Positions 1 through 64,000 of a DNA stretch of 64,000 nt are shown here, in pieces. Positions within the stretch are counted from its first letter, which is position 1; every line of letters starts with the position of its first letter. Under the pieces are notes generated by a model that was not told the DNA's origin, searched no databases, and saw only the letters and a program-made list of their open reading frames with translations. A program made the position numbers and the translations under genes. Location of the stretch: NCBI GenBank assembly GCA_964549615.1, contig CAZJVP010000099.1, forward strand, positions 1 through 64,000. Direction: 5' to 3'. Source of the stretch: an uncultured Thermococci archaeon (lineage in GTDB: Archaea; CAYQAE01; CAYVLA01).

Positions 1-690
1 TCCTCCGCAATCCTGCTCTGCGGACCACCTTCGGATGAGAGGAATCTCCTGTTGGACTCCTTCATCGGCACCGGTCTTGCCCGCGGTGATTCCTGCCTGT
101 ACGTTACCTCAGCCCAACCCCCCGACAACGTGAAGCACCAGTTTGGCGACTTGTCCAAGGACCTGACCATTGTGGACTGCTACACGAACAGGATCCGCGA
201 GGTCCCCGCCATCTCCGTGGAGGGAAACGTGATAACGACCCCGGTGGAGATCAGCGTGGTCGCGGTGGCCATCTCCAGGGTCCTAGACAGGCAAAGCGAG
301 AGGGCCAAGAGGGCGGTTTTGGACATCCTGCCGACTTACCTCGTCTTCCAGAAGATCGAAAAGATTTACCTCGACCTCATGGACATCATAGACGACCTGA
401 GGAAGGCCGGCTACACGGCCATATTCTCGCTCAACCCCTACTACATCAAGGACGAGGGCGCCGTCTCAACCCTTGAGGAGCTTTTCGACGGGGTGATTCA
501 CGTTGAGCGCGCTGCCGACGCCTCGGGAATGACCGGCGAGATCTCCATAAGGATCGAGAAGATGGGGAGGGAACCGGTGTCCAAGCCTGCTTTCAAGATA
601 AGGAAGCCGGGCCGCCATGAGTGGCATGGAGAGCGCCGGCCCGCGCCAACCCCAGGCTATGTTGGTGAGGCGCCCGCCGTTGAGGCCTAA
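1..690 (+). CDS. RAD55/KaiC-like (RecA-fold) domain protein, probably ATPase-inactive; 5' truncated by the window
   Basis: Frame 1 is open from base 1 (SSAILLCGPPSDERNLLLDSF...). KaiC/RAD55 hallmarks: CLYVT, IVDCYT, RAVLD (Walker B region), LEELFDGVI, IRIEKM. The Walker A position reads GPPSDERN instead of GxxGxGKT. Confidence 0.8.
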   Translation, partial: SSAILLCGPPSDERNLLLDSFIGTGLARGDSCLYVTSAQPPDNVKHQFGDLSKDLTIVDCYTNRIREVPAISVEGNVITTPVEISVVAVAISRVLDRQSERAKRAVLDILPTYLVFQKIEKIYLDLMDIIDDLRKAGYTAIFSLNPYYIKDEGAVSTLEELFDGVIHVERAADASGMTGEISIRIEKMGREPVSKPAFKIRKPGRHEWHGERRPAPTPGYVGEAPAVEA

Positions 691-766
691 CACCACCCCG
701 GCCCCCATCCCCAAGACACACGGATGGCCGAACGCTAGGTCGGGCTCTTCGTGGTCGCTCAGCGCG

Positions 767-1003
767 CTAGGCCCTCTCGAGGATCCGGGTTTTCCGTGAC
801 TCCAGCTGTCGTTTCACGGCGTCGAACACGTCATCCCCGGTGTAGCCTTCCCTCATCTTGCACGCGACGAGGTCGAGCACCTCTTCCTTGGAGATGCCGT
901 ACCACTCCGCCGTGACCGCGAGGCGTGCCTCGAAGTACCTCCTCCACGCCTTCTTGCTCGGCGAATCCCCGGATCCGAGCCGCAGTCTGGAGAGGATGCC
1001 CAG
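767..1003 (-). CDS. small helical hypothetical protein (~78 aa, MGILSRLRLG...; probable CTG start)
   Basis: C-terminal part of ORF 767..1651. GGAGGG lies 6 nt before the CTG at 1003, with a TTTATAA box at 1041-1047. An alternative ATG at 1039 abuts the TATA box. Confidence 0.6.
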   Translation of the reverse strand: MGILSRLRLGSGDSPSKKAWRRYFEARLAVTAEWYGISKEEVLDLVACKMREGYTGDDVFDAVKRQLESRKTRILERA

Positions 1004-1040
1004 GCCGAACCCTCCGGGCCTTTGCCGTTGCGGCGGCATC

Positions 1041-1048
1041 TTATAAAG
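1041..1048 (-). promoter_or_regulatory. TATA-like box (CTTTATAA) for the small protein gene
   Basis: AT-rich box in GC-rich DNA, ~38 nt upstream of the proposed start. Confidence 0.5.
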
Positions 1049-1152
1049 ATCCGCTTTCGGTCCGTGCCGACGGTTTCCAACGCCCTCAGCAACGATGCTT
1101 TGCCCATGGGCCGCATGGACAGGCCCGAGGTGCCGAGCGGGCGTCGGAACTG

Positions 1153-1962
1153 TCAGGATGAGCTGGAGTAGATCTTCATATTCCTGTGGTTCCCGACCGA
1201 CCTGGATAGGTTCTCCATCACGGAAACCTTGACAGTAGGATCGCCAAAGACCAGGGTATAGAGGTGGCGCTGGTCGGCGCCCTCCCTGTAGATGTAGCTG
1301 AACTTGGGGTATGCATCCTTGTTGGACTTGAGCGCCCGCTCCACGATCTCGCGGGGTTTGCCGCGGATCTCGACGTTGATGCACTCCCCCTCGTCCGCGA
1401 AGATCTTCTGTATGATCTCCTCCCTGACCTTGTAGATGTTGGTCCTGCCCCGATTCCCGATCACCTGCAGGGCATTGTACCGGTTGTTGAGTATGGAGAG
1501 GATGTGCCTTTCGGATTCGGGCACGCAGCTCGACTCGAACGGCGCGCCCCCGTGGTCGAGCGTCAGCTTGCGCAGCACCTCGTTGTACTTGGTGCCCGAG
1601 CTCGGGACGCGAACCTGGTCCTTGGACCTTGCCGAGGCGGGCTTCAGGCATTCCATGATCTGTTCGGTGATACCGACAAGGCTGGAGATCTTGCTCTCGA
1701 TCCTTTCAACCCTTTCCTCCAGCTGCCTGCTCCTCGCCTCAAGGAGATTCGGAACCTTTCTTGAGAGGTCGCCCGCGTCCTTGCTGCCGAGCTTCACGAC
1801 GTCACCCTGCAGCTGCGGCAGGCTCTGCAATAGCTGCATCAGGGTTGCATCGTCAAGGGACGGGAAACTCATCTTGACCGTTCCGTCCCGTTTCATCTCC
1901 ACCTCAAGCTTTACCGACGTATCTAACCGTTGGCCCACGACATCCTGACCCATCCAACCCAC
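1153..1962 (-). CDS. coiled-coil + winged-helix + ferredoxin-like domain protein, paralogue A
   Basis: QLEERVERIESKISSL coiled coil, then PSSGTKY...FES..VP..ERHILSILNNRY..L.V...RGRTNIY shared with three neighbours. Confidence 0.8.
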   Translation of the reverse strand: MGWMGQDVVGQRLDTSVKLEVEMKRDGTVKMSFPSLDDATLMQLLQSLPQLQGDVVKLGSKDAGDLSRKVPNLLEARSRQLEERVERIESKISSLVGITEQIMECLKPASARSKDQVRVPSSGTKYNEVLRKLTLDHGGAPFESSCVPESERHILSILNNRYNALQVIGNRGRTNIYKVREEIIQKIFADEGECINVEIRGKPREIVERALKSNKDAYPKFSYIYREGADQRHLYTLVFGDPTVKVSVMENLSRSVGNHRNMKIYSSSS

Positions 1963-2048
1963 CTTTCCCTCGTCGGACCCCTATTCCCCGAGCGTCCACG
2001 AAAGGTCAGATCGTTTTGAAACTGTGGGGTCGTTTGAGTCATTCCGAT

Positions 2049-2180
2049 CCTTAAATCTCTTACGCAACGGCCCCCCGACCCCGAGCTGCTTCGCTTCTAG
2101 AAGAAACGCCGGTGCGAGCCTCGTTTCGGTCTTGAGAATAGTGCGAAATGCCGTGCCTGCTGTGGCAATGTTTTTAATAA
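2049..2180. promoter_or_regulatory. divergent promoter region (ATTTAAGG on - at 2049-2056; TTTTTAATAA on + at 2171-2180)
   Basis: Two AT-rich boxes between divergent genes starting at 1962(-) and 2221(+). Confidence 0.5.
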
Positions 2181-2220
2181 TGCCGGAATCAAAAAGGCGT
2201 CCCAGCCACGGTGATCTGCA

Positions 2221-2430
2221 ATGAATTCCGGACAAAGCCTTGAAGAGGCCTTGGACGAGCTGGAGAGAAGGCTGGACCTCCTTGACCAGAAGGTCAACCT
2301 CGCCATCGAGCAGAGCCTCTCTCTGCTCCAATACGTCAGGGATCATCGCCCCTTGCCGGCCAACGGAAGAGCGATCACCCGCCGCATCATCCTTGAGGAG
2401 ACTTCGCTTATCCCAGAAAGCGAGGCCTAA
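2221..2430 (+). CDS. 69-aa coiled-coil-only protein related to the paralogue coiled coil
   Basis: ATG ~40 nt after a TATA-like box. ELERRLDLLDQKVNLAIEQSLSLLQYVR aligns in register with the coiled coils of paralogues A-D. Confidence 0.7.
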   Translation: MNSGQSLEEALDELERRLDLLDQKVNLAIEQSLSLLQYVRDHRPLPANGRAITRRIILEETSLIPESEA

Positions 2431-2750
2431 TCGGGCGAGGTCCAAACGTTGCGCTAGCGGGTTCCAAACCGCAGGCGATCTGCCCCGGCAGCCCGGATGG
2501 GAATCGATTCGGTCCTAAACCCGTAAGGGCCTCGGGAAAGGGAAGCTAGGGACTCGTTCGCAGCCTTTTCTTTGGTCCCAGGTCTTCCCGAGGGCTTGAT
2601 CGGCCCCTCGTTTGACCTTAACGAATCGTCCACCGATGGTCGCGTCTCCACCGCATCCCACGCGTTTCGGCATCTTTTGCAGGCGAGGGCCTCACGTTAA
2701 TAAGCGACCTCGATTTCCTTGTTGCGGAACAATTCCCGGACTGATGCCTC

Positions 2751-3161
2751 ATGCCGAGGGAAACGGAGGGCCTTGCACCGACGCCCGCGGATCCTACGCT
2801 CGCGCACATGGAGAGGCTGGGAACGAGGCTCGGCCAGCTTGAGGAGGCAGTTGACCGTCTCATAGAGACCCACCAGATCTTGATGGGCAGCCTGGCGGCC
2901 AGGAAGGCGGCTAGGAAAAGGAAGGAGATGCCGAGCCCCAACACGAAGTACTTCGACTTCCTCGTGTACCTTGACCAGAACTTCGGCGACTCCGAGTTCA
3001 CCAGCGACGAGATCCCCCGCAAGAGCCGCCACATACTCTCGATCCTGAACACGGAGTACTCGTCTCTCGAGGTCGTTTCCAAGCGGGGGCGGACCAACGT
3101 CTACAGGATCTCGCCAAACATCCGCAAGAAGCTTGCCGGCAAGACTGTCGTCCAGCAGTGA
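2751..3161 (+). CDS. coiled-coil + winged-helix protein, paralogue B (short form)
   Basis: RLGQLEEAVDRL; PSPNTKY...FTSDEIP..SRHILSILNTEY..LEV..KRGRTNVY. TTAATAAG box at 2697-2704. Confidence 0.8.
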   Translation: MPRETEGLAPTPADPTLAHMERLGTRLGQLEEAVDRLIETHQILMGSLAARKAARKRKEMPSPNTKYFDFLVYLDQNFGDSEFTSDEIPRKSRHILSILNTEYSSLEVVSKRGRTNVYRISPNIRKKLAGKTVVQQ

Positions 3162-3360
3162 ATGCCAGCTCGCGGCGCTCGGCGCCCGCGTGGTCTCCCG
3201 GCATGGCAATGCAATGGACTGATCGTCCCGCCATCTCCTGAGCCCTTTCCCCGGCCCGCAATCCGGCGCAGGATGAAGCCAAGTGCGTTCAGACCGTTTC
3301 CCGCGGTTTCGGGCCCATCGGAAACCAAGGCTTGTCTGGACGGTTCGCTCGGCTACGAGA

Positions 3361-3368
3361 TTTATAAG
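3361..3368 (+). promoter_or_regulatory. TATA box (TTTATAAG) for paralogue C
   Basis: Consensus-like archaeal TATA box ~40 nt before the ATG at 3407. Confidence 0.6.
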
Positions 3369-3406
3369 AGGCTAGGCCAAAGCCGGATCCCACGGCGTTG
3401 CAAGGC

Positions 3407-4063
3407 ATGATAGAGATCGTTCGCGAGCCAAATGGTCCCGTCACGATCCGCATCTCAGAGGAGAGCATCGAGGACGTCAAGGAGATCCTGGGTTCGCTCT
3501 TTCGGGAGACGAACTTCGTTCAGAACCGCATCCAGGCCCTATCCTCCCGATTCGAGGATCTGGAAGCCTCCATTTCGCAACTAATCGCGATAAACAAGGA
3601 GCTCGCGGAGGCCTTGGAGCAGCGCCGAGAGGCAAAGAAGACGCACCTGCCAGCCCGCGGAACCAAGTACTACCGCAGGCTGTGGGACCTTTGCGCCCGA
3701 CATCTGGACGGCGACTTCACGAGCGACGATGTGCCGCCCAAGGAGAGGCACATCCTTTCCATACTGAAGAACGAGTACGACGTCTTGGAGGTTGCGGAGA
3801 GGAAGGGCAGGAGGAACTTCTACAGGATAAAGCCCGAGGTAGCGAGGCAGCTCTTGAAGGACCGGGGCCACGTCTTCTCCATCCCCGTCGACGCGCGAAA
3901 CCGGGAGAACATGGAATCGCTCATATCGGCCGAGGCCGAGAAGACCCGCTTCCTGTACGACGTCCGCGAGGCCGAGTCGGGCCTCGTCTACGAGTTCTTC
4001 TTTCCCGAGTCAAAGGCCGGCCAGGCCTTCGAACAGAGGCTGACCGCAGCAGCAAGGGCTTAG
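3407..4063 (+). CDS. coiled-coil + winged-helix + ferredoxin-like domain protein, paralogue C
   Basis: SSRFEDLEASISQL; PARGTKY...FTSDDVP..ERHILSILKNEY..LEV..RKGRRNFY. ATG 3407 preferred over TTG 3398. Confidence 0.8.
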   Translation: MIEIVREPNGPVTIRISEESIEDVKEILGSLFRETNFVQNRIQALSSRFEDLEASISQLIAINKELAEALEQRREAKKTHLPARGTKYYRRLWDLCARHLDGDFTSDDVPPKERHILSILKNEYDVLEVAERKGRRNFYRIKPEVARQLLKDRGHVFSIPVDARNRENMESLISAEAEKTRFLYDVREAESGLVYEFFFPESKAGQAFEQRLTAAARA

Positions 4064-4254
4064 GGGAGTCGTTCTCCTAGGTCGGTGCTCCGGCCGGCCC
4101 AGCCCCTAGGCTCGCCGGCATGGAGACAGCGAGGAGGCGCTGCTTGGCCGCCTCTGGAAGAAGAACGACCCAAAAAGGTTGGGGTGCTCGACCCCAGCCA
4201 CCAACTTGGCTGCCGCCGTAGCCGTTTGCGCCGGCAACGCTCGTCTTGAGGATC

Positions 4255-5103
4255 TCACGCCTCGCGAACGATCAGGTTGGTCTTGTTGCCGACGAACCTG
4301 CCGAGGTTGCTCGTGACGGAGAGCTGGACCGCGCTGTCCTTGAAGAACAGCCTGTACTTCTGCCTCATCCCGTTCCCTTCCAGGAAAGCATAGGTGAAGC
4401 CAGGGTACCTCTTCTGGTTCGTCTCAAGGAATGCATCGCAGCTCTTTCGGTCCTTGCCCTTGATCTCCACGATGTTGGACGTGCCCTCATTTGAAAGTAT
4501 CCTTTGCATGATCTCCTTTCGGATCTGGTAGATGTTCGTCCGGCCCCGGGTCTCGACGACCTCAAGGGCGTTGTACTTGTTGTTGAGGATCGAAAGAACG
4601 TGGCGCTTCTCGTCGCTCACCTGGTTTCCCTCGAAGGTCTTCGAGCCGAAGCGCTGCACGAGCTCCTGGAGCACCTCGTGGTACTTGGTCCCGGCGCTGG
4701 GGATCCTAGGCTCTCGGCTCTTCTTCTCAGGGTTCAGCGACTCTATGAGCTGCTTGTTCATGTCGATCAGGCTGGCGATCTTGCCCTCCAAGGCCTCTAT
4801 CCTGCCCTCGATGGCCTCCCGCCGCTTCTCGACCTCCGCGCCCTGGGGGACAGGTTTCTCGACCTCGGGCGTCGCCTCCTGCCCAGCCGGCTTGGCCGGC
4901 GGTGCCTCGCCCTCTATCCCGAAGGACTTCACCTCGATGGCACCGCGTTCCTCAGGCCGCGCGCCCCCACCCTGCCATCCCGCGGATATGCCCTTGATGA
5001 AGTCCATCAGCTGCTTCACATCGCTGACGGGCAGTTTGAGATGGATGGTGCCGACGTTCCTCAGCTCGATCTCGACGCTCCCGATCCTCGTTGCGTGTTC
5101 CAT
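4255..5103 (-). CDS. coiled-coil + winged-helix + ferredoxin-like domain protein, paralogue D
   Basis: GGGAGG RBS before ATG 5103 and TTTATTAA box at 5153-5160. EGRIEALEGKIASL; PSAGTKY...KRHVLSILNNKY..LEV..TRGRTNIY. Closest to paralogue A over its full length. Confidence 0.82.
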   Translation of the reverse strand: MEHATRIGSVEIELRNVGTIHLKLPVSDVKQLMDFIKGISAGWQGGGARPEERGAIEVKSFGIEGEAPPAKPAGQEATPEVEKPVPQGAEVEKRREAIEGRIEALEGKIASLIDMNKQLIESLNPEKKSREPRIPSAGTKYHEVLQELVQRFGSKTFEGNQVSDEKRHVLSILNNKYNALEVVETRGRTNIYQIRKEIMQRILSNEGTSNIVEIKGKDRKSCDAFLETNQKRYPGFTYAFLEGNGMRQKYRLFFKDSAVQLSVTSNLGRFVGNKTNLIVREA

Positions 5104-5556
5104 GGAAGGCCTCCCGAAAGGTTTTGATATGCCAATCAAGAATATCCTAACATTAATAAAGGTTTCGCAGCGTCGGCCGGCCGCGCCAGCCCCGCCCAAT
5201 GCGAACATCACATCCACGGCGTGGCCATTCCACCGTGGAGAGCGGTTGCAGTGCTGTTGACCGGCGATCTCCGAGCACCTCGATGTGGATACCGCAGTCT
5301 ACGCGACCAGGAATGCATTTTCCGTCATAGCCGGCGGGATTCTCGCGATCGGCACAATAGGATATCATTGCGCTGCGTCGTTCAAGGGCTTACCCGATTC
5401 AAGGAATCCGGCCCCGCTCGCATGATCCGGCCTGAACAAGCGCCCGACGACAGACTCCCTATGCTTTGATCGTAGCTGATACACCCCAAACGCATGGATT
5501 GGATCGAGCCACCAGCCTTTATATTCGGGGTGCTCGAGAGTTGCAAGAGAGCAGCC

Positions 5557-6654
5557 TTGACGGTCTCGGTTTCGGTGCCAGGCAGGATAAACATACTGGG
5601 GAATCCGACCGACGGGCTCGAGGGCGACTTCTGCACCATATCCTGCGCGATATCGCTACGAACCTACGGGGTCTTCGAGGAGAGCCAAGACTTCACCGTC
5701 GACGTCCGCACCTTGGAGGGAGCGGGGAGCTATCAGACCGTGCTCAAGAACGAGTACAAGTACAACGGCAAGTACGACATCGTGAAGGCGGCCATAAGGC
5801 GCTTGCAGAAGGAGTCCCCGGAGTTCGCGGATCGATTCGAGAAGACGAAGTTCCGCCTGACGACCTGGACCGACATCCCCCCAAGGAGCGGCCTTGGGGG
5901 ATCCTCGGCCGTCATAAACATGATCCTACTGGGGTGCAGGGAGCTCTACGGGCTCGATCACAGGCGGCTGAACGACTACAGGCTGGCTGAGATATGCACT
6001 CGCGTGGAGTGCGAGGAGCTCGGTTTCACCTGCGGCTATGCGGACAGGTACAGCACGCTCCTTGGCGGGCTAGCCTACATCGACTACAGGGGGAAGCTCC
6101 ATCACAGGCCGATAGATGAGGAGCCGTACGCAACCTACGAACGCCTCGACCACTACGTCCCCGAGATGCCGATGTTCGTCATATACACGGGCATCACCCG
6201 GGACTCGGGCAACGTCCATAGCGTCCTGCGGTCAAGGTACCTAAAGGAGCTTGCGGGCGAAGTGGAGGGCGAGAGATTTGCGCTCGAGGGAATGCAACGC
6301 ATCGCTGAGACCGCCATCCAAGGAAAGAAGCGGCTTCTTGAAGGGGACTGGGCCGCGTTGGGCTCGCTGATGAACGAGAATCACCGCTGGATAGATCTGG
6401 TGATGAAAAAATGCGGCTTCCAGGACGGCGCGGGGGCCGTCAACAACCTGCTCATCAAGGATGCCCTGGCTCACGGCGCTCTGGGCGCGAAGCTGACGGG
6501 AGCGGGGGGAGGAGGCTGCATCTGCATACTCGCGAGGGAGGGGGAGAAAGAGGAGCTCATGACCGCCATGAACGCCGCCATCGCGGGCCGCGGGCTCCAA
6601 GCGGCGAGGATATACGACTTCCAGATCTCGAAGGCCGGCTACGTCGTCAGGTAG
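5557..6654 (+). CDS. GHMP kinase, glucuronokinase-like
   Basis: PGRINILGNPTD, PPRSGLGGSSA, GYADR, DSGNVHS, GAKLTGAGGGG. TTG 5557 is the likely start (ORF opens at 5494). Confidence 0.8.
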   Translation: MTVSVSVPGRINILGNPTDGLEGDFCTISCAISLRTYGVFEESQDFTVDVRTLEGAGSYQTVLKNEYKYNGKYDIVKAAIRRLQKESPEFADRFEKTKFRLTTWTDIPPRSGLGGSSAVINMILLGCRELYGLDHRRLNDYRLAEICTRVECEELGFTCGYADRYSTLLGGLAYIDYRGKLHHRPIDEEPYATYERLDHYVPEMPMFVIYTGITRDSGNVHSVLRSRYLKELAGEVEGERFALEGMQRIAETAIQGKKRLLEGDWAALGSLMNENHRWIDLVMKKCGFQDGAGAVNNLLIKDALAHGALGAKLTGAGGGGCICILAREGEKEELMTAMNAAIAGRGLQAARIYDFQISKAGYVVR

Positions 6655-6662
6655 TGGCCTCT

Positions 6663-7562
6663 CTATCTCCTGCGCAGGAGCTTCTCGAGATCCTGCCTGA
6701 AGGCGGTACCTATCTCGGGGTCGGCCAGACACATGTCGACGAAGGCCGTCGCGTAGGTCCTGAGATCGCCTATGTCGTGCCTCTTTTCGCGCTCGTTCAG
6801 CTTGAAGGCCCAGACCGGCTTGCCCTCGGCAAGAAGGATGCGAATGGCGTCGGTGAGCTGTCTCTCGCCGCCGTAGCCCAGTGGCGTCCTACGAATGGCA
6901 TCGAAGATGTCGGGCTCGAAGACGTATCTGGCGGCAATCGCGAGGTTGCTCGGCGCCTCCTTCGGGCTGGGCTTCTCGACAAGATCCTCCAGCCTCATCG
7001 ACAACCCGTCGATCATCCTTGGCTTGACCACCCCGAACCGTCCGAGCCTCTCTGGTTCCACTTCCTCGACGGCGACCGTGGCCGTCGCGCCGGACCTTAC
7101 ATGCGAGTCTATGAGCTTCCACAGGAAGCTTCCGCCCTCGTAGCTCTGGATGATGGTGTCCCCCAGGCTCACCGCAAAGGGTTCTCCGCCGACGAAGCTC
7201 TCTCCCAGAAGGACTGCGTCGGCAAGTCCGGTGGGCTCCGACTGGCGGGTGTAGAATATCCGGGCGTTCAGCCTGTCCAGGAAGTCTATCTCGCGCAGCA
7301 ATGCGCTGTTGCCCTTCTCCTTGAGCATCTGCTGTAGCTGGTGATCGCGGTCGAAGTGGTCCTCTATGCTCCTCTTCCTGGCTCCGGTTATGACCAGTAT
7401 CTCGGTGATGCCGGCCCCCACAGCCTCCTCCACAACGTGCTGGATCACCGGCTTCCTGCCCACCGGGACCATCTCCTTGGGCTGGGACTTGGTAGCCGGA
7501 AGCAGCCTGGTCCCCAGGCCGGCGGCCGGGATTATGCACTTGGTGATCTTCTTCATGTGCAT
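6663..7562 (-). CDS. galU: UTP-glucose-1-phosphate uridylyltransferase-like NDP-sugar pyrophosphorylase
   Basis: IIPAAGLGTRLLPATKSQPKEM, RSIEDHFD, RQ..P.GLADAV, LVEKP, ERQLTDAI. Confidence 0.85.
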   Translation of the reverse strand: MHMKKITKCIIPAAGLGTRLLPATKSQPKEMVPVGRKPVIQHVVEEAVGAGITEILVITGARKRSIEDHFDRDHQLQQMLKEKGNSALLREIDFLDRLNARIFYTRQSEPTGLADAVLLGESFVGGEPFAVSLGDTIIQSYEGGSFLWKLIDSHVRSGATATVAVEEVEPERLGRFGVVKPRMIDGLSMRLEDLVEKPSPKEAPSNLAIAARYVFEPDIFDAIRRTPLGYGGERQLTDAIRILLAEGKPVWAFKLNEREKRHDIGDLRTYATAFVDMCLADPEIGTAFRQDLEKLLRRR

Positions 7563-7640
7563 CCGTCCGAACTGGTGTCCCCCGGCCTTAAGAAAGGCAA
7601 CCGATGGTTGAACGTGAACCCTTAGACACCTTCAGAAGCT

Positions 7641-8642
7641 TCACCCTATGGACGTTACCATGGAGTCAAACTTGCCCCGAAGGGCCTCGGCAAGGCCCAT
7701 GACGGATTGTGGATCCCTGCAAAGTACGACTATGGAGCCGTTTCCCCCGGCGCCGGTCCACTTGGCCCCAAGGGCCCCGTTCTCGCGCACCGCCTCAAGG
7801 GCCGCGTAGAGGCGTGGGCTATCCAGCTCCTCCGGACAGAAGGGCCTCAAGCCCTTGTCGTAGCAGGCCTGGTTCTGGTTCATCAGCTCGCCGATCCTTT
7901 CCAGCCTGCATCTTCCCTCCATCTCGGCCCTCGCACGCCGAACCAGGTCCGGGATGTCCCGACCCAGGGTTCTCACTATGAGCGGGTCCTTCTTTACGAA
8001 GTAGTAGTGGTTAAGGGTGTTGAGTATGAGCTTGGTATCCCGGACGCCTCCCACGTCCACGATTACGAGGGGAAGCCTGCGCTTGAGCAGGACCCTTTCA
8101 TACCTGAACCCTCGCTGGAAGTCTATGTAGAGCGGCTGCTCGTGGGCTGCCGCAGTTTGATCCATCATGCCACATCCTATTCCAAGGAGCCCGTTCTCGG
8201 CCCTGTAGGATATGCGCACGATGTCGTCTGCCGAAAGCCCCAGGGAGTAGAGCTCGTCGAAAGCCTTGGCCGTGGAGACGCACAGGGCGGCGGAGGAGGA
8301 AAGCCCCTTCTTCATGGGGACGTCGGAGCTTATCTTCAGGTCCGTTCCGCCCAGCTTGAGCCCCCTTTCAAGCATCGCCGCCACGACCGCGTTGACGTAC
8401 TTTAGCGAGCTCTCCCTGATGGGAAGCTCGAGGGCCCTTCGCAGTTCGAAGCTTGCATGGTCATCGGCATTGCTGACCGAATTTGAGATCGCGATGCGAA
8501 TCTCGCCCGACCCCGTTCTCCAAGCCTGCGTCACGATCCTCCTGTCGATGGAGGATGCCAGCACCTGGCGCCGCGCCCAGTCGCAGTGATCCCCCAGCAG
8601 GCATACCCTGCCGAACCCGACCCCTGTAGCGGAATCAGGCAA
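7641..8642 (-). CDS. GHMP sugar kinase (galactokinase-related)
   Basis: GRVCLLGDHCDW, PMKKGLSSSAA, CGMMDQ, GAKWTGAGGNG. Confidence 0.85.
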   Translation of the reverse strand: MPDSATGVGFGRVCLLGDHCDWARRQVLASSIDRRIVTQAWRTGSGEIRIAISNSVSNADDHASFELRRALELPIRESSLKYVNAVVAAMLERGLKLGGTDLKISSDVPMKKGLSSSAALCVSTAKAFDELYSLGLSADDIVRISYRAENGLLGIGCGMMDQTAAAHEQPLYIDFQRGFRYERVLLKRRLPLVIVDVGGVRDTKLILNTLNHYYFVKKDPLIVRTLGRDIPDLVRRARAEMEGRCRLERIGELMNQNQACYDKGLRPFCPEELDSPRLYAALEAVRENGALGAKWTGAGGNGSIVVLCRDPQSVMGLAEALRGKFDSMVTSIG

Positions 8643-9774
8643 CCTTGCGCCCCCTGGACACCAAGCCTCGGCTTGCCAGCTCCTCTGAGGCTTGGTTGAA
8701 TCGATCCGCTGACTTCTGGGTCATCGCCCATTCGAGGAACTCTTTCATCCCTTCCCTGAACCCAACGCTGGGCCGGTACCCATGCCGCTCGATCTTGGCG
8801 ATGTCGGCGTAGCAGTGCCTTATGTCGCCGGAGCGGTACTGCCCAGGGACGTACGGCTCCATGTCGGCAGCACAGATCTCGATCACGGCCTGGGCGACGC
8901 GCATCACCGAGGTCGGGACCCCTGTGCCCACGTTGAAGCAGTCACCCCCCATCGCCCTCTTCCTCATTGCCAGCACGTTGGCCTGAACGACGTCCCTCAC
9001 GTTGACGAAGTCGCGCGTCTGTTCCCCGTCCTCATATACGACGGGTGGCTGGCCGGCCCTCACCCTCGAGTGGAAGATGGCCGCGACGCCCGTGTACGGA
9101 TTGGTCAGCGACTGTCCGGGCCCGTAAACGCAGAAGTACCTCAAGACCGTTGTGGAAATGCCGTACGCCCTGCCGATCTGAAGGGACATCTCCTCCTGGT
9201 CCCGCTTGGTGGTCGCGTAGATCGACGTCGGGCGGAGCGGTTTCTCCTCGTTCGTTGGCACGGCCGAGACGGCACCCAGCCCGCAAACCGGGCATAGGGG
9301 CTCCCACACGCCCTTCCGGAGAAGATCCTCGGATCTCAATCCGGGGTAGACAACCCCGCAGCGCTCGCATTCGTAGGCGCCCTCGCCGTAGACGGTATTG
9401 GAGGACGCGACTATCAGTTTGTCCACATCGTGCTCCTTGTTCGCCAAGTGGTCGAGCAAATTGGCAGTTCCCAGCGTGTTCACATGCACGTATCTGGAGA
9501 TCTGGTACATGCTCTGGCCTATCCCGACCGCTGCGGCCTCGTGAAAAACGACCCGGACGTCCTCAAGCGCGCGCTCCCAAGCGCTAGGATCCCTCACGTC
9601 CCCCTGGACGAACTCGACGCCGCATGGGGGCTCCCTCTGGGCGCCGGAATGAACCTGGGAATCGAGATTATCCATGACGCGCACGGGGTATCCGATACCC
9701 ACGAGCCTCCTTGACAGATGGGAGCCTATGAATCCCATGCCCCCGGTGACGAGAACCAGCCCTTTTTCCTTCAT
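8635..9774 (-). CDS. extended SDR nucleotide-sugar epimerase/dehydratase with CxxC-CxxC insertion (WbiB-like)
   Basis: TGGMGFIGS, HEAA.VG, YATTK (YxxxK), NPYTGV, EDGEQTRDFV; CERC...CPVC insert. Confidence 0.88.
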   Translation of the reverse strand: MKEKGLVLVTGGMGFIGSHLSRRLVGIGYPVRVMDNLDSQVHSGAQREPPCGVEFVQGDVRDPSAWERALEDVRVVFHEAAAVGIGQSMYQISRYVHVNTLGTANLLDHLANKEHDVDKLIVASSNTVYGEGAYECERCGVVYPGLRSEDLLRKGVWEPLCPVCGLGAVSAVPTNEEKPLRPTSIYATTKRDQEEMSLQIGRAYGISTTVLRYFCVYGPGQSLTNPYTGVAAIFHSRVRAGQPPVVYEDGEQTRDFVNVRDVVQANVLAMRKRAMGGDCFNVGTGVPTSVMRVAQAVIEICAADMEPYVPGQYRSGDIRHCYADIAKIERHGYRPSVGFREGMKEFLEWAMTQKSADRFNQASEELASRGLVSRGRKVA

Positions 9775-9883
9775 TTGGACTGCAATGAGGGTCCGTGCTG
9801 AAAAATCGCTGTCCGCCGAGGAGCGCAGCAGCGCGGACTTCGAATAGCAACCCTAGCCTGAGGCGACGGGGCGTCGGCCGTTC

Positions 9884-10783
9884 CTAGGTCCTAGGACGCG
9901 TGAGCCTGTAGGCCCGACCTACGCCGGGTTGACCTGAACCGAAGAGCTGCAATGCGAACCATGTCCATGCCATGACCATGAATGGAAGGGAGGGGAAGGT
10001 GATTGACCGATCGTGATGGAAAGTATAGTGGAAGTCCGTGGCGGAAATCGCCTCGGTGAGAAGTCCCCTGCCAAGCCTCGGCACCGGTTGGACCAGGATG
10101 ACTAGGGAGAGAGCTACGAAGGATGTCCGCCAGAGATCGCCTCTTTGGGCCAGGAGCCCAAGAAACGAACCCAGCCCGATGACGAACGCGAAGGTCAGGT
10201 AGGGCTCTAATGAAAGGGCTAGGTCCCTCGGTATCGACCCCATGTACACCGGGCCGTGTGCGATGCTTTCGCCCCTCCAGTACCCGGACCCGGACAGCGT
10301 CTTGTAACCCGCCAAGGCCAGAAGGCTGAACACGATCGCCGCTGGGAGGAGCATGCAGATCAGGGAAGCGATCGCGCGACGATCTCTCACGCGGCGCGTA
10401 ACGATCATCATGCTGCACGCTGCGGAAGATGCCAACAACGCATAGATGAACAACCTTTCGACGTAGCTTTCAACGAAGAGGGCAGCCGGCACGTTCAAAA
10501 GTCGTCCCACCGGCCTGACCACGGCAACCCATAACCGGATGGCGTGGTTGGCCACCATCAACGCACAAGAGCACCCAACCAAGCCATAGCCAATGAGGCC
10601 GAACCGACCCCGGGGACCGCTGGATCTCCACAGCTCGAAAAGGCAGAAACTCTGGATCCCGATGAGGAGAGTCCAGACGGAAAGGTGGACGAGCGCTTGG
10701 GTAGGCGGATAGTCGATCATGTTGACGGTTGCAAATCCGAGCACGCCCAAGAGGTCATCAGCGTAGCAGTCGGCGATCGCCAC
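9884..10783 (-). CDS. multi-pass membrane protein of unknown function (true start probably upstream, ~10850)
   Basis: Several hydrophobic segments. The frame continues upstream as AFSTLTLALILLG with no ATG/GTG/TTG, abutting the stop of galU copy 2. Confidence 0.6.
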   Translation of the reverse strand: MAIADCYADDLLGVLGFATVNMIDYPPTQALVHLSVWTLLIGIQSFCLFELWRSSGPRGRFGLIGYGLVGCSCALMVANHAIRLWVAVVRPVGRLLNVPAALFVESYVERLFIYALLASSAACSMMIVTRRVRDRRAIASLICMLLPAAIVFSLLALAGYKTLSGSGYWRGESIAHGPVYMGSIPRDLALSLEPYLTFAFVIGLGSFLGLLAQRGDLWRTSFVALSLVILVQPVPRLGRGLLTEAISATDFHYTFHHDRSITFPSLPFMVMAWTWFALQLFGSGQPGVGRAYRLTRPRT

Positions 10784-10848
10784 CCCCAGCAGGATGAGCG
10801 CAAGCGTTAGCGTGGAGAATGCGGGCCGAGCTGCCGGCGGAGAGCGCT

Positions 10849-11739
10849 CTACTTCGATGACCGCATCATCTTCCGGATGTCTTCCTTCAACTTGGGGCCT
10901 AATTCCGGATCCCTCAAGCAGAGGTCGATGAAGGCAAGCGCGTACGAGTACGGCGTCCCGATGTCGTGAACGATGTTGCCCTCGTCAAGAACAAGGCCAT
11001 AGACCTCCTTTCCCTCACTCAAAAGAACGCCTATCGCGTCCGTAAGTTGCCTTTCCCCGCCCACCCCGATGGGGGTCTTCTTGATTGCATCCAAGATGCT
11101 TGCGTCAAACACGTACCTACCGGCGAGCGCAAGGTTGCTGGGGGCCTTCTCCACGGGTGGCTTCTCCACAACTCCGGTTATCCTCACCAACTCGCCGGAG
11201 TCCTCAACCTTTGCGACCCCGTAGCGAATCGAATCCTCCGGGCTTATCTTCTTCAAAGCGACGACCGCTGCGCAATTTTTTGACTCGTAGATGCTCATCA
11301 GGGATGAAAGGAAGTGTCCGCTGCGCCGGTTGACCACGATGTTGTCGCCCAAACAGACGACGAACGGCTTGCCGTCGACGAAAACCTCGGCGAGCGAGAC
11401 CGCATCGGCAATGCCGGTTGGGCAGCTCTGCCTCGTGAAAAGAAGCTGTATGCCCTGTCTTGCAAACAGCTTGATTCCAGCGGACTGCGCGCTGATCCCG
11501 CGCTTCGCCAGCTGGTCCCACAGAATCTGGTCGTAGTCGAAGTGGTCCTCGATGCTCCTTTTCCTTGCCCCCGTCACTATGAGGATCTCTTTCAGGCCCG
11601 CCTCGACGGCTTCCTCGACCACGTACTGTATCACAGGCTTGCGGCCAATCGGCAGCATCTCCTTCGGCTGGGATTTGGTCGCGGGCAAGAGCCTCATCCC
11701 GAAGCCCGCTGCCGGTATGACGCACTTCCTGATCCTCAT
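10849..11739 (-). CDS. galU: UTP-glucose-1-phosphate uridylyltransferase-like protein, paralogue 2
   Basis: MRIRKCVIPAAGFGMRLLPATKSQPKEM, VVEKP, ERQLTDAI; clear paralogue of 6663..7562. Confidence 0.85.
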   Translation of the reverse strand: MRIRKCVIPAAGFGMRLLPATKSQPKEMLPIGRKPVIQYVVEEAVEAGLKEILIVTGARKRSIEDHFDYDQILWDQLAKRGISAQSAGIKLFARQGIQLLFTRQSCPTGIADAVSLAEVFVDGKPFVVCLGDNIVVNRRSGHFLSSLMSIYESKNCAAVVALKKISPEDSIRYGVAKVEDSGELVRITGVVEKPPVEKAPSNLALAGRYVFDASILDAIKKTPIGVGGERQLTDAIGVLLSEGKEVYGLVLDEGNIVHDIGTPYSYALAFIDLCLRDPELGPKLKEDIRKMMRSSK

Positions 11740-11948
11740 TGACCCAGCCTGTGGTGGACCCGCCTTTAAGCTGAACATGCCCAGGGTCTAAACATCAGGA
11801 AGAGGGAATGGAAAGGTTTCTATACCAAGTCAAATCGCCTGGGAATCCAGCATATCAGGGAACGGGTCTCTCTTGAACACCAAGGCGGGGCACTCTTCGC
11901 CCGAATGTAATATGAGGAGCAGGCCCTAGAGTGGAGATCTGATCCGGA

Positions 11949-13274
11949 TTGGCAGTATCGATCTTGGGACTCGGTTACGTAGGGATGACCCTTTCGTTGA
12001 AGCTCGCCGAGGCAGGCCAAGACGTCTTCGGCGTTGACTGCAACGAGAGCATCGTCCGGACCCTAATGCAAGGGAGGGTGCATCTTTCCGAGCCGGGCCT
12101 GCAGGAGCTCCTCGGGAAGCACCTCGGCAAGAGATTCTTCCCGTCAACCCGTCTCCCGCCGCACCATCATGGCTCAAGTTACGTGATCTGCGTGAACACC
12201 CCCGTTGATTCGGTGGGGAGGATCGACCTCTCGCCCCTGACGGCCGCGGCCTCTGACGTTGGGCGGTCGCTTCGTGAGGGCGACCTCGTTGCAGTCAGGT
12301 CCACGGTTCCCCCCGGGACAACGAGGAGGATGGTGGTACCGACGCTTGAATCCTGCTCGGGGCTTCAGGCAGGGCGGGACTTTGGCGTCTGCGTTGCACC
12401 GGAGCGGACGGTCGAGGGGAAAGCTTTAGCTGAGCTCGGGCGACTGCCTCAGATCATAGGGGGATTCGACGCCTCTTCCGCTGAGGCTGGCCAGGCACTT
12501 TTCCGGTCCGTCACGCCCGATACAAGGGTGGTGTCAAGCATGGAGGCCGCGGAGATGGTCAAGCTGCTGGACAACTGCTACAGGTATGCCGTCTTCGCCA
12601 TAGGCAACGAGTTCGGCCTGGCCTGCGAGGCCCTTGGCCTTGACGCGGCAGAGGTGATTGAAGCGGCAAACTGGCACTATCCGCGCAATGACATAAAGAT
12701 GCCCGGCGCAGGCGTCGGAGGCGGATGTCTCCCTAAGGATGCCAGGATGATGATAGACGCCATGAAGCGCTCCGGGGTGTCGCCGACCCTCTTGCGAGCG
12801 GCGAGGAAGGTGAACGAGGGCATGCCGCGCCGCATATTCGAGATCGTCGACGGCTTCCATGCCGCCAACCGGATACCTAAGAATCGGTCCAAGATACTGA
12901 TCCTAGGCTTCGCATTCAAAGGGAAACCGCAAGTCAACGATACGAGGCACTCTCCGGGCGGTTACCTCTCGCGCCTCTTGCGCAAAAGCGGGTACAACGT
13001 TTGCGGCTACGACCCGGCCGTCAGCGAGGACCAGATCAGGTCCTTCGGGGCGGAGCCATGCGAAGTGCAGGAGGGATTTATGCAGGCCACGGCAGCTGTG
13101 GCCATGAACGACAATCCGACGTTCGCAGACCTTGACCTCGCAAAGCTGTCAAGGAGGATGTCAAGCCCATGCCTGATCGTCGATGGCTGGAGGATACTGG
13201 ACGATTCCCGGCTTGGGGCGCGCGAGGGCGTCATCTTTCGGAGGCTCGGCAACGGTAGAACTCGGGGTCCCTGA
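11949..13274 (+). CDS. wecC: nucleotide-sugar 6-dehydrogenase (UDP-ManNAc dehydrogenase-like)
   Basis: GLGYVG, CVNTP, RSTVPPGTT, PERTVEGKAL, GVGGGCLPKD, GFAFKG.P..ND.R.SP. Confidence 0.8.
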   Translation: MAVSILGLGYVGMTLSLKLAEAGQDVFGVDCNESIVRTLMQGRVHLSEPGLQELLGKHLGKRFFPSTRLPPHHHGSSYVICVNTPVDSVGRIDLSPLTAAASDVGRSLREGDLVAVRSTVPPGTTRRMVVPTLESCSGLQAGRDFGVCVAPERTVEGKALAELGRLPQIIGGFDASSAEAGQALFRSVTPDTRVVSSMEAAEMVKLLDNCYRYAVFAIGNEFGLACEALGLDAAEVIEAANWHYPRNDIKMPGAGVGGGCLPKDARMMIDAMKRSGVSPTLLRAARKVNEGMPRRIFEIVDGFHAANRIPKNRSKILILGFAFKGKPQVNDTRHSPGGYLSRLLRKSGYNVCGYDPAVSEDQIRSFGAEPCEVQEGFMQATAAVAMNDNPTFADLDLAKLSRRMSSPCLIVDGWRILDDSRLGAREGVIFRRLGNGRTRGP

Positions 13275-13285
13275 GGTAGTCGACC

Positions 13286-14455
13286 TTGAGGATAGGTTTT
13301 GTGTCGCCCTACTACTACCCCGCGATGATCGGCGGAATCGAGTGGTACCTGTATCACGTTTCGAGGCTTTTGGCCCGCAAGGGGCATGAGGTGGAGGTCT
13401 TCACAACCAACGCTGGCGCGACGCGCAAAGACCTTCCGGCAGAGGAAGATTCTGAGGGCGTCCGGATCCACAGGTTCAGGCCCGCGCTGGACGTCACCTA
13501 CCGCATCAAGCTCTGGCCCTCCCTGATCCCGCGGCTGAGGTCAAACGACCTCCAGGTCGTGCATGCTTTTGACTACGCGCAGTTCCACGACCTTGCAGTC
13601 GCCCTGGCCCGCGCCTCATCCGGGTGGCGTTCAGTGGTGACGGTATATGACGTGCACTCCCAGATCCCCAGGGCGCCGGCCAAGTCGGCGGCCCTACGGG
13701 TTTTCGATCACTACCTGGCAGGCGCGATCCTTCGCGCGTTTGACAAGGTTCTCGTCAGGACTCCGTATCAAGCGGAGTTCGCCAGGGGACTGGGGATAGG
13801 CGAGGAAAGGCTTGAGCTTGCGCCACCCGGCATCGACGATGAGAGCTTCGAAGAAGTTGAGGCGAAGAAGATCCAAGAGGTCAGGGCCAGGTACGCTTGC
13901 GACGGATCGCACATGATCCTCTACGTAGGCAGGATACACCCCATCAAGGGAATAGACGTTCTGATACGGGCGCTGGCGTGGCTCAAGGGAAGGGGACTTC
14001 GCGCCAGGCTGATCGTGGTCGGACCGGACCAATCCGGCTACACCCCGACCCTACAGCGCCTGGCCTCGACGCTGGACGTTGCAGGGATGGTGATCTTCAC
14101 TGGCTATCTGGAGGAGGATGAGAAGAGAAGGCTTCAGGCGGCCTCGGACGTCGCGGTTCTCCCCAGCAGCTTTGAAGGCTTCGGCCAAGCCTTGATACAG
14201 GCCATGGCACATGGGACCCCCGTGATCGGCACCAATGTGGGTGGGATACCCTGGGTGCTGGAGCAGGGAAACGCGGGTCTTCTCGTTCCCTACGGCGACC
14301 ATGTATCGCTGGCGAAGAGCATTGAGCGGATCGTGTCTGACGACGACCTGAGAAGGAGCCTTGTCCAGAGAGGCAGAGAGAGGGCCCGCCAGTTCTCCTA
14401 CCCGGCTCTCGTTGAGAACCTCGAAGCGATCTATCGACGACTCTGCGCGACGTGA
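13286..14455 (+). CDS. GT4 family glycosyltransferase
   Basis: YYP..GGIE, YVGRI.P.KG, PS.FEGFG..L.QAMA.GTPVI. Confidence 0.9.
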   Translation: MRIGFVSPYYYPAMIGGIEWYLYHVSRLLARKGHEVEVFTTNAGATRKDLPAEEDSEGVRIHRFRPALDVTYRIKLWPSLIPRLRSNDLQVVHAFDYAQFHDLAVALARASSGWRSVVTVYDVHSQIPRAPAKSAALRVFDHYLAGAILRAFDKVLVRTPYQAEFARGLGIGEERLELAPPGIDDESFEEVEAKKIQEVRARYACDGSHMILYVGRIHPIKGIDVLIRALAWLKGRGLRARLIVVGPDQSGYTPTLQRLASTLDVAGMVIFTGYLEEDEKRRLQAASDVAVLPSSFEGFGQALIQAMAHGTPVIGTNVGGIPWVLEQGNAGLLVPYGDHVSLAKSIERIVSDDDLRRSLVQRGRERARQFSYPALVENLEAIYRRLCAT

Positions 14456-14526
14456 CGGAACCCGGTTCCCTATATCCTGGACGGCAAAGGGAGATAGGAT
14501 GCCGAACGGACGGTTCCGCAAGCAGC

Positions 14527-15405
14527 CTACCGGATTTCCAGCCCGAGCATCTGCCGCGTCTCAACGGGGCAGGCAACATCCCGGCCAAGTTCCCCGGCCA
14601 ATTTCGCCGCCCTCCGGACCAGCTGGGGATTCGTGGCGAGGATTTTCTTCCCGTGGTCGAAGTAGATGTTGTCCTCAAGACCGACCCGGACGCCCGCGCC
14701 GATGGCTATCGCAACCGCCGTCATCGTCAGCTGGAACCGGCCCACGCCGCCGACCGACCAGATCGCGTTGTCCGGAAGACATCCAGACATATGAGAAAGG
14801 CTCGATATGTTCGCCCGGGCCGACCCCAGAGAGCCCAGTATCAGGTTGAAGTAAGGCCTGTCATCGTTCGAGAGGATGCCCTTTCTCATTAGGTAGACGC
14901 CGTAGTTTATCATGCCCGCCTCGAAAACCTCCAGCTCGGGCTTGATCCCCCTCTGTCTCATCAGGCTGGCCAGATGGACCACGGTCTCAGGCGGGTTTGC
15001 GCTGATGGTGTCAGGGAAGTTGAAGGATCCGAGGGTGAGGCTTGCCATGTCAGGCCGCTCCTCCCCCTGCAGGGAAAGGACCTCTGACCGCAGCTCAGGC
15101 TTGTTGTGCACCCTGCCGCTCGTGCTGGCGCAGATCACCAGATGCGGGTCCTTATCCCTGATCCTTCCTATGATTTCGGCGTAGATTTCCTTGCGGTAGG
15201 TCGGCTTTCCGTCCTCGTCCCTGGCATGGACGTGAACGATCGATGCGCCTTCCCGCGCGCAGGCCAGCGCATCATCGGCTATCTCCTGCGGCGTAATCGG
15301 CACGTTAGGGTTGTCGGATTTCGTCGGGACGACCCCGGTGAGCGCGACGTTGATGATGAGCTTCGGGAAGGGCCTGATCGGGTGGTCTTGAAGCCGGTCC
15401 TCCAT
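14527..15405 (-). CDS. kce: beta-keto acid cleavage enzyme (BKACE/DUF849, 3-keto-5-aminohexanoate cleavage family)
   Basis: NVALTG, NP.VPITP.EI, GASIVHVHARD (HxH), DMASL.LGSFNF, PELEVF, RVGLEDN. Family is clear; substrate is not. Confidence 0.85.
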   Translation of the reverse strand: MEDRLQDHPIRPFPKLIINVALTGVVPTKSDNPNVPITPQEIADDALACAREGASIVHVHARDEDGKPTYRKEIYAEIIGRIRDKDPHLVICASTSGRVHNKPELRSEVLSLQGEERPDMASLTLGSFNFPDTISANPPETVVHLASLMRQRGIKPELEVFEAGMINYGVYLMRKGILSNDDRPYFNLILGSLGSARANISSLSHMSGCLPDNAIWSVGGVGRFQLTMTAVAIAIGAGVRVGLEDNIYFDHGKKILATNPQLVRRAAKLAGELGRDVACPVETRQMLGLEIR

Positions 15406-15726
15406 ACCGTCTAGTTCGCGCCGAGGCGCTAAATAGTCGGGAATGCGAACGAATCGGAGGATTCCAATCTCGACGCCCCCAAGCCGATCGCGGGTCCTCG
15501 GGAATGATTCCTGCCGCAGTAGGACCCACGGACGGTCAGGGCCGCCGGGCTTCCCTCGCCAGAATTGCCTGGCCCCAAAGGCATGGACAAGCGATCAGCT
15601 GGCCGCTTCACAACCTACCGCTTAAGCGAAGATCAGGTTACGCGTGGGTTTCTAGGGCTCGGCGCACCCGGGAAGCAGTTGACGGCAGGAGGCTTGACCT
15701 AAGTGGTGGGGGGATGCGGAGCGCAA

Positions 15727-16695
15727 CTATCCTACGCTTGGCGTCAGGAAGACAGCGTAAAGCAGAAAGGAGGCGGCCGAGAGGGCGGCCTCGATCAACC
15801 AGACCTCGTAGACAAGGTGCCTCTCATCGGACGGAAAATGAACCATCAGGAAGTGTACGAAAGCCCAGCAAGACCCAGGGATGAGCCTGCCGTCAGGACC
15901 GATTCTCGAATGCCCGGTTACGGACTTCGGGGCGAACCGGTTTCGGACCTTGCAGAACAGCTCGACAAGGTGAGGGGCAAGGATCAAAGGCAGCACGAGC
16001 TCCGCCTTGGCAAGAAGGGCGGAGAGGCCAAGGACGCCGCCCATGGTCAGGGTGCCGATGTCCCCGGGAAACGCCCTCGAGGGATATTTGTTGAAATACA
16101 GGAAGGAGAGGCATGCACCTGCCAGGCTGCAGCTCAGGAATGCGCCTTCCGGCATCGATCCCACTGCGGACATCCCTAGAACGGCGAGTGCCGCGATAGC
16201 GGTCGTGCCGGCCTCCAAGCCGTTAAAACCCGCAAGGATGTTGACCGCATTTGCGGAAACCGAGACGGCCAAACCCATCACAAGGCCCAGGAGGGAACTT
16301 GGAATCAGGTCGCCAAGGATAGGAGAAGCTTCCGGCCTGTTCATGCAGAGGACCGCCGTGGAGCCGATCAAGGAGAGGCTGAACTTGGTTCTTCCCCTGA
16401 TCTCGAAGACGTCGTCGAAGGCACCGATGGCGGCCATGACAAGCACCACCGCGAAGACCAGCCAAGCGGCCTTGATGCCCAGAGGAACGGAAACGATTGC
16501 TGCCGTGGCTAGAATCCCCAGCACGATGCCGATGCCTGCCATCTCCACCACCTCGGTCTTCTCGGCCTTATGGAGATCCACGCCGGTCATGCCCCTCCCC
16601 GCCAGCAAGGGGATGGCGGCACGGGTGAAGACGAAGGTCAGGGCAGCGGACAAAGGAAAGCATGCCGCCGCGACCGATGCCACGCTGGATGCCAT
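15727..16695 (-). CDS. aglH: UDP-GlcNAc:dolichyl-phosphate GlcNAc-1-P transferase (AglH/ALG7, MraY-like family)
   Basis: G.DLHK, VEMAG, GAFDD, NAVNILAGFNGLEAG, FNKYPSRAFPGD.GT; multi-pass membrane protein. Confidence 0.8.
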   Translation of the reverse strand: MASSVASVAAACFPLSAALTFVFTRAAIPLLAGRGMTGVDLHKAEKTEVVEMAGIGIVLGILATAAIVSVPLGIKAAWLVFAVVLVMAAIGAFDDVFEIRGRTKFSLSLIGSTAVLCMNRPEASPILGDLIPSSLLGLVMGLAVSVSANAVNILAGFNGLEAGTTAIAALAVLGMSAVGSMPEGAFLSCSLAGACLSFLYFNKYPSRAFPGDIGTLTMGGVLGLSALLAKAELVLPLILAPHLVELFCKVRNRFAPKSVTGHSRIGPDGRLIPGSCWAFVHFLMVHFPSDERHLVYEVWLIEAALSAASFLLYAVFLTPSVG

Positions 16696-16718
16696 CTGCC
16701 TTCCCTTCCCCCTTCGAT

Positions 16719-17222
16719 CTACCATACGAGAAGTCTTCGTAGCATGCCGAGCTTGTGAAGTATCCACATAGCGCCGGCGATGGTTGCCCTTCTTCTCTCA
16801 ATACACCACTTCATGAACTTGACCAGCCAACTGCTCTCCTCCACGCTCCGGACAACGGACCTCGTGACCGCGGGCACCGTCAAGGCAAGCCTGCCCGCGA
16901 CCAGTGCCACGAAAGCTGCAGAGAGGGAGAGAGCGATCAGGGCGTTTGCCGCTCGGCTCCCCTCAACGATGTACGTGCCCCAGGAAACGCCTCGCTCGCC
17001 CGAGATCGTGACCACGCCAAAAAATCCCAGCGCCCAGACCAGTGTGACGGAGATGATGAAGCTCGACACGACCGTCGCGACCAGCCCGTCCAAGGACGCC
17101 CATACGCCAACCAGCCTCTTGACGCCCCGGCGGGATATCGGACTCGTGCCGATCATCGTGCCGAACCCGTAGAAACTCAGGGCAAACACGACGATCCCTG
17201 AAAGCAGGGAAATCGCGTTCAC
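16719..17222 (-). CDS. small membrane protein (3-4 TM) of unknown function
   Basis: GTG at 17222 overlaps the upstream stop (GTGA); hydrophobic segments. Confidence 0.65.
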   Translation of the reverse strand: MNAISLLSGIVVFALSFYGFGTMIGTSPISRRGVKRLVGVWASLDGLVATVVSSFIISVTLVWALGFFGVVTISGERGVSWGTYIVEGSRAANALIALSLSAAFVALVAGRLALTVPAVTRSVVRSVEESSWLVKFMKWCIERRRATIAGAMWILHKLGMLRRLLVW

Positions 17223-19489
17223 ATTCTCACCCCGCACGAGGAAAGCCTCGGCAGCTGCCAAGGATTCCTTGCAGACAACGCAGCGACGACGAGCAAGAAC
17301 CACCCCACCACGACCTGCAAGAGGTTATCCGTCCCCGCAGCACCGTACAAGATCAGGAATCCCACGACAAGCGGCAATGCCACGAAAACCAGCATATGCA
17401 GGGTCCTGTCCGCGTGGTCCGAGAGATAGTAGTTGAGAACTGAGGCAACCGCGTCGACCAGCTTGAGCGCCACCGTGATGACCGCCGCGATCACAAGCGC
17501 GGTTGGCAGGGTCCACAGCGATTTCATTATCTGCAGGTCGCCGACCCTAGCGAAAAGCCTAGACACGACGAGGAAAAGAACCGGGATCACCATTGCATTC
17601 CCCGCCCTTGAGTTGCGGGTGAGAATGAAGAACGCCCCTGCGAAGGCCAAGCTGGCAATCATCCCCCTGCTCAGCCAAGTCTCCAGGCTCTCTAGGCCAA
17701 GCGCGGCCATGATGACCCCGGCTGCCGATTCGTGGAACCGGTATTCGAAATCCATCAGGAAGTTAACGCTCGCCCTCGAGAAGTAGTCCTTCGGCGCGGT
17801 GTTTGGCGTCTCCCCGGAGATGAACCTGAAAAGCGTCGGTGCAGTCAGGGGGTTGGACACGAAGAGGTAGATGAGAAGGAGGCCAAATATTGCAAGCAGC
17901 GAGAAAGAGACCCTGAGCTTTGACCGAGATACAAACAGCAGCAGGACGACGCCCAGACCTAGCAATGCGAAGAACGCACGCGGGAAATTGCCTCCGGCAA
18001 AATAGGGACTGACGAGGGAGATCGCCGTGATCCCCCTGCCAAGCGGGCCGTGCCAGCCAAGGGGCATCCTAAGCAGGTAGCTTGAGGCAGTGTACAGGAC
18101 CACGCACAGGACGAAGAAGACGAAGAACGAGCCCAGGCACATCGCAAGCCTGTTGACGGATCTTGAGACCTTTTCCCGAAGGTGTAAGGCAAAGTATCCG
18201 GCTGACATGGCACCCATCATTATGGTCAAAAGCGAAAGGCCCACAATGATTATCAAGACCGGGAAGAAGGCCTTCCACCCAAGGCCGAGGCGGTTCTCCT
18301 TCTTCTTGGCCGCCTCGATGCGTTCGATCTCATCTCTTAGGAAGCCCACCTTGTCGGCACTCGGAAGCCGTCCCGTTCCGAGGCCGGCAAGAAAGTCCTG
18401 GTTGAGGGTCAGCGTTCCCTCCTCCAAGTAGACAGGAACCCCCCGATCGATCGCCGAAGCCAGCGCCGCTTTCCACCTCACGTCATCCTGCGCGAACTTG
18501 TAATCCTCTATGACGACCATATCGACAACGCCAAACTCGAGCATGAGCTCCAGCGCACGCTCAGTTCCGCGGATCACGCTGGCTGGGCCTTCCGAGAGCC
18601 CGAACACGTAGTCCCCCGAGGGGCCCGTCACGGCTACAATATTGACCCGCGGCGCAGGGCCCGCGAGGTACGACAGACCCACCGTGAGCGCGAAGAAGAC
18701 GCCGAACGCCGCCAGAACGACAGGCAGGCTTAGCCACCCAAACCGCCTCTCGACCCACCGTAGGACCTTTGACCTGAACAGACCGACAGCTTTCGATGAC
18801 GCTGCAAAGAACACCAGGACGATTGCAATGACCAGCATGAGAAGAAGCTCGATCGTCGCCCTCTTGGTCGCAGAGCTCTCAATGTAAATGAACCCGGAGC
18901 TCTGGTGGAACAGGTATAGGTTGCCCTGAATCGCCGGCAGAAGGGACGAGTAGCGAACCTTGGCATCCGGCGGTATGCGGATTGAGACGGTCATCGTAGC
19001 CGGGACGGTCTGGTTGACCAATTCGTCAACCTTCCAGCCAAGCTGGGCACGGCCAAAAAGCGCTTCGGGCGTCTGCGCGTATACCAACCTGCCCGTCTCA
19101 TCCCTGTAGCTACTGAAGTTCAGCCAGGACACCGAGCCGCGCTCAGGCCTGATGAACGTCACACGTTGGAGATAGGAAGCTTCTATCCTCTCCAGGATCA
19201 CCCCTTCGCTCATCACGGCCCCAGGGGGAATTGAAAGGCAGAACGAAACGTTGCTCACCGCATCGCTTCCGGACCAGAGTACGGCTATCGTCCGCTGGAC
19301 TGGGATGTCGAAGCTGGTCACCTGGAGAAGGGATACGACTATGTAGGTCGGGATCTTGTCTGGGAAGAGGATGGTCACGTTGTCAACGATCTGCGTTCTC
19401 TTGACCTCCGCCCCGTAAGCGGCCGAACTCGCCAGCGCCAGGATCATGATGCAGGCACATATCTTCCCCCAAGGGCGTCGGTCATGCAT
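17219..19489 (-). CDS. large membrane protein: signal peptide, extracellular beta-rich domain, ~12 TM
   Basis: MHDRRPWGKICACIMILALASSAAYGA signal peptide and many hydrophobic segments. ATG 19489 preferred over 19672. Confidence 0.75.
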   Translation of the reverse strand: MHDRRPWGKICACIMILALASSAAYGAEVKRTQIVDNVTILFPDKIPTYIVVSLLQVTSFDIPVQRTIAVLWSGSDAVSNVSFCLSIPPGAVMSEGVILERIEASYLQRVTFIRPERGSVSWLNFSSYRDETGRLVYAQTPEALFGRAQLGWKVDELVNQTVPATMTVSIRIPPDAKVRYSSLLPAIQGNLYLFHQSSGFIYIESSATKRATIELLLMLVIAIVLVFFAASSKAVGLFRSKVLRWVERRFGWLSLPVVLAAFGVFFALTVGLSYLAGPAPRVNIVAVTGPSGDYVFGLSEGPASVIRGTERALELMLEFGVVDMVVIEDYKFAQDDVRWKAALASAIDRGVPVYLEEGTLTLNQDFLAGLGTGRLPSADKVGFLRDEIERIEAAKKKENRLGLGWKAFFPVLIIIVGLSLLTIMMGAMSAGYFALHLREKVSRSVNRLAMCLGSFFVFFVLCVVLYTASSYLLRMPLGWHGPLGRGITAISLVSPYFAGGNFPRAFFALLGLGVVLLLFVSRSKLRVSFSLLAIFGLLLIYLFVSNPLTAPTLFRFISGETPNTAPKDYFSRASVNFLMDFEYRFHESAAGVIMAALGLESLETWLSRGMIASLAFAGAFFILTRNSRAGNAMVIPVLFLVVSRLFARVGDLQIMKSLWTLPTALVIAAVITVALKLVDAVASVLNYYLSDHADRTLHMLVFVALPLVVGFLILYGAAGTDNLLQVVVGWFLLVVAALSARNPWQLPRLSSCGVRM

Positions 19490-19695
19490 GGGGAATCCTG
19501 TGCCACGGAAGGGTTCGGGCCTTATTGAACCTCCAGTGGAATCGTTCAGATGGATTCTGATGGGGGGAACCGCCCCAGGAGCCAGGCCGGGCTGCATCCG
19601 CGGATCCAGGGGGATGGATGAGCATGGCGACTTCCCCACCTGAAGAGTCAGGAAAGTGAAGAGTTTTTTCAAGCGCGACGGGTCATCCCAAGCGT

Positions 19696-20679
19696 TTGAC
19701 GGGACGAGAGCTCGCCTTCAGCATCGGAAGAGTCATAATACGTCTTCCCGGCTGCTCCCGGCTCCGGGTTCCCGTCGGCCACGCGGACCGATCCGAGAGC
19801 CCGGCAGCGGTTGAGATCGGACTGCGCGAGAGGGCTAACCTTGCGCCCATGCCGGGTGAGGCGTTCGGCCCATGCATCGCGGGTGAGGGCGCGGTAAGCA
19901 TGCTCGGACCCGGGGGCCGATGGCTGGTGGTCTCGTTTGAGCCACAAGGCCTGCTTGGGTCGTCTGCAATCCAAGTCGAGTACGACCCTAGGATACCCGT
20001 TGCATGGCTTCTCGAGCACCTGCTGGAACCCCTCGCCTTCCTGATCAATCTGAGGCACGACATGGCATTCGTTCACGCCGCAGGTCTGGAGATCGAGGGG
20101 AGGGGCGTAATTCTGGCAGGATGGACCCGGGCAGGCAAGACGCAGCTCCTGCTGCACTTCCTTGAGAGAGGAGACGCGGCACTATCCGATGACTGGACCG
20201 GCGTTGCGGAAGGGAAGATCTGGCCCTACCGGAAGTATCTAAAGCTGTCTCCGCAGAACCTCTCTGCACGCCCCGATCTGGGCAGAAAGGCATTGACGAT
20301 CTCCGGCTCTGCGTACCTCGATCCGGCATCCATCGGGGCAAGGATCGCGACTGCGACAATGCCGACCCATTGCGTGATGATCCACAGGTTCGACGGCACC
20401 GGGGTGCACGTGGCGGGTTCGAGCATCCAACTCCAGATCGAGAGGATGCTTGCGGTCCTATCGTACACGATCCTGCACTACACGGGCGCTGTCTTTGCCG
20501 CGGCCCAACTTCGAGGTGGAGTGGAAATGGAAGAGGTAACGCGACTCGTCACCGACAAGGCACGGCCTCTCTTGCAATCCTCGCTTTCAGGATGCCGGGC
20601 GCACGAGGTTGCATGTGGCCACCAGTCTAATGACATGCTCGTCAACGCCATACACAACTGCATAGGAAATCTCAGATGA
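19696..20679 (+). CDS. HPr kinase-related P-loop protein 1
   Basis: FVHAAGL...GRGVILAGWTRAGKT...LSDDW. Confidence 0.75.
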   Translation: MTGRELAFSIGRVIIRLPGCSRLRVPVGHADRSESPAAVEIGLRERANLAPMPGEAFGPCIAGEGAVSMLGPGGRWLVVSFEPQGLLGSSAIQVEYDPRIPVAWLLEHLLEPLAFLINLRHDMAFVHAAGLEIEGRGVILAGWTRAGKTQLLLHFLERGDAALSDDWTGVAEGKIWPYRKYLKLSPQNLSARPDLGRKALTISGSAYLDPASIGARIATATMPTHCVMIHRFDGTGVHVAGSSIQLQIERMLAVLSYTILHYTGAVFAAAQLRGGVEMEEVTRLVTDKARPLLQSSLSGCRAHEVACGHQSNDMLVNAIHNCIGNLR

Positions 20680-21719
20680 TGAAGCAGGTCAACCTCTTGG
20701 TTCATGGTGTACCCGTCAAGCTTACCACGGATGATCCGGACTTCTTCGAGTACGTTAGGGACAACATGTTCTTGTTCATCTCAGACTCGTCGGCCGAACC
20801 CGCAATGGAAATAACCTACAGGAATCTTGGCAAGGGGCACTATACGATCCAGCCGGAGTCCGACATGGAGAGAATCGGCCTCGAGCTTTGGCAGGGACCA
20901 CGCTCGATACTCCAACGGAGGCGAGGGCTAGAGACACTCTGCAGATCGCTTGAGGGAGGACGGCTCTCGATCGAGGCGCGCTTCCATACGCTGCGCGAAC
21001 GTTCTAGGCTCCGAAGCCTGGCTCGCGGGATAGCCAGGAGAGGAATGGATGAAGAGAAGAGGAGACACGAAACATGCCATTATGTCGCAAGGCAGTGTTT
21101 GCACCTGCCGCTCTTCAAGACTCTTCTGGAGAGAAGGGGCCTTGCTCTCATCCACGCTTCTTCGGTGGCCAGGAATGGCAAGGCGCTCATCTTCGCTGGC
21201 CTCGGCGGCAGTGGGAAGAGCACGCTTGCCGCATTCTTCTGCGCGAACAAAGGCTGGTCACGCATGAGCGACAACTTCACCCTGGTGTGTGGCGACCGCG
21301 TTTTCGCATATCCAGAAAGCCCTAGGATATCGGCAGATATGATGAACTTGCTGGCGGGTTCCCACCAAGGAAGGGAGGTATACGGGAAGGTTCATTTATC
21401 GGAAGTGGCCTCCAAAATCCCGGAGACCGCGGAGATCTCCGCGATCTACCTGATATCGCTCGGCGAGTCGGCCAAGATCCGACCGATCTCGGCACAGGAA
21501 TGCCTGGCCAGGATCGAGGCGATGAACGATTATCTCGCCGAGTTCCCTGAACATACCTATCTGAGGTTCCTTGGCGAGGACGATCCCCGAGCTCACAACA
21601 GAAAGGTCGTGGCCGAGCTTCTTGGGCGATCGCGGACCTATAGGCTCGTCCAGTCATGGGACGCTGATTTGGACGAAACTTACCGACTCATCGAGGGGAC
21701 CTTCCCTGGGACCGAATGA
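20676..21719 (+). CDS. HPr kinase-related P-loop protein 2
   Basis: LIHASSV..NGKALIFAGLGGSGKST...MSDN; ATGA overlap with the previous gene. Confidence 0.8.
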   Translation: MMKQVNLLVHGVPVKLTTDDPDFFEYVRDNMFLFISDSSAEPAMEITYRNLGKGHYTIQPESDMERIGLELWQGPRSILQRRRGLETLCRSLEGGRLSIEARFHTLRERSRLRSLARGIARRGMDEEKRRHETCHYVARQCLHLPLFKTLLERRGLALIHASSVARNGKALIFAGLGGSGKSTLAAFFCANKGWSRMSDNFTLVCGDRVFAYPESPRISADMMNLLAGSHQGREVYGKVHLSEVASKIPETAEISAIYLISLGESAKIRPISAQECLARIEAMNDYLAEFPEHTYLRFLGEDDPRAHNRKVVAELLGRSRTYRLVQSWDADLDETYRLIEGTFPGTE

Positions 21720-22800
21720 GACGACCATTGGGAATGTCCGGATAGCGGGCGACATCGGCGTGCAAGCGCGCCTAGTGGAGATGCTGTCAGCAGCGTCCGA
21801 ATTCGTGCGTGAAGGCCAGTGCAATAGGAGGATCACGGTCACGGATGCGCCTTTCCAGGCCGGGCAGACCATGTACCAGATGGGGCTTGAGGGAAGCTTT
21901 GCGGAGGAGGTAGTCGAGATCAGGCTTGGCGGCCGCAGACTCGTGGTCGAAGACGATGGCGAACGGCTTACCATACACACCGAGTTCGTTCGGCCGCTAC
22001 CGTTTCTTCTGCCTCTAGTGCTCTCAAACGTGGACGGCTGTCAGATCGCCCCGGTCCACGCCTGTGCGGCCAGCTTCAGGGAGAAGGGCGTGCTGATTGC
22101 CGGGCCCGGTGGGTCAGGAAGGACGGGCCTGCTCTTGAAGCTTCTCGAGCAAGGCGCTGGGTTCGTATCTGAGGATAGCTGCCTACTTTCCTCCGACGGG
22201 CATATCCTGAGCACCGGCCCGAGGATGATCCTGCAGTCCGAGATAGGCAAAGATGGGCGGCTGAAGGACAACCTATCCCTACTTTTGCGCTCACATAAGC
22301 TCACGGGAAATGTGCTGTTCAGGCTCAGCGCGCTGCGGATCATCTCGGGCATCGCGTCCATCAGCTCGAGGAGGCCGCTCTCAAGGGTTGTGAGGCGGCT
22401 CTCGAACGCACTTCGCGTCTCGTTGGAAGTGGACTCAAGGGAGCTTTGGAGAGGACGTTGGGTTCCGACATGCAGGTTGGATGCGGTCCTTCATCTCTCG
22501 GTGCATCCTTGGGAGAACGGCAAGATCCAGCAGGTGTCGCCCCAGGAAATGGCGACGAGGCTCTTGGCGATCAACCGTTTGGAGTTGAAGGAGTACCTGG
22601 AGCTCATCCAGATTCATCGCTTCGCAAGGCCGGATGTGGGCCCAAGACTCGCGGAAAGCTTCATGACATACGAGCGGGTAATCTCGGCTGGAGTGAGCGG
22701 GGCAGCTTGCTTCGTGTTAAGCGGACCCAAACGCAAGGTCCAACAGATGGCCTTAAGCCTAGTGGAGACTAGGTTCCTTGGCGTCGGTGGTCAGAATTGA
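21706..22800 (+). CDS. HPr kinase-related P-loop protein 3 (Walker A K->R)
   Basis: PVHACA....KGVLIAGPGGSGRT...VSED; probable CTG start at 21706 after GAGGGG. Confidence 0.72.
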   Translation: MGPNETTIGNVRIAGDIGVQARLVEMLSAASEFVREGQCNRRITVTDAPFQAGQTMYQMGLEGSFAEEVVEIRLGGRRLVVEDDGERLTIHTEFVRPLPFLLPLVLSNVDGCQIAPVHACAASFREKGVLIAGPGGSGRTGLLLKLLEQGAGFVSEDSCLLSSDGHILSTGPRMILQSEIGKDGRLKDNLSLLLRSHKLTGNVLFRLSALRIISGIASISSRRPLSRVVRRLSNALRVSLEVDSRELWRGRWVPTCRLDAVLHLSVHPWENGKIQQVSPQEMATRLLAINRLELKEYLELIQIHRFARPDVGPRLAESFMTYERVISAGVSGAACFVLSGPKRKVQQMALSLVETRFLGVGGQN

Positions 22801-23759
22801 AGGGTGAAAGCGAGTTCGTCTCACTGGTCGTGGTGAGCAAGGAGTACGATGCCGACCTTGAGGAATGCTTGGAATGCACGAGGCACCAGACAAGGGCGTT
22901 CGACGAGATCATCGTCTGCATCTCTTCGGACAGCGAGCAGGCGAGGAAGCGATGGCCGCAGGTCACATTCATCGCCAAACCCGCCGGTCGATCTAAGGCG
23001 AGGAACATAGCATGGAAGGCTTCCAAGGGCTCGATCGTCTGCTTCTGGGAAGCGGACTCGATCTTCAACGACGAGTGGTTGCGAGAAGTCCTGAATACGT
23101 TCGCTCTCGGGGCGGATGCGGTCATAGACAGGAGAAGAAGCTACTGCCCGAAGGGCTACTTTCAGCGGTCGTGGGATAGAGGGCTTGATCTCCGTTATGC
23201 CAGGTATGTGCCGTTCTCGGCCTGGGCCTTTAGAAGGAACGTCCTTGTTGACACTGAAGGTTTCGACGAAAGCCTCGACTACGCAGAGGACACCGATCTC
23301 GGCCTGAGGCTCAAAGCAAAGGGATACAAGATACTGCTTGCGGATAAGGCCGTCCAATGGCACAAGGGGGAGCCGAGGAGTCCACTGTCCATGATGCGAA
23401 GGCGGTTCACCTTCGGGTACAAGAAGACCTTGGGGTTCTACCGAAAGCACCCGGACCTATTCCCCACAGGCACATCGCTCTTGACGGTCCTTTGCCTATC
23501 TGGAGCGGCTGTCTTGGTGGTTCTCGGAAGACTGGTCTTGCTTGCGCTTGTGGCGGCAGTCGGCTTCACGGTGGCTTTCGCTGTGGAAGCGCGAGAGTCG
23601 TGGGGCATCCTGCGTTTGCGCCACGTTCCTAGCCTCACTGCGATCCGGCTTTCGGGGGCGGCCTGTTACCACATTGGGGCCGTACTCGGCCTGGCAACGA
23701 GAGCCTTCAGGAGACCTAGCATTCCATGGCCGGCAAAGGGGAGGCTGGCGGGGGGTTGA
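22797..23759 (+). CDS. GT2 family glycosyltransferase with C-terminal TM
   Basis: ARN......G..V.FWEADS, GFDE.L.YAEDTDL..RL. Confidence 0.85.
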   Translation: MKGESEFVSLVVVSKEYDADLEECLECTRHQTRAFDEIIVCISSDSEQARKRWPQVTFIAKPAGRSKARNIAWKASKGSIVCFWEADSIFNDEWLREVLNTFALGADAVIDRRRSYCPKGYFQRSWDRGLDLRYARYVPFSAWAFRRNVLVDTEGFDESLDYAEDTDLGLRLKAKGYKILLADKAVQWHKGEPRSPLSMMRRRFTFGYKKTLGFYRKHPDLFPTGTSLLTVLCLSGAAVLVVLGRLVLLALVAAVGFTVAFAVEARESWGILRLRHVPSLTAIRLSGAACYHIGAVLGLATRAFRRPSIPWPAKGRLAGG

Positions 23760-24937
23760 GGATACTCTACGTTGCCACCGACGTCGCGGTGCCCGGCACG
23801 AAGGGCTCCAGCACGCACACCATCGAGCTCTCCTCCGGCCTTGCGGCCCTGGGCGCCGAGGTTATCGTGCTCTCGCGCAGGACATCGAGGCAGCAGAGCG
23901 AGGAGGAAACCCTAGATCGGGTGCTCTTCCGCCGGGTCTTCAGGGGCATCGTGCATCCCCTGGAGGGCGTGGGGGCACGTCCCGGAACAGCCAGTCGCCG
24001 TGCCGGCCTGAAAGGGCGCATCTACGATGCGTATCTCTGGTTGATCCATTCCACCTATTGCGGGGCCTTGGCAACCAGGATCATCCGGAAGAACAGAATA
24101 GACATCATACTCGAGAGGGGATCGTCTCTGGGAGCCGGCGCGATCGCTTCGAAGCTCACAGGGAAGCCATTGGTCCTCGAGGTCATCGACCGGAGGCATT
24201 CGAGGCTTAGCCTGAAACTTGCCAGGAAAACGATTGCGTACAGGCGCGAGATACTCAAGGCCGACCTTCCCCCGGACATGCTCGCGATAATCCCGGCCGG
24301 CGCGAACACGGAGCTATTCAAGGAATCCCGAAAGCAGGAGATCGACCTTGTGGGATATGCTGGAAGCTTCCGCGCGTGGCACGGCGTAGAAGATCTCGTC
24401 AGAGCCGGCCGGGCACTCAGGGACATGGGGCAGGTTGCCCGGTTCATCATGGTGGGCCCCGGATGCGAAGAAGCGGTGCGTCTCGCCGAGACGCTGGGCG
24501 TCACGGATGCATTCACATTCACCGGGGCCCTGCCCTACGAGCAGATCCCAAGACAGCTCGCTAGGTGTGCAATGCTCGTTGCCCCGTTTAACCCCTCCAA
24601 AGACCCGTACATGAGGAAACACGGCTTCATTTTTTCGCCGCTCAAGATCTTCGAGTACATGGCGATGGGCAAGCCGGTCGTCGCGACCGACGTGGAGAAG
24701 GTGAGGGACGTCGTATGGAACCTCAGGACGGGGATTCTGGTGCAGCCGGGCGATCCGAAGTCACTCGCAGACGCGCTGGACATGTTGATAAGGAATCCTG
24801 ACACCGGCATACGTATGGGCAGGCTGGCTAGGAAGACGATCGTCAGCCACTACTCCTGGAGGAGGCTTTCCCAGCTGATCCTCGCCATACTTGCGGGAAG
24901 CATCGGCAAACGATCGGGAGCGGAGTTGTCCGGTTGA
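23756..24937 (+). CDS. GT4 family glycosyltransferase
   Basis: G.STH..EL, GYAGSFRAWHGVE, SPLKIFEYMAMGKPVVAT. Confidence 0.88.
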   Translation: MRILYVATDVAVPGTKGSSTHTIELSSGLAALGAEVIVLSRRTSRQQSEEETLDRVLFRRVFRGIVHPLEGVGARPGTASRRAGLKGRIYDAYLWLIHSTYCGALATRIIRKNRIDIILERGSSLGAGAIASKLTGKPLVLEVIDRRHSRLSLKLARKTIAYRREILKADLPPDMLAIIPAGANTELFKESRKQEIDLVGYAGSFRAWHGVEDLVRAGRALRDMGQVARFIMVGPGCEEAVRLAETLGVTDAFTFTGALPYEQIPRQLARCAMLVAPFNPSKDPYMRKHGFIFSPLKIFEYMAMGKPVVATDVEKVRDVVWNLRTGILVQPGDPKSLADALDMLIRNPDTGIRMGRLARKTIVSHYSWRRLSQLILAILAGSIGKRSGAELSG

Positions 24938-26058
24938 GAATCTCCTTCCTGCTATGGCAGTACAGCACATTTCCCCCGGATTTCCCTCAAGGAGCCCTGG
25001 GAGGAGCGGAAAGCGCCACCTGGCACCTCGCCGAGAAGCTCTCAGCCCGCCACGATGTCGAGATCATCTGCCGCGGGGCCAAGAATGAAAGCCAAGAGAT
25101 AGGTAAGGTCAGCTTGGTTAGGGTCGCAACGGGAATGCCCTCCAAATGGTTGGAGGGGGACGAATACTACAGGCGGGCAATGGCCCATTCATCAGAACGC
25201 GACTTCGTGGTGGCCGTAACGTGCATAGAACCGGCGCTCTACTCAGACCGCGTTGCGCTCCACTTAGAAAACGATCTGGCGCTGTACCTCCCTTTCCCTC
25301 GAGCGAAAGCAAGGATCTATCTCAGGAAGCTGAACAGGATAAGGGCGGTGTCGGGCGTGAGCAACCACGTGTCAAGGAGATTTGCCGCCGAGTTCGACTA
25401 CGATGGGAGGATCACGACCATCCTCAACGGAGCCGACTGCGAGCTGTTCAATCCGAAAATGCGTGACAGGGACTACGTCCGCGCCCAGTACGGCGTGCAG
25501 GACACAGATATTGTCCTTGTCTACGCCGGGGCAATCCATGAGAGAAAGGGGCTCCACGTCCTGCTAGACGCCATGCAGGGGCTGGGCGACCCCGACCTGC
25601 GGCTCCTTGTCTTGGGCGGCCTCATATACTCGAAAAAAAGGAGCGGCGACGCAGTTTATATGCAGGAGCAGGTAGAAAGGATGCGATCGATCCCCGGCGC
25701 CCAGCTGGTTGGGCCCGTATCGAAGTCCGAGATGGCGAGGATCCTTGCGTCGTCCGACATCTTTGTCTGCCCATCGATATGGCAGGACCCATGCCCTCTG
25801 GTGTGCGCCGAGGCCCAGGCCTCGGGCCTGCCGGTCGTCGGGTTCGACCGAGGAGGCATTCCGGAGCTTGTTGAGAACGGCGGCACAGGCTTGATATCGC
25901 CGGTGAGCGTGGAGCATCTCCGAGACAGTATTCGGAGGATTTGCGATGATCCACGATCCAGAAGGCGAATGGGCAAATCTGCCAGGATTCGGGCTGAGAG
26001 GTTCCTTGAATGGCGAACGCTTGCAACCAAAATGGAGAAGGTCCTCCAAGACCTCTGA
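24934..26058 (+). CDS. GT4 family glycosyltransferase
   Basis: GGAE, YAG.I.ERKG, PS.WQDP.PLV..EAQASGLPVV. Confidence 0.88.
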   Translation: MRISFLLWQYSTFPPDFPQGALGGAESATWHLAEKLSARHDVEIICRGAKNESQEIGKVSLVRVATGMPSKWLEGDEYYRRAMAHSSERDFVVAVTCIEPALYSDRVALHLENDLALYLPFPRAKARIYLRKLNRIRAVSGVSNHVSRRFAAEFDYDGRITTILNGADCELFNPKMRDRDYVRAQYGVQDTDIVLVYAGAIHERKGLHVLLDAMQGLGDPDLRLLVLGGLIYSKKRSGDAVYMQEQVERMRSIPGAQLVGPVSKSEMARILASSDIFVCPSIWQDPCPLVCAEAQASGLPVVGFDRGGIPELVENGGTGLISPVSVEHLRDSIRRICDDPRSRRRMGKSARIRAERFLEWRTLATKMEKVLQDL

Positions 26059-26220
26059 AGATCAATCTGCGACAGCGAGCGTAGCTGGCGATAGCTCCTC
26101 GATGGCCCCACGCTCGGCGCCCGACGATTGGGCCTGGAGCACGAACAAATGCCTGCTTCGGTGATGTCGCAACAAAAACAAGGGGCGAAGCGCTGCGCCC
26201 GGCTGACAACCGCGCTTGCG

Positions 26221-27020
26221 CTAGTAGCCTTTGATGCCATATTTCCTGAACCTATAGTCGAAGTACCTCACAGCTATGATTGGCAGAATCAGGGCAAGGA
26301 CCGCGAGGTACAAGAATGAGAGAAACAGGTCCATTTTTGGACCTTCTATGAACGCGGATCGAAGAAGTTGGACGCCATGGTACGCGGGATTTATGATGGC
26401 GAGAGGTCGAAGGACCTTAGGGATGACATCGATCGGATAGTAGACGCACGCAAAGATTGTAACGCCCCTCGGAGCCCACGCCCTTATGAGAGAGGCCTGC
26501 CCCTCCTCAGACAATTCGATCGCGGTCACAATGAAGTCAAGGCTAATGAAGATGGACATGACGAAGAAGAGCGCTACCACCCCCATCACAAGCCGAGCGT
26601 ATGACAGGATCGCCGGACGTAGGAACAGCAGGAGAAGCACATGCGGCACAGCCGAAAGCAGGCCAAATACGACCGCATTTAAGGCCTTTCCTGCAAGGAG
26701 GTATATCCTGCTTACCGGCGCCAACATCACTCCCTGCAGCGTGAGCATCATCTTCTCAAAGACCAGCGTTGTTCTTCGCCAACACTCGTGAGAGAACAGA
26801 TAGGCCAAGGACCCCACGATCAGGTAAACCAGGTAGTTGTGCTTGTTTACGTAGGCTATGTCGTTCACCTTTCCCACGAAGAAGACGGCCGAGTAGGTCA
26901 CCAACAGCCCTATCATTCCTAGGAAGGGGTTCACTATGTCCCCGAGAATCACGGATCTGAACCTATAGGTGTTCTTCAGATCCTTTACGAAGAAAAGCCA
27001 AGCAAGGCCGACCGAGCTAA
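26221..27020 (-). CDS. ABC-2 type transporter permease (start uncertain)
   Basis: Y..YL..G, MLAPVSR..L..GK, YYPI..IP......INP. The frame extends upstream of GTG 26952 (LAWLFFVKDLKNTYRF) to the ATPase stop. Confidence 0.8.
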
Positions 27021-27997
27021 CCTTTCTTCGTGAAATGCACGAACACCTCCTCCAACGAGGGTCTCAACAGCCTTACTTCCTTGATCGGTATGGCCATCTC
27101 CCCGATCTCCCTGAGAACTTGCCCCACCTGCGCTTCGCTCTCGATGGAAATCCTTGCCACCGCGTCTTTGACTTCCACCTTGGGAAATGCCTTCTCTATC
27201 CGACTGACGAGGGACCTGTCCGTCTCAACCTCCAGCCTGAGCTTGGAGGTAACAACTCTCTCAAGGTTCCTCGGCGTGTCCACAGCTACGAGCCTTCCCT
27301 GCCTCATTATGCCTATCCTGTCGCACAGGGTCTCTGCCTCAAGCATGTAGTGTGTGCAGAGGAGCACCGTCATCCCCTTCTCTTCCCTTGCCCTTCTGAT
27401 CATGGATCTAAGCTTGACTGAGATAGCCGGGTCCAGTCCTAAGGTCGGTTCGTCCAAGAATACGATGGGAGGATCATGTATCATGCCGCGCATCAATGCG
27501 AGTTTGCATTTCATCCCCCACGAGTAGGTTTCGACTCGCTGGTCAATGTGATCACCTACCTCGAAGAATCCCGCAAGTTCGTCGATCCTGCGGTCTAGGT
27601 CCTCTAAACCGTAGAGCTTGCCGTAGAATCTCAGATTATCGCGACCCGTCAGTCTGTGGTAGTTCATCTGTGGCCCAAGAACAACGCCGATGCTCTTCCT
27701 TACCTGCCAAGCTTCCTCTCTGACGCTGAAACCATTGACCCAAGCCTCACCCGAGTCGGGCTCGAGCAGAGTTGTTAGCATCTTAATGGTCGTCGTCTTT
27801 CCCGCGCCATTAGGGCCAAGAAGGCCGAATATCTCCCCCGTCTTCACCGAAAGGTCGAGATCTTGGACCGCCGCTATCGTGGCGACCCTCTCGCGGACCC
27901 GGATGTTAGGATGCCTACCGGCCAGCTCTCTTGCAACCCCACCTTCCAGTACAAACGACTTGTTGAGATGTCTGCAGAGAATCGCTTCCTCCGTCAA
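27017..27997 (-). CDS. ABC transporter ATP-binding protein (DrrA/NodI-like)
   Basis: GPNGAGKTT, YSWGM signature, FLDEPT.GLDP, THYM.EAE.LCDR, PSLEEVF. Confidence 0.93.
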   Translation of the reverse strand: MTEEAILCRHLNKSFVLEGGVARELAGRHPNIRVRERVATIAAVQDLDLSVKTGEIFGLLGPNGAGKTTTIKMLTTLLEPDSGEAWVNGFSVREEAWQVRKSIGVVLGPQMNYHRLTGRDNLRFYGKLYGLEDLDRRIDELAGFFEVGDHIDQRVETYSWGMKCKLALMRGMIHDPPIVFLDEPTLGLDPAISVKLRSMIRRAREEKGMTVLLCTHYMLEAETLCDRIGIMRQGRLVAVDTPRNLERVVTSKLRLEVETDRSLVSRIEKAFPKVEVKDAVARISIESEAQVGQVLREIGEMAIPIKEVRLLRPSLEEVFVHFTKKG

Positions 27998-28415
27998 CCT
28001 ATCCTCCTAATGGAAAGGGCTTCAAATACTTATCCCAGGAGGAGTTCGAAAAAAAGGCAGCCCGGATCCCTTCGTTGCGTCTTTTCTCATCTCCCACATG
28101 CGAGTGAAGCGGCCGTCCCTCCCGAGAAAGAGACGGGCGTGATAGGATGGTTTCGTTCGCTGTCGCAAGGACTCTGCGTCCAAGCAAGATTTTGATAGCG
28201 AATGTCCCTTCGGAGCAGGATCGCTCGCGGATGTCCGTGAGGCATACTTGACTTCTCATCGCGAGGGCTCATTCCGTCCCGTTCAGATACTTATTCCAAG
28301 ACCCCCAAGTCTTCATCTTGGCAATGTGCAGGACAAGTCTGACCCGTCGAATAGCTGTCCCGACAAGAAGAGGTGCAGTGTACCATGAGACACGGGCAAG
28401 GCCGGTGAGCACAAG

Positions 28416-29576
28416 ATGAGGATAGCACATTTCGTACACTACTACACGCCTGCGATCGGTGGGGGAGTGAGGTTCATAGCCGAGACAGGGGCTAGGCTGG
28501 AAGCGAGGGGGCATACGGTCACTGTCTTCACGTCGAATGCCTTGAACGACGATGGCTTCATGAGTCTGCGCAAAGGCCCTAGTTCGAGATTCAGGGGGCC
28601 GTCGCGCGAGAGGATCCGACACGTGACGGTGAGGCGATACAGGCCACTCGTGCTGCCCTTGTTGCAACGCTGGGTGCCCTTTCTCCAGCACGGCCCAATA
28701 ATGCCAAAATTGCTAGTGGAATTTGAGCCGAGTTCCTTTGATCTGGTTCATTCGAGTGCTTTCCCATACGCACACAATTTCATCTCGTACTACCTCAGTC
28801 GCCGGGCCAAACTGCCACTATACCTCACACCCTACTACAAACCAGGACAGCCATCATCCCGAACACTGCAAAAGATCCTTAGGCGAGCTGACAGAATATC
28901 CGCCTCGGTGCCTTGGGAGAGAAGCGCCCTTGTCAGAGAGTTTCGCATTGACGCGACCAGAGTAGATATTGTGCCGTCAGGCGTAGATCCCGAGAGGTTT
29001 GGGCCGCGAAACTACATGCCCGCCAGCTCCTGTAAGACAATACTCTTCGTGGGCCGACTGACGCCCGCCAAGGGCGTAGGGCATCTGTTGACAGCGTATA
29101 ATCGTTACCTCTATCCCGAATACCCTGATCTTCGACTCCTCGTTGTCGGCTACCTGTCTGATTGGGCACGTAGAAATCTACTACCCGCCGCGAGAGGAAA
29201 CACAATATTTCTCGGACCAATCTGCAACGAGACGGAGCTTGCCAGGATCTATGCCGAAAGCGACGTTGTCTGTTACCCGTCCCGCGATGACTGCTTTCCC
29301 CACGTGTTTCTCGAAGCTTGGGCCACGTCCAAACCGGTCATCGGTTGCAGAATCGGCGGGGTTGCGGATGTGATACAAGAGGGCAAGAATGGATTGTTCT
29401 CAGCTTTCGGCGACCCCAAGGACCTCAGTGAAAAAATAGCATACCTACTCGACAATCCAACTGAGGCGTCGAGAATGGGCAGGCGCGGCCGAAAAAAAGT
29501 GCTAGATACATATGTCTGGGACAAGGTGACGGACCGCCTCGAGGAAAGCTACCGTTCAACGATAAACAAGCACTAG
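28416..29576 (+). CDS. GT4 family glycosyltransferase
   Basis: Y.PAIGGG, FVGRL...KG, PS..D.F..VFLEAWA..KPVI. Confidence 0.88.
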   Translation: MRIAHFVHYYTPAIGGGVRFIAETGARLEARGHTVTVFTSNALNDDGFMSLRKGPSSRFRGPSRERIRHVTVRRYRPLVLPLLQRWVPFLQHGPIMPKLLVEFEPSSFDLVHSSAFPYAHNFISYYLSRRAKLPLYLTPYYKPGQPSSRTLQKILRRADRISASVPWERSALVREFRIDATRVDIVPSGVDPERFGPRNYMPASSCKTILFVGRLTPAKGVGHLLTAYNRYLYPEYPDLRLLVVGYLSDWARRNLLPAARGNTIFLGPICNETELARIYAESDVVCYPSRDDCFPHVFLEAWATSKPVIGCRIGGVADVIQEGKNGLFSAFGDPKDLSEKIAYLLDNPTEASRMGRRGRKKVLDTYVWDKVTDRLEESYRSTINKH

Positions 29577-29704
29577 ACACAGCTTTGTCGTTTATCCTGA
29601 GCGTGCCGACCGACCCGCGAGCGCTTCTGCGAGGTGTGCGCGTCGCCTCGCCCGCAATTGTCCATAGAATGGACACCCGGCCGAAGAGAGGCTGCCGACT
29701 CCCC

Positions 29705-32296
29705 TCATACGATCTTGAAGAATAGCTCTTCCTTTCGGAGTTGCGCCCCGCTCTTCCGCCAAATCACAAGGGCATGACTTCCCACGCTGAGATTATCGAC
29801 CTGGCAGACAAGATATGGACTCCAGAAGGAATCCCCGCGGACTAGAGCCACAGTCTGCTGGACGCCATCCACCCACACCGAAACAACGTTTGTCGAGTTG
29901 TACACTCGAGCTAGCATTCCCCCCTGCGGAAGGGCAAAGTCGTCATACGGGCTCCTGAAGTCAGCATCTCTCGAGTTCTCGGCCGTGATCACATGAGCGT
30001 ATAGCTCCAGGTAGGATCTCTCCTCCAACCACCATGCCCATTCCTCCATACGGTCTCTCACGTACTTCACAGCAAGCGGCCTGCCGACCATTATGACGTT
30101 GACGCCTTCGCGCCCATCAAGAAACACTCTCACAATCCGATTCGCCCTGACCGCATCAAGGAAACCTTCCCAAGTGTTGTTCCTTGCGATGAAGAGGGTC
30201 CTATCGGTTTCGTACTTATGCCTAGTTTGCCAAAGGTCGTAGTGGGCATCGGCTGAGTAGATCATTGGCAGGACTCTCCAATACCGCTCGGTCCAAGGCT
30301 GGCCCAACAGGTCAAAGGATGCAGCGTCATATCCGTCTCCTGATAGGACAGAGTCGTCGAGTAACGCTATCGTGAACTCAGGGCAGTAGTCGGTCTGAAG
30401 ATGTATCAGCCCCTGCAGGTCATGAAGCCTCTTTATGTCTCTCTTGAAGACGCTCCAAGTCGCCATTCTTGGAAAGACGAAAAAATGCTCCCCCACGATA
30501 TTGGCAACGTGACCAAATGCCCCGATCGACGATATGTTCAAGTTCGCGGCGTATTGTTCGTCAGAAGCGACTATCTGGACGGGAATTCCGTGCTCACGTG
30601 CGTACAACCTGCACTCATTTACGAAAGACATATTGGAGGTTTTGATTCCCAGCAAGTCGATTCCGGCCTGAGCCGCGTATCCGACGATGTACCCCGGGCT
30701 TTCCGCCCGTCCCCACGCACTTCCTGCAGCTTCGAGGACGGCTGTGTAGACGTGAAACCCGTCATCTATGGGTTCTTCCAGACTTGCGCGCACCGCCCTT
30801 GCCCGCCGCACAGTATCTAGATCCCCCATGATCCCGAAACAGGCAATCGCCAAATGAGTCGACTCAACGTCAGATGGCCAGCCCGGTTTGCAGCCAAATC
30901 CGCCGTCGGGGTTCTGCAGCGTCAACAACCACTCAACGACAGATCGGGGGTATGAGTCCGCATTAGCCATCTTGAGCAGGCTCAAAGCTTCGTACGTGTA
31001 CTTGACATCAGAGGCCTGACCCGGTGCCCAGCCATAACCCCCGTCTGCGTTCTGGCACTTCCTCACAAAATCCGCAACGCCCTCAGTAGACACATTTGCA
31101 TCCAAGAGGCGAAGTATTTGCATCGCGTAGTAGGTGAAACTCACATGAGAACTCTCGGACATCAAGTTGCCCCAGCCACCATCGGGATTGCGGCGGGAAA
31201 CTAGCCACAAGACCAATTCATCTTTCCTGGCCACCGTGCAGTTCAGAAGATGGAGAGCCCGTAAGCTATAGTAAATGTCCGAGAGCTTCGGAGGACCGAA
31301 ATACCCCGTAAGTTCATCTTCCCGGGTCCATGGCTTGGCCGACCTCAATAAGATCGACAATGTGTCGTTACCTATGTTGGGACGGCGGCCGGTAAGTGAC
31401 ATCAAGCGGAGGCTTTGGTAGATCTCCCACGGGTCTCCGGGCGATGCGAACATCGGTTTGAGGGGCCACTCCATCTTGTAGCCCAACTCGCTCAGCGATT
31501 CCAAAGCATGGTAGGTCCACCACAAACCACTAACGTGCTCCTGATCTGCGGGTCCGAATGACCCATCGCTTTTCCTGAGGGAAAGCAGGTACTCTGTAAC
31601 TGCCATAGGCGGATTCTTCACGAAGAAAATGTATTGGCCCGATGCGGGGACTCGCAAGGACTTCCCTCCTGAGTCCCTAATCGAAAAATGGTACATCACA
31701 GGGCCCAGATCGCCAATCGCAATGCCCCCTGACCACATGCCTCTTGATGTCTGAGCCATCACGTATTCCGTCACAGCGCCGCCAGCGGAAGCGGAAAGCA
31801 CGACCTCCTCAACTTCCCCAGCATCCGGTCCCTCCGTGTACAAGACCACATCCACGCTCTTGCGATATGTGGTGTTGGATATCCCATAGTGCACCGCCGT
31901 CCAATTGAAGCCTGTCTCCTCGGACGCAGGTACATACAGGGCGATCCGCCGGCCAACCGACCACACAGAATTCGTTACGACAAAGGCCAGGGAGTGGTTG
32001 CCCGGTCCCATCGAGGGTCCAGAGCGTCTGAAATGCATGGCATTTCCAGTTCTTTCGACGATTGCCATCTCGTAGGTAGTCCCATTCACGAAGACCCTAC
32101 ACTGACAGTGCATACCGGACTTGACCCTGACGTCCAGAAGTATCTGTGACTGGTTGGAGCCGCAATTCACCGCGATGAAGGATGCATTTGCTTCCAAGAT
32201 CTTGATCCTCGCATGGTTAAGCGCGTATATCGACGCAACAGATAGGAGCGCCAGGGCTGTGAACAGGAATACTCTGGGGTGTAATCGCGAAACCAA
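29705..32296 (-). CDS. secreted protein: Ig-like domains + prenyltransferase/squalene-cyclase repeat barrel + PHP-like domain
   Basis: N-terminal hydrophobic signal; RNPDGGWG, QNADGGYG and QNPDGGFG repeats; SDEQY, SADAH, WEGFLDAVRANR. Confidence 0.75.
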   Translation of the reverse strand: MVSRLHPRVFLFTALALLSVASIYALNHARIKILEANASFIAVNCGSNQSQILLDVRVKSGMHCQCRVFVNGTTYEMAIVERTGNAMHFRRSGPSMGPGNHSLAFVVTNSVWSVGRRIALYVPASEETGFNWTAVHYGISNTTYRKSVDVVLYTEGPDAGEVEEVVLSASAGGAVTEYVMAQTSRGMWSGGIAIGDLGPVMYHFSIRDSGGKSLRVPASGQYIFFVKNPPMAVTEYLLSLRKSDGSFGPADQEHVSGLWWTYHALESLSELGYKMEWPLKPMFASPGDPWEIYQSLRLMSLTGRRPNIGNDTLSILLRSAKPWTREDELTGYFGPPKLSDIYYSLRALHLLNCTVARKDELVLWLVSRRNPDGGWGNLMSESSHVSFTYYAMQILRLLDANVSTEGVADFVRKCQNADGGYGWAPGQASDVKYTYEALSLLKMANADSYPRSVVEWLLTLQNPDGGFGCKPGWPSDVESTHLAIACFGIMGDLDTVRRARAVRASLEEPIDDGFHVYTAVLEAAGSAWGRAESPGYIVGYAAQAGIDLLGIKTSNMSFVNECRLYAREHGIPVQIVASDEQYAANLNISSIGAFGHVANIVGEHFFVFPRMATWSVFKRDIKRLHDLQGLIHLQTDYCPEFTIALLDDSVLSGDGYDAASFDLLGQPWTERYWRVLPMIYSADAHYDLWQTRHKYETDRTLFIARNNTWEGFLDAVRANRIVRVFLDGREGVNVIMVGRPLAVKYVRDRMEEWAWWLEERSYLELYAHVITAENSRDADFRSPYDDFALPQGGMLARVYNSTNVVSVWVDGVQQTVALVRGDSFWSPYLVCQVDNLSVGSHALVIWRKSGAQLRKEELFFKIV

Positions 32297-32398
32297 ACCA
32301 TACTTTTCTCGCTTAGATAGGCAGATAAATGTGGCAGTATATGATGAGAACCGGACCAGGAAATATTATCAGGCGAATCCGATGGCTTCTGACTCCGC

Positions 32399-33613
32399 TC
32401 AGTATGGCAACCGAGGAAGGAACCTTTCGTTCAAGATCTTTCGCCAATCGAACTTGCTTTCGGCCGATTGCCGCCCCCGCCTTCCCATTCTTCTTCGGAG
32501 ATGGGGATCTAGGATTAGCCGACGAAGATAGTCGGAGAGAACGTTGGGGTCGCGGGGCGGAACAAGATAGCCTTCCTTTTCATGTTGCAGGATCTCGGGT
32601 ATCCCGCCGATCCGTGAGGCGACCACCGGCACTCCTGAACTCAGGGATTCGGAAACTACCAGTGGGCAAGCATCCATCTGGACACTGGGCACGACCACAA
32701 TATCGGAGGACCTGTACTTTTCAGCTTGACTCTTCTGATCAATTGACCACGGCAAGGTTTCTAGGAAGGGTAACCTTACGGGACCCATGCAGTACTCAGA
32801 GTCGACCCTCACTTTGAAGAGAATTCCTTGCCTTATCAGCTCTTGGGCAGCGTCGAGAAAGAACTGGAATCCTTTGGCCGGATCACTGGCGCGACCCGGT
32901 AGGTACACAATTGGAAGTTCACCGACCTCACCCTTGCTCGTCGGAAAGAAAATATCCGTGTCAACGCCATTGGGAAGAAGGTCGACAGCAACATCCTCTC
33001 CAAGCGTTTTTCGAAACATTGCCTCCAAACCACGGTTAACGACGAAAATTTGGTCTAGGAGTTTCAGCTTTTCCACGAGCATGCGAGGTCGCAGGAACAC
33101 CGGTAGGTCGTACATAAGCCTCCTGATTGTTTGGACTTTCCAGAAATCGGACCATCCAGGAACGCCGCAGGCGAGACACCGCATGCACCTCGCTCCATTC
33201 GAGAAGAAGTCAGTCTCACAGATATGATCGCCAGTCCAGAGGTCGCCCACCCTCCTCGGACAGAAGGGGAAGTATGCCCCCAAGTGATAGATCGCGTAAG
33301 TATGTCTGACCGCGTCGACAAGCCTATACAGGTCGAGAAAGGAAAAAGGCTGGGTCAAAAGCGATATATCAGGCGAAAACCGCTTGACTTCCTTCCGCAC
33401 CAACAGAGAGAACGTGTAGAGATCGAATCGCCTCCTATTCAGTTTCACGAGGCCGAATCCCAGACCGTCGGGATCGCGCACTTCGCCACACGTGACTAGC
33501 CGCACATCATATCCGTGTTGGCGAAGGGCCGTGCCAAACTGATACTTCACAGTATCCGCCCCAGACCTGGGTGGCCAGCTGAAGAACCTGCTTACGATTA
33601 ATACACGCTTCAC
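32399..33613 (-). CDS. GT4 family glycosyltransferase with Cys-rich insertion
   Basis: PNGVD, GR...P.KG, PS..MDACPLV..ESL.SGVPVVASRIGGIPE; FCP..IC..CMRCLAC insert. Confidence 0.85.
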   Translation of the reverse strand: MKRVLIVSRFFSWPPRSGADTVKYQFGTALRQHGYDVRLVTCGEVRDPDGLGFGLVKLNRRRFDLYTFSLLVRKEVKRFSPDISLLTQPFSFLDLYRLVDAVRHTYAIYHLGAYFPFCPRRVGDLWTGDHICETDFFSNGARCMRCLACGVPGWSDFWKVQTIRRLMYDLPVFLRPRMLVEKLKLLDQIFVVNRGLEAMFRKTLGEDVAVDLLPNGVDTDIFFPTSKGEVGELPIVYLPGRASDPAKGFQFFLDAAQELIRQGILFKVRVDSEYCMGPVRLPFLETLPWSIDQKSQAEKYRSSDIVVVPSVQMDACPLVVSESLSSGVPVVASRIGGIPEILQHEKEGYLVPPRDPNVLSDYLRRLILDPHLRRRMGRRGRQSAESKFDWRKILNERFLPRLPY

Positions 33614-33785
33614 TATTCACCAACCTCCACTGGTATGACTGGCACGCACCGACACGGACCCAGCAAAACGTATAGTTCAACGGTCGTCGTTTTGACAAGA
33701 ATTAAATGCGATCCCCGTCCAAACAGGTCGGGAAGCAAGATAGCTAGAACAGACTAGCCGCTTTGTCCCGCTGCAGCGGTTTCCG

Positions 33786-34658
33786 GTGAAATCAGGTATG
33801 ACAACCAAGTTTCATGTTCTCCTGACAGTGGACGTTGAGCCGGGGTACAGGTCAGCGGATGGCACGATGAACTGGGATTACGGATCCACAGTCCTGCAGA
33901 AAGGGAATGCAGGCGCACCCGGCTTTTTCTCAGGGGTTCCGACACTTCTTGAGCTAGCCGAGGAGATGTGTACGCACGGAGCGACTCACATAACCTTCTT
34001 CCTCATGCCCCTAATCTCTGTGATCAGAAATAGCGAGTCTCTGACGTCCCAATTAGTGTCCGCCAGCAGGGCGGGCCACGAAATGGGAGTCCATATCCAC
34101 CCAGACGATCCTGCGCTAGCCAAGGCCGAGACATACAACCCTGTATTCTCTTCAAACCCTTTCTTGGCTCAGCTTGCACTTATGCGCCGTGCGAAGAGCC
34201 TAATTTCGAACATCGTAGGTAAGACCACGTCAATTAGAATCGGGCGACTTGCGGCCGACGGAAGAACCCTGATGGCTATGGCTCTTTCCGGATTTCGTTT
34301 CGACAGCAGTCTTGCATCTCGCGGAGAAAAGCCTGTGAATTGGCACCGAGCGGTATTGAGAGTCCCAATATCCGTAGATCCGACAGGAAGATGGGCCCAT
34401 CCCGCATACGGCTTCGACTTCTTGAGGACGCTCTTTCTTGAAAGATACACCGTATGGGATCGTCGGCGGCAGGGATTCCTAGTGATATTCCTTCACAGCT
34501 CGAACATCGTAGACCAACGAGGTCGTACAAACAGTGACTTTGAGAACCTGAAGAGGTTCGTCGGCTATGTTTCCGACGAGTTTTGTTCAAAGGGCGACAC
34601 GCAATTCAGTTCAGTGCGTGAGTTCTCGCTCGCCTGGAGGAGTTCGGATCGCCCGTAA
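33786..34658 (+). CDS. polysaccharide deacetylase (NodB-like fold)
   Basis: LLTVDVE, ITFF, GHEMGVHIHP, R.GR, FDSS, FLHS. Confidence 0.8.
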   Translation: MKSGMTTKFHVLLTVDVEPGYRSADGTMNWDYGSTVLQKGNAGAPGFFSGVPTLLELAEEMCTHGATHITFFLMPLISVIRNSESLTSQLVSASRAGHEMGVHIHPDDPALAKAETYNPVFSSNPFLAQLALMRRAKSLISNIVGKTTSIRIGRLAADGRTLMAMALSGFRFDSSLASRGEKPVNWHRAVLRVPISVDPTGRWAHPAYGFDFLRTLFLERYTVWDRRRQGFLVIFLHSSNIVDQRGRTNSDFENLKRFVGYVSDEFCSKGDTQFSSVREFSLAWRSSDRP

Positions 34659-34953
34659 TGGGCCGACGGCCACAAGCATCTGCTGGACTGACAGCCATTA
34701 CTGACCGCCACCGTCACCGCATTCTCTCTTGAATATGGGCCTAATCTGGGATCACGCACAGGTATGAAATAGCCGAGATAACTAGACCAAGGAACTCGAC
34801 CGTCCGGCTTGGCAAGCGAATCCTACGCTCCCACAAGACATCGTTCGCTTGTTTCCAGGGGGGACGTAGGTTTTCGGCCCCACCCAACACGGTTCCTCCC
34901 CGACTTCCCTGCCATCATCGACAATGCTATTCTACGCCTCCGCAGTAGCCAAA

Positions 34954-37900
34954 TCAACCATAGTCGACTATCCACCTCACCTTGCCACCCGGGTGCTTCA
35001 CTTCGACGGTATGTATTCCGAAAGTGATGTCGGTTTGCACGTAGTAATAATCGGTAAAATACTTCTCGACGCTTCCGGCAAAGTCTGCACACTCTGCCGC
35101 TGTGACGCGGACGGGAATGTACACCCGGCCGTCTATGCTAATTTCTGTGAATACTCCCCAAAGCCTCACGTTAAGACCCGTTCCTGTCTCCCACGGATAC
35201 CGGCCCCATAGGCCTTGAGCAGCCTTCGGGATAGGTTCTACGAGAAGGTTAGGCGCGGGCAGCAGACGCGTCCCGCTAGCCCTAACGAAGTCGACCATCC
35301 ATCGCGATCCATACACGGTACCGTCCTCGTGGATGTAGCCGACCCTTCCATTCCTCACCGCATCCATGAAGCCAGCCCAGTCGCCCGTTCTAGCTACAAA
35401 CAAACCCACGACATGCTGAGCGTGGTACATCCCCCCCTCGAAGGTATGGTGATTGTCCGCCTCGTCCAGCGGAACCAACCTGCCAGCGTATTTCTCCAAC
35501 CAAGGTTGGTCACGGACTATGTCCGCTACGAACTTCAGGTAGGTTCCCCCCGACACGAATCCGTTATACCCGCCGATCTCCACAGCTGCATCAAGTACAT
35601 CCACTGCCCTGTAGTAGTCCTGTGTAGAGGAGTAAGCTGAGACCCCGTTCGCCAAGAAGCCGCGGTTGTAAATAACGAGATCGTCAAAGGAGTTCCCCAT
35701 GGTGTTCGAGCCTCTGTAGGGCGACCAAGGAGAACCGCCGCTCGGGCTAGTGACGTAGGAATGGCTGTGGTCGTGAGGGTCGTAGCCGTTGAACTGGAGG
35801 TTGAAAGTATAGATTTCGTCCCCCTTGGCCACAAACACGGGAAGCCCGTAGGCTTCAGCGAACGCGTTCATAGGATCTATTAGGCTGTCGCCTCCCTTCT
35901 TCCCAGAGATTATCGATATGCCCTGTTCGTAGGCCCCCATCACCGCGAGACCACCAAGATCTCTGGATCCCGGATAGTTTCCGCCGAAGGCCTGGGTTTT
36001 GAATTTGAACACCTTGTAGGTCTGATCCTCGAACCAGGGCGGGGGCTCCGGGGGGTCCCTACATACGGGTGGATTGGTTGGCATTCCCATCTTCCTCAAG
36101 ATCTCCAACGCGTAGTAGGTGGGCTCGAGCCTTGAGTCCCAACCCGGCCTGTCGCCAAAACCCCCGTCTGAGTTCTGGCACATCATGACCCAATCGTAAG
36201 TCCTCAAGGGGATCGTTCTCCCGGCCGTGTAGAGGAGATCTACGGCCCAGTAGGTCTCCCTCATATCACTTTCCCGTCCCCTCTCATAGCCCCAGCCTCC
36301 GTCAGCGTTCTGTACCGAGAGCAAGTAGTCGATGGCAGACTGCGGGATGCCTCTCCCGGCCCAGTATAGGATCATTGCGGCGTGGTGTGTCCTCCATACA
36401 CACGACCTCTGTGGCTTAAAGTCAGACAAAGTGGAAAGCCGAGTCCCAAGCGGATTTGATTCCCAACCACCATCAGCGTTCTGATTGCGTTGGAGAGCAT
36501 CAGCGACCTCTGCCAGCGTGGGGCTTGCAGTCGAAGTCTCGCCCAATAGCCTCAACGCGTGGAACTTGTGATAGACTACATCCAGCCTCCAGGAAGAGTC
36601 TTTCTCCACCAGCTCCTTGACGTCGGGGAGCGAAGATCCTAGGAGGGAAAGCGCCGTGAGACTTATATCCAGTCTCCACGGACCCATATTCGCCGCCTCG
36701 TTGCCGGGAGAATCAACCGCCGCGAGCGACGGTAAAGCCCCGGAGATCTTTTCGGCCAGGCCCGAGGGAATGGTTGCCCCGCAGAGCGCTGCCGCGGAGG
36801 CTCCAAACGCATCATGGTAGAAACTGGACCAAGATTGTCCGTAGGGCCCATACCCGTCCGCTTTCTGGCAGGACTCGACGTAATCACTCGGCGTCTTGAA
36901 ACCCGAGGCATCCACGTAGGCTACGAGGGCGGTCACATCGTCAGTCTTGGAGAGCGATCCGAGATCTGGCGTCTGCAGCGCACAGACCATGGCGCTCCCA
37001 TTCACAATTATGTTGCCCGTCGAAACGCCGCTCGGTAGGTAGAGCTTGAGGAACTGTGACACTCCCGGGTAGACTATGAGTGAAATCTCATTCTTCTTCG
37101 GATCGTAGGACAGGATTTCGGGTGGCTTAGCCTTCTTCAGAACCTCCCCGGTGTATCCATCTTCCCGTTCGGGAAAACCAAGCATCTCGAAGGGGACGCC
37201 AAGCTTGACGATCTTCATGTCCTCTGCCGGAACCGTAAGAGAAAGCTGGTTGTTGGACCTCGTAAGGTAGACCCATGGAGAGTTCGGGGACGATGGATCA
37301 AAGGCGACGAGAGTGTCGCATCGGTACGAATCGAATAGACCGCTGCCTATACTTATCCGCAGGGTCTGGGCTGAGAACTCAAAGTTGCTCACCGCCAGTT
37401 GCCACATGCTTCCAGTCTCCTTGCTCAGGGAATAGTAGAGATTCGATGTCTGCGGGAGGAACCAAGCCGGCTTGATGCCAAGCGTCCGACGTCCAAAAGG
37501 ACGGCTGCCACCAGTTGGCAGCTCGGCGTACTCCAGATTGGACAGGTAAGGCACGTAGTTCCATTTGGACGCGATCTTCCGGGCGAAAGCCTTCTCTTCC
37601 TGGTCGAAGGAGTAGGGGGAACCTGCGTCGGCAGGGCCATCCCATCCTCCGTGGACCCAGTTGGTCACATAGTGGGGGTTTAGAAGATACGCGTAGAGAA
37701 CCTGCTCTGCAAATCCAAGATCCCAATCCGTCGCGGTCCCGTGCCGGTCCATCGTCCTGTGCAGGTAGTAATCCGTTGCTAGGTCGCTTGCACAGGCCGA
37801 GACGCCGGCTGAGAATAAGGGTTGGTAGAGGCTCGAGTCGAAGTGATCAGTGAAGTACCAGGTTGCCTGGCCGTTGGCATCGCAATGCTGGAAGTGATTG

Positions 37901-40098
37901 ACGCTCGCGGCGAGGCGCCCATCGGCAGGGATGACATGGCTCGACCACCTATAGCCAAGGTGCGGCTGTCCTCCATACCAGGTGTCGGCCCTGAACGACC
38001 TTAGCGTACCGAGTATGTCGCTTACCATGTGAGCTTCGAACTCCGTTGAGTCGAGGACTCCGTCCCCGTTGTCATCCCATTCAGAGGCCAAGGGAACCAT
38101 GCCCTCGACGCCGTGGTAGCTTGCATACTCTTGATCCAGCACCAAGGCGCGCCACGTCGGGTCGGTCGCGATCAGGCGACCAAGCTTCTTGGCCACTCTT
38201 TCCCACTGCTCGCTGGAATGCGGCGCGGGCACAGGCGGCGAGTCGGCGCGCCAGGTCCTGTGGTAAAAGAACCATGACATGGCGTAGAAGGTGCCCGCAG
38301 GGTCCCTCTGTTCTACCGCCCTCCTCCATTGTTCGTACCATCCGCTCATCACCATCGCGCCGCCGAACTCGGGTGGCCAAAGCCCGGTGCGGTCCTCGAA
38401 GGGATAGAAGTACCGGGGCGGGTCGGTCGAGGACTGGCCCCACGTGTTGATCGGGATCACGAATGATCCCTCAACCTCCTGCAGTCTGTCTAGAACGACT
38501 TCTGGCGACCATCCTTGCTCCCCCCAGGACTCGAGTAGCCCGAACCCGTAGTGATCGTTCCAGATATCGGGGAGGGCCACGAAGGACTTGCTGGTGGAGG
38601 CCTGGCCCTCCGAGGTTGTGACCCAGTAGGTGACCTTCTCCGAAGGGGCTACCCTGATCCTAGCCTCCCACATATTCGGCCAGTTAGGAGAGTTCACTGG
38701 AGTCATCGGGACGCTGCCGCTAGCGAAGACGAAGTCCAGCCCGTTGTAGCGCCGCTCGTAGTGAAGCGTTACACCGCTTGTGGACGTCACTATGGCGTAT
38801 ATGCTCGCCCACCCGTCCGACGGGAAACTCGGGTATATGTCGTAGAGATCGTCGAAGTGATCATTCTCCCACACCGAGAGATCCCCGACGTAGAGACCCG
38901 CTATGCCCTGCTCCTTGACAACCGCGGTCTTGGTCGCCGTTGATCGATGGCCGGCGATGTCCACGGCCTCAACGGTGAGGACCACCTGCTGCCCGGGGTT
39001 GGCTTGGATCTGGAACTCGCATTGGTAGTCTCCGTTTGCCGTCCAAGCTATCTGTCTGGAGATCGCAGCTCCGCTGTCCACTCGGAGAGAGAATATCAAG
39101 GAAGAGACGGCATAGTCGTCGGAGATGCTGGCTTTCGCGGTAACCGAACCTGTTGGGCCGTAGAGGTCGCTGGCACCCGTGGATTGAACCGAGAGGCTTC
39201 CGATGCTCGGCGGCAACTCATCCGACCGGGAGCTGGGACCCAGCACGACGCTTAGGCTGCCCGAAAAGGTGGACGCGTCTCTCGTTCCGGGCGGGCAGGA
39301 AAGAAAACTGTACAGGCCGACCGCCCTCTCGGGCCCCGCGGGAACAAGCAGGTAGGGTAGAGGCGTCGCTCCAATCATAAGGGGCGGCAGGCCCTTCTCC
39401 GGAGAGGCATATAGATCGGAGTCATCATCGATGATGATGCTGGAGGCGGGTATTCCTTGCCCTGAACCAGACATCAGTCCCGCTGAGGACAAGTAGAGGC
39501 GGGCATCATCATTACACGCTACAAACAGCCCAAGGGGGCTGGGCGACCCCGACGCGGTCTGGCCCGCCGGGACGGAGAAGGACAGGCTAGGTGGATCACG
39601 GATCAGGAAATCAAAATCGACTTCCGCCGACAGGCTGGCTACGATGGACCAGGGCGCTATCTGGCACCTGATGCCCCATATGCCGGCCCTCGCCAGACGC
39701 GCAAGCTTAAATGCGAAAACCCATTCATGGATCGTCTGACTCCGGCTGGAGAAAGAGCTCCGAGCAGGGATCAAAGCCATCTGGCCCTGTGGCTCGACGA
39801 ACCCCGTTGCGCTCGCCCAAGACATTGACAGGCTGTGCGGAAGGTTCGAATGCTGCGTGGGTCCCTGCAGCGTGATCTGCACCGAGCCTATCTCCGAGAG
39901 GGCAGCGTTCTCGAGATGGACGAAGAGCCTGTACTCGCCGCCCGGAGCCATTTTCTGGACCGCCTTTCCCTGGGAATCCATCAAAGTCAGCGTGGCCCAA
40001 GCGCTCTGGCTGGACGCCTCCCGAGCCAGAGGCAGCAAGCTGCTCAATACGAGAAGCAAGACCGCGGCTACGCTGAATAGCGATCGTCTGAGCGACAG
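34954..40098 (-). CDS. giant secreted multidomain protein (~1714 aa): surface beta-sandwich module, Ig-like domains, putative glycoside-hydrolase-like barrel, prenyltransferase repeats, PHP-like domain
   Basis: 5.1-kb ORF. A CTG at 40098 after GAGGGG completes the signal peptide MSLRRSLFSVAAVLLL. QNADGGW x2 and QNSDGGFG; C-terminal region paralogous to 29705..32296. Confidence 0.8.
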   Translation of the reverse strand: MSLRRSLFSVAAVLLLVLSSLLPLAREASSQSAWATLTLMDSQGKAVQKMAPGGEYRLFVHLENAALSEIGSVQITLQGPTQHSNLPHSLSMSWASATGFVEPQGQMALIPARSSFSSRSQTIHEWVFAFKLARLARAGIWGIRCQIAPWSIVASLSAEVDFDFLIRDPPSLSFSVPAGQTASGSPSPLGLFVACNDDARLYLSSAGLMSGSGQGIPASSIIIDDDSDLYASPEKGLPPLMIGATPLPYLLVPAGPERAVGLYSFLSCPPGTRDASTFSGSLSVVLGPSSRSDELPPSIGSLSVQSTGASDLYGPTGSVTAKASISDDYAVSSLIFSLRVDSGAAISRQIAWTANGDYQCEFQIQANPGQQVVLTVEAVDIAGHRSTATKTAVVKEQGIAGLYVGDLSVWENDHFDDLYDIYPSFPSDGWASIYAIVTSTSGVTLHYERRYNGLDFVFASGSVPMTPVNSPNWPNMWEARIRVAPSEKVTYWVTTSEGQASTSKSFVALPDIWNDHYGFGLLESWGEQGWSPEVVLDRLQEVEGSFVIPINTWGQSSTDPPRYFYPFEDRTGLWPPEFGGAMVMSGWYEQWRRAVEQRDPAGTFYAMSWFFYHRTWRADSPPVPAPHSSEQWERVAKKLGRLIATDPTWRALVLDQEYASYHGVEGMVPLASEWDDNGDGVLDSTEFEAHMVSDILGTLRSFRADTWYGGQPHLGYRWSSHVIPADGRLAASVNHFQHCDANGQATWYFTDHFDSSLYQPLFSAGVSACASDLATDYYLHRTMDRHGTATDWDLGFAEQVLYAYLLNPHYVTNWVHGGWDGPADAGSPYSFDQEEKAFARKIASKWNYVPYLSNLEYAELPTGGSRPFGRRTLGIKPAWFLPQTSNLYYSLSKETGSMWQLAVSNFEFSAQTLRISIGSGLFDSYRCDTLVAFDPSSPNSPWVYLTRSNNQLSLTVPAEDMKIVKLGVPFEMLGFPEREDGYTGEVLKKAKPPEILSYDPKKNEISLIVYPGVSQFLKLYLPSGVSTGNIIVNGSAMVCALQTPDLGSLSKTDDVTALVAYVDASGFKTPSDYVESCQKADGYGPYGQSWSSFYHDAFGASAAALCGATIPSGLAEKISGALPSLAAVDSPGNEAANMGPWRLDISLTALSLLGSSLPDVKELVEKDSSWRLDVVYHKFHALRLLGETSTASPTLAEVADALQRNQNADGGWESNPLGTRLSTLSDFKPQRSCVWRTHHAAMILYWAGRGIPQSAIDYLLSVQNADGGWGYERGRESDMRETYWAVDLLYTAGRTIPLRTYDWVMMCQNSDGGFGDRPGWDSRLEPTYYALEILRKMGMPTNPPVCRDPPEPPPWFEDQTYKVFKFKTQAFGGNYPGSRDLGGLAVMGAYEQGISIISGKKGGDSLIDPMNAFAEAYGLPVFVAKGDEIYTFNLQFNGYDPHDHSHSYVTSPSGGSPWSPYRGSNTMGNSFDDLVIYNRGFLANGVSAYSSTQDYYRAVDVLDAAVEIGGYNGFVSGGTYLKFVADIVRDQPWLEKYAGRLVPLDEADNHHTFEGGMYHAQHVVGLFVARTGDWAGFMDAVRNGRVGYIHEDGTVYGSRWMVDFVRASGTRLLPAPNLLVEPIPKAAQGLWGRYPWETGTGLNVRLWGVFTEISIDGRVYIPVRVTAAECADFAGSVEKYFTDYYYVQTDITFGIHTVEVKHPGGKVRWIVDYG

Positions 40099-40444
40099 TG
40101 GGAGGCCCCTCGCCTCGGAAGCTCAGGAATTCCCTAAAAAATCTTGTTTATGGCTCCCTCGCCCTATTGCCCGGCTCACCTCCGATATTGCGACAAACGC
40201 GAACGATCTTGGCCCTTCCCGCATGGTCCGAACGAAGATTCCGGTCCGGCCACTCTCAGCGTCCTTCGTCCAAGATTTCGATAACTGGCGCTTAGGCAGG
40301 AACCGATCAAGCAAGGTACCGGCAAGGGCGCAAGCAAACTGCGAACGCTTGCGCCTACCCCAAGGATTGGGCCACCTGCTCATGATCGGCTGGCGACAAG
40401 AGAAGATATGGAGCTGAACACCGACGACGTGGATGACATGCTTT

Positions 40445-41884
40445 TCAGAGGATGATTAATCCAAGTATTGTCGCTGCCCCAAACAGGCCCAAGATCCCCG
40501 CGACAGCCATTATCCTCACCCTTCTTTTCAACTTGAGTATCGTCGCGTACTCGGCGTTCGCAAAGGCCCCGAAGGGAACTCCCCTCATCTTCTCAGTGCT
40601 AAACAACATGAAGTCCCTCTTCTTTTCGAAGTAAGCGACGGTTCTTGCAGTGGCCGTGCTCACCAGCCTCACATAGTTGACGTCCTCCTCGACGGTGTAT
40701 CCATCATCCGCCACGGTCACCAGCGGAAACTGCACCCTCGCCCCCGGCACCTGTTGCCCCTCCTCCAGAAGGTCCACGAGGAGTTCGAAGGTGAAGACGT
40801 TCCAGAAAGGCACCGAGACCACATCCCTCCATTTCCTCTTCTCCGGCTCACAAGGGTAAAGCTGGGGGGTCCAGATGTCAGAGGCCCCTATGAAGTTCGG
40901 GAACCCTCCATGTGGAAGCTGCATCCTCAGGAGGGTCTGAATGTTCTCTTCCACGTCGTATCTGAAACCTTGCCTTTGAAGCCTTCTGATCTGGTGAAAG
41001 CCCAAGCCGGATGTTGCGACCATGGTTGGATAGGCGAATCGCCTGGCCCCCCGCCTCCCCTTGACGTATCTGTGGGAGAAAAGCCTCGTCCGGGGATCTA
41101 TCATCCCCACGAGGTGATCGCCAGCCAGCTTGGCGCTTTCCAAGAAGCGTTCTTCCCGTGTATGCTCGTAAAGGTCCAGCAGTCCCCGGCAGTTCAGGGC
41201 GGTGTAGAGGTAGTAGTAGAGGTGTGCGCTCTCCCCATCGTTGTAGCCCCACCCACCCCTCAGGGGCCCTGACCGGTCCTGCATCCTGATCATGTGGTCG
41301 GCCGCGGGAACGGCGTAGTCGGAGACCAGGCTTTCCTGCCCCGTGCACCGAGCGATCGCGCAGATGGCCGATATGGCGATGGCTGTCTGGTTATAGGTGT
41401 GAACCCGCCTGCCAGGGTACCCCCTCGGGCAGAAGAAGAAAGTTCCCGTCGAGGCGTCCCAATGTTCGGCAATCATCCTTTCCTTCAGGTTGTCACAGGC
41501 CACATCCAAGAGTTTCCTCCAGCCGTCCTCGCCGGCGTCCCTGAGGGCAGCGGCGGCCCGGGCAAGGGCTAGGGTCGGCCAGGCATTGTTTATGAGGGTG
41601 AGAGGCGTTGTAGAGTCGTGGTACAGATGTACTTTGGGCGAGTATGCTGACAACAGGTATCCTGACTCCAGCTGAGCATTGCGTAGCCACCTCTCGTCGC
41701 GGGTTTTTTGGTAGAGTTCCAGGTGGCCGATTATCCTGACCCCCTGCGTCCAGCAGGCCGGGGCCGTCACGACCGTGTAGTCCCTATGGTGGTGGATGAT
41801 GTAGCCGTGGACCCCTCCCTGAGGATCCCTCCAACTGTTCAGGTAGGCATCCAAGGAGGCCAGGGCCTCTGGAATTCCGAGCAT
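40445..41884 (-). CDS. (alpha/alpha) toroid protein (six-hairpin glycosidase/epimerase-like) with C-terminal TM anchor
   Basis: Repeats LELYQKTRDERWL and LDLYEHTREERFL, GGWGY, QLPHGGF; hydrophobic C-terminal tail. Confidence 0.65.
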   Translation of the reverse strand: MLGIPEALASLDAYLNSWRDPQGGVHGYIIHHHRDYTVVTAPACWTQGVRIIGHLELYQKTRDERWLRNAQLESGYLLSAYSPKVHLYHDSTTPLTLINNAWPTLALARAAAALRDAGEDGWRKLLDVACDNLKERMIAEHWDASTGTFFFCPRGYPGRRVHTYNQTAIAISAICAIARCTGQESLVSDYAVPAADHMIRMQDRSGPLRGGWGYNDGESAHLYYYLYTALNCRGLLDLYEHTREERFLESAKLAGDHLVGMIDPRTRLFSHRYVKGRRGARRFAYPTMVATSGLGFHQIRRLQRQGFRYDVEENIQTLLRMQLPHGGFPNFIGASDIWTPQLYPCEPEKRKWRDVVSVPFWNVFTFELLVDLLEEGQQVPGARVQFPLVTVADDGYTVEEDVNYVRLVSTATARTVAYFEKKRDFMLFSTEKMRGVPFGAFANAEYATILKLKRRVRIMAVAGILGLFGAATILGLIIL

Positions 41885-42004
41885 ATCTACCGACGACGAA
41901 AAGTTCCTCGACTTTCTTTGAAAAATCCGATGCACAAGTCGATCCGAACCGGCTGATCCGTGACCAGGCAAAGCTTTTCAGCTCTGGGCATCACGCACAG
42001 TCGG

Positions 42005-43096
42005 ATGGGCCTCAGGGTAGCCCGGGTCGTGCCAGACTTTCTGCCGCTCGAAAAGGCGTATGGCTACTACGTCACCTTCTCGATGCTGACCAGCGCTCAG
42101 CAATCCCTTGGGAACGAGGTGACCCTTTTCTACCCCCGGTCAACACCGAAGGGAGACCTCGAGTTCAAGGTCAAGCCGGTGGGGGACCTAAGCCCAGCGT
42201 ATTTCGCGTTGGGGGCGAGCCTAAGACGCAGACTCGGCGAGTTCGACGTTGTGCACGGCCATGCCAGAGCAGCCTTGCCCTTGGCAGGCTTGGAGCCCTC
42301 AAGCCCGGTTGTCGTACACCTTCACGGACTCCCTTACCACGTCACGGAGCATACGGGAAGATTCGATCCGCACGACGCCACCGCCTTCATGTACTATCGC
42401 GCGTTCCTCAGGAAGGCAGACTGCGTGATCACCTACTGCAATAGCCTCCGAAGAAAGGTGATCGAGATATTCAGGTTGGACCCTGCAAGGGTCGTCCACA
42501 TCCCCAACGGCGTCGAGCCCCAATACTTCCGCGCCAAGGACCACCTCAGAGAGCAGCTCGGGATCCGCGACTCCCCGGCGGTAATCTATGTCGGGCGTTT
42601 CAGCGAGGTAAAGGGCATCTTTGAGTTTCTTGAGTCGATACCCAGTATACTCCGGCGGGTCCCCGATGCGAAGTTTCTATTTGTGGGATGCAACTCGGCC
42701 CTGCCAAAGTTTCTATCCAGGCACGAAATCGAAATGAGCTGTATGTGCGTCCAACACGTTCCCTACAACAAGGTTGGGGCCTACTACCGATCGGCTGACG
42801 TTCACGTCGCCCTATCCAAGGTCTACGGATACCAAAAGACCGTCCTTGAGTCGCTCGCCTCGGGAACCCCGGTGGTTACATCCGACTACCCGGACGCAAG
42901 GCGGCTGGTTGGGTCGGCAGGTTTGTTCACGGACCCGAACAAACCCGAGATGGTGGCCGCGGCAGTCTGCCAGGCGTTAGAGGATGATGAGCTCAGGATA
43001 AACGCAAGAAGCAGATCGAAGGAGATAATGAGGCAGTACACCTGGCGCAAAGCCGCGGAGAGAATCCAGGACGTCTATAGCCATCTGATGGCTTAG
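42005..43096 (+). CDS. GT4 family glycosyltransferase
   Basis: IPNGV, YVGRF..VKG, ESLASGTPVVTSD. Confidence 0.87.
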   Translation: MGLRVARVVPDFLPLEKAYGYYVTFSMLTSAQQSLGNEVTLFYPRSTPKGDLEFKVKPVGDLSPAYFALGASLRRRLGEFDVVHGHARAALPLAGLEPSSPVVVHLHGLPYHVTEHTGRFDPHDATAFMYYRAFLRKADCVITYCNSLRRKVIEIFRLDPARVVHIPNGVEPQYFRAKDHLREQLGIRDSPAVIYVGRFSEVKGIFEFLESIPSILRRVPDAKFLFVGCNSALPKFLSRHEIEMSCMCVQHVPYNKVGAYYRSADVHVALSKVYGYQKTVLESLASGTPVVTSDYPDARRLVGSAGLFTDPNKPEMVAAAVCQALEDDELRINARSRSKEIMRQYTWRKAAERIQDVYSHLMA

Positions 43097-44853
43097 AGTA
43101 GCGTCCTTGAGTCATACGGCTCCAGATCAACGAGGAAACATGCCCTCTTCCCACCGACGCACTCGACGTCAACCGGCAGCCCCCTTAACGCGGCACCGGA
43201 TGTGTTCTGAACACTCGCCGCCCCCTTAGCTACGGACGTGCGGACGGCTTTGTGCTCGGGGCACAAGACGGACTCCCAGTACTGCGCAATGTTGTGGTGG
43301 GTCGTCAACCAACACTTTGAGCCTAAGTCTTGGACCAGGAATCTGAGGAACTCCGGGAAGCACTTCGTGGAGTCCACCCTTCCGAAGAAGGGGGAGTACT
43401 GGCGCAGGTGGGGGTGCCACAGATAGGTTACCTGGGATCCAGACCGAGGCGCTCTCCGGAGCGCCCTCTTCAGAGAAAGGAGCTGGGTCGGCGTGAAAGG
43501 ATCGAAACGTCTGGTGTGGGCGCCCGTCTCAACTATGCGCGAGCCCTCCGGATGGTAAGGCATACAGACGCCCAAGTCAGGCCTGTAGGGGGCGATGTTC
43601 CGGCCAAGCAGGGACCTCCTCTCGACAGCCTCTGAGGAGCCGAGAAGGCCGGCCTGCGAAAGGGCCCTCGGGTAGAGTGGGTGGGATTTGTTGCCCGGGG
43701 CAGACCAGGTAGTTGGCTCGACCCCGAAGAATGCCTTCAACTTGAGGTTGTTGAGCCTGATGTTGTCGACTATCTCGCCCAAGGCGTCTTCCCCGCCGTC
43801 TTCCGAGGTTTGCCATCCGTGATGGTATTCGCCAGGTGCCACGTTCCTACGCCAAGACGTGTCCTGCGAGGCATCGTAGCCGTATGGGCTCCAGTAGTGG
43901 TAGTACATGTGATTCCCGACTTGGGCACACGGCCAAACCTGGTCAAGCAGCGGGTACTCCAAGTCATTGCAGGCCTTGATTTGTCCGAGGAATCGGAGCC
44001 AGCTCTCGAAACGGCTTCGGGAGACTTCGCCATTCATCTTCTCGGGAAACTTCTGGACCCAGCGAAACCACTCCTCGAAGTCTAGAGTCAACCGCGAGGA
44101 TATGAATAGCGACGGCGGTATCCTGAACAGTCCGGAGAGATCAAACGCCGTCTGAAGAGTCCCCTCGTTGCTCAGGTTATCGAAGCCGTCTATGTCCGCC
44201 CTCCAGGCCGAGGCGGCAGGAAGACCATATCTCCATCTGTAGATCCCGCAGCGGACCGGCGGATGCTCCTCGGGCGCAAAAACGCTCCTCACAACCAAAC
44301 GCCTGGTCTCCGTCCCGCCGGCATGGCGAGCCTCCACGAGCAGACTGGACCGATTCTCCGATGCAACGAGTGGGGTGACTGTGAAATCGTAAGCACGCGC
44401 CTCGCCGGGCTCAAGATCGAAGCTCTGCACGAAGGAGCGGTCCAACCTGTAGCTAGCGCCATTTGCCCTGAGGGAAAGTTCGACCGCCGCGGCCCTCAAC
44501 CGCCCGATGTTGTGCACCATCGCCGTGACCTTGAATGGCACCCCGACGGGACGATCTCCGATGTCCAGAACGCCGCCCTTGGCCCTCACCAAGGGACATC
44601 GAACGTTAAGCACGACCGACGGTTGTGGTGGAGGAAGCTGCCGATGAAGGTAGCTGAACTCTCTCTTGAAGCGCAGGGCGAGGATGAGCAAGCCCAGGGC
44701 CGGGATGAGCGAAAGCGACCCGAGCATCCATGACCCCGTTGTCAGGGACGTTGCCGTCAGCGCTACCTCCGAGATGAGCGCAACCAGGACCTCGGGGTAG
44801 ACGTAGTAGAGTGTGAAAAAGCCCCTAAGCATGGATCTCAAGCGAGCCACCAC
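43093..44853 (-). CDS. membrane-anchored protein with CARDB-like Ig domain and NodB-like deacetylase domain
   Basis: Two N-terminal TM; VTA.VHNIG..A..VEL Ig-like motif; WRADID, VGNHMYYH, WSAPGN, YLWHP. Confidence 0.7.
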   Translation of the reverse strand: MVARLRSMLRGFFTLYYVYPEVLVALISEVALTATSLTTGSWMLGSLSLIPALGLLILALRFKREFSYLHRQLPPPQPSVVLNVRCPLVRAKGGVLDIGDRPVGVPFKVTAMVHNIGRLRAAAVELSLRANGASYRLDRSFVQSFDLEPGEARAYDFTVTPLVASENRSSLLVEARHAGGTETRRLVVRSVFAPEEHPPVRCGIYRWRYGLPAASAWRADIDGFDNLSNEGTLQTAFDLSGLFRIPPSLFISSRLTLDFEEWFRWVQKFPEKMNGEVSRSRFESWLRFLGQIKACNDLEYPLLDQVWPCAQVGNHMYYHYWSPYGYDASQDTSWRRNVAPGEYHHGWQTSEDGGEDALGEIVDNIRLNNLKLKAFFGVEPTTWSAPGNKSHPLYPRALSQAGLLGSSEAVERRSLLGRNIAPYRPDLGVCMPYHPEGSRIVETGAHTRRFDPFTPTQLLSLKRALRRAPRSGSQVTYLWHPHLRQYSPFFGRVDSTKCFPEFLRFLVQDLGSKCWLTTHHNIAQYWESVLCPEHKAVRTSVAKGAASVQNTSGAALRGLPVDVECVGGKRACFLVDLEPYDSRTLL

Positions 44854-45859
44854 GTGAACGCAGTCGTCGCAGAAGCGCTTCGACCGGCTCCGCGAATGTC
44901 AGGAAACGGCGATCGAGGATCGCCATGGGCTCGGTGTGGCCCCCAAATCCCTTCTTCCATCTGTACACGCCATGCTGGGCCGAGGATGGGTCGAGGAATA
45001 CCTCGCCCATGTTGTATCTGGACAGGCCCATCGAGACTCCCCACTCAATGACCTTCCAGTGGAGCAGATCGTTTGCCCTATAGTCCTTCGCCTCAGGCGT
45101 GTAACAGGTGTAGGGACAGAAAGCCGTGTCCAAGTGGTTCAGGACGAGGGCCGATGCGACCGGACAGTTGCCCGACTCCGCAATGAAGACCCTGATCATA
45201 TCTCTGGGCCGGAATGAATCCCAAAGCGCCTCCACGTGCCGGAACGAGAATGGTTGAAACCCCCTGTCCTGGGCAAATCTCACGAACATATCGTGAAAGA
45301 CGGAGAGGTCGGCCTTGTCCGCGGATGCCCTCACCCTGACGCCCTTCTCGGACGCTTGCCTAACGTTCCTTCTCTTCGGCGGATCCATCTGCCCCCAAGC
45401 ATGGGAGGCCTCTCTCGGAAGGTCCACAAGGAAGATCTCCGCCTTCCTAGTAACTCGGTACCCATGCGGGCCGGTCAACACGTCAAGCAGGCCTGCCGCT
45501 TCGAAGCGGTGGACACGGGCCCTGGATATTAGATTCTTCCGGGCGTACTCGTTGACGCGGGACACAAGGGCTGAGGCGACCGCGGTTGCCTCGGGCTTCG
45601 GGAGACGAATTAAGGATGGACCGCCGCCGCTACTACCCCCCATTACGATCTGCGAGAAAGGCCTGTTCCGTCGAATCCCTTGAAGCACGCCAAGGGGCCT
45701 GTCGCTCCAGGCCAGAAATCTCACCGGCAGCATCCCGCCGCCGCGCCGTTTCACCGCCTCTCCGTATTCGTAACACTGGCGATAGTCGCCCTGCCCAGAC
45801 TGCCTCAGCACCTCGTCCCAGTCGGACGCCCTGGGTGCTTGATCGATTTCTATCTTCAA
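44825..45859 (-). CDS. FemAB/FemX-like (GNAT-fold) aminoacyltransferase family protein
   Basis: Q..EYG, RRNVRQA..KGV, ANDLLHW.VIEW....G...Y.MG, GVYRWKKGFGG. Confidence 0.85.
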   Translation of the reverse strand: MKIEIDQAPRASDWDEVLRQSGQGDYRQCYEYGEAVKRRGGGMLPVRFLAWSDRPLGVLQGIRRNRPFSQIVMGGSSGGGPSLIRLPKPEATAVASALVSRVNEYARKNLISRARVHRFEAAGLLDVLTGPHGYRVTRKAEIFLVDLPREASHAWGQMDPPKRRNVRQASEKGVRVRASADKADLSVFHDMFVRFAQDRGFQPFSFRHVEALWDSFRPRDMIRVFIAESGNCPVASALVLNHLDTAFCPYTCYTPEAKDYRANDLLHWKVIEWGVSMGLSRYNMGEVFLDPSSAQHGVYRWKKGFGGHTEPMAILDRRFLTFAEPVEALLRRLRSRGGSLEIHA

Positions 45860-45877
45860 CCGGAAACCGACCTCGCC

Positions 45878-47395
45878 TTATTCACCTGTGCTGACTGCCT
45901 CTTTGACTTTTCTTGAGACAGTTGGGTACCGGGATATCCATTTGACCTCGTCAAATGCCTGCCCGAAGTGCATGTATCGGAGGCTTCTTAGAAGCCGCTT
46001 GAACTTCTCCTTTGGCCTCGATCTGTCCAGAAGATACCTTCTCGCGAGCGCGATCTCCTCGGAGCTGAAATCGTCATAGCCAAGCACCGGTGAATCCCCA
46101 GAGATGCAAGACCTGTCCTGCGTCTTCATCCAACCCTTCCGCCTGGCCTCTTCGAAGAGCTTGGTGCCCGGATAAGGCACAAGGAAAGCCACGTTGATCC
46201 GATGCGGCTGGAGCCTGTCCAGGATTTCGGCGGTTTCCCTGACCGTCCGCCAGCTCTCCCCGGGAAGGCCAACCATCACATTAGCGGTGATGGGTATAGA
46301 GGCCGAACGCAGCGAGCGAAAGCCCTTGATCATCTTTCCGAGGGTCGATCCCCTCTTCCCCCTCTGTGAGAAAAGAAGATCTGCCCCCGTCTCCAAGCCG
46401 ACCTGTGCATTCACGCACCCTGACCTCTTCATCGCCGCGGCAAGCTCGTCGGTCACAAGATCAGCCCGCATCTCGGCCCTCCAGACGATCCTCAAGTCCT
46501 TTTCGAGGAGCCCGTTGCAGATCGCAATCGACCTTTCCACGTCAAAGTTCCACGTTGGATCCCTGAACCAGATCGCCTCTACCGAATACTTCCGTACAAG
46601 CGTCTCTACCTCGTCCACGGTCCTCTCGGCGGAAAGCGCCCTCCATCGCGTCCCGAACTCTAGGATGTAGGGGCAGTACTCACAGCCGTAGGGGCAGCCC
46701 CTGCTGGACAGAACCGTGAAGAACCTCCTGCCCCGCCCCCCTCTCTTCATCTCGATCTTTCCGTAATCGTAGTAGCGCTCCATGTCCAGAAGTTCATAGG
46801 CAGGAGACGGCAGAGAGTCAAGATCATCGAGGGGTGGCGAAGGCGCCGTTCGAACGATCCGGCCGCCATCACTGAAGCTTATGCCACGGACCTCAGCGAG
46901 CCCAGTCTTCCCCGACAGGGCATCGCAGAGATCGGCAAGGCAGGTCTCAAGCTCCCCCTCGATCACAACGTCGACCGAATCGCCGAGGAGTTCCTCACGG
47001 TAGATGCAGGAAACGGGCCCCCACGTGGCGCTAACTGCGTCCGGAGCAGATGACTTGATCTTGCGAAGGACTTGTTGGTCTCCATCAAAGCAGGGAAAGC
47101 ACGGGCGACTCACGATGAGTTCGAACGAGCCGTTCTTGATGTATGCCGATATGCTTTCGAGGTCCCAGCATCTCACCTGGCAGTCGAGGATGTGCACGTC
47201 GTGCCCACGCATCCGGGCGGAAGCGGCGGCATACGCCTCGAGCAATGGCGGAAGGACTGGGGCGCTGGCGTCGTGGCCGAAGCTTCTCCTCCTGGATATG
47301 GAACCGACCACGCCAAAGCCACCGGCGAAATCCCTTTCGATGTTCCTCCCAGGCGGGCTGGGAAGGTTGAGAAGGAGCACCCTCAAGAGGCTCAC
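45878..47395 (-). CDS. B12-binding radical SAM enzyme 1
   Basis: N-terminal cobalamin-binding region, SRGCPYGCEYC, GLETG, GLPGE, PYPGT.LF; GTG 47395 overlaps the upstream stop. Confidence 0.9.
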   Translation of the reverse strand: MSLLRVLLLNLPSPPGRNIERDFAGGFGVVGSISRRRSFGHDASAPVLPPLLEAYAAASARMRGHDVHILDCQVRCWDLESISAYIKNGSFELIVSRPCFPCFDGDQQVLRKIKSSAPDAVSATWGPVSCIYREELLGDSVDVVIEGELETCLADLCDALSGKTGLAEVRGISFSDGGRIVRTAPSPPLDDLDSLPSPAYELLDMERYYDYGKIEMKRGGRGRRFFTVLSSRGCPYGCEYCPYILEFGTRWRALSAERTVDEVETLVRKYSVEAIWFRDPTWNFDVERSIAICNGLLEKDLRIVWRAEMRADLVTDELAAAMKRSGCVNAQVGLETGADLLFSQRGKRGSTLGKMIKGFRSLRSASIPITANVMVGLPGESWRTVRETAEILDRLQPHRINVAFLVPYPGTKLFEEARRKGWMKTQDRSCISGDSPVLGYDDFSSEEIALARRYLLDRSRPKEKFKRLLRSLRYMHFGQAFDEVKWISRYPTVSRKVKEAVSTGE

Positions 47396-48921
47396 CCTTC
47401 GGACGGACGGACATGCCTGAGCCCAACCCTCGAGCTCAGTCGCTTGAGCAGCGCCGGCGCAACGACCCTGGAGTAGTACGCGGGGTTGAGCCAGAACATC
47501 CTCCCATAGCGGGAGGACCACTCGACTCTTCTTATGCGGGCTTTGAACCTGCGTATGCCGCGCAAGACATCCCGCATGGTCTTGAACTCGGTGCGTATCT
47601 GCCCGCTTGCACGGATGATCGTCGGGAACTCGCGCCAGGAGTCTATCGGGTCGAACACGCCGTCTTCGACTCCCATCTCATAGAGCGGGGTCTTTGGATA
47701 TGGTACCGACAAGGACGGGCGGGCGAAGGTGACCCGCGGAAGCCTCGACATGCGCTGCGCGAACTCCAACGTCGCTTCGATGGTATCTTTGCTCTCACCG
47801 GGGAGCCCGAAAAGAAGGTTGTTGCTGGCGTGGATGCCCGCGCTTGAGGTCCATCTGATGGACTGCTCAGCTTCCTCCACCGTCTGCTTCTTGCCTATAC
47901 GGTCCAAGACCTCCTGGCTTGCTGACTCCAGCCCATAGTTGAGCTGGTAGCAGCCCGACCTCTTCATCAGCTCAAGCAGATCGGCGTCCACGGAGGAGTA
48001 CCTCGTCTCCGCGCTCCACGCAATCTGGATGCCTCGTTCGATGATCATTTCGCATATCCTTGCGGTTCGCGCGCGGTCGATCGAGAACTCGGGGTCCTGG
48101 AACCGAACGATCCTTACCCCGTGATCCCTATACAGCAGCTCAAGCTCGTCCACGACGTTCCCCGGCGACCTGGACCGAAACCCCCTTCTGTGGATGTAGA
48201 GAGCACAGAAGGCGCAGCCGAACGGGCATCCCCTTGAGCTCAGGATGAATGTGGAAAGGCCTTGAAAGCTGTACAGGTCTGACTTATAGTATCCGAACTT
48301 CTGGTAGGGGGAAAGTGGCATGATCTCGTAGAGGGGAAAGGGGTTTTCATCCAAGTCCACCGTCCGCGCCGGAGGGTTCAGTTCAACATCGCGGGGGCCG
48401 AGGCGGACAACAGTACCCGGTATATCAAGCGGTTCATTGCCTGAAGCAATTGCCGCGACCAACTCCCAAACGGGGGCCTCGGGCTCTCCCACGACGCCGA
48501 TGTCGGCCGATCCCATCTCCTGCATCGCTGACTCGGGGAAGACCGTCACATGTGGGCCTATGACGACCAGAGTTACGTTCCGTAATAGAGCGCGGGTGGC
48601 GTCAAGGAGCTGGGCAGGGACCTTAACCGACGGGTAGGGGCATATCCATCTGTCGAATGCCGCAGTGTTCAGGACCACCACATCAGGCCGTTGGGCAGCT
48701 ATCCTTCGTGCAGTTTCCTCGACGGACAGCTGGGCGGCGTTAGCCTCAAGAAGGGCGAGATCAACGCCCTCGCCTAGCCCCCTTCTCAACATGGAAGCGG
48801 CGTACGCGAGGTCAAGGGGCGGCCTGTTCCTGCGGTTTGTGAAATGGAAATACTGGGTCAGATCCAAGCCATCGATTCTCACGGGGTAACTGGAGGGATG
48901 AGGAGTGTTCACGAAGAGCAC
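47392..48921 (-). CDS. B12-binding radical SAM enzyme 2 (start approximate)
   Basis: PPLDLAY.A, GPHVT, GEPE, SRGCPFGCAFC, GLESAS, GLPGE, PYPKTPLY. TATA-like box at ~48976-48982. Confidence 0.9.
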   Translation of the reverse strand: MLFVNTPHPSSYPVRIDGLDLTQYFHFTNRRNRPPLDLAYAASMLRRGLGEGVDLALLEANAAQLSVEETARRIAAQRPDVVVLNTAAFDRWICPYPSVKVPAQLLDATRALLRNVTLVVIGPHVTVFPESAMQEMGSADIGVVGEPEAPVWELVAAIASGNEPLDIPGTVVRLGPRDVELNPPARTVDLDENPFPLYEIMPLSPYQKFGYYKSDLYSFQGLSTFILSSRGCPFGCAFCALYIHRRGFRSRSPGNVVDELELLYRDHGVRIVRFQDPEFSIDRARTARICEMIIERGIQIAWSAETRYSSVDADLLELMKRSGCYQLNYGLESASQEVLDRIGKKQTVEEAEQSIRWTSSAGIHASNNLLFGLPGESKDTIEATLEFAQRMSRLPRVTFARPSLSVPYPKTPLYEMGVEDGVFDPIDSWREFPTIIRASGQIRTEFKTMRDVLRGIRRFKARIRRVEWSSRYGRMFWLNPAYYSRVVAPALLKRLSSRVGLRHVRPSEG

Positions 48922-49030
48922 TCTTGTCCCGGTCGTCTCGTTCCGCTCCGAACAAACGATCCCGACGCGTTTACTTATATTTGATGTGCGCCTAGATTTC
49001 GGCTTGAAAGGATCGCGAATGTGAAGAGCT

Positions 49031-50239
49031 ATGAACGTACTTTTGGTGACGAGGAAGTTCCCACCGCCGAATGACCTGGGGGCCGTTGCAACCCTGCTCT
49101 GGGAAGTGTCCAACGGCTTGGTCGACAGGGGGGTCAACGTAGTCGTCCTGGCGGGTCCCCATCGGGGGGCGGACATCGAGGAACCCAGAAAAGGACTGCG
49201 GATTGTCCGATTTAAGGCTAGTAGAGCCGGTGTCAACCGGAGCATTCCTTCCGCACTTAGGAAAGCCGAGATGGGGGCTGACGTGATCCACCTTCACGAC
49301 GTGCTGCCCATGGGGCTGCCCCTTTTGTGGAGACTGTCGCGCAATCCCGCGCCCAGGTTCTGGACCTGGCACAACCTCGCCCCCCTTTGCAGGAATTCTT
49401 TTTTGTGGCCTCCGTGTTCGCTTTGCCGAGGCGATGCAATCCCGGGGAGGTCGGGCCTTTGCTATCTGGATCGCGAACCAGACTGCAAGAATTGCTTCCC
49501 CAAAGGCATCAAGGGCCGAATTGGCCATGGAAGGTTCCTCATATCTTCCAAGGTGATCCTCACGCTCGCCAAGCGTTTCAACCTCATCGTTCCCTCGCGG
49601 GCGGCAAAACGTGTGCTCCAAGGCGCGGTCGGCGAACCCGTCAGGGTCATACCTAATGCAACCGTTCCACCGCCCCTTGTCATGAGCCACAGGGAAGCGA
49701 ATCCCGTCGAGGTCGTCTTCGGAGGCAGGATAGTCCCCGAAAAGGGTCTCGACCTGCTTGTGGACTCCCTTCGGGGGGTGGATGTTCAGTTGACCAGTTA
49801 CGGATTGGGACGAACGGAGTACTGCCAGAGACTGGCCCAACGCGCGCGCGAGGCGGGCGTCAACTACATACAAAAAAGATGGGTCGCCTACGAGAAGCTA
49901 CACGCGCTTCTATCCAGTGCGGATCTCTGCGCGGTACCTAGCAGGGGGTTTGAGACGTTCGGCATGATCGCGCTGGACGCCGAGTCCGCAGGGTTGCCTT
50001 TGGTTTTGTCGCGGTCGGGGGGGTTGACCGAAGTGGCAGCCGACGGTAAGAACGCACTGTATTTCGACCGCGAGGACTGCGAGGGCCTAGCCCTAGCGAT
50101 AGATTCACTGGCGCGGGATCCCAAGAGGAGAGCGAAGTACTCCAGAATCTCAAGAAAGATCGTACAAACCCGCTTCCCGGTCTCTAGACACGTCGATCTC
50201 CTCCTGAAGGCATACGAGTCGAAGGGCGACCAACCGTGA
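49031..50239 (+). CDS. GT4 family glycosyltransferase with Cys-rich insertion
   Basis: GRI.PEKG, PS..FETFG..ALDA; LC..CSLC..LC..CKNC insert. Confidence 0.85.
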   Translation: MNVLLVTRKFPPPNDLGAVATLLWEVSNGLVDRGVNVVVLAGPHRGADIEEPRKGLRIVRFKASRAGVNRSIPSALRKAEMGADVIHLHDVLPMGLPLLWRLSRNPAPRFWTWHNLAPLCRNSFLWPPCSLCRGDAIPGRSGLCYLDREPDCKNCFPKGIKGRIGHGRFLISSKVILTLAKRFNLIVPSRAAKRVLQGAVGEPVRVIPNATVPPPLVMSHREANPVEVVFGGRIVPEKGLDLLVDSLRGVDVQLTSYGLGRTEYCQRLAQRAREAGVNYIQKRWVAYEKLHALLSSADLCAVPSRGFETFGMIALDAESAGLPLVLSRSGGLTEVAADGKNALYFDREDCEGLALAIDSLARDPKRRAKYSRISRKIVQTRFPVSRHVDLLLKAYESKGDQP

Positions 50240-51420
50240 GAGATCGTTTCGAGGGCCAGAGCGTGCTTTTTGTCGTGTCTTCGGTGACGGGCAACCAGCT
50301 CACAAGAGCTTATCCGTTCGCCTCGCTCTTGGCGCAGGGAGGCAGAAAGGTGGAGATAATCGGGCCGGCCAAGACCGGGTCCGGTCTGTACATAGAGGAC
50401 TCCAACTTCGAGATAAGACCGATCCCCCGCCTCTCCTTGAGGTCCAGAACGCGATGGCTCTCCGGAAAAGTGTCGCGGTATGACATCGTTTGTGTGTCCA
50501 AACCGTGTTGGGAAGGGACCCTGGCGGCCGTGATGGCGAAGAGAATGGGCAAGATGTTGATCTTTGATATCGACGACGACGACCCTCGAAACTGGTTCTT
50601 CGATTTGCGAACGGATGCCGGGAGGATCGGGCCGAAGGGCATCGCCGCGAGGCTTCCTGAGGCCGTTGTGATACAGGTAAACTTCTCGATGCGCGTGATC
50701 GCCGACCGACTGACGGTTGCATCCCACGCCTTAAGAAGGAAGTACGGAGGCCAGGTCGTCTACGTGCCCATCCCGTCACGGATCTTTGAGGGACAGACGC
50801 GTGACATTCCGGGCGACAAGATCGTCATGTACGCGGGGGCGATCAGGGCTCACAAAGGGATAGAGACGCTGATCGAGGCATTCACATTGGCCAAGTCACA
50901 GGTCCCTGAGGCTAAGCTGTATCTGGTCGGGCCCATCCATGAGGACTCTATCAGCTGGGAGGGCATGAGCCGGAGGATCGACAGGGTGAACGATATCTTC
51001 TGCCCGGGGTTTCAGCCGATCCAGGCCATTCCTAAGTGGCTGTCCAAGGCAGACTGTCTGGTTCTGCCGAATCCCGACAATCCGATCCACAGGGCGCAGT
51101 CGCCGGTCAAACTGATGTACTACATGGGTGCCCACCGGCCCATCGTCACCACCCCGGTGGGGGAGATACCGCTCATCCTTGATGAGGGGTCGGCCCTCTT
51201 CGTGCCGCCGGACGATCCGCAAAGCATGTCGGAAGCGATCGTGAGGGTCCTTTCGGATCCAGGTCTTTCCCGCAAGTTGGCCGATGCGTCGAACCGGATA
51301 TTCCTAGAACGCCACTGCGCCGAGGTCATGCATGATGGGATCGAGGAGATCTACTCTCTTGAGGGCGTCGGCAGGGCGCCCGGGACAACTGGCCTTGCCC
51401 GAGAGGGTCGGATCACATGA
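50236..51420 (+). CDS. GT4 family glycosyltransferase
   Basis: DIDD, YAG.IR.HKG, SPVKL..YM...RPIV.T.VGE. Confidence 0.85.
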   Translation: MRDRFEGQSVLFVVSSVTGNQLTRAYPFASLLAQGGRKVEIIGPAKTGSGLYIEDSNFEIRPIPRLSLRSRTRWLSGKVSRYDIVCVSKPCWEGTLAAVMAKRMGKMLIFDIDDDDPRNWFFDLRTDAGRIGPKGIAARLPEAVVIQVNFSMRVIADRLTVASHALRRKYGGQVVYVPIPSRIFEGQTRDIPGDKIVMYAGAIRAHKGIETLIEAFTLAKSQVPEAKLYLVGPIHEDSISWEGMSRRIDRVNDIFCPGFQPIQAIPKWLSKADCLVLPNPDNPIHRAQSPVKLMYYMGAHRPIVTTPVGEIPLILDEGSALFVPPDDPQSMSEAIVRVLSDPGLSRKLADASNRIFLERHCAEVMHDGIEEIYSLEGVGRAPGTTGLAREGRIT

Positions 51421-51489
51421 ACGCCTCGAGAACTGTTTGCAAACATGTTTATGGCCGTCTCGTCTCTGCCATAACTTCTTGACAGGTCG

Positions 51490-52641
51490 GTGGACTTGAG
51501 GATCGCGAGGCTTGTGACTTCGTTTCCCCGCGGAGGCCTGCTGACGGGCGGCCTTTTGCCCAACATCTATCACCTTTCGACCGAGGAGATCCGCCGGGGC
51601 AACGAAACCGCGGTCTTCACGTATGGCGGTGACGGGCCGGGCCCGGAACGCGTGGGGGACGTACCGGTTTACAGGTGTGGAAGGCCAAGACTCCAGAGAC
51701 TGTTGCTTGGGCCGGCCATCCTTAGAACGATCCGCAGGACGGGCTTTCATCCCGACATAATCCACTCCATGAACGCAATGCCTCTGGGCTGGCTGTACGA
51801 CCCCTCCGCGTCTAGGAGGGTCGGCGCGCGGTGTGTGCTCTCCGTGCACACGCCCGTCAGGCAGACCGACCGGTTCGCCCCGACCCGGAGGTACGCGCAG
51901 AACGCTGAGTACGCACTCCTCCTCAGGAGGACCTCGGGGAAGGTGGACCTAAACATCGCGGTGTCGCGTTTCGTCATGCGAGAACTCGTCGCGATAGGCG
52001 TGCCGGAGGATCGCATAAGGGTGATTCCCTCGGGCCTGAACACGGACCTCTTCGTCCCCCAACCCCTGTCGTTCTCAGCCCCGTATCACAAGTTCCTCTA
52101 CGTTGGCAGGTTCGCGGCCATAAAGGGACTGGAGAACCTAGTGAAGGCCGCGGCATTGCTGCAGCAGGAGAAGGACTGCAGGAATACGCGGTTCGTCCTC
52201 GTGGGCGGCTCGAGAGATGATGACGACTACTCAAGGACGATTTCGCTCATAGCCCAATACGGATTGGAGCATCTGTTTGCGCTCTACCCACCCACGCCCC
52301 ACCGAGAGATGCCCAACTTCTACAAGAACTGCCACTGCTTCGTCCTTCCCTCGATAAGGGAGCCCCTAGGGAAGGTGCTCTTGGAGGCGATGGCCTCGAG
52401 GAGGCCCGTCGTGGCCTCTGACGCAGGCGGCATTCCGGATCTGGTGCAGCATGACAAGAACGGACTTCTTTTCCGGTCACAGGATCCCAGCTCCCTTGCC
52501 GATGCACTCTCGAGGATCATGGACGATCCGAAGCTGGCGCTGAAGATGGCCTCCAGGGGGGTCCGATTCTGCAAGGGCTTCGACTGGGCTCGAATCTCCC
52601 GCATGTACCTTGAAGCCTTCGAGGAGGTGCTGAAACGATGA
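51490..52641 (+). CDS. GT4 family glycosyltransferase
   Basis: YVGRF..IKG, PS.REPLGKVLLEAMAS; close paralogue of 58520..59668. Confidence 0.9.
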   Translation: MDLRIARLVTSFPRGGLLTGGLLPNIYHLSTEEIRRGNETAVFTYGGDGPGPERVGDVPVYRCGRPRLQRLLLGPAILRTIRRTGFHPDIIHSMNAMPLGWLYDPSASRRVGARCVLSVHTPVRQTDRFAPTRRYAQNAEYALLLRRTSGKVDLNIAVSRFVMRELVAIGVPEDRIRVIPSGLNTDLFVPQPLSFSAPYHKFLYVGRFAAIKGLENLVKAAALLQQEKDCRNTRFVLVGGSRDDDDYSRTISLIAQYGLEHLFALYPPTPHREMPNFYKNCHCFVLPSIREPLGKVLLEAMASRRPVVASDAGGIPDLVQHDKNGLLFRSQDPSSLADALSRIMDDPKLALKMASRGVRFCKGFDWARISRMYLEAFEEVLKR

Positions 52642-53312
52642 TCCAAGAACCTCGCAAGACAGGCTTGCTCAGAATCGCATCTGGGATCAGGACCCGTCTT
52701 GTGCTCAGGGGCATTGGCAGCTTCGGCCCAGGGTCATCGATCGGCGCGGGCGTCAGAATCTACAACAAGAGGCTGGTCCGGATCGGCTCGCACACAAGGA
52801 TCGATGACTACGTTTGCCTCAATGGCCTCGGCGAGAACGGGCTGACCATCGGCTCCCGATGCCAGGTGCGCTTCGGCTGCCTGATCGATTGCTGGAAAGG
52901 CAAGGGAATCCGGATCGGAGACGACACGTTCATCGGGCCGCTGTCCGTCATTCAGGGACAAGGCGGCACGAGCATAGGATCGCGTTGCCTGATCGGTGGA
53001 CATGCCTACATCGTCCCTGCCAGCCACGTATTCTCGGACCCGTCGAGGCCGATTCAAGATCAGGGGGAAACCCGCAAGGGCATAACGATAGAGGACGATG
53101 TCTGGACGGGCTGCGGGGTGAGGATCCTCGACGGGGTGAGGATAGGCAGGGGGAGCGTCATTGGCGCTGGGAGCGTGGTGACCCGCGATATCCCGCCAAT
53201 GTCCGTTGCCTACGGCGTTCCAGCTAGAATCCGGAGAAAACGCGGCCAGGAAGGGCCAGACTCACCGTCAGGAGTCTCCAAACCGAATAGAGGCACAGAA
53301 CTCCAACGATGA
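52638..53312 (+). CDS. hexapeptide-repeat (left-handed beta-helix) sugar acyltransferase
   Basis: IG....I repeats, H.F.D...PI..QG, IEDDVW.G, IGAGSVVT.D, GVPAR. Confidence 0.9.
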   Translation: MIQEPRKTGLLRIASGIRTRLVLRGIGSFGPGSSIGAGVRIYNKRLVRIGSHTRIDDYVCLNGLGENGLTIGSRCQVRFGCLIDCWKGKGIRIGDDTFIGPLSVIQGQGGTSIGSRCLIGGHAYIVPASHVFSDPSRPIQDQGETRKGITIEDDVWTGCGVRILDGVRIGRGSVIGAGSVVTRDIPPMSVAYGVPARIRRKRGQEGPDSPSGVSKPNRGTELQR

Positions 53313-54708
53313 CCGAGAGCATGAGCGATACACGGGCATGAATGAGCACGGGATTGGGTTCCTCCACGACGAGTTCCATCCTCGCTATGACAAGCTCGGA
53401 TCGGGTTGCCGAGGAGACCTTCAGCGGAACCTGAATCATCTTGAAGTTCTCCGGGCTCAAACGAACGTAGTCCGCGAGCGGGTCGGCGATATCGATGGTA
53501 CAGGACCCGCCGATCGGAATTTCCCCGGAAAAGTAGTTGTTTGTCCGGCCAACGTCAATACTGAATGGTCCGAGATATTCGTGCTCGCCGGCAACCGTCA
53601 CACACGGACTCTCCTTGACGGAAGACCAACCCTTCCCGGCTGCGAACACGAGGCTATGGCCCCCCGTCGCATTCGAGGCGAACCATATGTATGAGCTTGG
53701 CGCACCCGAGGATAGCACGATCCAGATCCTAGATCCCCCGAAAAGTAGGAAGGGGGAGGAAAGCTTGAAGCTTAGCCAGCGGGGAGCCAAGCCAAGATCG
53801 CCAGGTGCTGCCGTAGCCCGGAAAAGCGGATCCCCGCCGGGACGGCCGGCCTCGTCACGGTAGGCGGAAAGAGTCAGGTCCATCCCCGGGTTGGCGACCG
53901 CCCCCACCAAGACCTCAAGCCCACCGATAGCGTAGGTCCGGTTGAGCTCAAGACCGTGGGCGGCGAAGTGATCGGCGGAGACTAGGAAACCGCGGTCGCC
54001 GGTCGTGTCGGTGACCGACAGCAGCGGTGAAAGCGGACGGGTCACGGTCGAGTTTAAGGTTACCTTTCCGACCAGCACCCGGGCCCTCCTGGGAACGGCG
54101 ACCTCGACCCGGTCCGGGCTGGCGCTGGTTGGCCTCATCAGCCTCCCCGTCAGGTTCGAGGCAGAGGATACGTCTTCGACAACTTTTCGCGGCGGGTATC
54201 CGAGCTGGACCAAGCCGACCGAAAGGATCGCCACGACGCACACCAATCCGATCAAGACCGACCTTGCCCGGGGTCGACTGCCCACGCCCGCCAGCCGAAT
54301 TCCCCGCGAGTAGGCGAAAAACACGATGGCGATGGCAAGAAGGGCCACCTGGAACCCTATCATGTTGTAGGGATGGGAATGGCCCACCGCGGAGGCGAAC
54401 TGCCTAACCCCGGCGACCCTAAAGACCAGCGAAACTAGGCTTGTGCCTGCCTGCTTCGCACGCGAGGCGATGGGGATGAGGCCATCCGAAACGACGGTCG
54501 TGGCGCTCTGGGCAATGCGCGACAACGACCATTCCAGCGCTCTTACTGCGAAGGAGAAAGCCAACCCCATCATCTCCGCTGCCAGGCGAGCTGCCTCTGT
54601 GAAGCGGCTGATTGATGGCCTGACAGAAAAGGCGAACAGGGCCGGAAACCAGACCCCGTTCAAAGCGCGCACTGGAGAAGCTGCTCGGCTTCGAAACACT
54701 AGGATCAC
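53224..54708 (-). CDS. membrane protein with extracellular beta-rich domain, unknown function
   Basis: Long ORF with two central TM, a beta-rich domain and a C-terminal TM; TTTTAAA box at 54754-54760. Confidence 0.6.
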   Translation of the reverse strand: MILVFRSRAASPVRALNGVWFPALFAFSVRPSISRFTEAARLAAEMMGLAFSFAVRALEWSLSRIAQSATTVVSDGLIPIASRAKQAGTSLVSLVFRVAGVRQFASAVGHSHPYNMIGFQVALLAIAIVFFAYSRGIRLAGVGSRPRARSVLIGLVCVVAILSVGLVQLGYPPRKVVEDVSSASNLTGRLMRPTSASPDRVEVAVPRRARVLVGKVTLNSTVTRPLSPLLSVTDTTGDRGFLVSADHFAAHGLELNRTYAIGGLEVLVGAVANPGMDLTLSAYRDEAGRPGGDPLFRATAAPGDLGLAPRWLSFKLSSPFLLFGGSRIWIVLSSGAPSSYIWFASNATGGHSLVFAAGKGWSSVKESPCVTVAGEHEYLGPFSIDVGRTNNYFSGEIPIGGSCTIDIADPLADYVRLSPENFKMIQVPLKVSSATRSELVIARMELVVEEPNPVLIHARVSLMLSVIVGVLCLYSVWRLLTVSLALPGRVFSGF

Positions 54709-54889
54709 TCAGCCCATCAGAGGCATGCTCTGCATGTCGGGTGTTCCGAAACCTTTTAAACTCTTCCACCCTCCCCGGGATGGCCTCCGGATGAGCTTCC
54801 GCGCCAGACGATGACGCGCAACAAAGCACGAAGTGCGGTTGCGACTGAATCTTATTACCGAGGAAAAACAACGAAAGGCTGGTCTGAGC

Positions 54890-55933
54890 TTGGCCAAAAT
54901 ACTAATAGGGGTTCACACGCCTTTCCAAGTAAATTTCTTCGAGGGTCTGGTGAGGCGCCTCGGCGACGGGCACGATTTCCTTTTCGCAGCCCGGAATCGT
55001 GACGCAACGGTTGAGATGCTGAGGGCAAAGGGCTTGCCTTTCGTGGACGTAGGGGGATACTCCGGCCGTGACCTGGGTGAGAAACTGAGGGAGTATGCCC
55101 ATGGGGTTTCGGAGATAGGCACGATAGTGGATGAGTTCCGGCCGGACATCATGGTGACGGAGCGCTATCCCTCTGCCTGCAGGGCCTGCTACCTAAAGGG
55201 CGTCCCCTACTGGACGGTCTTCAACGACGAGCGGGAACACCACGTAAACCACCTCACCCACCCGACGGCATCAAGGGTATTCGTCCCATCGTTCTACAGG
55301 AACGAGGACCTGTCCGCCCACGGGGTCTACGATCCGGACAGGATCGTGTGGTTCGACGGGCTGATCACGTGCTACCTCAAGGATTTCCGTAGGCCCTCCG
55401 GAAACCCCTTCCTTAGCGTCCAGGGCTACCGAGAAGGGTTGCCCACGGTACTGATCAGGCCGGAGTTCGAGTTCTCGGTCTTTTTCGAGGGGTACAAACC
55501 CGTGCTGCCGAGGATCGCCTCAGGACTCATCCGTTCCATCGATGCCAACGTAGTCGTGTTCCCCCGGACCCCGGACCAGCGGAAGAGATTCGGGAGGATC
55601 GGCGCCCTGACGGTCGACAAGCCCTTCGAAGACACGCCGGTCGCCTTCGCCGACCTCGTCATGGGATGCGCTGAATCCATGCTGTGCGAGGCCTTCACGA
55701 TAGGCACGCCGGCCTTGAGTTCGATCTACTGGTCGCTCACGGCTCCGATGAGGCTCCTGCACAGGTACATACCGCACACGACGGACCCTGACGAGGCGAT
55801 CGCAGTTGCGAAGAAGCTTCTCTTCGACAAGGAGACGATTCAAAGCTACAAGGAGACATCAAGCAGGGTGATCGGCGCGATGGAGAACCCGATAGACAAG
55901 ATTTCCGACCAACTGAGCCTTCTTTTGGGCTGA
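54890..55933 (+). CDS. DUF354 family protein (GT-B fold)
   Basis: HTP.QVNFF, AR....T..ML, G.KL, NDEREH, IRPE, M..EA...GTP. Confidence 0.8.
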   Translation: MAKILIGVHTPFQVNFFEGLVRRLGDGHDFLFAARNRDATVEMLRAKGLPFVDVGGYSGRDLGEKLREYAHGVSEIGTIVDEFRPDIMVTERYPSACRACYLKGVPYWTVFNDEREHHVNHLTHPTASRVFVPSFYRNEDLSAHGVYDPDRIVWFDGLITCYLKDFRRPSGNPFLSVQGYREGLPTVLIRPEFEFSVFFEGYKPVLPRIASGLIRSIDANVVVFPRTPDQRKRFGRIGALTVDKPFEDTPVAFADLVMGCAESMLCEAFTIGTPALSSIYWSLTAPMRLLHRYIPHTTDPDEAIAVAKKLLFDKETIQSYKETSSRVIGAMENPIDKISDQLSLLLG

Positions 55934-56132
55934 ACCGTGCGCCACGCAGGGAATCGATCGCAGTTGGCTGAGAGCTCTGCAGGCCTGGATCTCAACCGAA
56001 GAAACCTTGATCGCCGGCCTCCACGAGTGAGCCCACCTTCCAAACGGCTACCAATGCTTGAATGACGCCAAGGGCGCGGATCAAGAAGCTTTTAATCCTA
56101 CAGAACGCTTATCGGGGTTCGCGGGTCATTCG

Positions 56133-57101
56133 ATGGCAAGGATCTGGCTGGATGCAACGGGGATCAGGCAGGCAAACATGCTGTCGGTCTTGGCAAAGTC
56201 CCTATCCGAGCGGGCGGAGATCCTAGCCACCACGTCGGCAGATCCCAGGCCTGCGAGGGTTTTCAGGTTCCTCCACATGTCGACAAACCGGGTCGTGGGG
56301 AAGGGGAGGGACCCGCTTCAGCGGTACGCACGCCGAATCCTGCGGCTATCAAGGGAGATAGAGCACTACAAGCCGGACCTGCTCATCTCCGACCTCGACT
56401 CGGCGGCGGTTCGCACGGCATTTGGGCTCGGCATCCCGACCTGGACGATCTACACGAGCGAGCCGGGACCCAACGGGCTCGATGCGAAACGCATGAGCTA
56501 CCCCCTCTGCGAGAAGATCTTTGCCTCAAGCCTGATCCCCAAGGAGAAGCTCGTCCAGGAAGGCATCCCCCGAGACCGGTTGGTCCACTTCAACGGGCTC
56601 AACGAGTGCTACATCAGGTCGATCGAGAGGAAGAGCGGATCACGCCCGCGCGTTCTCGTGAGGCCGAACGGACACGATTCGGCTCGCTGGGTCAGGAATG
56701 TCGCCGCGAAGATCCTCCGCGAGGTCGAGGATTCCCAGCTGACCGTCCTCGGCAAGCTCCCGGCCCGGGGCGTGGCCCGGGCAACGAGGTCTGGAAAGGT
56801 CCGGTTCCTTGAATTCATCCCACACCCGCCGGTCTTGAACCAGGACCTCTTCATCGGCTACGGGAGGATGCTCGCCGAGTCCTTCGTGGTCGGAATCCCG
56901 ACGATCCGCACGACCAACGACAACTACCCGGATCTTTCCATGGTGTATTCGCAGCAACCTCTGATCACGGACCCGGATGAGATATCGGAGGCATCGGTTT
57001 CCATGCTCAGAGAAAGAAGGGCACCAAGGCCCGTCTCCGGCCTCGAATCCCCCATCGCCGCGGTGACCAAGGCGCTCCTGAAGCGTGGTTTGATCTCGTA
57101 G
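56133..57101 (+). CDS. DUF354 family protein, divergent paralogue
   Basis: IWLD, PDLLIS...A.R.AFGLGIP, FNG..E, VRP, ML.ES...GIP. Confidence 0.75.
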   Translation: MARIWLDATGIRQANMLSVLAKSLSERAEILATTSADPRPARVFRFLHMSTNRVVGKGRDPLQRYARRILRLSREIEHYKPDLLISDLDSAAVRTAFGLGIPTWTIYTSEPGPNGLDAKRMSYPLCEKIFASSLIPKEKLVQEGIPRDRLVHFNGLNECYIRSIERKSGSRPRVLVRPNGHDSARWVRNVAAKILREVEDSQLTVLGKLPARGVARATRSGKVRFLEFIPHPPVLNQDLFIGYGRMLAESFVVGIPTIRTTNDNYPDLSMVYSQQPLITDPDEISEASVSMLRERRAPRPVSGLESPIAAVTKALLKRGLIS

Positions 57102-57429
57102 GGGATGACCCCTCCCTCCAGCCAGTAGAAGGAAGGTCCTGAAGGAGCTCGGTTGGGAACGGCCGGAACTGGGTGGAAGCCGGATCTCAGGCGGCCTGCA
57201 CAGAGCCAGAGCTGCTAGGCTCTGCTTGGCAGACACCGCTTTGAGCGTTCGCAGAGTTTGAGTTGGGAGGTGGAAACGAAGGTGCCGATCGTCTCCGTCA
57301 GCCATCCATATCCCCGCGGCAAGGCTCTCGCCGAGGCCATCTAGCTCAATCACGAGGTTTCCATTCCAGTTCATCCGCTACATTCACTTGGAAGGATTAA
57401 TATCCGAGAATCCACTGGGGTCCCCTGCC

Positions 57430-58290
57430 TTGGAGGGCGGAAACCGATCCCTTTTCCAGCGCGCGATGACCTTCGTCCTAGCATGCATCGCGCTCGGGCT
57501 GCCGGAGATCGCCTCCATACAAGTACCCGTCAGCGCCACAGTGCTCAACGCGCCGCCCAGGGTCCTGTCCGTGGCCGTTCGAGACGCGTCCGTGGACCCG
57601 AGATCCCCCTTTGTCATCGTGGTTGAGGTGGAGGACAACAACACCCTTTACGACGTTCGCGAAGTCCGCGTCGAGCTTGCTTGCACCGCGGTCGATCTCA
57701 CGGTCACTGTGGTCTGGACCCCGGAAGGATTCGACGTGCTTGAAGGTCCGGGCGAGATCTCAACATATGCGTGCAAGGTCCCGGCCAACCTTGGTTCGCC
57801 AAACGGCACGTGGGCTTTCGCGGCCATACTGCGGGGCGATGCCCCAGCCGGGTCGTGGCTGGTCCGAGCGCTGGTCTGCGACGAGGAGTCTTGCGCTGAA
57901 GCATCGACTGTCATCTCGGTGAACACGTACGTTTCGATCGCGATAGCCGACCCGGCTGGCCTGAACCTAACCTCGGTTCGGGCCGGAGGCTACAGTGCGA
58001 CTGCGCTCAACGTCATCTACACTTCGAACGCTGACGTCGACCTACTCATGTCCTCAACCGGGTTCGTCGGGGTCGAGCAGGACAGCTTCAGACTCCCGCC
58101 CTCGGCCTTCGCCGCGTGGGTTGGAGCGAACCGCCCCACCCAGCTTTCGGCGGAGCCCAAGCTGATTGCGTCGAGGCTCCCTCGCGGCAGCGTAACCCCT
58201 CTCAGGGTGGCGCTTTCGGTCACCGTGCCGCAGCCATTCTACGACCAGGAGTACAGGGGCTTGATCACGGTGACTTTGCGGGCATCGTAG
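57430..58290 (+). CDS. secreted beta-sandwich surface protein (pilin/S-layer-like module)
   Basis: Signal-like hydrophobic stretch, VPVSATVLNAPP, and C-terminal YRGLITVTL; similar to the N-terminus of the giant protein. Confidence 0.7.
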   Translation: MEGGNRSLFQRAMTFVLACIALGLPEIASIQVPVSATVLNAPPRVLSVAVRDASVDPRSPFVIVVEVEDNNTLYDVREVRVELACTAVDLTVTVVWTPEGFDVLEGPGEISTYACKVPANLGSPNGTWAFAAILRGDAPAGSWLVRALVCDEESCAEASTVISVNTYVSIAIADPAGLNLTSVRAGGYSATALNVIYTSNADVDLLMSSTGFVGVEQDSFRLPPSAFAAWVGANRPTQLSAEPKLIASRLPRGSVTPLRVALSVTVPQPFYDQEYRGLITVTLRAS

Positions 58291-58519
58291 GGCATCCTGA
58301 ATCCTTTAACCCCGGATAGACTCCAGCCTTTTTTCGCAAGGCTTCTCACCTACAGGCATATGGGATGCAGCGCGGAGACATCCCCGCCAGTCCACGCATG
58401 AAAGGTCAGCGCCCGGCTTGGGGAGTCCCCGTCGCCCTGCCGCCGATTCGTTGAGTCTGGGGCGCGGCTCGCGGCCCGGTGGGAATGGCTTAAGAAGGCG
58501 GCCGTCGAGCCTAGGGTGA

Positions 58520-59668
58520 ATGAAGATCGCTCGGATCACCGAGAGGTACCCTGCGCAATCCAAGGAGATCAATAGGGGTCTGATCCCCAACGTCCACTAC
58601 CTCTCCAAGTTCCAAAGCGAGATGGGGGACCAGGTCACCATCTACACCGTGCGGGAGCCCGGCCAACCCGCGCACCAGCGGGAAGGCTCGGTCGAGGTCG
58701 TCAGGATTAAGAAACCCCCCATGACGCGCACTTTCATGGGACTTAGGATCTGTCAGGCGATCCGAAAATCGGGCCAGCGGCCTGACGTCGTCCATTCGCT
58801 GAATCCGCTGCCGCTTGGATGGCTATTTTCGAGGGCGCGGAAGATCCTTCCCGCAAAGTACGTCATGTCCGTGCATGCCTCCATAGACAGCCGGACGCAG
58901 ATCGCGGGGTGGCCCTCACCTAGGAAGCTCTACGTGCAGGAGTTCAGAAGGCTTGCTGCCGAGCTGGCAAGAGCGGTGGATCTGGTTCTGCCCGTATCTC
59001 GTTTCATTCGAAAGGAACTGATGGCAACCGGGGTAGACCCCAGGATGATGAGAGTCATCCCTTCTGGGGTCGAGACGGACCTTTTCACCCCCAGAGAGCT
59101 GCGTTCCGGCGAGGCAAGAAGCATCCTCTACGTGGGAAGGTTCTCCTCTGGGAAGGGCATACCCCACCTTCTGCACGCGTTTCACGTCCTCGAAAGGAGG
59201 CATGACCTCAAACTGACCCTCGCTGGTGGAACCACCGAGGACGACGGGTACCGAGAAGTGCTCTCCGAGATAGCGAGACTGGGCCTCGGCAAGAACGTGG
59301 AGATCCGGCCCCCGGTCCCCCACACCATGCTGCCCGAGTTGTACCGCTCCAGCGACATCGTCGTGCTACCTTCAGATAAGGAGGCGCTCGGGAAGGTTCT
59401 TCTCGAAGCAATGGCCTGCTCGGTGCCGGTGATTGCCTCAAGCAGCGGTGGGGTCGCAGATATCGTCGATGATGGCAAGACGGGGATCCTCGTACCGTGC
59501 CGGGATGCCCGGTCCCTTGCCGATGCCTTGGACTTGCTCATAAGGGATGATCGCCTGCGACGCAGAATGGGCCTGGCAGCCCGAAGGAAGGCGGAGGAGT
59601 TCGACTGGAAGATCGTGGCCCGCCGTTACACCGAGGCTTTCGAGTCCGTCTGCGGGCGGGGTGGATGA
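58520..59668 (+). CDS. GT4 family glycosyltransferase
   Basis: YVGRF...KG, PS.KEALGKVLLEAMAC. Confidence 0.9.
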   Translation: MKIARITERYPAQSKEINRGLIPNVHYLSKFQSEMGDQVTIYTVREPGQPAHQREGSVEVVRIKKPPMTRTFMGLRICQAIRKSGQRPDVVHSLNPLPLGWLFSRARKILPAKYVMSVHASIDSRTQIAGWPSPRKLYVQEFRRLAAELARAVDLVLPVSRFIRKELMATGVDPRMMRVIPSGVETDLFTPRELRSGEARSILYVGRFSSGKGIPHLLHAFHVLERRHDLKLTLAGGTTEDDGYREVLSEIARLGLGKNVEIRPPVPHTMLPELYRSSDIVVLPSDKEALGKVLLEAMACSVPVIASSSGGVADIVDDGKTGILVPCRDARSLADALDLLIRDDRLRRRMGLAARRKAEEFDWKIVARRYTEAFESVCGRGG

Positions 59669-59768
59669 AACAACGTTAAATCCATCCGGTCGCCTGGTCA
59701 TCCACGACATGGTACATTCAGGGACGGGTTGCGAATCTTAATAAGACGGCGTCAGGTAAGCGCGAAAC

Positions 59769-60770
59769 ATGCCTTACGACCGGGTGTTGGTGACCGGAGG
59801 GCTCGGATTCATCGGGTCCGTCGTCTCCGAGCGGTTCCTTCAGCAGGGCTCCGAGGTCACCGTCCTCGACTCCATGATCTCGAACGTGATCGAGCCGGAA
59901 TCCCTCTTGGACCGCTATCCAAAGGCAAGGGTCGTCTTCTCCTCTGTAGAGGAGTTCTTCACGGACGGAGCCGGGGTGCCCGGCCATGACCTAGTCATCC
60001 ATGCCGCAAGCTTCGTCGGGCCCGCATCCATCGTCCAATACCAGGGCGCGGTTGGACATAGCATCGTCTCGGATGCCGCGAAGATCATCAAGGCCTGCCT
60101 GGCCTGGGACATCCCCCTGGTCTTCATATCCTCGGCCGAGGTCTACGGAAGGAGCGGAATCCTGAGCGAGGACTCGGAAATCCGCGTCCCCCCGTACTAT
60201 AACGCCCGCATCGAGTATGCGCTGGCCAAGCTGACCAGCGAGGCCATGGTCGTGAACAGCCATGCGCAGGGGCTGAGAGCGGTTGTGGTTAGACCCTTCA
60301 ACGTCGCGGGGCCACGCCAGAGCCGTGCAGGAGGCTTCGTCATGCCCACGTTCGTCCAGCAGGCTTTGGGCAACAAGCCTCTGACCGTGTTTGGGACAGG
60401 CATGCAGAAGAGAGCGTTCCTAGGAGTTCGGGACCTCGCTGACTTCTTCGCTGGATACGTGGCCGACGGCACGTTCGACACCCCCAAGATCTACAATGTC
60501 GGGAACCCAAAGAACGCCACGACCATCGAGGATCTCGCGCGTCGGATAATTGAACTCCTCGACAGCAAGTCGCAGATCGTCCATGTCAACCCGCAGTCCG
60601 TCTACGGTCCCCTCTACTACGAGGCTGAGAGCTTCGAGAAGCTGCCAGACATAAGCAACGCCTCGGCGCTGGGCTGGTCGCCAAAGCAAGGCTTGGACGA
60701 GATCATCCTGGAGACCGCCGAATTCTACCGCCACAACCGGGATACACGTGGGGCAGATGCTCGCAGTTAG
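59769..60770 (+). CDS. NAD-dependent nucleotide-sugar epimerase/decarboxylase (extended SDR)
   Basis: TGGLGFIGS, HAAS.VG, SSAEVYG, YALAK, RPFNVAGPRQ. Confidence 0.88.
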   Translation: MPYDRVLVTGGLGFIGSVVSERFLQQGSEVTVLDSMISNVIEPESLLDRYPKARVVFSSVEEFFTDGAGVPGHDLVIHAASFVGPASIVQYQGAVGHSIVSDAAKIIKACLAWDIPLVFISSAEVYGRSGILSEDSEIRVPPYYNARIEYALAKLTSEAMVVNSHAQGLRAVVVRPFNVAGPRQSRAGGFVMPTFVQQALGNKPLTVFGTGMQKRAFLGVRDLADFFAGYVADGTFDTPKIYNVGNPKNATTIEDLARRIIELLDSKSQIVHVNPQSVYGPLYYEAESFEKLPDISNASALGWSPKQGLDEIILETAEFYRHNRDTRGADARS

Positions 60771-61452
60771 GCCGATCCGCTCGGTACTCGTTGTGGCGCC
60801 CCACGCCGACGACGAAGCCGTGGGGGCAGGCGGCCTGATCGCCAAGCTGACGAATTCAGACGTCTCGGTCAGGGTCTTGTTCATGGCTGTGGACGGTTTT
60901 CACCACTACGGCATCGAGCGGAACACGACGCTCGCAGAGAGGAAGCAGGAGATCGAGAAGGCCTCCGCAACCTTGGGATTCGAATACAGGATCGTCTACG
61001 AGGGGCGTGACCTAATGGAGAAGCTGGACACAGTCCCCCAAAGGGACCTAGTCGATCTGTACGAAAGCGAGCTGAACGAGCACCGGCCAGACATGGTGCT
61101 TCTGCCCCACGGCATGGACTTCGACCAAGACCATGTCGCGTGCTTCAGGGCGGCTCTCGCGGCGACAAGGCCCATACCTGAGGGCCTTGGCAAACACTTC
61201 CCTGCCAAGGTGCTGACGTACGAGATGCCCAAGCTGGTCTGGTCCGAACAACCCTTCCGGCCCACGGTTTACTGGGACATAACGAGGGAGATCGATGTTA
61301 AACTTAGAGCCGTCGCGAGTTACACCAGCCAGCTCAGGAAACCTCCACACATCCGCAGCCCGGAGAACATCAGATGCCTAGCGCGCCTAAGAGGGAGCGA
61401 GATCGGAGTGGAATTTGCTGAGGCCTATCACGCTCTGAGATGGGTAGTATAG
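60748..61452 (+). CDS. PIG-L/LmbE family N-acetylhexosamine deacetylase
   Basis: APHADDE..GAGG, R..E, D.DQDH, K..A...Y.SQ, AEAY. Confidence 0.88.
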   Translation: MGQMLAVRPIRSVLVVAPHADDEAVGAGGLIAKLTNSDVSVRVLFMAVDGFHHYGIERNTTLAERKQEIEKASATLGFEYRIVYEGRDLMEKLDTVPQRDLVDLYESELNEHRPDMVLLPHGMDFDQDHVACFRAALAATRPIPEGLGKHFPAKVLTYEMPKLVWSEQPFRPTVYWDITREIDVKLRAVASYTSQLRKPPHIRSPENIRCLARLRGSEIGVEFAEAYHALRWVV

Positions 61453-61459
61453 CCAGTCT

Positions 61460-62404
61460 TTGAGTCCTAGGGCCGGGCTCCGGGCGGAGCTAGATAAGCA
61501 GGAAGGGCCGGTCATGTCGGCGAAAAGCGGACCCAGGGTCTTGATCATAATCGTTAACTGGAATGGGGAGAGATACCTCGGCAGCTGCATCGAGGCCGCG
61601 ATGGCGAACAACTACCCGAACATAGACATCCTTGTCGTGGACAACGCCAGCACCGATGGGAGCATTGGTGTCGTTGCGCGATATCCTTCCGTCGGGCTGA
61701 TCCAGCTCCCAGAGAACAAGGGCTGGGGGAGCGGGATCAACGCGGGACTCGCAAGCGACAGGGCTCGGTTGGCCCACTTCTACCTCTGCATGAATAACGA
61801 CGTGAACCTCGATCAGAACGCCGTGCAGGCCCTAGTTGCTTGCGCAGAGCGGCACAGGGATTTCGGCATTCTTTCGCCCACGCTTCTTAACCGCCATGGC
61901 GCCTTCACACATTCAGGAGGATTCTTCACCCACCTGGGCTGGTGGAAGCCCCACATCGTTGGCGAGGGCAGCGGAGACCTCACCGAGCTCGACATCGTGA
62001 TCGGGGCCGCCATGTTCGTCCGCAGGGAAGTCGTTGCCAAGATAGGGGGTTTCGACCCTGAGTTCTTTCTATACCGGGAGGACGTTGACTACTGTCGAAG
62101 GGCCAAGCACTACGGATTCCGGGTCGGCGTGGTCCATCGAGCGAGAGCAGTCCACGTTGGGGGAGCGACTACAACCAAGGTCGCAGAGAGCCAGTCCGCC
62201 GAGAGCATGACGAGCCCAGACTTGGTGCACGTCTACGCCGTCAGTTGCATCAAGTACGCCTTCAAGCACCTCACGACGGCGCAACTCTTGCGCTGGCTGT
62301 TGACCGCCAGAGGCAGATCCTCCTGGTACCTGGTTCCGAACTTGTGGCCAAGCTTGGCCCGAATTCGCAAGAAAGGACTGTCAAAAGTGGAGGTTGGAGC
62401 CTAG
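61460..62404 (+). CDS. GT2 family glycosyltransferase
   Basis: IIVNWNG, VVDNASTDGS, N.G...G.N.G, NND, GAAM, GGFD..FF.Y.ED.DY. Confidence 0.9.
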   Translation: MSPRAGLRAELDKQEGPVMSAKSGPRVLIIIVNWNGERYLGSCIEAAMANNYPNIDILVVDNASTDGSIGVVARYPSVGLIQLPENKGWGSGINAGLASDRARLAHFYLCMNNDVNLDQNAVQALVACAERHRDFGILSPTLLNRHGAFTHSGGFFTHLGWWKPHIVGEGSGDLTELDIVIGAAMFVRREVVAKIGGFDPEFFLYREDVDYCRRAKHYGFRVGVVHRARAVHVGGATTTKVAESQSAESMTSPDLVHVYAVSCIKYAFKHLTTAQLLRWLLTARGRSSWYLVPNLWPSLARIRKKGLSKVEVGA

Positions 62405-62606
62405 GCCGGATCCTGAGCTTTGAAGCACCAGCCCCTTTCCGGGGCCAAGGAGGGGCATATGGGGAAGATCTTGAAGCTTTGGCCCCAGCCGTTTGTATCG
62501 GGGCCTCTTCCTGTCCCACGATCCGACAATATCCGTCCGGCGAAAACCGCCTCGAGATACATCGGATGCACGTGATGTTATAAGGCTAGAAAGCCAAGGA
62601 CTAGCG

Positions 62607-63635
62607 TTGACCACCCTCCCTGCGGTCTCGGTCATCGTCCCTTTAGGCAAGCACAACGAGCTACTGGAACCTGTCGTGGCCGCTATCCTCTCCCTTGACT
62701 ATCCCGGATTCGAGGTCATAATGACGGAGGGTTCGAAGGGCGAGGCCGAGAGCATGTTGCGAAGGTATCCGGACGGGAAGATCACGTATGTTAAGGGGAC
62801 GTGCAAGAACCCTGCCGGGCTGAGGAACCTGGGCGTCGCCGCGGCGAGGAACGATCTTCTTGCCTTCCTTGACTCAGACTGCATTCCGGAGCCATCATGG
62901 CTCAAAGAGCTCGTGATCGCCAAGGAGACTCTCAAGGTACGAATGGTCGTGGGCGCGACGCGGTCTGCCAATGCGGACTCGAACAGATGGGCCAGGGTTG
63001 CGGCAAAGCGGTACGCAATGTGGTTTGCGGGGGCCACGAGGGGGTCTTTCGTGGCGAGGATCGACACCAAGAATCTCCTTGTCGAGAAGAGCTACCTCGT
63101 ATCTCTCGGGCTCTTCGACGAGAAATTGGACTCCAAGGAGGACAGGGATCTGGGCCTTAGGGTCTTGAGATCGGGGGACCAGATCGGGTATGCCCCAAAG
63201 GCCGTGGTAAGACACTTCGACCCCCAGAGCGTCCGGGCGCTGTACAGGAGAGCAGTCTGGTACGCGAGGGGGATGAGGCAGTTCAGGGCGAAGTACGGGG
63301 TCGGGCTCTTCTCCCAAAATCCGGATCCCATCTACCACAAGAGATATGCGGGCGAGGGCAACTGGGCAATGCTCTCGATCGCCTGGTTTGCCTGCGTGGC
63401 GGCATTGGCTTGGACCCGTTGGGCTAGGGGAACGGAACTTGCGATTCTGCTGTTAGTGGGGATCTTCATCCTTGTCATGGCTTTTCGGTCGCTGCTCAAG
63501 TCTTTCGCCAAGTTCCTCCTCGGCCGAACAAGCTGGGAGGACTTCGTCTTCGATCTCGTGACAGACCTGGGACACAAGGTCGGGTGGGTTTCTACGCTGC
63601 CCGCTTCCCGTGGGAGAAGAGAAGGCACGACATGA
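62607..63635 (+). CDS. GT2 family glycosyltransferase with C-terminal TM
   Basis: VSVIVP, RNLG......LAFLDSDC.P, G.FDE....EDRDLG.R; TTATAAG box ~25 nt before TTG 62607. Confidence 0.87.
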   Translation: MTTLPAVSVIVPLGKHNELLEPVVAAILSLDYPGFEVIMTEGSKGEAESMLRRYPDGKITYVKGTCKNPAGLRNLGVAAARNDLLAFLDSDCIPEPSWLKELVIAKETLKVRMVVGATRSANADSNRWARVAAKRYAMWFAGATRGSFVARIDTKNLLVEKSYLVSLGLFDEKLDSKEDRDLGLRVLRSGDQIGYAPKAVVRHFDPQSVRALYRRAVWYARGMRQFRAKYGVGLFSQNPDPIYHKRYAGEGNWAMLSIAWFACVAALAWTRWARGTELAILLLVGIFILVMAFRSLLKSFAKFLLGRTSWEDFVFDLVTDLGHKVGWVSTLPASRGRREGTT

Positions 63636-64000
63636 GAGATCCATTCCAGGATGCATGGAACGCAAGATAGTAGGTGACCATGGCAAGCTTCTCGGCTAGG
63701 CCGGTCCCCTCCGACCAGACGTGCGGCAACCTGCGCAACTTTGCAAGCATCCGTGCGCCGACCAGACGGAGCGTCGCAAGCGGCGCGGCCGCGTCCTTGG
63801 ATAGATTTGCCTCCTCCCGTCCTCTGCGGCGCGCCTTGAACACCAACGATATGGCATCGGTTGGAAAATCGTGGAGGACGGGGGCATTGACTGGGACGAG
63901 TCGGTAGCCCGCGGCAACGAACCTTCGGTGGAACTCCCAGTCGACGTTCAGTCTGATATCCTCCCGGAAGCCTCCGAGGCTGAGAAATACGTCCTTCCTA
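63592..64000 (-). CDS. GT2 family glycosyltransferase, C-terminal part (runs off window)
   Basis: Frame open from the window end: RKDVFLSLGGFREDIRLNVDWEFHRRF...H. Confidence 0.7.
   Translation of the reverse strand, partial: RKDVFLSLGGFREDIRLNVDWEFHRRFVAAGYRLVPVNAPVLHDFPTDAISLVFKARRRGREEANLSKDAAAPLATLRLVGARMLAKLRRLPHVWSEGTGLAEKLAMVTYYLAFHASWNGSLMSCLLFSHGKRAA

What the first reader, a model, noticed from the sequence alone, without database searches (positions are those of the whole stretch)
1153..5103. Cluster of four paralogous coiled-coil / winged-helix proteins of an unrecognised family: candidate combinatorial regulator or chromatin system
Seen: four genes within 4 kb, in mixed orientation, share the block P.x.[GN]TKY...L......F.[SG]..[VI]...RH[IV]LSIL..[REK]Y..L.V...[RK]GR.N.Y. 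All four have a coiled coil just before it in the same register (RVERIE, RLGQLE, RFEDLE, RIEALE). A, C and D add an N-terminal beta-hairpin plus helix and a C-terminal beta-alpha-beta-beta-alpha domain; B has only coil and wH. Established: R-h-x-x-h-E is a known trimerisation motif of short coiled coils, and this helix-helix-beta-hairpin pattern with a GR wing fits DNA-binding winged helices. Inference: near-identical putative recognition helices on interchangeable coils suggest mixed homo/heterotrimers reading one DNA motif, with variable sensory C-domains. This resembles HSF-style logic and matches no archaeal regulator I recognise. A nucleoid or segregation role is an alternative.
Basis: partly seen in the sequence, partly recalled or inferred. 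Interest (0 to 1): 0.9.

Follow-up and report, generated by a model that had tools for sequence, protein, structure and literature searches.

The report
Orphan archaeal coiled-coil winged-helix gene cluster
A small hot-spring archaeal lineage carries a conserved cluster of related genes for proteins that join a short coiled coil to a probable DNA-binding winged-helix domain; they match no described family, so they are probably new regulators, but their function is untested.

Summary
Four paralogs lie at window 1153-5103: A, 1153-1953/1962 (-); B, 2751-3161 (+); C, 3407-4063 (+); D, 4255-5103 (-). All share a four-heptad coil followed by a basic winged-helix (wH) domain. A, C and D add a small N-terminal domain and a C-terminal ferredoxin-like domain.

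- a fifth, more divergent paralog (E) on another contig;
- a conserved 69-aa coil-only gene (S, 2221-2430 +) between A and B.

No Pfam, NCBIfam, PHROG, PADLOC or PDB sequence match exists. An exhaustive profile search of 1.84 billion representative proteins found 19. Among 401 archaeal genomes, only the 4 of one family have it (a fifth, marginal match was spurious), each with the same five paralogs in the same order. AlphaFold2 models and Foldseek support the wH fold (ArsR/MarR/eS25/forkhead-like) and a PII/ACT/RAM-like C-domain, but only at fold level (no hit at E <= 0.001).

The trimer and heterotrimer idea remains untested: the one complex prediction gave no verdict. No shared operator was found, and each gene has its own TATA-like promoter.

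Best reading: a lineage-restricted family of oligomeric wH DNA-binding regulators or nucleoid-type proteins. Its parts recall Lrp/AsnC and Lrs14/Sso10a, but it belongs to neither. Interest is moderate.

The parts
1153..1962 (-). Paralog A (about 266 aa from the ATG at 1953): N-terminal hairpin+helix domain, linker, coil (RVERIE), winged helix, ferredoxin-like C-domain
   Evidence: ORF; translation; alignment; orthologs 60-79% identical in G001-G003; monophyletic group
2000..2024 (-). Non-coding block upstream of A, 19 of its 25 positions invariant in all four genomes (longest unbroken run 12). It lies about 25-50 nt downstream (in A's direction) of a TATA-like box at about 2049-2059. Candidate operator or 5'-leader element.
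   Evidence: Intergenic alignment; upstream listing; sequence. Its function is inferred only.
2221..2430 (+).
   Evidence: tblastn finds it in all 3 sister genomes at the same place, 52-58% identity. It is open, 69-73 aa, with a GGTG(A)-type motif upstream; substitutions are biased to codon position 3 (35-41 vs 9-16 at position 2). 28 invariant columns. 19 clusters in the 5.8-billion protein set, none with a Pfam domain. Weak profile match to the family coil (hhalign prob 45%, 23 columns).
2751..3161 (+). Paralog B (136 aa): coil (residues 15-54, RLGQLE) + winged helix (about 61-120) + short C-terminal helix; the minimal member
   Evidence: AF2 pLDDT 87.3; Foldseek wH hits; TATA-like TTAATAAG at about 2697-2704, conserved in 4 genomes
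3407..4063 (+). Paralog C (about 218 aa; ORF opens at TTG 3398): N-hairpin+helix joined directly to the coil (RFEDLE), winged helix, shorter acidic C-domain (pI 5.1)
   Evidence: orthologs 55-69% identical; own TATA-like box GATTTATAAGA upstream
4255..5103 (-). Paralog D (282 aa): N-domain, disordered linker (residues 43-86), coil 87-123 (window 4735-4845, RIEALE), winged helix 135-206 (4486-4701), ferredoxin-like beta-alpha-beta-beta-alpha-beta 208-281 (4261-4482)
   Evidence: AF2 model; Foldseek; conserved promoter block with CTTTATTAA and TATCAAAAC upstream

Best explanation
The locus encodes a lineage-restricted protein family. Its core is a short (about four-heptad) coiled coil followed directly by a basic winged-helix domain.

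Four paralogs (A, B, C, D) and a coil-only mini-protein (S) sit together, and a fifth paralog (E) lies elsewhere. All six are kept, one copy each, in every genome of the lineage searched.

Most likely mechanism (inferred, not shown):
- The coil brings two or more chains together, so that several wH domains are presented to DNA.
- The nearly invariant polar and basic residues contact nucleic acid. These are the N-terminal arm (P-S-x-G-T-K-Y), the third helix (R-H-I/V-L-S-I-L-N) and the wing (G-R-x-N-x-Y).
- The C-terminal ferredoxin-like domain of A, C, D and E adds ligand sensing and/or higher-order assembly, as RAM, ACT and PII domains do.
- B (coil+wH only) and S (coil only) are truncated forms that could join or cap such assemblies.

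The proteins would thus act as transcription regulators or Lrs14-like nucleoid-type DNA binders that share one DNA target or binding mode. Which genes they control is unknown.
For: Paralogy and anatomy:
- 24 invariant columns among A-D.
- The heptad pattern is conserved in 35 family members.
- AF2 of B has pLDDT 87.3 with H-S-H-H-S-S topology after a 40-residue helix. AF2 of D has pLDDT about 90 over coil, wH and C-domain.

Fold:
- Nearly all of the top Foldseek PDB hits of B listed are wH proteins: eS25, ArsR/SmtB family, Rot, FOXN1, TubR, NolR, HlyU (prob up to 0.97).
- The named hits in the viral library are mostly wHTH/HTH-type proteins.
- Atlas structure rows name ArsR/PadR/HTH_5 clusters.
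- C-domain hits are PII/SbtB/GlnK, ACT and RRM-like ferredoxin folds (prob up to 0.99). Two Lrp/AsnC regulators align over 158-173 columns.

Charge: all five wH domains are basic (pI 9.4-9.9, net +3 to +7).

Selection:
- The gene set and order are conserved in 4 of 4 genomes of the family.
- Each paralog group is monophyletic with one member per genome, so all copies have been kept since before these species split.

Transcription: each gene has its own conserved TATA-like box.
Against: - No DNA binding is shown.
- All Foldseek E-values are 0.009-0.3; none is <= 0.001, so only the fold is supported, not homology to any regulator family.
- No sequence family matches.
- A 7-mer survey of 24 upstream regions found nothing shared by the six genes except TATA-like boxes and TCAAAAC, which is upstream of A and D only.
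- wH domains can also bind RNA or proteins; the best PDB hit is ribosomal protein eS25.
- The N-terminal domain is poorly modelled.
- The oligomeric state is unknown.
- The genome already has two histones, so no chromatin gap needs filling.
Confidence: 0.55

Rival explanations
1. HSF-style combinatorial trimers. The R-h-x-x-h-E motif makes the coils trimeric and interchangeable, so A-D (and perhaps S, as an HSBP1-like coil-only modulator) form mixed trimers reading one DNA motif.
For: - The motif sits in the same columns in A-D and in 23 of 35 family members.
- It is described as a trimerisation motif in a paper of which I saw passages only (PMC6173795).
- Recognition-helix residues are invariant in A-D.
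- PII-like folds, the best C-domain hits, are trimers by my recollection (hits).
- S and C give weak, below-cut-off Pfam hits to HSBP1 (E 0.0065 and 0.019) and S to Trimer_CC (E 0.0034).
Against: - The motif is absent from all 4 E-type and all 7 distant short members, plus one B-type row (12 of 35 lack it).
- The conserved polar 'a' position is Asn in C and D, which by recollection favours parallel dimers.
- The abstract of PMC3653964 (search listing) indicates that such determinants do not always decide the oligomer state.
- The domain order is the reverse of HSF.
- All coiled-coil Pfam hits are far below cut-off.
- Co-assembly was not demonstrated.
Confidence: 0.12
2. Nucleoid-associated, architectural proteins. 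These would be small to mid-size, basic, multi-paralog wH + coiled-coil proteins that bind DNA without sequence specificity and cooperatively, like Lrs14/Sul10a/Sul12a in Sulfolobales.
For: - Same ingredients (wHTH + coiled-coil oligomerisation, basic, several paralogs per genome, single-gene units) as described for Lrs14 in PMC11841832 (abstract and passages seen).
- B's helix order, H0-H1-S-H2-H3-S-S-H4, is the order given there for Lrs14.
- Own promoters.
- Invariant DNA-facing residues across paralogs A-D fit a common, non-specific binding mode.
- pI 9.0-9.6 for A, B, D and E.
Against: - The genome has two histone genes.
- No expression data exist.
- C is acidic overall (pI 6.2).
- The ferredoxin-like domain suggests signal input.
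- No Lrs14/Sso10a structure is named among the top Foldseek hits listed for B.
- The coil is N-terminal here, whereas in Lrs14-type proteins the coiled coil is the C-terminal helix.
Confidence: 0.2
3. Not DNA-binding. The wH serves protein or RNA binding, and the paralogs build a structural or scaffold complex. This might be linked to the neighbouring membrane KaiC-like ATPase or to the adjacent cell-surface glycan gene cluster.
For: - The best PDB hit of the wH is ribosomal protein eS25.
- wH domains in ESCRT-II, cullins and kleisin partners bind proteins (recalled).
- The neighbours are conserved in the two sister contigs that extend beyond the cluster on the relevant side: TM+KaiC-like ATPase upstream in G001, sugar kinases and NDP-sugar enzymes downstream in G002.
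- No operator was found.
Against: - Synteny among four close relatives is weak evidence of a functional link.
- The invariant residues are the classic nucleic-acid-contacting types on the third helix and wing.
- All wH domains are basic.
Confidence: 0.13

Closest known systems
Lrp/AsnC (FFRP) regulators: wHTH + RAM (beta-alpha-beta-beta-alpha-beta) domain
   Same: A wH domain followed directly by a ferredoxin-like beta-alpha-beta-beta-alpha-beta domain. Two Lrp/AsnC structures (2dbb_B, 2p5v_A) appear among the Foldseek hits of D over 158-173 columns. Archaeal genomes carry several paralogs (recalled).
   Different: No sequence match to HTH_AsnC or AsnC_trans_reg. PF01037 finds 4 other genes in this genome, not these. 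The rmsd is 11-13 A and E is 0.04-0.11. There is an extra N-terminal coil and N-domain. B lacks the C-domain.
Lrs14 / Sul10a (Sso10a) / Sul12a / TrmBL2-N type archaeal wHTH + coiled-coil DNA binders
   Same: Small basic wHTH proteins that oligomerise by a coiled coil, with several paralogs per genome and single-gene units (PMC11841832, passages). B has the same order of secondary-structure elements.
   Different: In those families the long coiled-coil helix is C-terminal (H4) and antiparallel; here the long helix is N-terminal. There is no sequence match. None of them is named among the top Foldseek hits listed for B. A, C, D and E carry two further domains.
Heat-shock factor (HSF) with HSBP1
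   Same: A wH DNA-binding domain joined to a short oligomerisation coil; a coil-only small protein (S) next door recalls HSBP1. Weak sub-threshold HSBP1 hits.
   Different: Domain order is reversed (coil before wH). No HSF_DNA-bind match. Trimer state is untested. HSF is eukaryotic.
ArsR/SmtB and MarR/SarA wHTH repressors
   Same: The closest solved folds for the wH itself are 3f6v, 3gw2, SmtB, NolR, HlyU, BigR and Rot. Atlas structure rows name ArsR/PadR clusters.
   Different: E is 0.09-0.3 and identity 15-22%. No Pfam HTH_5/HTH_20/MarR hit. Their dimerisation is through flanking helices of the wH core (recalled), not a heptad coil.

Membership tests
Winged-helix (wH/wHTH) fold | H1-S1-H2-H3-S2-wing-S3 topology in a compact domain of about 70 residues | tested here: met
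   AF2: B H66-78, E83-84, short H, H90-103, E106-112, E115-120, with pLDDT 91-95 over residues 61-130. D has the same elements at 140-194.
Winged-helix (wH/wHTH) fold | Significant structural similarity to solved wH proteins | tested here: inconclusive
   Nearly all top hits are wH proteins (prob up to 0.97, TM by target 0.34-0.57), but the best E is 0.042 and none is <= 0.001. The viral library is the same.
Winged-helix (wH/wHTH) fold | Sequence match to a curated wH/HTH family | tested here: not met
   No HTH/wH model at E <= 1 in Pfam or NCBIfam, apart from a 13-bit CRP line far below cut-off. No PDB sequence hit at E <= 0.1.
Lrp/AsnC (FFRP) | C-terminal AsnC_trans_reg/RAM domain (PF01037) by sequence | tested here: not met
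   No hit. The genome-wide PF01037 search hits 4 other loci only.
Lrp/AsnC (FFRP) | Architecture: wHTH followed by beta-alpha-beta-beta-alpha-beta | tested here: met
   D model E208-215, H219-232, E236-244, E247-254, H257-271, E277-281 directly after the wH.
Lrs14 / Sso10a type | Dimerisation by an antiparallel coiled coil of the C-terminal helix H4 | tested here: not met
   The long heptad helix is N-terminal (B 15-54; D 87-123). The helix after the wing is 14 residues in B. The definition comes from PMC11841832 passages.
HSF-like trimeric factor | Trimeric coiled coil | not testable with these tools
   The R-h-x-x-h-E motif is present in 23 of 35 members.
HSF-like trimeric factor | DNA-binding domain N-terminal to the oligomerisation coil; HSF_DNA-bind signature | tested here: not met
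   The coil precedes the wH in all members. No Pfam hit.
PII / ACT small-ligand domains | Ferredoxin-like beta-alpha-beta-beta-alpha-beta fold | tested here: met
   Foldseek hits to SbtB, GlnK, ACT and threonine-deaminase regulatory domains: prob 0.9-0.99, rmsd 3.4-4.6 A over 76-90 columns, E 0.03-0.12.
PII / ACT small-ligand domains | Family sequence signature | tested here: not met
   No P-II or ACT model at E <= 1.
SpoVT/AbrB swapped-hairpin (for the N-terminal domain) | Profile similarity to PF04014-type domains | tested here: not met
   PF04014 finds 18 places in this genome, none in these genes. hhalign of the N-domain (20 rows) against 11 of this genome's own AbrB domains: prob 0.3%.

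The most novel reading that the evidence does not exclude
The six genes form one modular, hetero-oligomeric DNA-binding system. Full-length sensors (A, C, D, E) would exchange subunits through a common coil with a sensor-less form (B) and a coil-only cap (S). The mix of subunits, rather than separate recognition helices, would then set the output. This would be an archaeal counterpart of HSF/HSBP1 or bHLH/Id logic, invented independently in one hot-spring lineage.
Probability: 0.1. Interest if true: 0.7.

Novelty: new variant of a known kind. Interest (0 to 1): 0.4.

Why it matters
If the reading is right, this adds an uncatalogued family to the archaeal repertoire of winged-helix DNA binders. 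It has a new domain order: hairpin domain, coil, wH, ferredoxin-like domain. It also has an unusual feature: five paralogs plus a coil-only mini-protein kept together since before the species split, with paralogs A-D sharing one near-invariant recognition surface. That makes the locus a compact natural test case for whether archaeal regulators use subunit mixing.

It also shows where automatic annotation is blind. None of the family's public homologs found here carries a Pfam domain, and the only names sources give them are 'hypothetical protein'. The family is confined to a very small lineage, so its general importance is limited unless the mechanism proves new.

Tried and rejected
- Curated libraries. 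Pfam, NCBIfam, PHROGs and PADLOC gave only sub-threshold coiled-coil noise for A-D. For S, Pfam alone was scanned, with the same result.
- PDB by sequence profile. Best E 0.11, irrelevant.
- ESM Atlas. B gave only leads under 0.9. D gave no usable hit and has no Atlas model.
- Complex prediction. A(68-192) + C(36-156) + D(85-207) with B as partner gave no verdict (score 0.26, mark 0.32). This is neither for nor against binding.
- Context of the distant short homologs (P0037-P0044). Two metagenome scans found no locus. Their hosts and neighbours therefore stay unknown.
- Expression. No RNA holder was listed; read laying was not used.
- Shared operator. A 7-mer survey of 200-nt upstream regions of 6 genes in 4 genomes found only TATA-like boxes, plus TCAAAAC upstream of A and D. 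No proper motif finder was available.
- AbrB-like N-domain. Rejected.
- S as a true homolog of the family coil. Weak only (hhalign prob 45%).
- Marginal hit in G305. It lies in another frame of a membrane-protein gene and was rejected.
- Rfam. No RNA family in the window.
- Alba. Only below cut-off.
- Literature. Four searches found no description of this family. Supplementary files were not opened.
- The look-up of encoding contigs was not called because it is marked closed.

Full report
**What is there**

Six-frame ORF listing and translation confirm four genes in mixed orientation inside window 1153-5103:
- A: 1153-1962, minus strand. Its likely start is the ATG at 1953.
- B: 2751-3161, plus strand, 136 aa.
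- C: 3398/3407-4063, plus strand.
- D: 4255-5103, minus strand, 282 aa. The longer ORF up to 5217 is not used by public homologs, which are 255-305 aa.

A four-way alignment has 24 invariant columns, concentrated in P-x-x-x-T-K-Y, F, R-H-x-L-S-I-L, Y, L-x-V and G-R-x-N-x-Y. Paralog-to-paralog tblastn E-values of 1e-21 to 1e-53 exclude chance.

1. A fifth paralog, E, is 274 aa as translated from its GTG. It is more divergent, with RVFSLLVKRY in place of RHILSILNNKY. It lies on another contig of the same genome (G000:C20).
2. A conserved small gene, S (2221-2430, plus strand, 69 aa), lies between A and B.
   - It is open and 69-73 aa long in all four genomes, and 52-58% identical.
   - It has a GGTG(A)-type motif before the start. 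Its substitutions are concentrated at codon position 3.
   - It has 19 clusters in the 5.8-billion-protein collection. Several have longest-contig lengths equal to those of D or B homologs.
   - S is essentially one amphipathic helix plus a conserved T-R-R-I-I-L-E-E-T tail.
   - Its helix aligns weakly with the start of the family coil (hhalign probability 45%, 23 columns).

**Anatomy**

AlphaFold2 was run with family alignments.
- B model (pLDDT 87.3): a 40-residue helix (15-54), then H66-78, a two-residue strand, a short helix, H90-103, a hairpin at E106-112/E115-120, and H122-135. This is the canonical winged-helix order.
- D model: the same wH at 140-194 after a helix at 87-123, then a beta-alpha-beta-beta-alpha-beta domain at 208-281. 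All these parts have pLDDT about 90. Residues 43-86 are disordered.
- The N-terminal 40 residues of D are poorly modelled (pLDDT 42-66), with only a helix called. So the N-terminal 'hairpin' rests on the conserved alternating pattern in the alignment of A, C and D, not on the model.

The coil has hydrophobic residues at 3-4-3-4 spacing over about four heptads in 35 aligned members. It has a conserved polar core position: His in B-type, Asn in C- and D-type, Thr in A-type. The R-h-x-x-h-E hexapeptide occurs in 23 of 35 members. It is missing from all 4 E-type and all 7 distant short members, plus one B-type row.

All five wH domains are basic (pI 9.4-9.9).

**Fold comparisons**

- For B against the PDB, nearly all top hits are winged helices: ribosomal eS25, ArsR/SmtB-type repressors, Rot, FOXN1, TubR, NolR and HlyU. 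Probabilities reach 0.97, but E-values are 0.04-0.3 and none is <= 0.001.
- The viral library gives the same picture.
- The Atlas structure rows name ArsR/PadR clusters at TM 0.4-0.5.
- For D, the hits are to the C-domain: PII-like SbtB/GlnK, ACT-type regulatory domains and RRM-type ferredoxin folds (prob up to 0.99, E 0.03-0.12). Two Lrp/AsnC regulators align over 158-173 columns with high rmsd.

The folds are therefore supported; membership of any known family is not.

**Family size and distribution**

- No curated library recognises the proteins, and PDB sequences do not either.
- An exhaustive profile search of 1.84 billion representative proteins found 19 at E <= 0.001. Among them are a few 113-131-aa proteins with only coil+wH that are 25-38% identical to B.
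- A word-indexed search with that wider profile added only close B orthologs, none with a Pfam domain.
- In whole genomes, all 4 members of one taxonomic family, including this genome, have the family (five profile matches in each; six in G003, where A gave two), in the same order. The single other genome of the phylum held has none.
- Of 401 archaeal genomes sampled, only these 4 have it, plus one spurious out-of-frame match.
- Record titles of the three sister loci label them Candidatus Hadarchaeota. The coded run that holds the DNA is a hot-spring metagenome.
- A maximum-likelihood tree of the 20 proteins puts each of A, B, C, D and E in its own group with one member per genome. Support is 88-100% ultrafast bootstrap, lowest for D (88/93). 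A pairs with D; B pairs with C, though that join is flagged as a possible long-branch artefact.
- All duplications therefore predate the divergence of these species, and all copies have been retained.

**Surroundings**

- Upstream is the 3' part of a membrane-anchored KaiC-like ATPase (PF06745/DUF7504). The full 518-aa ortholog is in G001.
- Downstream begins a long sugar-nucleotide and glycosyltransferase cluster.
- This order is kept in the sister genomes as far as their short contigs allow.
- The cluster lies close to a contig end in all four assemblies.
- Each of A, S, B, C, D and E has its own conserved TATA-like box, so they look like separate transcription units.
- Upstream of A, a 25-nt block (window 2000-2024) is conserved in all four genomes, with 19 of its 25 positions invariant (longest unbroken run 12). 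Upstream of D there is a conserved TATCAAA(A/G)C.
- No motif common to all promoters was found.
- No Rfam family matches the window.

**How it most likely works**

Shown: paralogy, conservation, predicted coil + wH + ferredoxin-like folds, and basic wH domains.

Inferred:
- The coil oligomerises the chains.
- The invariant arm, third helix and wing contact nucleic acid.
- The C-domain senses a small ligand or drives higher-order assembly, as in Lrp/AsnC, ACT or PII proteins.
- B and S, lacking some or all of the other parts, could join or cap the assemblies.

Paralogs A-D are only 25-39% identical overall yet keep the same putative DNA-facing residues. This argues that they share one target or one binding mode, which fits either competing or mixing regulators or a nucleoid-type binder. 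I give about 0.55 to 'oligomeric DNA-binding regulator/architectural protein family'. Within that, the HSF-like heterotrimer version gets about 0.1.

**Comparison with known systems**

- Lrp/AsnC shares the wH + beta-alpha-beta-beta-alpha-beta order but no sequence signature.
- Lrs14/Sul10a/Sul12a share wHTH + coiled coil, basic character and multiple paralogs. Their coil is the C-terminal helix and antiparallel (PMC11841832, abstract and passages).
- HSF has the reverse domain order.
- An AbrB-like reading of the N-domain was tested and rejected.

The locus is thus a new sequence family and a new arrangement of known modules: a new variant of a known kind.

**Limits**

- There is no experimental or expression evidence. 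No RNA run was listed.
- The one complex prediction gave no verdict.
- The hosts and context of the distant short homologs could not be retrieved.
- The statements that Asn at a core 'a' position favours dimers, that PII proteins are trimers, and that some wH domains bind proteins come from my recollection, not from any call.

Noticed in passing
window 2221-2430 (+): Conserved, unannotated-looking 69-aa coil-only gene (S) between A and B. It is present in all four genomes and in 19 metagenomic clusters. It is treated as part of the system in this report.
   Followed up: yes
window 2000-2024 and 2049-2059: A 25-nt non-coding block upstream of gene A, conserved in four genomes whose A proteins are only 60-79% identical (19 of its 25 positions are invariant), lying downstream of a TATA-like box. 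It could be an operator or a leader RNA element; no Rfam match.
   Followed up: partly
window 1-690 (+); L015 483-2039: The contig starts inside a gene for a membrane-anchored KaiC-like ATPase (PF06745/DUF7504; 518 aa in the sister genome). The paralog cluster lies near a contig end in all four assemblies, which suggests that something nearby assembles poorly.
   Followed up: partly
window 5494-25000: Large sugar-activation and glycosyltransferase cluster: two GHMP kinases, two NDP-sugar pyrophosphorylases, an epimerase, UDP-glucose dehydrogenase, and GT1, GT2 and GT4 enzymes. It is probably for cell-surface glycan synthesis.
   Followed up: partly
window 17219-22800: Four consecutive ORFs (817, 327, 347 and 409 aa) without any Pfam hit at E <= 1e-5, inside the glycan cluster.
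   Followed up: no
window 26000-36000; ORF 34954-40059 (-): This stretch has lower G+C (0.53-0.55 against about 0.60) and adjoins a 1701-aa ORF. It may be a foreign island or a surface-protein gene; not examined.
   Followed up: no
L005 2-949 (-) and 1947-2861 (-) (G000:C20): The fifth paralog E is flanked by an ORF with a Walker-A-like GPRGCGKT motif on one side and an unexamined 304-aa ORF on the other. Neither neighbour was run against a family library, and whether this neighbourhood is conserved in the sister genomes was not checked.
   Followed up: no
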